Below, piece by piece: positions 1 through 47,131 of a stretch of 47,131 bases of DNA. Where the stretch lies: assembly GCA_051530055.1 (NCBI GenBank), contig JBMGUZ010000017.1:1-47131 (forward strand), written 5' to 3'. The DNA is from Neoechinorhynchus agilis (lineage: Eukaryota > Animalia > Acanthocephala). Made by a program: the position numbers and the translations under genes. Each line of letters opens with the position of its first letter. Positions within the stretch are counted from its first letter, which is position 1. The notes beneath the pieces were generated by a model. The model saw only the letters and a list, made by a program, of their open reading frames with translations. It did no database searches and was not told the origin of the DNA.

Positions 1-1180
1 GATATGGAGTGGTTGTCCTTGTGTCTCAATAATGTGCTCCACTGTATGTTTGGTCGAAACGTCCGAAAAGGTAGGTCTCGTTATATCGGGGAAATCTGCT
101 GGAATTTTACTAAATTCGTCGTTCTTCGATCCGAGGAAATCGACGCTTAGAGCTTCGATCGATACACGAACGGAAGCTAATGGTATCGTTGCGAAGGTTT
201 CAGCACTAACCAGCTGCTTATTCCTTACGTCGACCAGTAAACCTGAGTGTCGAAGGAAATCAGCGCCTCCGTCTGAGTTTTACCGAAATTCAACTGCAGT
301 AGCTTGTTGCCGAATCTTGGGATTGTTGAACCGTTTGCAGCTGTAAGTGCTCTTCCAGGATGTTTGGTCTGTTTATCGAGTGTTGTGGCTGGAAGGACGC
401 TGATTTCGGCACCAGTATCGACTATGAACCGTCTTCCAATTTGGCGTACGTTTAGGAAAAAGCGGCTATTGACAGAGAGACCAATCATCATTGCCTCTAC
501 TATTGATTGGTCAATTCGTTTTTTGGATTGGCTTTCAATTTGAAATCCGCCGATCGCTTACAAGGTGATCTACATTTCCTTGCTCTATCTCCAAATTTAC
601 GGTGGTAATAGCATAAATCTGATATTGTTACTGGGATTTGCTTGGTCGCAATTTTTTTCTTAGTTGAGAACGTTAAAGGTTGCCTTGATTGCAAAATGTT
701 GTCGGCAGCGCGTGCAAGCTCACGAGGTTCGGTTATTTTTGAATGAACTAGAATAGATCGGATCTCCTCAGGCATGCGCTCAAGAAATATTTCGCGGAAT
801 AAGAAACTTGGTGGGTTGCTTTCGAGGTACGCTAGCATCTCATCCATTAACGCCGAAGGCTTTCCGTCTCCATGCGACCTTGTGTGAAGGATTCGATTTG
901 TCCTCTTACTCTGTGAAGAACTATACGTTTCCAGCAAGCGCTCTTTGAGCCGGGCGTACTTTCCTGACTTTGGCGACGATTCCAGAATGTCGAAAATCCT
1001 TATAGCAGTTTCTTGATCAAGTGAAGCAATAACGTAGTGATATTTTGTTTGATCTGTTGAAATATTGAGCCTCAGCTTGGACGAACCAGATTCGTGGTTG
1101 TTGTGACCAAAACTGGGGGAGCTTCAGAGAAACGGTGTTCAAGTTGCTATTCGCTTCTACTGTCGAACTACCGTCGACAG
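1..1180 (-). mobile_element. Decayed Ty3/gypsy LTR retrotransposon internal region (gag, protease, start of pol), continuing off the left edge
   Basis: Gag motifs LKLPQFWSQQPRIWFVQAEAQ and LCYYHRKFGDRARKCRSPC; retropepsin FIVDTGAEISVLP...LTAANGSTI; pre-RT linker FPDITRPTF...HTVEHIIETQGQP near base 1. Split over several frames by frameshifts. Confidence 0.9.
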
Positions 1181-1194
1181 CGTCGGGCTCACCA
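1181..1194 (-). promoter_or_regulatory. Primer binding site, tRNA-Trp type
   Basis: Minus strand TGGTGAGCCCGACG, one mismatch from the complement of the tRNA-Trp 3' end (TGGTGACCCCGACG), 2 nt after the LTR end. Confidence 0.75.
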
Positions 1195-1196
1195 AT

Positions 1197-1319
1197 TGTT
1201 GTGGTAGCTGGCATCAGTAGATCCAAAAATCTACTGTAGCCGCACAAAAATGGTTTTTTATTCAACATAACACGGAAAACGTTAACATGAACCTTATGAC
1301 GTCGTTAATGGTCACTACA
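1197..1319 (-). repeat. 5' LTR (123 bp) of the gypsy element
   Basis: Minus strand begins TGTAGTGACC and ends ACCACAACA, contains AATAAA, and is followed directly by the PBS and gag. Confidence 0.75.
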
Positions 1320-1388
1320 CACGGAAGAATCACTAAGATGAGGTTGTTTTTCTCTAATGTTTTGAGGGGAGCAGATAAAGTTGATTAT

Positions 1389-1682
1389 TTACTCGAACAA
1401 ATCAGTTTGTAGTTCGATGAATGTTTTGATATTATCGATTAGTTCCTTTTTGACACTATCTGGTAAGAGTGATCTACACTCGATCGATACTTCATTGATG
1501 AGTTCGTCCATTGTGGTATTTTCGAGTCCACGTGATTGGACGATATCTTTACAGGTTGTCTTTACCTGATCTCGCCAACCGCAATCTATTAATCGTTGCT
1601 GTAGAAGATGCTGTAGACGCTCGCGTTCGCCAGTATCGTGCAATCGTTTTCGAATAATGTCCACGAGTTCTTTTTCATCCAT
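1389..1682 (-). CDS. ENY2: ENY2/Sus1 (SAGA DUB module and TREX-2 subunit), intronless
   Basis: IRKRLHDTGERERLQHLLQQRLIDCGWRDQVK...DELINEV...LLPDSVKKELIDNIKTF matches the EnY2 family; likely start is MDEKEL at 1682. Confidence 0.93.
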   Translation of the reverse strand: MDEKELVDIIRKRLHDTGERERLQHLLQQRLIDCGWRDQVKTTCKDIVQSRGLENTTMDELINEVSIECRSLLPDSVKKELIDNIKTFIELQTDLFE

Positions 1683-1959
1683 CACTAATCTACAATAAAG
1701 CAGATATTTGGGTCCACCAATCAATTACATTTCATTCGGAGAAAAAAGATTTTCCTTTTTGTAGACTTAACGAGAATCGACGATTGTGGAATTCGATAGA
1801 TAATTTATCGAACCGTACTTTTTTAGATCGTTTTTGATTCCTCGTCGCAACATTCTTATCAAGGAGACTTTTAATCAAAAACGATCAACCACAAACCCCA
1901 AATTAAGCAAAAGAACCGGAAATATTTAAGATCAAATAATTTTAATAAAAAATTTTGGT

Positions 1960-2185
1960 TACTTTTCTTTACATTCAACACCTCCCACCAAATTCTAGCT
2001 TTTGTCCTTCCTCGACCGCCGCCATAACGCTAGCAGCATAGCCCCGTTGCCCTGTCAGCGAGATATTTTGTCGAAGAAATAAGCCTGCTCTTGAGTCTCC
2101 GGTTGCCTCTCTCAATTTCTTCGAGAGATCCTTGAGCAGAGAGAGTGCCGAGCTGCCGAGCGCTCCATACGTGTTTGTGATTCGA
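1960..2185 (-). mobile_element. 3' remnant of CRE-like (RLE) non-LTR retrotransposon
   Basis: Manual translation TYGALGSSALSLLKDLSKKLREATGDSRAGLFLRQNISLTGQRGYAASVMAAVEEG matches the ETxG...FLxQRISxAxQRGNA C-terminus of CRE-clade ORFs. Confidence 0.8.
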
Positions 2186-2542
2186 ATGATCGGAATTTAG
2201 AACTATAATCGGGTCCACAACGCCAAATTACCATACAGCTTTTAAACTATACGGGATTCTTACATTTCTACACCGATTCATCGCTCACAAAATGTGGGGT
2301 TTTTTCTGATCCGGAAAGTTAATTATCTTAAACGTTTTTTTATCCGGATCAGATTGCTGTAGAACAGAATCAGAGACCTTGAAACGGAAAACGATTTCGG
2401 TTATCCGAAAATAATCTCGTATCCGAATAATTAATTCGTCCAGGTAAAAGAAGAACGCGAGGGGTTTGTGATCTGCTCGAGAGAAAATCGTCATAATTTA
2501 AAATCTTATATCTATTTTAGTTGTTTTATATGGTGCGTAGAA

Positions 2543-2721
2543 AAGAATTAAAATGATTTTCAAAAATCCGACTGATTTCGACAAGGCTCAATCTTGTACG
2601 CCTTTATCAAAAAAGTTGTTAGCTACTTGTATTTTCTTCTGCTAACAACTTTTCTGATAAAGGCGTACAAGATTGAGCCTTGTCGAAATCAGTCGTATTT
2701 TTGAAAATCATTTTAATTCTT
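2543..2721. repeat. Long inverted repeat/hairpin, 81-bp arms, 17-nt loop
   Basis: Arms are reverse complements with 2 mismatches. Confidence 0.95.
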
Positions 2722-2915
2722 ATGAACAATTCAATCTTTAAATATATCTACATTTTTAAAACCCTCTCACCATTGAAATAATCGGTGCCGTCGGACCAAA
2801 CATCGCAGAATGTTTAACCAATGTTTTTGAAAATAGTTTGTAGCCAAATATTTTTATGAGAAAATCAGTTGTGCGATTTAGAAAAGCAATGTTGGATCCT
2901 CGAGGTGATGAAGGC

Positions 2916-3530
2916 AAAAACGAACTTAGAATCGTAATTTATTGCCCGAAAAACGTTTAAGATATTCGCCAATCGCCATCAAGGGCCAAATACGAATGGG
3001 ATCCACTTAGGCAAAAAAGAGGGTTTTGTGATTTGTTCGAGAGAGAGAGAAAATCGTAAAAATTTAATTGATTTTACGAGTGCTACTATTGCAAAAACGA
3101 ACTTAGAATCCTATTTTATTGCCCGAAAAACGTTTAAGATATTCGCCAATCGCCATCAAGGGCCAAATACGAATGGGATCCACTTAGGCAAAAAAGAGGG
3201 TTTTGTGATTTGTTCGAGAGAGAGAGAAAATCGTAAAAATTTAATTGATTTTACGAGTGCTACTATTGCAAAAACGAACTTAGAATCCTATTTTATTGCC
3301 CGAAAAACGTTTAAGATATTCGCCAATCGCCATCAAGGGCCAAATACGAATGGGATCTACTTAGGCAAAAAAAGAGGGTTTTGTGATTTGTTCGAGAGAG
3401 AAAATCGTAAAAATTTAATTGATTTTACGAGTGCTACAGTTGCAAAAACGAACTTAGAATCGTATTTTATTGCCCGAAAAACGTTTAAGATATGCCTCAA
3501 TCGCCACCAAGGGCCAAATACGAATGGGGT
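2916..3530 (+). repeat. Tandem repeat, about 3.5 units of 174-177 bp, last unit overlapping the SNIP1 start
   Basis: ATTGCCCGAAAAACGTTTAAGATAT recurs at 2941, 3118, 3295 and 3469. Confidence 0.95.
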
Positions 3531-4061
3531 CCACGTTCAGCCGATTTGGAAAAAGAAAAGACGAATGATGGCGTTAACTTTGACTTGACTGGTAACCTTC
3601 TTCGAGACACTAATACCTACCGTGGTATTGTTATAAAATACTCGCAACCAAATGAAGCAAGACGACCTCGAAAACGATGGAGACTTTATCCTTTTAAAGA
3701 AGGGCAAAATATCCCTTTCTACTCAGTGCATCGACAAAGTGCGTATTTGTTCGGGCGAAATCGATTAGTAGCTGACATTCCAATCGATCATCCGTCATGT
3801 TCGAGTCAACACGCCGTGTTGCAATACAGATCTGTTCAATTCGACCGAGCCGATGGTAGCCATGGAAGACGGATTCTGCCCTATATTATCGATCTAAACT
3901 CTTCAAATGGAACCTTTCTAAATGACGAGAAGATTGAACCTCAGCGCTTTTATGAATTAAGAGAAAAGGATGTTATTCGATTCGCATTTAGTACTCGAGA
4001 ATACGTCCTTCTCCATGAAGACTCGAAGGCTGAAGATAGTGACGAACATAAAGAAGAGTGA
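3492..4061 (+). CDS. SNIP1: SNIP1/Pml1 FHA-domain protein (RES complex)
   Basis: KYSQPNEARRPRKRWRLYPFK, SAYLFGRNRLVADIPIDHPSCSSQHAVLQYR, PYIIDLNSSNGTFLN, FSTREYVLLHE are SNIP1 hallmarks. Confidence 0.95.
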   Translation: MPQSPPRAKYEWGPRSADLEKEKTNDGVNFDLTGNLLRDTNTYRGIVIKYSQPNEARRPRKRWRLYPFKEGQNIPFYSVHRQSAYLFGRNRLVADIPIDHPSCSSQHAVLQYRSVQFDRADGSHGRRILPYIIDLNSSNGTFLNDEKIEPQRFYELREKDVIRFAFSTREYVLLHEDSKAEDSDEHKEE

Positions 4062-4094
4062 AGGTGTTGTGCATTTTGAAGAAAAAATTGGTCC

Positions 4095-5066
4095 GAGAAT
4101 GACAGATTAGGAGTCTTTCTTTGTTCTCCGTTTATTAAGGAAAGATTGGGCTACGAGCGATGGAAGGATGAAAAAGGTTGGGGTTACGGGTGTTTACGAA
4201 GGAAGAAAATTGTGAATGGGTTTGAAGACGGAGGGCGTTTTTGGAGAAAAAATGGAGTGGATGTGGGCGTCGAGGGGAGGGAGTGAAGTCCCGCACATTC
4301 TCGCTGCTCTCTTGTGGAAGGTTTCGAGGGAATGGAGAGCATTGACGGAGAGGGCGAGGAAAGTGGGGTTCGCGTATGTAAGGAAAGGGAGGATGGTAGA
4401 AAGATAAAAGTGAGCAAGGTGTTTAATGGATACGCCGAGACGCTGGAGGAGTTTGAGAACTTAAAGCCGATGGTTTGTTTTAGAGAGTGTAAATGAAATG
4501 TGGGCATTCCATTTAATGTTTTCTTGTAAAATCACGCCCAGTATTCGGAGAGAAGAGGAGCGTTGGATGGGGAGAAGGAGAGGCGCGGGGATAAGATTGC
4601 GTTTGGAAATGTGGGGGACAATATCAAAAGATTTGGATAAATTTAGGGAGAGTTTAGGGTTGAGAGCGAGGAAATGAGATGGTTTAGCTTGTCCATGGTA
4701 GTGGAGAGGGAGAGAGAGGGAGATGCGATGGTAATGACTGTGAGGTCATCTACATAGAGAAAATATTTGGTAGGGGGAGTGAGGGGATGGTCATTTAGAA
4801 AAATGTCAAAGAGGGGAAAGTACGGCGCCTTTGAGGACCCCTTTAATTATCGGAAGAGAAGAGGAACAAGAAGTTCCACATTGAATATATTGTTTGCGGT
4901 TGGAGAGGAAAGAGGAAATCCAAGCGAGCTGCCAGGTTGGGAGGCCAAAGGAAGCACATGATTGGAGGAGAAGGGAGTGATCGACCGACTCGAACGCCCT
5001 GGAAATATCCAGTTGCACGAGACGGACGGTTGATGCTGGACTGGAATCTAAGCTGCGCACAAGCGT
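4095..5066 (-). mobile_element. Internal fragment of an L2/CR1-type LINE (RT and downstream region), decayed
   Basis: LDISRAFESVDH and GVLKGAVLSPL RT motifs; near-identical to 27510-28516. Confidence 0.9.
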
Positions 5067-5737
5067 CATCTACTTCCAAACAACCTTGATAAAAGAAGGC
5101 GTACAAGATTGTGCGTCCGAAATATCGGACTTGATAAATTCCATTAATGGTTCAAACTAGAAACAAACATCAGAATAATTCAATCTTCAAACAAAAGTGT
5201 TTTTTATGGCGGAAAAATTCAGATAATTTATAAAATGCGATATTTCGGTTTTCTCAGCAAACTTTGATACAGTCCATTTGCCAGAAACAACCATCAGAGT
5301 AATTCAATCTTTAAATAGAAATACAAATGCCTCGATACGTCTCGCTCTACATTTTTTTAAACCTCTCACCATTGAAGAAAATGGGTGTCGTTGGAAACCA
5401 ATGTTTTTTTGATGGTTGATCGCAGCAACACTTACGGAATTTTTATCAGGGCTCACCTTGCTTAATTCGATATAAAGCAACTAAACAACACATTCGTCTT
5501 AGTATCATTAAGGTAACGCAAAATCTACAAATTAGAAGTAAAAAACTTTGATTTATCCAAGTTCTTGGGTACAATCAAAGCGCAATTCGTGACATATCTT
5601 TTTTTGGTGGTCGTTTAATTACAGCACACAAAGTTCGGAGGTCTTCATAAAGATGAAGAAACTAAAAGAGGTGTTTCAGGCAGAAAAATTAAAGAAATCC
5701 CGAGTCCTCGGCTTTTTGGCATGAAGCCACACCGATC

Positions 5738-5880
5738 TCGTACATCAGAGAAGTGATTGAATCACTTAGACTCTTAATGCGACTACGGTATACGAGTTTG
5801 TACGCATCCCCGTCCGGATTCTCAGATACCTCCCGAGGAGGAGGCGGGTCTCTCATCAGTGAGTTTCCTATTCCCCGGGA
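5738..5880. repeat. Unidentified dispersed repeat, copy A (related to 7340-7460 and 9628-9810)
   Basis: Shares TACATCAGAGAAGTGAT and CCGTCCGGATTCTCAGATACCTC-C-AGGAGGAGG-GG with copy C. Confidence 0.8.
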
Positions 5881-6769
5881 TTTCCTAAATCTGAATCAAA
5901 ATAATAACCAGGCTTGCCAGTAACATTTAAGAAAATTTTTTATTATTACATTCGAGTGAAGGGTTAGAGATATTGTGGTTTAGGAAGTCGCTGGTCAACT
6001 ATAAACCCGAGAGTCTACCCATTGAATCAGAGGAATTTTATCAATTCAATTCCAACCCGACCAAAAATCAGTTTTCTCTCTAAGTTCCAAACACGTTTTT
6101 CATTAATTCTTTTAAAACGCGGACTTTTTAGGATGATTCTTAGAAAAAAGGTCTAATCGAATTTTATTGATCGCCTGTTGTTTAGGTTGTCGTTTGTCAA
6201 AAAAACAAACTCGAGAGAGATCATCGGGCATCTTAAAAAAGAAAACACCAACTAAACACAATTTCATCCGCTGCAGCGACTGCGAAATGGCATTCAGCTG
6301 TTCAAACCCGTTTCGGTGGACATAAGAACGCTTTACGGCGATGTGATACAAATTCAGCGATTTTAGAAACATGAACACCAAACTTCGACAAGACCAAAGA
6401 TCTCTGTGTTGAAAATAAAACAATTCATCGACTTATAAAAAAGAATCGGCATTGAAATTGTCAACACGATGGAACAGGGAACAAAGAAAAAGTTTCCCTC
6501 CAATTACGTTTAGTTGGCCTAAATGCACTCAGGAGGCGGCCCGAGGTTCCTGAGATTCAAAACGAAAACAATCATTTGGTGTGTGTTCTTCACAAATTCC
6601 CATAAACTTTTTTTTGGATAGAATCGATAAAATGACTCTGATTTAATCAGTCGAAACTTATTAGGTCCAACATTTCGGCATGTTCCTTCATCAAGGTTGT
6701 TTTCTGCCGGAAAATCCGATCTAATAGGTTACCTTTAATTTTTAGGCCAGAAGCAAACATCAGAATAAT

Positions 6770-6960
6770 CCCGATTGCGATGGAAACGCTGGGATGCCTC
6801 GGAAAAGAACGACTGGGAAAGATGCTGAAATATGCCACCGGCGACATGCGCTCGAGCACCTTCCTGCTCCAGCGAATCAGCGCGGAGGAAGCTGCCGAAC
6901 AATCATGACGACCGTTGCAGAATTTGGCGCAAAGGAGGAATTTGTGAACGAAAAGAATGA
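6770..6960 (+). mobile_element. Diverged 3' remnant of a CRE-like non-LTR element
   Basis: AMETLGCLG...LGKMLKYATGDMRSSTFLLQRIS, then after a frameshift RGGSCRTIMTTV. Confidence 0.7.
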
Positions 6961-7052
6961 ACTTTATTCTATCTTCAAATAGAAATTAAAACATTCGAAG
7001 ACAAAAGTCAATATATCAAGAGAAAATCCATATCGGGAAATGATAAACTTTA

Positions 7053-7204
7053 ACTTGTGTGGTGAATATACTCGAACGGTTAAAAATCATTTTAATATTA
7101 GGAAATATTTCTAACAATGATTGACAACTTCTCGCTTCTTCTTTCAAAAGATTTCCTAATAATAAAATGATTTTTAACCGTTCGAGTATATTCACCACAC
7201 AGGT
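7053..7204. repeat. Hairpin, 54-bp arms, 44-nt loop
   Basis: Arms are reverse complements with 2 mismatches. Confidence 0.9.
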
Positions 7205-7339
7205 AAAAATAAGTTAATTTTTGAAAACTAGCTAGCCGGTAACTTTTTTATTAAGTATCAATGAGCGGCCTTTTTGCACGGCTGATAATATTCCTTCCTA
7301 TCTGGTTCAGGGAAGCGCATAAAATCGTGCATTCCTCTG

Positions 7340-7460
7340 GATCCTCATCTCCCGAGGAGGAGGCGGGACTCTCATTGATGAGTTTCCTCCCCTCAACGAG
7401 GTATTTCGTCCCCATTTGGTTGTAAGCCATTGGGGGTAACGAATTCGAAGTCCACTAGAG
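7340..7460. repeat. Unidentified dispersed repeat, copy B
   Basis: CTCCCGAGGAGGAGGCGGG...GATGAGTTTCCTCCCCTCAACGAGGTATTTCGTCCCC is shared with copies A and C. Confidence 0.8.
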
Positions 7461-7639
7461 CACCTCATCAGCACAACTACGGAATGTCAAACTCAGCCAT
7501 TTCTTTTGATTTTAATTCCAGGCCATTGAATCTTTGAAGACTAGCCAGCCAATAACATTTATTAAGTATCAATGTGTTCTGTATGGCCGCAGCAATTATC
7601 AGCCGTGATAAAAAGCCACACATTGATAAAAAAAGGTCA

Positions 7640-8320
7640 ATGTCATAAATCATTGTCCTTGGGGTAAATTTGATTGTACGTTGGAGAATCCTGTCCCCGG
7701 TGTTATCGATACTCATTTATTTGAGAAATATTTCACAAGGTTTTCCTTGCCTCTTCAGTCGCTATTGATTGTAAGTTTTAAATGTGTGAATTGGTGTCTT
7801 AATTGAGAAATATTTCACAAGGTTTTCCTTGCCTCTTCAGTCGCTATTGATTGTAAGTTTTAAATGTGTGAGTTGGTGTCTTAATTGAGAAATATTTCAC
7901 AAGGTTTTCCTTGCCTCTTCAGTCGCTATTGATTGTAAGTTTTACTCGAATATTTAAAAACTTACAATCAATAGCGACTGAAGAGGCAAGGAAACCCTTG
8001 TGAAATATTTCTCAAATAAATGAGTATCGATAACACCGGGGACAGGATTCTCCAACGTACAATCAAATTTACCCCGAAAACAATGATATACGACACTAAA
8101 ATTTCTGTTGCTTTTTTAACTTGGCGCCTTTTGTATGGTCGCCGAATATTTCGTTTGTATTGAGAATGTTGGCATATTTTTGATTCTTTGCTTTTAGAAA
8201 ATAAAGTATTGAAAACTTACAATCAATAGCGACTGAAGAGGCAAGAAAAACCTTGTGAAATATTTCTCAATCAATGAGTATCGATAACACCGGGGACAGG
8301 ATTCGCCAACGTACAATCAA
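7640..8320. repeat. Foldback-like structure: arm with three tandem 82-bp subunits (7640-7945), inverted arm (7955-8095), second inverted arm copy (8212-8320)
   Basis: TTGAGAAATATTTCACAAGGTTTTCCTTGCCTCTTCAGTCGCTATTGATTGTAAGTTTT occurs three times forward and twice reversed. Confidence 0.9.
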
Positions 8321-8531
8321 AAAATTCAATGTGTATCAATGCAATTCAACGCATTAAACCGTTAGGCGATTCCCCGAAACACACACGAATACGTCATCAA
8401 AACTGGAATATGAAATTGATATTTGATACCAAATACAACGGAAGAATCCCATTTTGATGCGCTTAGTGATCGTCAATTTAAATTAAGTGCACAAATTCGC
8501 ATTCTATATTTTCACTGCAATATTGTTTATC

Positions 8532-8710
8532 TGTTGATAGGAGAGATAAATGAAATTAAGAATGTATTGGATATTTCGATCCACTATCTCGGATCTTCTT
8601 CAGCGGTTGTTTGTTATTAATGGACGTACAAACAATCGCTGAAGAAGATCCGAGATAGTGGATCGAAATATCCAATAAAATCTTAATTTCATTTATCTCT
8701 CCTATCAACA
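8532..8710. repeat. Long hairpin, 83-bp arms, 13-nt loop
   Basis: Arms are reverse complements with 3 mismatches. Confidence 0.95.
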
Positions 8711-9169
8711 AATGACAATGGATTATCTTTTCAACATATTGTTTATCGTTTAAATAACGATTATTTTATCTTCATCCAAAACAACGCCACAAAGATTACA
8801 AGTGGGTCCAATTCTTGTTATCAAACAATATGAACGTGTTATTATCCTCCATTGGAAAGGAAAACCGATTTTGTTTGAAGATTTAATTGTTTCACAGGTC
8901 GATGTTTCGAAATATCGGCTTCAATTGATAAATTACTACAAAATTTCCGCTACATAAAAACGCGAACAATTCATTCTTCAAACAAAAAGCGAAGATTTAT
9001 CGACGCTTTGGTGATGTAACTTCTCTCTCCTTATCATGTTTTTGGATAGAAAGAGGAAATCGTATACAAAGTATAAGCCTAGTGGTGGTGGTGGTGATCG
9101 TGGACCCCTTGGTAATTAAAAATTCAATTGAACGATTTTGCGAGATCGACTTGGTCGTCGTCGACCGTC

Positions 9170-9365
9170 ATTCACCCCTCCGGATCCGCCTTTCACCCTC
9201 CGAATTTCGGATCCGCCATCCACCCCTCCGGATCCGTTATCCACCTCTCTGGATTCGTCATCCACTCCGAATTTCGTATCCGCCATCCACCCCTCCGGAT
9301 CCGTAATCCACTCCAATTCCGGATCCGTTATACACTCCGAATCCGTCATCCGAATTCCGGATACC
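9170..9365 (+). repeat. Degenerate minisatellite built on TCCGGATCCG(C/T)CATCCACCCC
   Basis: About 8 variable units of roughly 21-27 nt. Confidence 0.85.
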
Positions 9366-9627
9366 CAAAGGTACATGTTTCCTCTTCTTTATCAAAATAA
9401 ATAAAACGTGTTATTATTGAGCCAAATTCAATATTTCTTTGTTGTATTCTTGTTGTGCGGATCAAACCCCGAGAGATATTCTCTTATTACTTAATATTTC
9501 GTGGACAAAATCCACCTCTTTATTCAGACATTTCTAAGGTAAGTTTTTAAATATGTGAGTTGTAAGGAGGTGGACTATATCCACGAAATCTTAAGTTTTT
9601 TTATCGATGCGGCGGTCGAATTTTATG

Positions 9628-9810
9628 TTTTACATCAGAGAAGTGATATGACCACATAAACTTTGATGAACAGTTAAGAGTTCGTACATCTCCGTCCGGA
9701 TTCTCAGATACCTCACCAGGAGGAGGTGGACCTCGTCGATGAGTTTCTTCCCTTCAACAAGGTATTTCGTCCCCTTTGATTGTGCGTCATTGGCGATCGT
9801 GGATTCGAAC
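9628..9810. repeat. Unidentified dispersed repeat, copy C
   Basis: Longest copy; overlaps both A and B in homology. Confidence 0.8.
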
Positions 9811-10005
9811 CCTTTGACCCTGAAACAGGGATTCGGGGCACGAGTCCATGCGATCGAGAAAATCAGCTGACAATGTAGCAAATGAAATCTTGAGTAATAA
9901 GAGAATATTTATTGGGTTTGATCTGCACACCAAGAACATCCATCCGAACGTGACCGAAATTCAATATTTCTTTGTTGTTTTTAAAGCGAATTTCCACTGT
10001 TTCAG

Positions 10006-10710
10006 ATGTCCGGAAACGCATCAAACCCTGCCCACGGTGGATTCGCTCGCAATGAGCACGACTTCAGTGCCATGTCAAAGCAGTACTCAAGCAGGGACAT
10101 GCCTAGTCATACTCGCCTCAAATACCGTCAATCCGGTCAAACGAGCAAGCAAGACCTCTTACAGCGGGATTTGAAGGCAGAATTGGAGAAGGCTGAACGA
10201 AAACGCGGATTAGATTGTCAAACTATTGAGGAGGAGCAGGAGGAGGAGGTGAAGAAACCTCGGTCGATCACGAGTTCTTCTTATATGCCAGCGCTGCCTC
10301 CCTCACATCGCGACGATTTGTTAGCGAAATATGCTGCTCTCGATGCCGATGATCCACTCGATCCAGATTCAGACGAAGACGAAGACGACGACGAAGACGA
10401 TGCATCTGAGCTCTATGCAGAATTGAATCGTTTGAAACGTGAACGTGCCGCTGAAGAGATGAGAATGAAGATTCATCAAAAAGCAGAGGAAGAGCGAATA
10501 AGAAAAGATAATTTCTTAAAAGGAAATCCGATATTTAACCTCGCCAAACAAGGAGGGGATTTCAGTGTAAGACGTAGGTGGAACGATGATGTTGTATTTA
10601 AGAATTGTGCCGACAAAGACATTAACTCAGACCGTAAATCAAAGACGTTTATTAATGATTCGTTGCGTTCAAACTTTCACCGGCGGTTTATGGATAAATA
10701 CATTCGATAA
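10006..10710 (+). CDS. CWC15: CWC15 spliceosome (Prp19/NTR-associated) protein
   Basis: SKQYSSRDMPSHTRLKYRQ, ELYAELNRLKRERAAE, GNPI...FSVRRRWNDDVVFKNCA...FINDSLRSNFHRRFMDKYIR. Confidence 0.96.
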   Translation: MSGNASNPAHGGFARNEHDFSAMSKQYSSRDMPSHTRLKYRQSGQTSKQDLLQRDLKAELEKAERKRGLDCQTIEEEQEEEVKKPRSITSSSYMPALPPSHRDDLLAKYAALDADDPLDPDSDEDEDDDEDDASELYAELNRLKRERAAEEMRMKIHQKAEEERIRKDNFLKGNPIFNLAKQGGDFSVRRRWNDDVVFKNCADKDINSDRKSKTFINDSLRSNFHRRFMDKYIR

Positions 10711-11007
10711 CTATTTACGTTTTCTTCGAATAAAAATTGATCCAAGAACGAACAATACGAAAAGTAAAATTAGTCCGTAGACCATAATGCGCTTACCAGA
10801 GCGACGAGTCGTGTTTACGGCCATTCCTAATGCTAATCTCGTTTTTGACAATGCGTCTTCTACATTGAAAAATCGGCTTGAGGTTTCATTTCTTAAAAGG
10901 TTTTGTTGGGATGAACATTCAGTTTGAAGATCGATTGTGACGTCGCGTAGACGATGAACTCTATCAGCCAATATATCTCGGCTCATTTCATTAGGATCGG
11001 TTTCCAT
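10711..11007 (-). CDS. BET1-like Qc-SNARE with C-terminal transmembrane anchor
   Basis: LADRVHRLRDVTIDLQTE...QQNLL coiled coil followed by hydrophobic IMVYGLILLFVLFVLGSIFI. BET1 versus BET1L cannot be decided. Confidence 0.7.
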   Translation of the reverse strand: METDPNEMSRDILADRVHRLRDVTIDLQTECSSQQNLLRNETSSRFFNVEDALSKTRLALGMAVNTTRRSGKRIMVYGLILLFVLFVLGSIFIRRKRK

Positions 11008-11353
11008 ATCTTAAAATTTGGAAATGTGAATGAAGTTTAAGTGGATGAAAAGATTAAGTGGAATCGAGACGTCAAAAACGAGAGAAGTTTGTTTTTTCCG
11101 TCAAGAATCATTTCAGCTTCTTAAAAGCAAGACATTTAAAGAACAATCGGGCCTCTGAAACCTATTGATTGCTCACCATCGTCTCAAATTTTAGTTTTGC
11201 CACGTGGACCCTCTTTTTTTCAATAATTGAAATGCTCGATTCGAAAATACTTAGTCTTGCTGCATAAAAGTGACTAACAAATTTAGGAAGTTTTGCTATT
11301 ATTCGTCGATATTTGTGTGCGAGAGAGAAAAAAACTAATCGGTCTTACATTAA

Positions 11354-12261
11354 TCACTGATTTAATGGCACAAACACTTGTCCTTGACCTTGAGTTGACT
11401 TTCGAGTGAACGACCACTTCAAAACACGTTCAATGCTTTGTTCAGTGTCCATAGGACACTCAGCGAACAGTTCAATTAAATTTTCGACGTCGCCAGGCGT
11501 TCGTATCGTATTCCAATTGACACTTCCACTTGATATTATCAGATTCTTTTCAATAAGAAGTATTAAAATAGCGCGGCGTTATCATTATAAACTCTAAAAA
11601 CCTTTCCATTTAAAGCAGCCGAATAAGCTTTTAAATGGCGAACAAATGCTTTCAATGCCAATTCATCGTTGATTGAACTAGCGTAATTAAGTTCAAATGT
11701 GGTTCCTCGATCCACTGCAGCTTTGATTATTCGTACTGGAACGGGAAAATAGTCGGTTGTTGCAGTATCCAAACAGATAATATCCGGACGAAATGCCGTC
11801 TGGTCACTGGCAAAGTATTTCAGCACGTCAAGTCCAACAGGTACAATGGAGACAATATCGAACCTTTGTCGAATTAAAGGATTCCTCTTTTATAAGCGAT
11901 TTTTTTCCATCAAATCAAAAGAACCAGAACTTACAAGCTCATCAACATGCTGATTATTTTTGAAAAAAACATTCAATCGCTTTAATATACGTTTGTCCTT
12001 TTCGATCATTAAGTCCGGAATTTCCAATCGACCAGTCGACTACATATTGTGTTTGAGCTGTGTGTGTTTTTGTCAAATTTTAAATACCTTCTTCGATTTT
12101 TTCCGATTAAATGCGTCCGTTAGGTGGAGATCGACGCTCACACCAACCATCTCGTAACCAACTAGAAACTCAGGATCGATTCGAAAAGAAAACTTAGAGT
12201 ACAAACGTTCAAATACTTTGGGGATACATGACGTTTTCACGTTGAGATCAATCGTTCGCAT
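11354..12261 (-). CDS. RPP30: RNase P/MRP subunit p30, 5 exons, 4 GT-AG introns of about 45-55 nt
   Basis: Manual splicing gives DLNV...ELGYEMVGVS, ILKRLNV, RFDIVSIVP, AAVDRGTTFELNYAS, GKNLIISSG...RTPGDVENL, colinear with RPP30. Confidence 0.9.
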
Positions 12262-13043
12262 CTGAAACACACACACAAAAGTAGCCTTTTGCTTCCTTGG
12301 AACGACGAAGTTGATCAAGTTTACCGTCGAAATGCGCACTTTTGTTTATCGGATGAACGAAATCAGAAATTCGGGTGAAATACTTTGAGCTCACGAGTGC
12401 TCATTTCAATTCCATAGACCCATAAAAAAAGAGGTGATCAGTTTTCCGAAAATAGGTTACAAGTCTATAACCGCGGTAAATTATTTCTTTTCGATTAAAA
12501 AGACGTTCCGTGAACCTCATCATCATCATCAATTTAGTAGCTAATAAACTGATTATGAAACCGTGGGTACAGACTTCTAAACAATAATTTCATTAAGATA
12601 AATTCATCATTGAGAGAGAGCGAGAAAATGCTTTTGAAAAAGTCTCATTTTGGTCATAAATTAGAAAGGTTTTTTGATGGTTCAGGCTGACCGATACTTT
12701 TAAACTAAAGTTTTGTTTCCTTCCATGTAACCCGAGGAATGGTGATGGTTCTCCGACCCACGCGCCCGACTACCTGAGCCAAACAAAACCATTCTAAACA
12801 TATAAGCCAAACGAGACTTCGAAATTATTTTCTTCGACCGGGAGATCCGATTTTTCATGTTTTCGTCAGAACTTTGAACCAAAAAAGCGTAAACTCACCA
12901 CGCCATGGACGATGATAGTTCGCCGCAACTTCTAAGACAAGAGAGTATTTCTAAGCATAAGTAATTGTGTGCGTTTAATCATTATGGCACACGCACAATA
13001 ACTGAGTCAATGTCATCGGCGGCGGCGGTGGTGGTGGTGGAGG

Positions 13044-16000
13044 TTACATATTCTCCCAATGGAGTCCATAGGCATGACTGTACGATTGGCCATATTTACT
13101 AGTGACTTGCGGTACGCTGTGCCCTAACCAGATTTTCTTGATTTTATCATACGCCGTCTTTGAAAACATGAGTTTGTCTCCTCGTCTGAGTAGATCGTCA
13201 GGTTCGCCGAACTCGTTAGCGTACGGTGCACTCATCTTTGCTCCTCGCACCTTAAGGGGTCGCCGACTGACCAATTGAAGGCAGATAATGAGACATTCCT
13301 TAATTCTCAACAATATCCCACAACCGGATCGCCATGAACACTTGGCAACGTGTCTACATGCTTCTCCTGCTACAGCTCGTCCATCCGCATCTCCGAAGAG
13401 ATCAGAAGGTTCTTCTAGGCTAAGCGTTGAATACTGATGCCTTGAACTGACCATCGCTCTTAGATTCTGTAATCTAACACTTACACAAATCAGTTCGCCA
13501 CACACAAGGCACAAATAGGCTTGTTTGCAATTCGGGACTCCGAGTCCATGGGAAACAGTCGAAGGTGCCAAAAGCATCACATATTCTTCTGGTAAACTCA
13601 TGAGGATTTGTTTGTGATGAAGTGAAGTAGACAGATAATAGGGAAAGTATGGCTGTTTGTCTATGTAAGAATGTTTGAACAACAAAACCCACAGATCCAT
13701 GTCATGTGGACCAAGTCCGAGGTAATCGAGGATTGTAGCCAGTTCCATTTCTGCCTCGCCGATTTCATAAGCATCCGCCATTATTTCATTGAATGGTTCC
13801 TGAATAAGATATCTTTTAAGATAACAAATGGCTCTTAGTAAAGGCATCGCCATCTCACTTATTGCTCGTCTGAGTTCAATTGCATTTGAGAACATCTTTG
13901 GTGTGGAACCTGGTGGTGCCACCATACCCAATGACATCGAGTGCTCTTCACGACTTTCAACGAGATGGATAAAAGTCTGCATTGCGAGGTTATCGCTACT
14001 TTCTGTACCATCTGAACTATAAGAAGGATTCAAATGCCAATAGGGCGACATGGTATTGACTATATTTAGACAATGTCTAGCAAGCGCCAGTCTTACGAAA
14101 CCAACGAAATAATCGCTGATGTGGGCATCTTGGAGTTTGCCCTCCTCATGAAGATATACATTCCAAGTACAAATAAGACAAAGAAGGGCGTTGATTACGT
14201 CCAATTCGGTCACCATGTCGGTCATCATAGGCTGAATGGATGGACTTTGGAGGAATTGGAGAGCACTCACAAACGCTGGCTTGATTTCTTCAGCTCTTCG
14301 ACTCATTGTGTGGTAGAAAAGAGGCGCAAACAGTTGTGATAGAAGAAGATGAGTACTGCTTGGTATTTGCTGTTCGCTGAAAATGTTCTTTTCACACAAC
14401 TGAAGGTATTGCTGATGGCAATAAAGGGTGTAAGTCGTTGAACACCACAGAGGCCATACATCAACGCAGTCACATGAAGGAGTTCCAAAATAACATTGTC
14501 GTAGAAAATCGCCATATTGACCAAGAATACGAGCACCTTCAACTACGTAGTGAAGATCTTCGCTGTTCCCAAACAACCAGCCAGTCAATTGTTTAGTATT
14601 CAATTTTTGTTTAGGAGACGAGACGACTATTTGGCGATGGACCGGCATTTCGAGATTTCTGATATCATTCGATCGCATATTCATGCCCAGCTCGACAATC
14701 TGGTAAATTCGCCCGGTTTCATAGTCCTGCTCAACGTTGAACATTGAGCCTTGTTCCTCGTTCGGTACACACATCCCCGGCTTTGTTGGATGTCGTGATT
14801 CGGTCTCAGCTACTTGGTTAATAAATTCATCGAAATATTTGGCAGTTTCGTCCATGTCCATCTTTTCGGTTTCTGTTTTTCCGGCACACTTAAGAGACGG
14901 GAGTAAGGGGAGTAGACAGTTATTGAGAGCTCGGCATAAAGGACACGGGAACTCATTCTGTTGTTTATCGTAGAAAAGATGCATTAAAGACATTGCCATT
15001 TCGTTTGTAACTCTGAGAGAAGTGAAATAGGAGTTGTAGCAATCGACGTGCATCATATGACCACATGAGTTAATGTGGACTCCATTGCGGCAAACAGGAG
15101 TCATCACAAACGGCAAAGGATAACTTTGAGCATCACAAGGCATCAGAACGTTCGATCGTTGAACGTAACACATCACACCCATTGGACGGTTATGAAGCCC
15201 CGCTGATTGTTTGTCTTGGCATATTATACAAGCGTATGCATTCGAACTTAAATTGTCAGCTTCCTGGACGTTGTCCAGGTCGACTTTATGGCTCTTAGCA
15301 AAATTCATTTGTTTACGTGCCATCATCTCGAGCATACGAGCTTTACGCTCCTTTGCCATTTTCTTAGAGCAGTGAATGCTGACTTTGACCGAAAAAGGAG
15401 CTGCCAAACCAACGAATCTCGCTGCTACTGTTTATCAACGAATTAGAATAATCGCGAAAAAAAAGAGACAGCCTTTTAGGTATTCAAGTTTTGTTCTCGA
15501 AAATGGGACAAAAAAATCAATTTACATTATTGAAATATTCTTGAAAAATAGTGCCCACACAAGTAATGAGTGATGGAACGTCTCACATATTTTAATGGGA
15601 ATTAATAAATTGTTTATCTGAACCTACAAGGAAAAAGCGAAGGTTCCCTTTTTAAAAATGTAGCGTTTTAAACTCTAGAAACTAAATGGCTACATAAAAA
15701 TTTAAAAAAAAATAGAACACGAACTGTGCACTTGGCGTCATCGTGATCAAACCTTTTTGTTTACATTTTGATTTAAATTTAAAAAAAACCAAGTCACCGT
15801 CAGACTCACTACATTACGCTGCTCATCCTGAATGGCTCGGTTATTGTCCAAAACCAGTGGTTGAGAAGTTTCTTCATAGCAAGGTAAGAGAGATCTGACA
15901 TAGGTAGCATGGTCTTTGAAATTACTAAGATAAGGTTCTTTAGATATGTCATTAAGCATTTTTGCAAGTTCTTTAGAGTATCTGTAGAATGCCGTGTCCT

Positions 16001-19000
16001 GACCTGGTGGTCGCTGTGCCGCAATTCCGATTAAATCCAGCGTCTTCCTTACTTGTCCGTCTGTACTAAGATGGTGTTTGGCAGGGCCTTCTTCGCCTTC
16101 GTACGTCCTAAGGGATAAGGCAAGTCGTAAGATCCTCATATAAATCTTAACCATTAAATCGCATTCAAGAATGTCAGGAATTGACTGTAGAACGTCTCTG
16201 AATGGAGGTGGGTTAGGAACGGGAAGGAAGTGGGGCATATTTTTTAACTTCCGCCATTCTAGTCGTGAATGCTCAGCTTCGTTGCGCTCCGAAACCGCAT
16301 ACCGATAATAGTAAGGATCGAATTCTGCGTCGGCTACCTCTGGTTTGATCGTGTAGAATATTGACGAATTTTCTGCACTTTGACGGCTAGATTGGGTCGA
16401 TATTTGCTCTAGAACTTGCTCAAAGATTTCTGGATTCGATTCGTTTAGATCACTAGCGGTTTCGTCAAGTCTGCGTATAATGGCAGCGTGAGTATTTGGT
16501 TTTATACAGAGGTAGTGAACAATCTGTCGACGAAGCCATTGTCCTAAACTGATTTGACCGATGTTCTGATTGTAGCGCTCGCAGACAACGTTCATGAGCA
16601 GATCGAGCATGTGTTCAACTACAAAGTTTGTCTGCTTGTATGTGTATCCGGAATCTTGAACATTAAGTTGGGTAATGTCCTCGAAGGATGCCCAAGGCTT
16701 TAGGCCATAGCGAAAAACGACTTGCGCCACAAATTCGTTTGGATCGCCGAACCAGGCTGCAGCCATTTGAAGCGCCTGAAGATCTCGGTCACTCATTTCC
16801 GAGCAGCATTGACCTGAAGAAAGAAGATGAAGTGAGTTTATGACAGAAGTTCCGTTTCGTATCCACATTTGAGCGCAAACTTGGCCCACCAAAGCACGTA
16901 TTGTTACTGGAGATTCCATGAATTGCCTTATTGTGAATCGTTCTTCAACAAGAGACATTGCATCGTGATAAGCGGATTTCCCTTCGTCCGTGTCTGCCCA
17001 GAATACAAGATGAGTCAGAAGTCCAGTGAGAAGACGAGTAGCAGGGTGATGTGCCGAGTGCTGAGCCTCCAGAACGTTCGTTGAGATGCAATGATAGAAA
17101 TCGCCACTGATTTGAACTTCTTCCAATACGATTTTGTCCGCTTGAATGTCCGGCAATTGATTATACAGAGCATTTATTACAGTTATGGTAGTGTTTAAAA
17201 GAAGCGGAAGCCGTTGGCTGATTATTTGATAAAAGAATCTGAGTATGGAGTGGAGTTTCATTAGGAAAACAAATGCAGATTCCCATTCGGGTTCCCGTGG
17301 AACATGGACGTCTACACGTCGTCTAAAACTGTTTACACCTTCAAACATGCAACTGAATTCGACAAGACTGGTTGCACCCGATAGCAGAGATCGATCAGTA
17401 ACCTCTAACATTGCCTTTTTTGAACTCTCGTCCAATGTACTGTAGCAGATCGCATTGATAACAGATTGAAGCAAATGGCGGACATCGCTCATCATTCTAA
17501 GACATTTTCGACCGAATAAAGATCGGTAGGATACATCAGCGTCGAAGACCAACACTCGACTACGACCATTTCCGGGATCGACCGTATGAAAATGTTGTCG
17601 AAGTCGATGACTGATACAACGGATAATCACACTCAAAGCGTCGTGGTCCCGAAGTGCACTCAGAGAAATACTCGGTGTTGTTAAGAACTGAACCGAGAGA
17701 TCAGAGCAACAATTGGTATCGTCGGTCATACTCATGTAGTGAGTCCACATTAGGTCGTAATTTGCGATATAATACTCTGCAACTAATTCCTTCCAACGAT
17801 TTTCCAGCAAGGCGACCACGAATATCCGAGTCCAGACAGCTCGCACTTCTTTCCATAATCGATCACAGTCCGGCATAATGGTGGCTAGCAAGGTTGGTCG
17901 TCCAGTCGCATAATCTTCACGCATGGAAGTAGCATCAGTTTCCATTGCTTCACAAAAGGCAAGACGAAAATGCTTTGAACGTCTTAAAAACTTCTCGATC
18001 ATATCCAGCACTTTATTTGCAGTATTTACTTGGACAAAAAACTCCCAAAAGCAAATACTGCCATGTAACAGCAAAATGTTGGAACTTAATCAATCTGAGA
18101 TGAGTAATTGATAGCTTAATTTGGGACATGTTCAATGCATTAACTCGCTGTTTGATGCGATTGATTATGGCAATACAATGATCTTTACGATCGACAAAAA
18201 GAACTCCTCTACCAACCTTATCGATGGTGTGTGCAATATCGTATCCTTGTGCCCGCGTCCGATTGAGACAATCAACCATAAGACTCGTGATATCTCCAAA
18301 CGAATGAACTTCGTCATTATAGGTAACAGTGACGAATTCCTCGTGTACATGCGGATCTTGTTCACTTTGAACTACATTTTCATCAATGACCGGCTTAGCG
18401 AACAAGATGTCTCGACAGAAATGAAGGAGCTTAGCGATTAGTTTCGTGCTAGACGGTTGTATAAAAACATTCGTTAGATCGCTATCATCTTCTGGTTCAT
18501 GAATGGAACAGTTTGGAAATGAAGTCCACGCTTCGTCATCGCCACAATCACAGAATCCACCGCCGTCCGATTGCTGGACGCGGTATCGGTGGTACCGATG
18601 AGCCGAATTCACAAAACATTCAGTACAAAAGACGCATGTTGGATCAATTGCACAATCCAGGCACTGATATATCACATCATTAGATACAAACATTCGACCG
18701 CATTGTTCAGTTTTCCGAGGTTCCAAATTTACCAAATATTGTAGATCGTGAGCACAACTCAATACGTCCAAAAGTACCTTTTCCAGACTTGTAGACTTGT
18801 CCGGAAGCAAAGTCGGTTTAAGCTCATAAACTTTCTCAACCTCGTCAACCTCATAGGCACGATGAATAGCTTCTTTCATCCAGCTAAGCATAAAGATCCT
18901 ATAGGTCGGCACAGTCAAGCAATTTTCTATTTGGGGCTTTATTATATCAACAAATCTTTTTACGTTAGATAATCCACTCAATTCTAAGTATTCTCCAAGT

Positions 19001-19386
19001 GTTTTGTCAAGATATCCCCGCCTTAGATCAATTATTCCATGATATGTACTGACGTCCGAATAAATATGTTCTGGGATAAGAAGACGAGGGACCCGTGAGC
19101 GCAATATCGATTGCATAAATCGTGGATAATCCGCATCGTCCTCTTCATCGTCGTCAATTAACATATCTTCAAGGCCATCATCAACCTCGAACACGTCGTC
19201 TTCTGTTATAGCATTCGCATCTAAAAATTGATCATTTCTAGCGTTTATCATGTCCGTTCCAATCTCCTCCAAGGCCGAATCATCATCGTTAATCGTTGCG
19301 TCTATTCCATCCTCCTGGTTAATTGGCCTCGCCGCTTCCTCTCCGTCGTTCGGAGGTGACGGTGGTGGAGGAGCATTATCATCCAT
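13044..19386 (-). CDS. UBR1: N-end rule E3 ubiquitin ligase UBR1/UBR2, 3 exons (GT-AG intron 15363-15809; unresolved frame break near 18018-18069)
   Basis: UBR box CGRMF...CLDCAIDPTCVFCTECF...H..HRY...GGGFCDCGDDEAW; ClpS-like YNDEVHSF; RING CIICQ...SCGHMMHVDC...CPLC; C-terminal CLVCGELIC...APYANEFGEPD..LRRG. Confidence 0.95.
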
Positions 19387-19740
19387 TGACCGATTCTATG
19401 TCTAAAATCCAAATTTTATAATGTTGGCATGGAAATTTTAGGTAAAAGAAGGGATTCAATCGACTCAAACTTAGTGAATTTAAAATATGAAGCATAACTT
19501 TTTTTGAATACGTGAGACAACATTACTTAATAAAAGAAATTTCACTTTGAATCTGATTTCAATTTAGGAAAACAGCCCAATCGAAACATTCCAATATCGA
19601 GAAACAGATTTCGGGGTACCGATGTATTCCTCAGTGTTTGCACGAATACAGCAAACTAGAAAGTATAACTTGGAACTAAAGAAATTCACTTGGAGATAAG
19701 TATTAATTTGCCTCATTATAGCAAGCAACTTTATTTTATA

Positions 19741-22700
19741 CTGTCAAGGTTCAATTTTAGAAATGGAGAAAATAGAAAACGGAAAAAGCGGATTCAATTT
19801 CAAGAACTTTTTTCAAAACTAAGAATAAGGCCGTATTTTTTGTACAAAAACATTACAAAATTAAACTGAGAGAGTAGTTTTAAGATGAGATGAAAGCGTT
19901 TATTTTTTGGGCAAAATTATTTAAAAAATACGAAACCTTCAACAAAAAAATGTCGAGGTCCCTTTTTGGAAGTGGAGAAAATGGAGAACGGAAAAAGTAG
20001 ACTCAATTTCAAGAACTATTTCAAGGCTAAGAATAAGGTCGTATTTTTTGTACAAAAACATTACAAAATTAAAAGGAGAGATAATTTTAAGATGAGATGA
20101 AAGCGTTTATTTCTTTAACCAAAATTATCTAAAAAATACGAAACCTTCAACAAAAACTGTCGAGGTTCAATTTTAGAAATGGAGGAAATAGAAAACGGAA
20201 AAAAAAGCGGATTCAATTTCAAGAACTTTTTTCAAAACTAAGAATAAGGCCGTGTTTTTTGTACAAAAACCTTACAAAATTAAAGTGAGAGATAATTTTA
20301 AGATGAGATGAAAGCGTTTATTTTTTGGGCAAAATTATTTAAAAAATACGAAACCTTCAACAAAAAAATGTCGAGGTCCCTTTTTGGAAGTGGAGAAAAT
20401 GGAGAACGGAAAAAGTAGACTCAATTTCAAGAACTATTTCAAGGCTAAGAATAAGGTCGTATTTTTTGTACAAAAACATTACAAAATTAAAAGGAGAGAT
20501 AATTTTAAGATGAGATGAAAGCGTTTATTTCTTTAACCAAAATTATCTAAAAAATACGAAACCTTCAACAAAAACTGTCGAGGTTCAATTTTAGAAATGG
20601 AGAAAATAGAAAACGGAAAAAGCGGATTCAATTTCAAGAACCTTTTCAAGACTAAGAATAAGGCCGTGTTTTTTGTACAAAAACCTTACAAAATTAAACT
20701 GAGAGATAATTTTAAGATGAGATGAAAGCGTTTATTTCTTTAACCAAAATTATCTAAAAAATACGAAACCTTCAACAAAAACTGTCGAGGTTCAATTTTA
20801 GAAATGGAGAAAATAGAAAACGGAAAAAGGATTCAATTTCAAGAACTTTTTCAAGACTAAGAATAAGGCCGTATTTTTTGTACAAAAACATTACAAAATT
20901 AAACTGAGAGATAATTTTAAGATGAGATGAAAGCGTTTATTTCTTTAACCAAAATTATTTAAAAAATACGAAACCTTCAACAAAAACTGTCGAGGTCCCT
21001 TTTTGGAAGTGGAGAAAAAGGGAACGGAAAAAGTGGACTCAATTTCAAGACTAAGAATTTGGCCGTGTTTTTTGTACAAAAACATTACAAAATTAAAAGG
21101 AGAGATAATTTTAAGATGAGATGAAAGCGTTTATTTCTTTAACCAAAATTATCTAAAAAATACGAAACCTTCAACAAAAACTGTCGAGGTTCAATTTTAG
21201 AAATGGAGAAAATAGAAAACGGAAAAAGCGGATTCAATTTCAAGAACCTTTTTCAAGACTAAGAATAAGGCCGTGTTTTTTGTACAAAAACCTTACAAAA
21301 TTAAACTGAGAGATAATTTTAAGATGAGATGAAAGCGTTTATTTTTTTGGGCAAAATTATTAAAAAAATACGAAACCTTTAACAAAAACTGTCGAGGTCC
21401 CTTTTTGGAAGTGGAAAAAAGGGAACGGAAAAAGTGGACTCAATTTCAAGAACTTTTTTCAAGACTAAGAATTTGGCCGTATTTTTTGTACAAAAACATT
21501 ACAAAATTAAAAGGAGAGATAATTTTAAGATGAGATGAAAGCGTTTATTTCTTTAACCAAAATTATCTAAAAAATACGAAACCTTCAACAAAAACTGTCG
21601 AGGTTCAATTTTAGAAATGGAGAAAATAGAAAACGGAAAAAGCGGATTCAATTTCAAGAACCTTTTTCAAGACTAAGAATAAGGCCGTGTTTTTTGTACA
21701 AAAACCTTACAAAATTAAACTGAGAGATAATTTTAAGATGAGATGAAAGCGTTTATTTCTTTAACCAAAATTATCTAAAAAATACGAAACCTTCAACAAA
21801 AACTGTCGAGGTTCAATTTTGGAAGTGGAGAAAATAGAAAACGGAAAAAGTGGATTCAATTTCAAGAACTTTTTTCAAGACTAAGAATAAGGCCGTATTT
21901 TTTGTACAAAAACATTACAAAATTAAAAGGAGAGATAATTTTAAGATGAGATGAAAGCGTTTATTTCTTTAACCAAAATTATCTAAAAAATACGAAACCT
22001 TCAACAAAAACTGTCGAGGTTCAATTTTAGAAATGGAGAAAATAGAAAACGGAAAAAGCGGATTCAATTTCAAGAACCTTTTTCAAGACTAAGAATAAGG
22101 CCGTGTTTTTTGTACAAAAACCTTACAAAATTAAACTGAGAGATAATTTTAAGATGAGATGAAAGCGTTTATTTCTTTAACCAAAATTATCTAAAAAATA
22201 CGAAACCTTTAACAAAAACTGTCGAGGTTCAATTTTAGAAATGGAGAAAATAGAAAACGGAAAAAGCGGATTCAATTTCAAGAACCTTTTTCAAGACTAA
22301 GAATAAGGCCGTATTTTTTGTACAAAAACATTACAAAATTAAAAGGAGAGATAATTTTAAGATGAGATGAAAGCGTTTATTTCTTTAACCAAAATTATCT
22401 AAAAAATACGAAACCTTCAACAAAAACTGTCGAGGTTCAATTTTAGAAATGGAGAAAATAGAAAACGGAAAAAGCGGATTCAATTTCAAGAACCTTTTTC
22501 AAGACTAAGAATAAGGCCGTGTTTTTTGTACAAAAACCTTACAAAATTAAACTGAGAGATAATTTTAAGATGAGATGAAAGCGTTTATTTCTTTAACCAA
22601 AATTATCTAAAAAATACGAAACCTTCAACAAAAACTGTCGAGGTTCAATTTTAGAAATGGAGAAAATAGAAAACGGAAAAAGCGGATTCAATTTCAAGAA

Positions 22701-25015
22701 CCTTTTTCAAGACTAAGAATAAGGCCGTGTTTTTTGTACAAAAACATTACAAAATTAAAATGAGAGATAATTTTAAGATGAGATGAAAGCGTTTATTTCT
22801 TTAACCAAAATTATCTAAAAATACGAAACCTTCAACAAAAACTGTCGAGGTTCAATTTTAGAAATGGAGAAAATAGAAAACGGAAAAAGCGGATTCAATT
22901 TCAAGAACCTTTTTCAAGACTAAGAATAAGGCCGTGTTTTTTGTACAAAAACCTTACAAAATTAAACTGAGAGATAATTTTAAGATGAGATGAAAGCGTT
23001 TATTTCTTTAACCAAAATCATCTAAAAAATACGAAACCTTTAACAAAAACTGTCGAGGTTCAATTTTAGAAATGGAGAAAATAGAAAACGGAAAAAGCGG
23101 ATTCAATTTCAAGAACCTTTTTCAAGACTAAGAATAAGGCCGTGTTTTTTGTACAAAAACATTACAAAATTAAACTGAGAGATAATTTTAAGATGAGATG
23201 AAAGCGTTTATTTCTTTAACCAAAATTATCTAAAAAATACGAAACCTTCAACAAAAACTGTCGAGGTTCAATTTTAGAAATGGAGAAAATAGAAAACGGA
23301 AAAAGCGGATTCAATTTCAAGAACCTTTTTCAAGACTAAGAATAAGGCCGTGTTTTTTGTACAAAAACATTACAAAATTAAACTGAGAGATAATTTTAAG
23401 ATGAGATGAAAGCGTTTATTTCTTTAACCAAAATTATCTAAAAAATACGAAACCTTCAACAAAAACTGTCGAGGTTCAATTTTAGAAATGGAGAAAATAG
23501 AAAACGGAAAAAGCGGATTCAATTTCAAGAACCTTTTTCAAGACTAAGAATAAGGCCGTATTTTTTGTACAAAAACATTACAAAATTAAAATGAGAGATA
23601 ATTTTAAGATGAGATGAAAGCGTTTATTTCTTTAACCAAAATTATCTAAAAAATACGAAACCTTCAACAAAAACTGTCGAGGTTCAATTTTAGAAATGGA
23701 GAAAATAGAAAACGGAAAAAGCGGATTCAATTTCAAGAACCTTTTTCAAGACTAAGAATACGTGTTTTTTGTACAAAAACATTACAAAATTAAACTGAGA
23801 GATAATTTTAAGATGAGATGAAAGCGTTTATTTCTTTAACAAAAATCATGTAAAAAATACGAAACCTTTAACAAAAACTGTCGAGGTTCAATTTTAGAAA
23901 TGGAGAAAATAGAAAACGGAAAAAGCGGATTCAATTTCAAGAACCTTTTTCAAGACTAAGAATAAGGCCGTGTTTTTTGTACAAAAACCTTACAAAATTA
24001 AACTGAGAGATAATTTTAAGATGAGATGAAAGCGTTTATTTCTTTAACAAAAATCATGTAAAAAATACGAAACCTTTAACAAAAACTGTCGAGGTCTCTT
24101 TTTGGAAGTGGAGAAAATGGAGAACGGAAAAAGTGGACTCAATTTCAAGAACTATTTCAAGGCTAAGAATTTGGCCGTGTTTTTTGTACAAAAACATTAC
24201 AAAATTAAAAGGAGAGATAATTTTAAGATGAGATGAAAGCGTTTATTTCTTTAACCAAAATCATCTAAAAAATACGAAACCTTCAACAAAAACTGTCGAG
24301 GTTCAATTTTAGAAATGGAGAAAATAGAAAACGGAAAAAGCGGATTCAATTTCAAGAACCTTTTTCAAGACTAAGAATAAGGCCGTGTTTTTTGTACAAA
24401 AACCTTACAAAATTAAACTGAGAGATAATTTTAAGATGAGATGAAAGCGTTTATTTCTTTAACCAAAATCATCTAAAAAATACGAAACCTTCAACAAAAA
24501 CTGTCGAGGTTCAATTTTAGAAATGGAGAAAATAGAAAACGGAAAAAGCGGATTCAATTTCAAGAACCTTTTTCAAGACTAAGAATTTGGCCGTGTTTTT
24601 TGTACAAAAACCTTACAAAATTAAACTGAGAGATAATTTTAAGATGAGATGAAAGCTTTTATTTCTTTAACAAAAATCATGTAAAAAATACGAAACCTTC
24701 AACAAAAACTATCGAGGTCTCTTTTTGGAAGTGGAGAAAATAGAAAACGGAAAAAGCGGATTCAATTTCAAGAACCTTTTTCAAGACTAAGAATAAGGCC
24801 GTGTTTTTTGTACAAAAACCTTACAAAATTAAACTGAGAGATAATTTTAAGATGAGATGAAAGCGTTTATTTTTTTAACCAAAATCATCTAAAAAATACG
24901 AAACCTTCAACAAAAACTGTCGATGTCCCTTTTTGGAAGTGGAGAAAATGGAGAACGGAAAAAGTAGACTCAATTTCAAGAATTTTTTTCAAGACTAAGA
25001 ATTTGGCCGTATTTT
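19741..25015. repeat. Satellite DNA, about 25 monomers of about 208 bp, two subtypes
   Basis: GAGGTTCAATTTTAGAAATGG recurs with a 208-bp period (for example 21601 to 21809). Confidence 0.98.
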
Positions 25016-25784
25016 TCGGTCTAAATCAAACTTAAAACTTTTACCGATTGTGTCTCCACTTTTTTCCTTACCTGAGTTCTTATTTTTTTGATGGTTGTCA
25101 CTTCGATCATAAGGAGCAGGAAAGAATTACACTGCCTCGTAGAATTTCTTACAAGGATAGTTGAACAATGTGACGACACTGTCTCGTGCTCTAAAGATTG
25201 TGAAACGTTCCAACGAGCAAATTTGTGGTTTATAAATCAAAGTCAATTGAATTTCTTATCTTCTTAAACAAACTTTTAAGAAAACTTAAATTTCGTCTAA
25301 AATGAGGTTAAATATTAAATGCGCCCAACGCCCTGAAGCTACTAAGATTAATCATTTTAATTCCCTATTTTGCGGTTTAAAATTCTATTAATATTCTTTG
25401 ATGGCTCAGTCAAAGTTTAAGTTTGCCAAAACCTTTTCATCGCTAACTAAACAAAATTCAAATGCGTTCAAACGAAAATTGGATTTAAAGATCAAATAAC
25501 GATTTAAGTGCGATTTCTCTGGTTTCATTTCGTGAATTGGCAAAAGGGGATAATTTGTCAAAATCCAATAAATAGAAAATCTCAGTTAAAAATATAAACC
25601 AGCTTTTAAAAACCGAGACAAATGTTAACTTACCTACATGGCGTCTTTACTTATCTGATTATAGAGCAACGCACACACGTCATTTGGCATAAAAGGGCTT
25701 TCGTGAAAACAAAAATATGACGTCATTTGGTTATTAGCAAGCGGAGATAGAAAGCGACGACAGAATTGTGATTCTTTCGTGTAA

Positions 25785-25900
25785 CAACGGGGCAATGCTG
25801 CCAGCGTGATGGCGACGGTCGAGGAAGGACAAAAGCTGGAATTTGGTGGGAGGTGGTGAATGTAAAGAAAAGTAACCAAATAGAAAACAATACTGCCTTT
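25785..25900 (+). mobile_element. 3' remnant of CRE-like element ending in an A-rich tail
   Basis: QRGNAASVMATVEEGQKLEFGGRW*; DNA similar to 1960-2060. Confidence 0.8.
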
Positions 25901-26719
25901 ATTAAAAAAAATAAACAAATATAAACTACATCACTTTTTACCTATTATTAAATTTTTTAACGTACGTCAGCTGATCATAGTGATCGATATGAAGAATCGA
26001 TTTGATCTTAACATTTTTAGATTGATTTATCTTTTACGGATCGCTTTACGTAGGCCATTGATTGTGATTGATTTTACGTTCCTTCGGATTACAAATTGTA
26101 GTTGTGATGTTCTTTAAAATTCTCCCCCAGTCATAATCCCTTCTAATCTCTCGCTTTCCTAAGCGATCTTCTTATGTTCATGGATGTTAATTTGAAAACG
26201 CGTTCATTTGCTTAGTGCAAAATACTTGTGGTGAAACGACCAACATTATCTTATTTCACGTTTGTTTGCCTTCTGGCGATTTATCCAAATATTATCCGAT
26301 TTTGCGGCCACATTCTCTTCCCGTTAAGTTGCCCCATGAACGCTGGCGATAGTTAAGAAGATTGCAAATTTCGAAAGGGATCAGGGTCGAGTAGACCAAA
26401 CAAACGATTTTCTCCCCCGGAAGTTTTTAAAATGCTAAAATCTTTATTAGAACATTGCGTTTTTTCCAAAGTTGCAAATAAAATATATCCTAAAATGTTA
26501 ACAACACAGATTTGCATTCACTTAATTGAGATCATTTCATTGAAATTCTTCGGACGTTTCCTAGTTCAGCTTTTGCTCGAATTCTTATCGTTAAATGCAA
26601 TTTAGAAACTATTTTATTTTCAATAACATTTGAAGAATGTGCTTCTAGCAACTATCTCGCACAGGAGCATTATAAATATCGCTGTCCACATTATATTCAA
26701 AATACAACGATCGCCGTGA

Positions 26720-29150
26720 ACTCTAAGACCGTTTCTTGGAGGAGCTATGAAATGGACGGCGATGAATTCTAAATCGGGGTATTGTAGAGAGCCTGCGAGA
26801 GATGAAGAGTATCGTGGCGATTGACGTACGAAAATTGAGATCCCCCCATGGACGGGAAGGAAGAGTACCGGGGAAGGGGAGCTAAGCCGTGTTTCTGTTA
26901 AGATGACTACGTCGACTTTTGATTTAGATGAAATGAGTGAAATTTCATTTAATTTAAGGAAGGAAGCTACGGGTATTTGAGTAGAAAACGGTGGGGAAGG
27001 GAATTTTGGATTTCGGGAAAAGGGGGACGGAAATGAAGGAGATTGAGGTTGCTTTAATCGTTGCGGGTGATTAAATAAAGGCGAAATCGATTAAATTTGC
27101 CGATGTAGAACGATTGATTATCCCAAAGAAATCTGTAAAGGATCGAATCGAAAATTTGAGTTGGTATGAGTCATTGGCAGTGTGAGGAATAAATTGGGAA
27201 ACCGTGTTTAAGGTTGAGTGACAGTGCTATTTTCCTTTATGGTTTTTGGGCGCCTTTGAAGTTGCACGGATTCAAAGAAGTTGGGGAGTCGATTACTCTT
27301 CGAGTTCTTGGGACGTGGAAGATTTTTTAGAGTGCTAGTTAAAAGCGAAGTTTTTACTTGGAAGATGATGTCTTGTTTATAGAAACACGTTTTATTAATT
27401 TAAGAAAAGAACGATCCATACACTTGTCAGCATCTATCTTTGCTGAAGGTGTCTGGATGTCGGATGTTGAGGCAGGGAGGCGGGACTTGTCTTTGAAGGA
27501 GTTATACAGGAGAATGACAGATTAGGAGTCTTTCTTTGTTCTCCGGTTATTAAGGAAAGATTGGGCTTGAGGGAAGAAAGATTTTTGGTAGAGGATGGTA
27601 CGAGCGATGGAAGGATGAAAAAGGTTGGGGTTACGGGTGTTTACGAAGGAAGAAAATTGTGAATGGGTTTGAAGAAGACGGAGGGCGTTTTTGGAGAAAA
27701 AATGGAGTGGATGTGGGCGTCGAGGGGAGGGAGTGAAGTCCCGCACATTCTCGCTGCTCTCTTGTGGAAGGTTTCGAGGGAATGGAGAGCATTGACGGAG
27801 AGGGCGAGGAAAGTGGGGTTCGCGTATGTAAGGAAAGGGAGGATGGTAGAAAGATAAAAGTGAGCAAGGTGTTTAATGGATACGCCGAGACGCTGGAGGA
27901 GTTTGAGAACTTAAAGCCGATGGTTTGTTTTAGAGAGTGTAAATGAAATGTGGGCATTCCATTTAATGTTTTCTTGTAAAATCACGCCCAGTATTCGGAG
28001 AGAAGAGGAGCGTTGGATGGGGAGAAGGAGAGGCGCGGGGATAAGATTGCGTTTGGAAATGTGGGGGACAATATCAAAAGATTTGGATAAATTTAGGGAG
28101 AGTTTAGGGTTGAGAGCGAGGAAATGAGATGGTTTAGCTTGTCCATGGTAGTGGAGAGGGAGAGAGAGGGAGATGCGATGGTAATGACTGTGAGGTCATC
28201 TACATAGAGAAAATATTTGGTAGGGGGAGTGAGGGGATGGTCATTTAGAAAAATGTCAAAGAGGGGAAAGTACGGCGCCTTTGAGGACCCCTTTAATTAT
28301 CGGAAGAGAAGAGGAACAAGAAGTTCCACATTGAATATATTGTTTGCGGTTGGAGAGGAAAGAGGAAATCCAAGCGAGCTGCCAGGTTGGGAGGCCAAAG
28401 GAAGCACATGATTGGAGGAGAAGGGAGTGATCGACCGACTCGAACGCCCTGGAAATATCCAGTTGCACGAGACGGACGGTTGATGCTGGACTGGAATCTA
28501 AGCTGCGCACAAGCGTATCGCAAATGCAGAGGAGGGCATCAAAACAAGAGTAATTGGGACGGAAAGCGAATTGGGAAGGGGAGATGTTTTTGAGGAAGAG
28601 GGGAAGTGGGCGGTTTTTAAAACATTTTTCTAAGATTTTAGAGGAAGGAGAGAGGATAGAGATGGGACGAAAGGATGTGGGGGAAATCGGTTTATTGTTT
28701 TTGAAGAATGGGACGACCGGGCTTCCTTAAGATACGATGGGAAAGTGCCCAATAGAAAGCTAAGGTTCGTTATGTGCGTTAGAGAGTTCCGGGATGATGA
28801 AACGAATGGCCCAATTTGGGATAGTCGAATTAGGGGAAGAATGGCGGGGCAGGCGTTTAAGGATCTCTAGGATTTCGAGATGGGAAACTAAGGAAGGGCA
28901 TGTATGAATGGGCCGGTCAGAAAGTGAGAAGGGAGGTTAGGACAATGGATTGGAGGTTTGGGGAGTGGCGGTGGAAACACTCGATGATAAGTTTTTATGT
29001 GGATAGATACGAAAAGAAAGTTGTGAAGTGAGGAGTGTGTCTTCTGTTAAGAAAGAGGGAGGCTATGAGTGCTGAATTGAAAGTTACTTTTGGGGGGAAC
29101 GAACACTACAGTTGTTAGGAGGAAGAAAATGCAGAATGCAAGTCGGAGGA
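26720..29150 (-). mobile_element. Decayed L2/CR1-type LINE: APE C-terminal part, RT and 3' end (29150 to about 27410), followed by an APE N-terminal part (about 26990-26720)
   Basis: FLLTTVVFVPP; LDISRAFESVDH; WNAHISFTLSK...HFYLSTILPFLTYA; then NTRS/KLNEISLISSKSKVDVVILTETRL...HGGISIFVR...LEFIAV. Confidence 0.85.
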
Positions 29151-29329
29151 AAGGAGTTGAGTGATACCAAGAATTATGGTAGCGTTGGAGTGCATTAGCG
29201 GCGAAAAGAGTCTGCAACAAGGGATTCAGGTATTAAAGTGATAAAAATGGTACACACTTCACAGTTGGCCTTCACATGAAGCGGCCAAGGGTTTGAATCG
29301 TTGTATTTCAGGTGCCGGATAAATTGATA

Positions 29330-29830
29330 TACCAAGTCCGCCTATTCAAATCTCTAACCCTTAACAAGACCAATTTTGCTTCCAAGTGGTTCCCTCAATC
29401 TCAAATAGCCCTTCTTTTCCTATCAATTGTGTCTCTTCTGTTTTCGTATACTTGGTCATCCATTTTCAGAAAAATCAAAAATGTGACAAACACCTACCAA
29501 TTTCGTTGCATAAAGGTTTTATTAAACTCTATCTTCTTAAGCGCCTCAGATTCCTTTGATTATCATCCAAAGATCTTAAGTACTTTTATAACATCGCCAT
29601 TACCAGTGCATATTCTGCAATTTTCCTTCTAATCTATTCAAACTCTAATCTGCTCCTCCAAACTCATAGAAAAACACCTCTCTCAAATCTTTCAAATCCT
29701 CCTCTTCAATTTTTAAAACACATTTCTCCTTTTACTCACACTTACAACACTCGCGTCGTCCCAACATTTGCCATCCTTCAGTTCCTCGCATAGCACTCTA
29801 TCTTCCCACCGCTCAATCCTCCAAATGTGA
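29330..29830 (+). mobile_element. Diverged L2/CR1-type LINE 3' fragment
   Basis: CVSSVFVYLVIH...KHL...KLYLLKRLRFL*LSSKDLKYFYNIAITS matches the post-RT region of such LINEs. Confidence 0.7.
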
Positions 29831-30436
29831 ATCGGACGAAAGAGCGGACAACAACATCATCCTTACAATTTAAAGTTCTTTGCTTACAAGTTTCACTAAA
29901 TACCTAAGGTACATGGTTCGGTGACTCGTATTTTCCCTGGTCCAAATCAAACGAGTTATTATGTTAACTCTGTACAGCGTCCGAGCTCTTAAATAAATTC
30001 CCATATCACAAAGTCGCTTTTGGCAAGCAGAAGACGCCATTCGCTCTCCGTCAATGGAATACTCAAAGGATCTTTTCGGTACAGTTCACCAAGTGAACTT
30101 CACTTTTTTGCCGTCAACAAAAAGAATAACGCTAACGACCACTTTTTTCCGATTATTAATAACGCCCTCGACCTTAAAATCATAAGCAATCGCATCGAGG
30201 ATGTTTGATTTGGAGTTGTGTCGATCATAACCCCCTCGCAAGATATTTCGATGGAGGAAGCTACAGCAAAAACAATGACCGAAGCTCACTCTGTTTTACC
30301 TCCATGACATTGGCTCTTTGAAACTTACCGTTAGGAGCTCAGTTGATTTTCGAGAAAATCATTCGAACGTTTCCTTGAATATTAAACGACTTTTTCTAGT
30401 GAACAGATGATTTATTTTGATTTTATCCGCGTTCTC

Positions 30437-33400
30437 TCAAACGTGGTATTTTGTGAACTCCTCCAAATCACTCTCAGTCTCGACTTTCCTTAGCCTTCTA
30501 AACACAGACCGTGTGATTTGTTTCACTTCTGCCTGTAATTCTGTAATACTACACGGCTGAGTGGCGATCATTTGTTGAGATAACTGTTTAGCGAGTTTCT
30601 TAAACAATTCCTTCGAAGCGAATCGTCCACTCACATAAAGTGGATTTAATATGTCGACTACCACCTCCGAAATGGCTGACAAATTATTAACTACTTCCTT
30701 TTCAGGTTTAGTAGCCTTTTCTTTACATCCACCTTCTTCTCCACTCGTTCTTTTGCGTCCACTCGCTAGGCTGCTACATTCAGTTACAAACGAAACAACC
30801 GTCATTACGAGATCCAAAACGACTTCTTCGGCCACTCGTGCATCCTCTCTCCGCTGTCTTTCATCGTCCCTAAGCCGTTTTCTTAATCTATGAATTGCCA
30901 ACATACAGTTCGTCCTATAGGTGCTTTCAGATCGACCACATGATCTGTAGATTTCCGCCTCGATCTCTGCACCTTTCCCACGATCATTCTCAATCAATTG
31001 TAGCAAATCCCCGATCTCGGCGACGAATCGCGGTCTTAATCCTTCATCGAACGCCGGAAAGGGCCTCTGATTCAATTCTGCATCAATCTGCTTACTCTGC
31101 CAATCTTTAACGCTTTTTTCGTATATACTTGACCGCCTAAACAAATCCTGACCACTTCCCGATCCACTCGCACAAATGTCACAGCACCTTTCAGGAATAA
31201 AATACTCAATGCCAAAGTATCTGGAGATCATGTAACGCCGACATTTCCGATTCTCACAGAATTCAAGTAACTCCTGCAATCGATAATTCTTATAGTTCGC
31301 TTTGTGATCTTCACCAGCAGTAAATTCCGAATTTAAATCCTCCATTGAGCAATATATACGGCAGTGAGTCGATTTCCGACTAAACTCGTACAAATGACCA
31401 ATATTTTGACGTGATCGGAGTTAAGAAAAAATTAAAGACAAATATCGCGAATCCGAAAATAGACTTGGAATCAGCGCGTTAAAGTATACTAAATGAATCT
31501 ATCTAACAGTCAAGAATTTCACATTAATTAATTGCTTTAGGACGCTGTAGAACACCGTTTTTCAAAGTTAGCCAGTTTCAACAAAATGTCTTATTAACGA
31601 TTTAGAGAATTGTAACAAAAATTTCGCACTACTAATTTTCTGCGTACAACAAAATCACAACGTTTCGATGTTCAGGAAGATGCCGGAAAACAACAACATG
31701 GCAACGTATCAACGTTCAGGGAGATTCCAGGAAACAACAAACGCACCAAGTTTCGACGTACAGGAAGACTTCAGTAAACAAAAAAAATCAACAAGCTTCG
31801 ACTTTCAGACTGATTCCAGGAAACAACAAAACGTACAAAGTTTCGACTTTCAGGGAAATTCAAAAAACAGCAACAAAAGCACCAAGTCTCGACTTTCAGG
31901 AAAATTCAAAAAACAACAAATAACGCACCAAGTCTTGACTTCCAGACTGATTCAAGAAAACAACAGAACGTATAGAGTTTCGACTTTCAGACTGATTCGA
32001 GAAAACAACAAAACGTACAAAGTTTCGACTTTCAGGCTGATTCGAGAAAACAACAAAACGCACAAAGTTTCGACTTTCAAACTGATTCCAAAAAACAACA
32101 AAACGAACAAAGTTTAGACTTTCAGGAAAATTCAAAGAACAACAACAAACGCACCAAGTCTCGACTTCCAGACTGATTCAAGAAAACAACAGAACGTATA
32201 GAGTTTCGACTTTCAAACTGATTCGAGAAAACAACAAAACGCCCAAAGTTTTGACTTTCAGGAAGATTAAAAAACAACAAAACGCCCAAAGTTTCGACTT
32301 TCAGACTGATTCCAAAAAACAACAAAACGCACAAAGTTTCGACTTTCAAACTGATTCCAAAAAACAACAAAACGAACAAAGTTTAGACTTTCAGGAAAAT
32401 TCAAAGAACAACAACAAACGCACCAAGTCTCGACTTCCAGACTGATTCAAGAAAACAACAGAACGTATAGAGTTTCGACTTTCAAACTGATTCGAGAAAA
32501 CAACAAAACGCCCAAAGTTTCGACTTTCAGGAAGATTAAAAAACAACAAAACGCCCAAAGTTTCGACTTTCAGACTGATCCGAGAAAACAACAAAACGCA
32601 CAAAGTTTCGACTTTCAGGGAAATTCAAAAAACAGCAACAAAAGCACCAAGTCTCGACTTTCAGGAAAATTCAAAAAACAACAACAAACGCACCAAGTCT
32701 TGACTTCCAGACTGATTCAAGAAAATAAGAAAACGTACAAAGTTTCGACTTTCAGATTGATTCGAGAAAACAACAAAACGTACAAAGTTTCGACTTTCAG
32801 GCTGATTCGAGAAAACAACAAAACGCACAAAGTTTCGACTTTCAAACTGATTCCAAAAAACAACAAAACGAACAAAGTTTAGACTTTCAGGAAAATTCAA
32901 AGAACAACAACAAACGCACCAAGTCTCGACTTCCAGACTGATTCAAGAAAACAACAGAACGTATAGAGTTTCGACTTTCAAACTGATTCGAGAAAACAAC
33001 AAAACGCCCAAAGTTTCGACTTTCAGGAAGATTAAAAAACAACAAAACGCCCAAAGTTTCGACTTTCAGACTGATTCCAAAAAACAACAAAACGAACAAA
33101 GTTTAGACTTTCAGGAAAATTCAAAGAACAACAACAAACGCACCAAGTCTCGACTTCCAGACTGATTCAAGAAAACAACAGAACGTATAGAGTTTCGACT
33201 TTCAAACTGATTCGAGAAAACAACAAAACGCCCAAAGTTTCGACTTTCAGGAAGATTAAAAAACAACAAAACGCCCAAAGTTTCGACTTTCAGACTGATC
33301 CGAGAAAACAACAAAACGCACAAAGTTTCGACTTTCAGGGAAATTCAAAAAACAGCAACAAAAGCACCAAGTCTTGACTTCCAGACTGATTCAAGAAAAT

Positions 33401-35110
33401 AAGAAAACGTACAAAGTTTCGACTTTCAGATTGATTCGAGAAAACAACAAAACGTACAAAGTTTCGACTTTCAGGCTGATTCGAGAAAACAACAAAACGC
33501 ACAAAGTTTCGACTTTCAAACTGATTCCAAAAAAGAACAAAACGAACAAAGTTTAGACTTTCAGGAAAATTCAAAGAACAACAACAAACGCACCAAGTCT
33601 CGACTTCCAGACTGATTCAAGAAAACAACAGAACGTATAGAGTTTCGACTTTCAAACTGATTCGAGAAAACAACCGCTGATTCCAAAAAACAACAAAACG
33701 CACAAAGTTTCGACTTTCAGACTGATCCGAGAAAACAACAAAACGCACAAAGTTTTGACTTTCAGGCTGCTTCCAAAAACAACAGCAAAACGCACAAAGT
33801 TTCGACTTTCAGAATGATTGAAGTAAGCAACAAATTCAAACAATCTGTTTGAAGCACACTCACCACCTCCCGCCGAATTTCAGCTTTTTTCCTTCCTCGA
33901 CCGTCGCCATCACGCTAGCGAGATATTTTGTCGAAGGAATACGTCTGCTCTTGAGTCTCCGGTTGCCTCTCAATTTCTTCGAGAGATCCTGGAGCATGAC
34001 CAAACATTTCTATCGATCACGTTTGGACTTTCAGACTGATTCGAAAAAACAACAAAACGCCCAAAGTTTCGACTTTCAAGCTGATTCCAAAAAACAATAA
34101 AACGCACAAAGTTTCGACTTTCAGAATGATAAAAGTAAGCAACAAATTAACTACCTAAATCTATCGACCACGTTTCGACTTTCAGGAAGATTCCAGAACA
34201 CAACAAAATCGGTATCTGATGACTGAATTGGTTCTGATGAGAACAAGACATCCACAATTCCTCTTTGAAGATCCGAAACGTCTTCATCCGTCTTATTTTG
34301 CCTTAGAATATACAAATTTTGTTTAACAGTGAACAATCTGCTGGGTAATCTCGAGTCTTTATTGCAATAAACGACGCCATTCTTCATTTTCTTAATGAAC
34401 CGCCACAAGTTTTGAGCAGCTTCTTCAAAGTCATCACGACTCAGTAGTTCATAGAACGGTGAACCGCAAAGTGGCACAGATACACTCACTACTGGGATCC
34501 TCAATTCCATTAACTTATACAAATCCCTCCTTGCCATAGGATTTGTTGGTTTACTTGAAAAGATCCAGACAACCTTTAGAGATCGTTTCAATTGCCACAA
34601 CGACCGATAGGATCTATGAGTGTGTTTATGGACGCTGTAGTCGGAAACACAGTCGGCAACTTCGACAACGACGGCTATCAATGGTCCAATCTTTTCAACC
34701 AACTTCACCAATTCTTGAGATGGTGTCATTCGAGATGTAACGTAAAGAAATCTAAGATCACCACATCGATCAACCAAAGCTTTTTCTTCGTCATGGCTCA
34801 TTCCTTCGTACACGGCAGCGGCTATAAGTCCTTTCGAGCTCAAGAAATCCACTTGAGCTTTCACTTCAGTTTTACTTGGACATATAACCATCGCAAAACC
34901 TGCCAAGTTTGCCGTCGAAATTCCAACGTGATAACACAATGAACGATGATTTTCCATTTGTAAATAAATGTCTTCATTGTTTTTAGCAGTTAGCGCCAAA
35001 TGGATCTCATTTACAGCTTCTTTGTGGTATAATGTCGGAAATTTGAATGATCCAGTCAATTGGTGAAGAACCGATTTTACGCTGGTATCCATAGACGCCC
35101 GAACGGTCAT
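30437..35110 (-). CDS. RECQL5: RECQL5-like protein with degenerate helicase motifs; 2 exons, predicted intron 31380-34154
   Basis: RecQ-colinear N-terminus (RSLCY, QVDFL, LRFLYVT, CVS, GVVYC, FVVFWNLPES), RQC zinc site CRRYMISRYFG...CCDIC, IRI/KIX-like helix, and C-terminal SRI domain VVVDILNPLYVSGRFASKELFKKLAKQLS. Confidence 0.88.
31647..34125. repeat. Hierarchical tandem array of about 41-47 bp units inside the RECQL5 intron
   Basis: AAAACAACAAAACGCACAAAGTTTCGACTTTCAG repeated about 50 times; blocks recur at 224-269 bp and 674-765 bp spacing. Confidence 0.97.
33850..33995 (-). mobile_element. 3' remnant of CRE-like element within the array
   Basis: DNA strongly similar to 1975-2135 (internally shortened). 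Confidence 0.8.
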
Positions 35111-37018
35111 CAAAACTTAATCGCTTTTAAATTATGGGTTTTAAGTAGCCACAAACACAACGATTCTTCCTGATAGTCGCTATCGAAAAATATTTTTATA
35201 ATTTTAGTGAAAATACTTCCAGTAATAGCGTATTTTTGATTTATTGGAGATATTTCGTGGGGTGGTAACCTCACCTCATCAATCTATCCAATGAATCAAA
35301 AATGCTTTTACCGTTAGTATTTTCACCAAATTTATACTTTGACTAATCGGATTGAAGTAAAATGCAGGGCCGATGGATTTCAGTTCGGATTTGTAACTTT
35401 TAAAGTACGATCTCAACCGTGTTTGGATCGCAAATGGAATGGATCCTTTTGGAGGAGTCGCAATGAATTCATGAAGATCGCAATTCATCAACGCCAATTA
35501 AAATATTTTAATTTTAACTAATTAATAAGATAAAGAGAGACCGTAAAGTGGCTAAGGGAACACGTACTAAACGATTTATTTTCGTAGAATTCCAACAAAC
35601 CTTTAGCCGACTTCTTGAATCAATTTAAAGAAGAATGTTTAAAAAAGATGACAACAAAATGCGCGAGCGGAACAATGAAATCAGGAAGCTATGAAAAAAG
35701 ATAATTTGTTTCCTATTTTTAGCGTCGAAATCGTGGTAAGCGATCGTTTTTGTACATCTCGAAGTAAAAATCTTACTCTTCTGTTCTCGGGATAAAGTGT
35801 AACTCAGTTGAAACCAATTGACAGTCGTTATTGTTACGGACTATTTGATTTGTTATTGGGGATTATTGGTACATTTCCGAACATCCACCTTCTTGTTTAG
35901 TTGTTCGTTTGATTTCCTGACATTTTTCTTTTAAAGACACACTAAAAAGAATTAATCGTCTTAAAACCTCGTTAGAGGTGATTTCCAAAACCAACCGAAG
36001 AGTTTTTGAAAAATGAGTAACCTTCAAAGAAAAAATCATTAATTTTCAACAATTCTGTTTAACGAAAATGGGTATCTATAAAAAAAGAAACCTCTACAGT
36101 CGCAGTTTGCTTCTTCGTTTAACACAATAATTCACTTTTTTGGATAATTTTTGGACAAATCCAGCACTTGAAAATAGTCTTTAGAAAGCTCATCTTAAAA
36201 TAAATTGAATCCTTTGATTCTTCGGCTATTTTCTAAAGGTTCAAGTACGGGAGATAGCATAGATTTTGCGTCCGGATTCAGGAGTTTACGAACGTTTCCC
36301 GTCAGCCGTAAGACTGCGAAAGCTCGAAAATAAAGATTTTCTTTATCATATCAACGGCCCATCCAAACGAAATCGCGATTGCAATTGGCCAAATATCGTT
36401 CTCAATTAATTTCACAAATAACGTTTCGAAAAAGTGCAAATCGAATTTTGTCAGCAATGGAATCGCCAAGGAACCTACATTCCGGGCCGTAGGGAAAGGA
36501 AATCATCTCAAAAAAGCCCAAGAACTGCTAAAGTCCCCGCTTCGATGTCGCTAACAAACTTTACATCTCCATGAGCCTTTGTAGATTTTCGAGCAAGACG
36601 ACGAAAGCTCGAATATAAAGATTTTCTTTATCATTACCACAGCCCGGCTAAGTTTCAATTGAAAAACAAAACCTGAGATTGGTTTCCAAAAAATACGCCG
36701 AAAATCGTCTTTGCTATTTGTGGTCACAAAAATTCCTATAAAAAGGAATTTAATTTGTTTGTAATTGTTGTCGTCGTTATTATTGTTGTTGTTGAAAGTT
36801 TTTGGGCGACAAACCTCATGGAGCTCTGCATCGCTTGGCGAGGCTTTATCTTTCGAAAAATCTCGATAAAATATTTTATATCCGGGATTGTGAAGGACAC
36901 ATCTCCAAAGCCCGGATCGCTAAAAGTTTACGATTCTGACTTCACTCTAAAAACGTTCACTATCGTATTTAGGAAATAACTTAATGCAGACGTACAAATA
37001 AAAACTTATTTATCAATA

Positions 37019-37690
37019 TTACTCTCGTCTTACAAAATTGCTCTCAGACGAACTATCTCTACATTGAGATTCTCCTTCTTTATCTTTTATTCTGTTTGTA
37101 CTGCTATCAATTTCTATTGGTGGAAGAGAATTGGCGGCTCCTTCATTTGCCTGAAACAAATTAGTTTCCGTTTGATGGTCAGTTTGATGGATAAAAACGT
37201 CAGATGATTTTTCAACCGGCGAATTGTGAACCGATGGAATGTTTTCCCGAGTTGGTTCACTTATTTTTGTTGTGTCTTCAATCTCGAGTTTCTCCTGTGA
37301 CCTTGCCGATCTTCGTGGTGTTAAGATTTGAGTTCTTTGGTCAATGTTTGTGCCGTGGTCCGGATCAAGAACAGGAGGGATCCATTCTGAAGCCAGAAAT
37401 TTTTCAAATAGTTCGCGAATGGCCGGTTCCCATTCGGAAAATGCGACCGAGTCAGCGCATGAAAAGCAGTAGACCGAACCTTTATATTGATGCCACGATG
37501 GAGTTAAAAAAGTTCCGCATTTTGCACAAATCCAAGGCATTGTTGGCTGCGATGTTTTTGGAAGAAAAGCTTGAGGATTGGCGACTGAATCTTGGCGTTC
37601 ATTTACCATCTCGAGACTGATGACGCCGACTCGATTATTATCATTTATTCTCGGAAAGATTTGCGGCGGACGACTCTCCCACAAACACTG
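37019..37690 (-). CDS. Exon of a gene with a GATA-like zinc finger, gene model incomplete
   Basis: CAKCGTFLTPSWHQYKGSVYCFSC (C-X2-C-X16-C-X2-C with TPxW), CAG acceptor upstream, acidic low-complexity tail. Confidence 0.55.
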   Translation of the reverse strand, partial: QCLWESRPPQIFPRINDNNRVGVISLEMVNERQDSVANPQAFLPKTSQPTMPWICAKCGTFLTPSWHQYKGSVYCFSCADSVAFSEWEPAIRELFEKFLASEWIPPVLDPDHGTNIDQRTQILTPRRSARSQEKLEIEDTTKISEPTRENIPSVHNSPVEKSSDVFIHQTDHQTETNLFQANEGAANSLPPIEIDSSTNRIKDKEGESQCRDSSSESNFVRRE

Positions 37691-39309
37691 TGATATTTTT
37701 TCATTTTATCCAAACTTAAAATGATGAAGTACTGAGGTTTTCCCCCTTGCCCAGTGGCTTGGAATGGCAACCAACAGTGGATTCGTAATCTTTTTAGAAT
37801 TAAACCTTGTTTTATGCACCCAAATTTACAAGATTAAGTGCTGAGGTTTGCCGCTTTACCAGTGCTTTTTAATGAAAATGAGCAGTCGATTCTTCGCTTT
37901 ATTTTGGGAATCAACGAGAATTTTGAACAAATCACAATGCTCGCATTTACAAGTGGCAGTTTCAGTCTTTTTTATCTTTGTTGAAAAAATATCCAATTTC
38001 AAAAAAATAATTGTCACCTTTCGTTCAAATGTTAGCGTGATATTCACGGTGAACAGATTGGTGAATCATCTTACGAACGTTCTTTTAATTGTATTTTTGA
38101 CAAAAAAAGAACCGAAATCATCAGATGGTTAGAATCGGATTATTTAATTCCTTAAAAGAACAGCGAGTATTTCATGGTGCAACAATGAAGTCTTCATGAA
38201 CGTCAACCAAAAGACGACTCTTCAATTCCGCACAATCCTCATTAACGAACAAAAACGTATTGATTTTTGAAAATTTAAGCTTAGGGCTTTGTGAAGTTTG
38301 TCGATGGTTCAATTTTCTAACGGTCGAGATTTTCATGCCGTGGGACGATCATTAAAAGCGGTCGATTTATGCTTGAAATCTATATAATGATTGAAAGCGG
38401 TTAAAGAAAAATCAGGATAAATATCGGAGAATCGAAAAACTTAAAGACATTTAAGCTTGTAAGGTTTTTCACTTGCAATTTTTCTCATTGAACTTTACGC
38501 CGTGATAATGATATTAAAAATTGAATAATCACAACGACGGCAATGGTGTAAAGCGGCAAAATTCTTGGGATCGGGATACGACCACGATTTCGTGGCATTC
38601 GATTTCGAGCTCTTAAACTATTCGACGAATTGGGCCGCCGAATGAAGAAGGCGATTAAGTTTCTCGATCCTTTGTCCGACAGATCGAGAGCAGGATAATC
38701 TCAAATATCCCGGAGCTACAACGTTTCTTGAAGTCGTCCATTGTTAACATTGCCCGGATACCTTGGAATTGTTGAATAAAGTGACGCTCCGGAGTAGTAA
38801 ATATCGGCCTCTTTTTCTCAATAGATGGAAAATGGACACAGCAAAATCCATTTGTTTAAAAGTTACCGACGTCTTTCTTTGACACAAAATGCTACTAGGA
38901 AAGATTGATAGACACCTTGAGGAATTGCACAATCTTCTCGCAATAAAGATTTTTAGATTGGAAATAATCGATGCATCGGTGCCGTTTGTCGCATCAACCC
39001 GTTTTCTACTTCATTCTTCAATGTTAGTTGAATTCGCCTACTATTCCATCTTCTCGGGATTGCATTGGAGGCGATCGCTAAGGATGTTTCTGTGTTGTTA
39101 ACCGGAGCGGTCTAATAGTCAAAAATCGATTTGTTCGATTGAGGAAACGGCGGAATCTCTGCCTGTTTCAGCCTGCTGGCAGCGTAAGCTATGTCATACA
39201 TAATTCGACCAAGGAATTTCGAAAACGTTGATCCAAAGAAGTCCGAATAAACTGTACCTGGCAATTCGTACGGCCATAACTTCTAATCCCTCCAGTATGG
39301 CTCCCAAAA

Positions 39310-40200
39310 TCATATTGATATCGCATTATCCCAGCGTATGCAAACGTTTTCTTGCGTAGACCCTCAGGGATTTAACAAGAGTCAAGGTCGGCTGCCCTAT
39401 TCTACGCAAATCGATCATGGTCAATACGGATACACTGGCGCCGGTATAATATTCCATTGTGATTCCATTTATTTGGACATCTATTTTGGGAATATGATCC
39501 TGTCCTTCCGCTGTGTCGTGCACATCCGATATCGAATTCAGCTCTTCCAATTGACCTATAGGATTCCAAGATCGACAGCATGACCGCAAATGGCCCAGGC
39601 GCTGAAACTTGAAACACTTTATGTCTCTAGCTGGACAATTTTGTACGTTGTGTTCGAGTCAGCATCTTTCACACCGTCCTTTCCGATATTTTACTTCCTG
39701 ATAAAGTCTATTCCGTCGCTGTGGAATCTCATCGAGTTCGATGTGCTTATCCTTAAGTATAACTTGCTGCACTTCGATTAAGTCGGTCAGGGGTTCTCGA
39801 CCCACACTCCTTTCCTTCCACGACGTATCTTTCAACATTTCGAAAGTCTCACATATTTTGATCACATCGTTTAAGGAAGGTGCTTTCATTTAGTGAATTT
39901 TGTTCCTAACTTCCGCACATTTGTATATTTGAACTATTTCTCGTAAATTTGCAATCCAGTAAACATACGACTGACCGTTTTTCATTTCGCACCCAGGCTG
40001 AAAAAGGAGGAGGGTTGGCGTTAGGAAGGGCATCCGACTGTAAAATTCTTGCAAAATGTTGACCAAAATTTATTAAAGCGCCCTTGTATGCGATGCGCGA
40101 GTTCTTCGCTCGGAGCTTGTGTTAAATCACCAAGGGCTGCCGAGACACGGACGGTCTCGGCTAAAGGGAGCTGTTCAGCTCCTGCTGCTGTTCAGAGTTG
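39310..40200 (-). mobile_element. Decayed Ty3/gypsy (Mag-like) gag-protease fragment
   Basis: KNGQSYVYWIANLREI gag motif, PSLNDVIKICETFE, and INGITMEYYTGASVSVL (degenerate DTGASVS protease). Confidence 0.75.
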
Positions 40201-40335
40201 ATCGTCAAAAAAAAGGTTGCGCTGGCACAATAAAGTTTCGAAGTGCGAAGCAGATCACATACTGCGCAGCACGGATAGACTGACGAGGAAGGCCGAGGAA
40301 ACGAGGGTTAGATTGCATCAAACAAGATAAATTGG

Positions 40336-40873
40336 TTGTCGAGGGAATCGCAACCTCTCAAGAGAGAATATAAATTAGCGAGTGAGAATACGGAGGGAGT
40401 AGTAAACGAAGTTTTGGTTAATGCACATGCGCTTAAGAGAAGTATAGATGTGGAAGCACAACTGACCCGAGTGAGAGCAAAGAAAGTCAATGGTTACTCA
40501 AAGGACTCCCTAAGCTTTCGACTGGAAACCAATATGTATACATACGACGAATTTTTTGGCATACGTGGCGTTGTGCCTTCTTCGGAAAACTTCTCAGTCA
40601 GCTCTCATGTCAAATGTTTTAAGGAAGATAATGGAAGAGATGGGCGGAGATGCCAAATTCTTGATCCTCCACTATCGGCATGCCCTGGTTCGGTGTGCCC
40701 TCTGTGAAAACAGTAGGCTACCGTGTGAGGGTTGCTTACAATATTTGAAGGTACATCCTGACGCAGTTGTTTGGCGAGTGAGAGACACTATGGTGGATCT
40801 TCGAACTTACCAAAAGAAGTATCAAGATTTGTTCGGGACCTTTGCGGCGAGTGTGCCAGATGGAAATTGTTGA
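40336..40873 (+). pseudogene. Unidentified frameshifted ORF fragments with a CxxC-x6-CxxC motif
   Basis: Two overlapping ORFs (40336-40707, 40556-40873); CALCENSRLPCEGC; no family recognised. Confidence 0.3.
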
Positions 40874-40899
40874 ACGTAGGCAACGAAACGGGGAACAGT

Positions 40900-41300
40900 G
40901 TTTCTATCAGTGGATCCTCTCATCATTATCGACCAGAGTAGGACGGAAAGCGTTAGACCGGTTCTGTATCCGCAAATGGGGTGCCCGCGACTCCTTTGCT
41001 TTTCGAAGACCACCTCATTTGGTCCGAAAGAGGAGTGCAGCAAGGAGATCCTTTCGGTCCAATCGCATTCTCCATAACAGTAAAGAGGTGATTCCTCCGT
41101 TGTACTGCGCGATTCGAAGACGCTGATTAGGGAGATCTCGAAAATTAGCATTGAGCTCAGTGCTGGAAAGTGTGAGCTCCTAGTATTAAAGACAAAATAC
41201 CTCGCTTGCGTTACAAAGAGGCAATGCTGCTAGCGTGATAGCGACAGCCGAGGAAGGAGAGAAGCTCAAATTTTGTAGACGTTGGTGATTGCACGTTTTG
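40900..41300 (+). mobile_element. Internally deleted CRE-like non-LTR retrotransposon (RT motifs plus RLE C-terminus)
   Basis: SERGVQQGDPFGPIAFSITV; IELSAGKCEL; QNTSLALQRGNAASVIATAEEG. Confidence 0.85.
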
Positions 41301-41323
41301 TACTTTATTATTAGATTGCAGCT

Positions 41324-43170
41324 GTGTTTGACCCGAAATTTTTCTCAACCAAGGATATAGTTGCGCCAGAGGCCGACTTATCCGAGATTGAGGAACCAAC
41401 AACTTTCTCAAGTTTGGCAGAAGTAGATTTGAGGACACCAGATTGGCTGTGCGGTGAGTTGCCAGAGGCACTCAAGCGCAATTTACCAGCCCTTTGGAAT
41501 CTGAAAGATAATGACGGTGGATTAAAACTGTCGCTTTCTTTGATTTACAACTTCGAGCAGGGTGGAAAAGTGTGGAATCGGGATATAGAGATTAGATTTT
41601 CAATGGTGGATACAGATGTGAGATGTCGATATGTGAGCAGCGGCGAAACGACGGCAGAATACGCACCCCTGGTGCTGTTGGAGCTGTGTTGTGGATTGGC
41701 GGATATAGTCAGGGACGGGGCATGGCTGCAGGCCCTTAAGAACACGATCCAGTTCATTGGAGGAGTGAGGGCGCAAGATTACTCGCCGGGGCACGCGAAG
41801 GCAGTCCAAGCTCTTGTAGGTCGACAGGTCCAGCCAGAACGCCTAGTAATGAGGGTGGCAGCCATCTTTTGCGCGCAGGCACTAAGAGAATCAGGAACGC
41901 AATTCGAGCGAAGGTTGCGTTGGGTTAGGAATATTAGATGGACGAATATGAACAACAGCATGGCGCATGGGGACCTGCTTTTGCAAGCAGTGTCGAGAAG
42001 ATCAGATGTGATTTATGTACCGGCGGAGGTGGGAGATCCTAGAACAGCGCTTGCGGCAGTTGGCCTGGCAGCGAGTGATGCTTTCCCTTTCCGGGGAATG
42101 TTACTTGGCAGAACAGCTTGGCCCAACATAAACAACCCGGTTGTTGCTTACTGCAGGACATTGGACTGTGATTACGATCTAGAGGACATCGCGCTCCCAT
42201 CACGTACGCTTTGGGATATATACTATAGAATGTGTCATCATTACGGATGGACACAATTGTGGTGGAATATGGTTCGTGGAGTCATGTTTGATGGGATGCG
42301 GTTAGAAAACATGGGTTTCCATCGCGGAGTAAATGATTATGTTCAGAGGTTGCCTGACTCGGACTTATCTCCCCTCGGCTTAGGCCCGTTGCTGGAGCAA
42401 TACAAACCAATGGATTCGACGGCTGGCCCGCGAGGAGACCAGTTGATACGGGAGGCGATGATGCGTCACATATTACTATCGAGCTGTTACGCGGAAGCGA
42501 CCCAGTGTACAGGATGGCAACATGTGTCAATGGGATTGGGCGGCAGGGTGGCCAATTCGTTGCTGTTGCGCGATTTCAATAATCAAGAAGGATGCATAAC
42601 TGGGCGGGTAGCGGATTCACTGGCCAAGAGAGCTGGCTGGCAGCAGGCAATTCCGGGCTGGCATCTGCAAAGAGAGTTGGTGCACCTGAATACTCAAGTG
42701 GATGACACTACAGACTGGGATTTTCAACACCAGAAATCTCATCAGCGAAGATCGTTCTGGATGGCTTCGAGGTACAAAATGCAGATACGGTCGCTGGCAA
42801 ATGGGTGACGGTGAGAGCAGTGCATGGGTATGACCCCAGGCTTGCGAACTTGGCTTTACAGGCCCTTGGGACGGCCATTGAGTACAGGAGGACCTGGTCG
42901 GATTCGGGGAGAAGTGAACACATTGTCCAAAGAAGGCCCAACAGGGATGATTTCTGGCTCCGGTTTGTTCTGTATTTGCCATCAACATATGTGGGCCATG
43001 GTCACATTGACGTGCTGTTGACCCGCGTCGCGAGCTTCCATGAAACTCTCCAGCAGCTGCATCTTTTCAAATGTTTCGGACGCGCAGAGAAATGGGTTTC
43101 AACGCCTCAGGGTGCAGCCCATGCCTCAGCAATTCCAACGCATTGGGACACATTCGGCCCCCCGCCGGGC
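41324..43170 (+). other. Putative endogenous viral element copy 1 (capsid-like ORF, one 37-nt deletion, 3'-truncated)
   Basis: Intronless, visibly GC-richer than host genes, about 95% amino-acid identical to 44215-46689 by manual count; frameshift near 42719; ends at GPPP followed by TAAA repeats. Viral identity is inferred. Confidence 0.6.
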
Positions 43171-43610
43171 CTTGATAATAAATAAATAAATAGAATTCAA
43201 TTACAGGAACTCTGAATTATCTGACTATTCAGCTCTACACAAAATTCATAAACGAGAGCAATAATGATTTATCCAATTGTATCGCTGGAAAGATGTGCCA
43301 ACTCGATTTTAATAGAAGAAAAGCTTTGTCAATTAGTGGAATCTTGCAATTTCGGATTAACTGGGCCGGAAAAATTTACAAAGAAGATCGAAAAAGCGAA
43401 TGTTGCATGTAAGGTTAGGAAAAGCAGCAGCTGCGGCAATTGAAGAATGTCGTGTGGCCAAAGTAGGCTACGAGGAGCTTAACCTTTCAATCACGGGACA
43501 GAAGTATGGATGTTGTTCAGGGATTGTTCGAAACGGGAGAAACAGGCTATTAATTAACTTGGCAGGTGGGGTGCAAAACTTTCCCTGCAATTCAATTGAT
43601 AATAAATTGA

Positions 43611-44141
43611 AAAAATGATGAGTCTTATGACGTAAGAAATGTTTATTTGTTGTACGGATTACACATCCACGACATATGAGAAGTCCACGGTCTCTGCGGA
43701 GTAAGTCGCGGAGTGTACGGATGGTGAGAGAATTATTTCAAAAAGGTCTGGGCAACGAGGAGCAAGAAAAGTGCGACGTCCACTGCGACGCTCTTCACGC
43801 CGAACGCGACCTCAAACTACCGATGAACGCAGCTTAACTCTGTAGATAAAATTCCAATTTCAAATGGACGATTCCGGTGATTTAACTAAAGTCGAATAAA
43901 ATGTGTGTTTTCGACTAATTTTTATCGTAAAACGATCTAAAATTGTAAAAATGATGAGTCTTATGACGTAACAAAAGTTTATTTGTTGTACGGATTACAC
44001 ATCCACGACATATGAGAAGTCCACGGTCTCTGCGGAGTAAGTCGCGGAGTTTACGGATGGTGAGAGAATTATTTCAAAAAGGTCTGGGCAACGAGGAGCA
44101 AGAAACGTGCGACGTTAACTGCTTCGCTCTTCACGCCGAAC
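43611..44141. repeat. Direct repeat pair of 195 bp (43611-43805 and 43947-44141)
   Basis: Near-identical sequences beginning AAAAATGATGAGTCTTATGACGTAA. Confidence 0.93.
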
Positions 44142-44214
44142 TCCAACTTTGTCCATTCAAACAAAGAAATTTCTCATTATAGCTTGAAAAAACTGCCACA
44201 ACCAACAACTCAAA

Positions 44215-46689
44215 ATGATGAATCGACGATTTGAACCGAAATTTTTCTCCACTAAGGATATTGTTGCGCCAGAGGCCGACCTATCCGAGGTTGAGGAGCC
44301 AACTACCTTTTCGAGTCTGGCTGAAGTGGACCTAAGGACGCCAGATTGGCTGTGCGGCGAGTTGCCAGAGGCACTCAAGCGCAATCTCCCAGCTCTCTGG
44401 AATTTGAAAGACAATGAAGGCGGGCTGAAGTTATCACTTTCTTTGATCTACAATTTTGAACAAGGAGGGAAAGTTTGGAACCGAGATATCGAAATCATAT
44501 TTGGCATGGTGGACACAGGTGTGCGGTGTCGCTACGTAAGCAGTGGAGAGACAACAGCTGAATATGCACCCTTAGTCTTACTGGAACTGTGTTGTGGACT
44601 AGCGGACATTGTTAGGGATGGAGCGTGGCTACAGGCCCTTAAGAACACGAGCCAGTTCATTGGAGGAGTGAGGGCGCAAGATTACTCGCCGGGGCACGCG
44701 AAGGCAGTGCAAGCTCTAGTGGGCCGACAAGTTCAACCGGAACGATTTGTGATGAGAATGGCGGCCATTTTCTGCGCACAGGCCTTGAGAGAGTCGGGGA
44801 CACATTTTGAGCGGAGGTTGGGCTGGGTCAGGAACATTCGGTGGATGAATGTCAATAACAGTATGGCTCACGGGGACCTGCTTCTGCAAGCAGTGTCAAG
44901 GCGATCGGACGTGATCTACGTGCCGGCTGAAGTGGGAGATCCCAGGACAGCACTTGCAGCGGTTGGACTGGCGGCGAGCGATGCCTTCCCCTTTCGAGGG
45001 ATGCTATTGGGCAGGACGGCTTGGCCAAACATCAACAATCCGGTGGTTGCTTATTGTAGAACGCTAGACTGCGATTATGATCTTGAGGATATTGGACTTC
45101 CGTCGCGCACGCTCTGGGACATATATTACAGAATGTGTCACCACTATGGATGGACACAGCTGTGGTGGAACATGGTCCGTGGGGTCATGTTCGACGGAAT
45201 GCGCCTTGAAAATGTGGGATTTCACCGTGGCGTGAACGACTATGTGCAAAGGTTGCCCGACTCAGATTTATCAGCCCTAGGCTTGGGGCCATTGTTGGAA
45301 CAATACAAGCCCATGGACTCTAGAGCCGGCCCACGGGGAGATCAACTAATACGGGAGGCAATGATGCGTCATATATTGTTGTCGAGTTGCTATGCTGAAG
45401 CCACCCATTGCACAGGGTGGCAACATGTGTCGATGGGACTAGGCGGCAGGGTAGCCAATTCCCTTCTGCTGCGGGACTTCAACAATCACGAAGGCTGTAT
45501 CACTGGGAGAGTCGCGGACTCGTTGGCAAAGAGAGCTGGCTGGCAGCATGCAATCCCGGGCTGGCACCTACAAAGAGAATTGGTGCATCTGAACACACAG
45601 GTGGAAGACATAACGGATTGGGCGAGCTACCTCCCTTGGCATGTGGCCTCAATGATGGGATTCTCAACGCCAGAGATTTCATCCGCAAAAATCGTATTAG
45701 ACGGCTTCGAGGTGCAGAATGCGGACGCGGTGGCAGGTAAATGGGTAACAGTGAAGGCAGTGCACGGTTACGATCCCCGGCTAGCAAACTTAGCTTTACA
45801 GGCACTCGGGACAGCCATAGAATACAGAAGGACCTGGTCCGACTCAGGGAGAAGCGAACATATTGTGCAAAGACGGCCGAATAGAGACGACTTCTGGCTT
45901 CGATTCGTTCCATATCTACCATCAACCTACGTGGGTCATGGGCACATTGACGTGTTGCTAACGCGAGTGGCAAGTTTCCATGAAACTCTGCAGCAACTGC
46001 ACCTGTTCAAGTGTTTTGGACGTGCAGAAAAATGGGTCTCAACACCTCAAGGCGCAGCTCATGCTTCGGCACTCCCAACCCACTGGGACACGTTTGGTCC
46101 TCCGCCCCTGGAAGGACCCAACCGTCCTCACCGAAGGAAAGGAGATCAGCAAGGACCGCCACCACCACCAGAGAAACGAACAGCCACACAAAAGCGCAAC
46201 ATGACCAAACCTCTTGGAGACACCGATAAGCAACAACTAAGGGAGTTTGAGACGCCGGCACCTGAGACGCCTGAAGAGCAACAGCGGAGAAAGCCGAGCG
46301 TGGAAACTGACCTGCCTGCAGTTGAGGAAGAGTTAAGCTCATCGGATGCAGAATCAATGCCCGCGCCGCAAATGGGCCCTAATCCAAATTTGCAGGAGGG
46401 CACAGCAAGTGAAGAGCAGGAATCATTGACCCACGGACCGACATTTGAGGAAACACAGATTGACGTGTTGAGGAGCGTGCGGGGAGTAGATCCTGAGTTG
46501 ATTGACGCTCTGTATATGGCAATAGGCCCTAGGGGAGTAGAGGACACAGAGGATGAACTCAGGGGCAAGGCGGAACTCAAGCTGCAAACCACATTCTTTG
46601 ACGCAGGCTGGCTCGAGCAGCTGCGGAGAATAGAAATGGAAGACAGGCCTAAGGCAGCACGAGCTATTGCTGCGGGACTTCAACAATGA
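44215..46689 (+). CDS. Putative endogenous viral element copy 2: intact 824-aa ORF, capsid-like body plus Pro-rich/acidic tail
   Basis: Uninterrupted ORF with an ATG in A-rich context, no introns, no cellular or transposon domain recognised. The size and Pro-rich tail resemble toti-like/victorivirus capsids (inference). Confidence 0.6.
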   Translation: MMNRRFEPKFFSTKDIVAPEADLSEVEEPTTFSSLAEVDLRTPDWLCGELPEALKRNLPALWNLKDNEGGLKLSLSLIYNFEQGGKVWNRDIEIIFGMVDTGVRCRYVSSGETTAEYAPLVLLELCCGLADIVRDGAWLQALKNTSQFIGGVRAQDYSPGHAKAVQALVGRQVQPERFVMRMAAIFCAQALRESGTHFERRLGWVRNIRWMNVNNSMAHGDLLLQAVSRRSDVIYVPAEVGDPRTALAAVGLAASDAFPFRGMLLGRTAWPNINNPVVAYCRTLDCDYDLEDIGLPSRTLWDIYYRMCHHYGWTQLWWNMVRGVMFDGMRLENVGFHRGVNDYVQRLPDSDLSALGLGPLLEQYKPMDSRAGPRGDQLIREAMMRHILLSSCYAEATHCTGWQHVSMGLGGRVANSLLLRDFNNHEGCITGRVADSLAKRAGWQHAIPGWHLQRELVHLNTQVEDITDWASYLPWHVASMMGFSTPEISSAKIVLDGFEVQNADAVAGKWVTVKAVHGYDPRLANLALQALGTAIEYRRTWSDSGRSEHIVQRRPNRDDFWLRFVPYLPSTYVGHGHIDVLLTRVASFHETLQQLHLFKCFGRAEKWVSTPQGAAHASALPTHWDTFGPPPLEGPNRPHRRKGDQQGPPPPPEKRTATQKRNMTKPLGDTDKQQLREFETPAPETPEEQQRRKPSVETDLPAVEEELSSSDAESMPAPQMGPNPNLQEGTASEEQESLTHGPTFEETQIDVLRSVRGVDPELIDALYMAIGPRGVEDTEDELRGKAELKLQTTFFDAGWLEQLRRIEMEDRPKAARAIAAGLQQ

Positions 46690-46970
46690 CGAAGGCTGTA
46701 TCACTGGGAGAGTCGCAGACTCGTTGGCAAAGAGAGCTGGTTGGCAGCACGCGATCCCGGGCTGGCACCTACAAAGAGAATTGGTGCATCTGAACACACA
46801 GGTGGAAGACACAACGGATTTGCAATGCTTGTTGTTGTTGAGGTTCAGTGGAGACGGGTTCATTAGTGCTGATTTCGATGAGATGGGCAAGATTAAGTGC
46901 GCGTTGGTGAGACAACGGGAGAATACGCTCCCCTGGTGTTGCTGGAGCTCTGCTGTGGATTGGCATGCGG
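46668..46970 (+). pseudogene. Two further EVE stubs: duplicate of 45468-45618 (46668-46820) and a more diverged N-terminal piece (about 46880-46965)
   Basis: LLRDFNNDEGCITGRVADSLAKRAGWQHAIPGWHLQRELVHLNTQVEDTTD; GETTGEYAPLVLLELCCGLA. Confidence 0.8.
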
Positions 46971-47131
46971 CTGTCTCGGATCAAAAAGTTTTAAATGTTG
47001 ACCGAGAAGGCTGTGTGCGGCAGGATGGGAATTCCATTCTTTCTAGCGCGAAAGCTGGGAGGACCCGCCAGCCTCGGGGGAAAAATAGATCCTGAGCAGT
47101 GGAGCAGGCAAAGGAAAAACAGAGATTTACC

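What the first reader, a model, noticed from the sequence alone, without database searches (positions are those of the whole stretch)
30437..35110. Catalytically dead RECQL5 that retains its RNA polymerase II-binding modules
Walker A MPTGxGKSLCY reads MENHRSLCY, Walker B DEAH reads EVAD, motif III TAT reads SKP, and motif VI [10 protein letters not shown] is reduced to DRFSRKS, with a shortened second RecA lobe. Yet both exons are open, and the RQC zinc ligands, the IRI/KIX-like helix and the SRI domain are conserved. RECQL5 is known to regulate Pol II through KIX and SRI independently of helicase activity, so this looks like a natural pseudo-helicase specialised for transcription. I know of no described example.
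Basis: partly seen in the sequence, partly recalled or inferred. Interest (0 to 1): 0.75.

Follow-up and report, generated by a model that had tools for sequence, protein, structure and literature searches.

The report
Expressed ATPase-dead RecQ5 keeping its SRI domain
The only RecQ5 (RECQL5) gene of the thorny-headed worm Neoechinorhynchus agilis is expressed and in frame. It has lost every ATP-handling motif of its helicase motor but keeps a normal RNA-polymerase-II tail-binding (SRI) domain, so it is probably a natural non-enzymatic RecQ5.

Summary
The observation largely holds. Window 30437-35110 (minus strand) is a two-exon, 632-codon RecQ5 gene of Neoechinorhynchus agilis, annotated in NCBI only as a hypothetical protein.

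- **Dead motor.** Alignment to 113 RecQ proteins shows lesions in motifs 0, I, II, III, V and VI. Pfam finds no DEAD or Helicase_C domain.
- **Kept parts.** RecQ_Zn_bind scores 29 bits. SRI scores 43.6 bits, the same level as active insect RecQ5, and the residues needed for phospho-CTD binding are present.
- **Real gene.** The 46.2-Mb genome has BLM-, WRN- and RecQ4-like genes but no second RecQ5 and no other SRI. Contigs of four probable RNA runs carry the whole spliced message.

Two corrections:
- **Junction.** The RNA junction is 34178|31402, across a 2,775-nt non-GT-AG intron. Motif VI therefore reads LYEFSRKS, not DRFSRKS.
- **IRI.** The IRI (brake helix plus KIX), the main Pol II-binding module in human RECQL5, is not detectable.

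No ortholog was found, so dN/dS by domain and the age of the loss remain open. My reading is a non-enzymatic, CTD-tethered RecQ5: a new variant of a known kind. Other notes of this scan report the intron satellite and the non-canonical intron class elsewhere in this genome.

The parts
35111..35169 (-). 5' untranslated region; the likely transcript start is near 35145-35169
   Evidence: Contigs of runs X2 and X3 end at 35169 and 35145. Almost nothing is covered upstream. The first ATG is at 35110, and a TAA lies two codons before the frame opens.
34178..35110 (-). Exon 1 coding part, 311 codons: degenerate RecA lobe 1 and most of a shortened lobe 2
   Evidence: Open frame. phmmer to RecQ catalytic cores gives E 1e-13. 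One contig per run covers it in 4 runs. The codon score of 0.188 bits per codon resembles real genes of this genome, and P(open by chance) is 5e-10.
34931..34957 (-). Motif I (Walker A) remnant, MENHRSLCY
   Evidence: It aligns to MPTGGGKSLCY with a 2-residue gap, no glycine and K changed to R.
34607..34669 (-). Motif II remnant, VVEVADC (DEAH reads EVAD), and a degenerate aromatic-rich loop with a 3-residue insertion
34544..34564 (-). Motif III remnant, IFSSKPT (TAT reads SKP)
34217..34249 (-). Motif V remnant, VLFSSEPIQSS, with a 4-residue deletion of the FGMG loop
31403..34177 (-). Intron of 2,775 nt with non-GT-AG ends (CG..AT, or TC..AA if the cut is moved by one base). It is filled by a 45-bp satellite (31646-34130).
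   Evidence: The loose ends of the exon 1 contigs in X2-X5 read, in reverse complement, the minus strand from 31402 downward. No contig covers 34131-34177. Satellite. Possible 9-bp pairing of 34173-34165 with 31417-31409: -15.9 kcal/mol, against -11.4 +/- 2.9 for shuffles.
30437..31402 (-). Exon 2 coding part, 321 codons plus stop: motif VI remnant, Zn-binding subdomain, helical middle region, SRI
   Evidence: In frame with exon 1 across the RNA-supported junction. The unaligned remainder of each contig (about 1,000-1,360 nt) matches exon 2 plus a 3' UTR.
31349..31402 (-). Motif VI remnant, IGHLYEFSRKSTHCRIYC. It stands where orthologs have [24 protein letters not shown], is 6 residues shorter, and has lost the GRAGR arginine-finger loop.
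31172..31243 (-). RecQ Zn-binding subdomain core with four cysteines (C365, C384, C385, C388)
   Evidence: Pfam PF16124 at 29-31 bits, cut-off 25. Own-genome scan 33.5 bits. The cysteines fall in nearly invariant columns.
30692..31171 (-). Helical middle region (residues 389-548) in the position of the IRI. Its homology to the brake helix and KIX is not demonstrable.
   Evidence: No PDB sequence match. hhalign against an insect IRI profile gives E 0.25. AF2 pLDDT is below 55. The language-model feature search has a RecQ5 cluster as top hit at 0.81, which is a lead only.
30476..30676 (-). SRI (Set2-Rpb1 interacting) domain
   Evidence: Pfam PF08236 at 41.6-44.6 bits, cut-off 23.5. phmmer to human RECQL5 911-983 gives E 4e-9. 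The equivalents of F938, K939 and R943 are F, K and K, with K as in Diptera.
30401..30436 (-). Short 3' UTR holding an AATAAA. The end position is inferred.
   Evidence: The contig lengths of X3 and X4, minus their exon 1 part, place their ends near 30401-30411. Sequence.

Best explanation
This is the single RecQ5 (RECQL5) ortholog of Neoechinorhynchus agilis.

Shown here:
- It is transcribed and spliced in frame through a 2,775-nt non-GT-AG intron. It encodes 632 residues.
- The RecQ motor has lost motifs 0, I, II, III, V and VI and has a shortened second lobe.
- The Zn-binding subdomain is retained, and the C-terminal SRI domain is preserved about as well as in active orthologs.

Inferred from established SF2/RecQ enzymology:
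- With no P-loop, no catalytic glutamate and no arginine finger, the protein cannot bind and hydrolyse ATP as a RecQ helicase does. It can therefore neither unwind DNA nor translocate on it.

Inferred from the human SRI data:
- The SRI tethers the protein to Ser2/Ser5-phosphorylated heptad pairs of the Pol II tail during elongation.

Inferred, weakest step:
- The folded but nucleotide-blind RecQ core plus Zn module serves as a passive DNA- or protein-binding body. It would act as a roadblock or scaffold fixed in an apo-like state, not as a motor.
For: - **RecQ5 identity.** RecQ_Zn_bind and SRI are over their Pfam cut-offs. The SRI matches human RECQL5 911-983 at E 4e-9, and no SETD2 entry appears in that list. 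There is no WH or HRDC domain. Foldseek's best hits for the model are human RECQL5 helicase structures at E 5e-20. The best eukaryotic sequence hits to exon 1 are insect RecQ5.
- **Dead motor.** See the motif table. Pfam DEAD and Helicase_C are absent here, against 88-103 and 68-88 bits in insect RecQ5. Core identity to RecQ5 is 24.5%, while insect RecQ5 share 59% with each other and 39% with bacterial RecQ. The terminal branch is 10, against 1.44 for BLM of the same genome.
- **Still a working gene.** One full-length spliced contig is present in each of four runs, with 0-1 differences in exon 1. The codon signature is normal, P(open by chance) is 5e-10, and the other frames hold 12-24 stops. 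About 20 indels against orthologs are all in frame.
- **Domain-specific constraint.** SRI scores 43.6 bits, against 32-50 in insects. The residues essential for phospho-CTD binding are kept.
- **Sole copy.** The genome holds only BLM-, WRN- and RecQ4-like paralogs and no other SRI.
Against: - No ortholog from another acanthocephalan or rotifer could be retrieved. There is therefore no dN/dS by domain, and the age of the loss is unknown.
- An open exon 1 is needed merely to translate the SRI. Openness alone does not show that the helicase-like body has a function of its own.
- The IRI, the main Pol II contact in human RECQL5, is not recognisable.
- The worm's Pol II tail is very degenerate, with six heptad-like units and none canonical. 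The SRI's ligand is therefore scarce.
- The four runs are labelled RNA only by a guess. Their RNA nature is inferred from patchy, exon-limited coverage and from the poly-A mRNA-seq study of this species (PMC12690905).
- There is no protein-level evidence.
- The AF2 confidence for lobe 1 is partly imposed by the RecQ alignment that was supplied.
Confidence: 0.6

Rival explanations
1. A gene on its way out. In a parasite lineage with heavy gene loss, RecQ5 lost its function. The locus is still transcribed and by luck or recency still open, but the protein does nothing.
For: The helicase core is extremely diverged. The IRI is not recognisable. The species lacks many core metazoan genes (PMC12256650, PMC12690905). 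No ortholog is available to show constraint.
Against: The SRI is as well conserved as in active insect orthologs, with its key residues kept. The core is more diverged from animal RecQ5 than animal RecQ5 is from bacterial RecQ, yet there is no stop in 632 codons (P about 5e-10 per exon), all indels are in frame, and the codon signature is normal. The message is precisely spliced in four samples.
Confidence: 0.2
2. A non-enzymatic RecQ5 whose retained role is not at Pol II. It could act in DNA repair or replication, for example as a RAD51- or PCNA-binding scaffold, with the SRI used for something other than the CTD.
For: Human RECQL5 has RAD51- and PCNA-linked roles (PMC12526125, PMC13519111). 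The worm's CTD has few heptads. The middle region of 160 residues is unexplained.
Against: No RAD51- or PCNA-binding motif was identified here. The only recognisable non-core module is the SRI. In human RECQ5 the SRI is necessary and sufficient for association with transcribed genes (PMC3001069).
Confidence: 0.15
3. Still an ATPase or helicase that uses unconventional motifs.
For: The RecA-like fold is predicted with high confidence for lobe 1. An R follows the H at the Walker A lysine position, and an E stands at the first DEAH position.
Against: The P-loop is two residues short and has no glycine. The catalytic E is V. Motifs III, V and VI are all lost and lobe 2 is truncated. K58R and D157A single mutants are used as dead controls for human RECQL5 (K58R from my own knowledge; D157A in PMC12440807).
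Confidence: 0.03

Closest known systems
Human RECQL5, and the insect RecQ5 retrieved here (e.g. P0073 Anabrus simplex, P0003 Fopius arisanus)
   Same: The order of modules is the same: RecQ core, Zn-binding subdomain, no WH or HRDC, a long helical C-terminal part, and a terminal SRI. The SRI is about 40% identical to the human one, counted by eye in the alignment. The CRIY strand after motif VI is shared. The best structural matches are RECQL5 crystal structures.
   Different: All ATPase motifs are destroyed and lobe 2 is shortened. There is no recognisable brake helix or KIX. The protein has 632 residues, against 890-1490 in the others, and no Pfam DEAD or Helicase_C signal.
Engineered ATPase-dead RECQL5 (D157A; K58R)
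   Same: Loss of ATP hydrolysis with retained Pol II-binding parts. D157A still binds DNA (PMC12440807).
   Different: Those are single substitutions in an otherwise intact motor that keeps the IRI. Here the whole nucleotide site is gone by natural evolution, and the IRI is not recognisable.
SRI domain of Set2/SETD2
   Same: A three-helix domain of the same Pfam family (PF08236), with the conserved F-K...[KR] binding residues.
   Different: The sequence is of the RecQ5 type: it matches the RECQL5 SRI in the PDB search, and no SETD2 entry appears there. No other SRI is detectable in this genome.
Other pseudo-helicases, including the DDX21-derived half-helicase noted by this scan in the same genome (s1-269071)
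   Same: A helicase-family protein is kept and expressed after loss of its catalytic residues.
   Different: That case is a second copy beside an intact gene. Here the dead copy is the only RecQ5. I did not test that other claim.
Hairpin-bounded non-GT-AG introns of N. agilis (scan notes s1-037694, s1-037712, s1-037768)
   Same: The RNA-supported junction has non-canonical ends, the intron ends can pair (9 bp), and the public gene model misses it.
   Different: This one is much longer (2,775 nt) and filled with a satellite. It has only a 1-nt direct repeat (T) rather than TA. Its end pairing is not statistically distinct from shuffles (8% reach it).

Membership tests
RecQ5 / RECQL5 orthologs | RecQ-type two-lobe helicase core by homology | tested here: met
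   phmmer to RecQ catalytic cores gives E 1e-13. Foldseek's top hits are human RECQL5 at E 5e-20. However, Pfam DEAD and Helicase_C are not detected.
RecQ5 / RECQL5 orthologs | RecQ Zn-binding subdomain with four cysteines | tested here: met
   PF16124 scores 29-33.5 bits, over the cut-off of 25. C365, C384, C385 and C388 fall in the conserved columns, but the Cys2-Cys3 spacing is shortened.
RecQ5 / RECQL5 orthologs | C-terminal SRI domain, with no WH or HRDC | tested here: met
   PF08236 scores 43.6 bits. The match to human RECQL5 911-983 has E 4e-9. There is no RQC-WH or HRDC hit.
RecQ5 / RECQL5 orthologs | IRI module (brake helix plus KIX) between the Zn subdomain and the SRI | tested here: not met
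   There is no PDB match at E up to 10. hhalign against an insect IRI profile gives E 0.25. An insect control matches human 436-613 at E 2e-11. The feature search gives a lead only, at 0.81.
RecQ5 / RECQL5 orthologs | Helicase core groups with RecQ5 in a tree | tested here: inconclusive
   The terminal branch of 10 changes per column leaves the row unplaced. The insect RecQ5 form one group.
Active SF2/RecQ ATPase-helicase | Walker A GxxxxGK[ST], DExH with catalytic E, motif III, motif VI arginine finger | tested here: not met
   The motifs read MEN--HRS, EVAD, SKP and LYEFSRKS, and the motif 0 Q is H.
SRI domain able to bind phospho-CTD | Residues equivalent to human RECQ5 F938, K939 and R943 (R943A abolishes binding; PMC3001069) | tested here: met
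   They are F, K and K. K also stands at the R943 position in dipteran RecQ5. Actual binding is not testable here.
Processed or unitary pseudogene | Stops or frameshifts, no expression, neutral codon signature | tested here: not met
   The frame is open over 632 codons. The coding score is 0.165-0.188 bits per codon, as in real genes. Spliced contigs are present in four runs.
Hairpin-bounded non-GT-AG introns of this genome | A non-canonical junction supported by RNA, with self-pairing ends | tested here: inconclusive
   The junction 34178|31402 with CG..AT or TC..AA ends appears in four runs. A 9-bp end pairing exists, but 8% of shuffles reach its energy.

The most novel reading that the evidence does not exclude
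A natural separation-of-function RecQ5. In an animal with a near-vestigial Pol II tail, selection has kept only the phospho-CTD tether (SRI) and a nucleotide-blind RecQ/Zn body, and has discarded both the motor and the canonical jaw-binding IRI. This would imply that the ancestral indispensable role of RecQ5 at Pol II is ATP-independent. The message also depends on removal of a 2.8-kb non-GT-AG intron by the unconventional route suspected elsewhere in this genome.
Probability: 0.3. Interest if true: 0.75.

Novelty: new variant of a known kind. Interest (0 to 1): 0.6.

Why it matters
RECQL5 is the only RecQ helicase that binds Pol II directly. How much of its role needs ATP is under active debate: the 2025 cryo-EM papers assign braking and restart partly to helicase activity and nucleotide binding.

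An animal whose sole RecQ5 is nucleotide-blind yet keeps a well-conserved SRI is a natural experiment on which functions are motor-independent. It would give a testable system using ATPase, CTD-peptide binding and ChIP assays. I found no paper describing such a natural form.

The locus also gives RNA-level evidence, in four samples, for a long non-GT-AG intron that the public annotation replaced by a wrong GT-AG model. This bears on the unexplained intron class in this genome.

Tried and rejected
- **Word-index protein searches.** Exon 1, the C-terminal half and the whole annotated protein found only the protein itself plus generic bacterial RecQ. The full HMMER search with exon 1 found no relative above generic RecQ level. 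No ortholog means no dN/dS.
- **Tree of helicase cores.** The query could not be placed because of its branch length of 10.
- **Single-sequence AF2 of residues 392-632.** Mean pLDDT was 48, too poor for a fold search, so none was run on it.
- **Complex prediction.** The RPB1 jaw (residues 1100-1330) against residues 425-535 gave no verdict, with a score of 0.03. This counts neither for nor against binding.
- **GT-AG junction.** The 34155|31379 junction, which I first adopted and which the NCBI model P0001 uses, is rejected because no contig covers 34131-34177 and all four contigs join 34178 to 31402.
- **U12-type intron.** Rejected, since the ends do not fit AT-AC or GT-AG U12 consensus (from the sequence).
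- **SRI captured from SETD2.** Rejected, because the SRI matches the RECQL5 SRI and no SETD2 entry appears in the PDB search.
- I did not lay reads over the whole gene, because the intron is a long tandem repeat, which the tool says it turns away. Only exon 1 and its upstream region were laid. The annotated model P0001 differs from it at 6 positions within residues 312-318 and was used by reference instead. Exons were joined only inside a script, to check the frame.
Full report
**What is there**

The minus strand of window 30437-35113 carries two long open frames of 320 and 318 codons. They are separated by a stretch filled with a 45-bp tandem repeat at 31646-34130.

Pfam finds RecQ_Zn_bind (31 bits) and SRI (41.6 bits) in the downstream frame. 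It finds no helicase domain in the upstream one.

The upstream frame is nevertheless RecQ-derived. phmmer aligns residues 52-257 to the catalytic cores of Cronobacter and E. coli RecQ at E 1e-13 and 1.5e-12.

The SRI part matches human RECQL5 residues 911-983 at E 4e-9.

The database protein identical to the locus is NCBI 'hypothetical protein ACOME3_010511 [Neoechinorhynchus agilis]', on a contig of 47,131 bases, which is the whole window. The genome searched as G000 has 46.2 Mb. That is the size published for this species (PMC12690905).

**Motif status**

I aligned the protein with 113 RecQ proteins from the full HMMER search, including nine insect RecQ5 named as such by NCBI or UniProt.

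| Motif | Consensus | N. agilis |
|---|---|---|
| 0 | Q | H |
| I (Walker A) | MPTGGGKS | MEN--HRS (two residues deleted, no glycine, K to R) |
| II | DEAH | EVAD |
| aromatic-rich loop | WGHDFRP | YSVHKHTHR (3-residue insertion) |
| III | TAT | SKP |
| before YHAGL | | about ten residues missing; YHAGL reads VKQNL |
| V | ATxAFGMGIDK | FSSEP----IQ |
| VI | [12 protein letters not shown] | LYEFSRKS (six residues shorter) |

The stretch from motif IV to the CRIY strand is 80 residues, against 97 in an insect ortholog.

By the established roles of these motifs in SF2/RecQ enzymes, the protein cannot bind and hydrolyse ATP in the RecQ manner. The relevant roles are the P-loop lysine and glycines, the catalytic glutamate of DExH and the arginine finger of motif VI. 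This step is an inference from enzymology, not an assay.

**How unusual the core is**

- Pfam DEAD and Helicase_C score 88-103 and 68-88 bits in five insect RecQ5. They score nothing at E up to 0.1 here.
- Over the core columns, the worm protein is 24.5% identical to insect RecQ5. Insect RecQ5 are 59% identical to each other and 39% identical to bacterial RecQ.
- In a maximum-likelihood tree the terminal branch is about 10 changes per column. The median is 0.56, and BLM of the same genome has 1.44. The row cannot be placed.
- The SRI scores 43.6 bits, within the insect range of 32-50.
- The SRI keeps the residues whose equivalents matter in human RECQ5. F938 and K939 are identical. R943 is K, as in dipteran RecQ5 (PMC3001069).

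Decay is therefore domain-specific.

**Fold**

AlphaFold2 with the RecQ alignment gives these confidence values:

| Region | Residues | pLDDT |
|---|---|---|
| Lobe 1 | 1-250 | above 90 |
| Part of lobe 2 | 260-300 | about 50 |
| Zn subdomain | 340-390 | 80-90 |
| Middle region | 395-545 | below 55 |
| SRI (three helices) | 545-632 | 55-70 |

Foldseek ranks human RECQL5 helicase structures first (E 5e-20), ahead of bacterial RecQ, RECQ1, BLM and WRN. The lobe 1 confidence partly reflects the alignment that was supplied.

**Is it the only RecQ5?**

Scans of the whole assembly gave the following:
- Two RecQ_Zn_bind matches: this gene and a BLM-like gene on C3 with an HRDC domain.
- A single SRI match, which is this gene.
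- No paralog of exon 1.
- An intact WRN-like gene on C2.
- A RecQ4-like gene on C1.

All three RPB1-type polymerase genes are found, so the assembly is not grossly incomplete. No intact RecQ5 exists in it.

**Expression and the true junction**

Four runs of one study hold 97-98% of the sampled words of exon 1. They are labelled RNA by a guess and have 16-21 Mb of contigs each.

When laid on 34131-38000, each run has one contig of 1.9-2.3 kb. It covers exon 1 from 35102-35169 down to exactly 34178. It then continues with letters whose reverse complement is the minus strand from 31402 downward.

Nothing covers 34131-34177, and almost nothing covers 35170-36100. The runs therefore behave as RNA.

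The junction 34178|31402 is in frame and reads ...NLPES|IGHLYEFSRKSTHCRIY.... The cut can be moved by one base.

The intron has 2,775 nt. Its ends are CG..AT, or TC..AA with the shifted cut, so it is not GT-AG and not U12-type.

That model also gives 632 residues but reads ...NLPESRNVVDRFSRKS.... No contig supports it. The RNA form also restores better colinearity with the start of motif VI in orthologs (P-x-N-[IL]-x-x-Y-Y-Q-E-S).

The intron ends can form a 9-bp helix with one G.U pair. Its energy (-15.9 kcal/mol) is reached by 8% of shuffles. I treat it only as compatible with the hairpin-bounded intron class that other notes of this scan describe in this genome.

**Is the frame maintained?**

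- Exon 1 has a codon-usage score of 0.188 bits per codon, and exon 2 has 0.165. Seven real genes of this genome score 0.135-0.266. Shifted frames score about -0.4 to -0.6.
- A random sequence of the same composition would stay open with P about 5e-10 (exon 1) and 8e-11 (exon 2). The other five frames of exon 1 hold 12-24 stops.
- Some 20 indels against orthologs are all in frame.

The coding frame has therefore been kept by selection through a very large amount of change.

One caveat applies. Exon 1 must stay open for the SRI to be translated at all. Openness alone does not prove that the helicase-like body has a function of its own. The retained hydrophobic pattern and the predicted fold suggest at least selection for a folded domain.

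**The second Pol II-binding module**

In human RECQL5 the IRI (brake helix plus KIX) gives the major contribution to Pol II binding. The SRI adds binding to phosphorylated Pol II (PMC12440807).

- An active insect RecQ5 matches human residues 436-613 at E 2e-11 and the KIX crystal chain at 5e-5.
- The worm's residues 392-548 match nothing in the PDB at E up to 10.
- They give E 0.25 against a profile of five insect IRI regions.
- Short resemblances exist: KDWQSKQIDAELNQR at 410-424, DLLQLIENDRGKG at 443-455 and YRTNCML at 473-479. They conflict with each other and lack the aromatic contact residues.
- A language-model feature search of this part has a chordate RecQ5 cluster as its top hit, but at 0.81, below the level at which the tool's own controls allow more than a lead.
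- The complex prediction with the RPB1 jaw gave no verdict.

Retention of the IRI is therefore not supported.

**Context for the mechanism**

The worm's RPB1 is a single 1,870-codon frame. Its tail holds only six heptad-like units: YSPSSPS-YSPGSPS, YSPTSPR-YSPCSPK, YSPKMPK and YSPSSPS. None is canonical. Two tandem pairs remain as possible SRI ligands.

PMC12262184 reports that nucleotide-free RECQL5 acts as a roadblock and twists downstream DNA, and that nucleotide binding pushes Pol II to the post-translocated state. PMC12440807 reports that helicase activity contributes to braking.

A nucleotide-blind RecQ5 could therefore at most act as a passive, apo-like body tethered by its SRI. It could not perform the nucleotide-driven steps.

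**Verdict**

Two corrections apply: the junction with its motif VI reading, and the IRI.
- The best reading, at confidence 0.6, is an expressed, selectively maintained, non-enzymatic RecQ5 that keeps the phospho-CTD tether.
- The main rival, at 0.2, is a decaying gene.

I found no paper describing a natural ATPase-dead RecQ5. I class it as a new variant of a known kind.

Noticed in passing
window 31646-34211: The 45-bp intronic satellite unit closely resembles the last 31 nt of exon 1 plus the first 14 nt of the intron, so each of about 45 copies carries a copy of the RNA-supported 5' junction (CTGAAAGT|CGAAAC). The unit is 15 codons long and open in the gene's strand. The RNA contigs use only the first copy. 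This scan already noted it as s1-296091.
   Followed up: partly
L013:1167-6779 (G000:C3:4436166-4441778): RPB1 is one 1,870-codon frame. Its C-terminal tail is S/P-rich but holds only six YSPxSPx-like heptads and no canonical YSPTSPS. This is a very degenerate CTD for an animal.
   Followed up: partly
G000 whole genome; L014 (G000:C3:4393107-4393202): The RecQ5 gene holds the only detectable SRI domain in the assembly. The single AWS-domain hit, a candidate SETD2/NSD-type gene, has no detectable SRI, so a Set2-type SRI may be lost or too diverged to see.
   Followed up: no
L015:2154-4535 (G000:C1:3562653-3565034): A RecQ4-like gene (ESYVQQIGRA, IDEAHCLSLWGKDFRP, LTATAT). Its Walker A region is not readable in a continuous frame, with stops between pieces, and its motif VI is odd (GRAIGRCK). 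It may hold another non-canonical insert.
   Followed up: no
window 37137-37678 (minus-strand ORF 37019-37684, 221 aa, no Pfam hit): This neighbouring stretch is covered in all four runs. Contigs run on with unlike letters (loose ends) at 37624 and 37678. It shows many differences between contigs (up to 11 in 272 nt), unlike exon 1 of the RecQ5 gene. It may be a multi-copy or highly polymorphic gene.
   Followed up: no
window 35257-35316: In runs X4 and X5 a low-depth contig replaces 58 nt upstream of the gene by 21 other letters. This is probably an indel allele near the promoter.
   Followed up: no
window 3492-4061, 10006-10710, 13044-19386: The neighbours are ordinary genes: an FHA-domain ORF, CWC15 (203 bits), and a UBR1-type N-recognin in three large open frames (UBR box, ClpS, winged helix, PRT6_C).
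   Followed up: partly
window 41324-42808 and 44215-46689: Two large G+C-richer ORFs (494 and 824 aa) have no Pfam family. Other notes of this scan read them as endogenous viral capsid-like copies.
   Followed up: no
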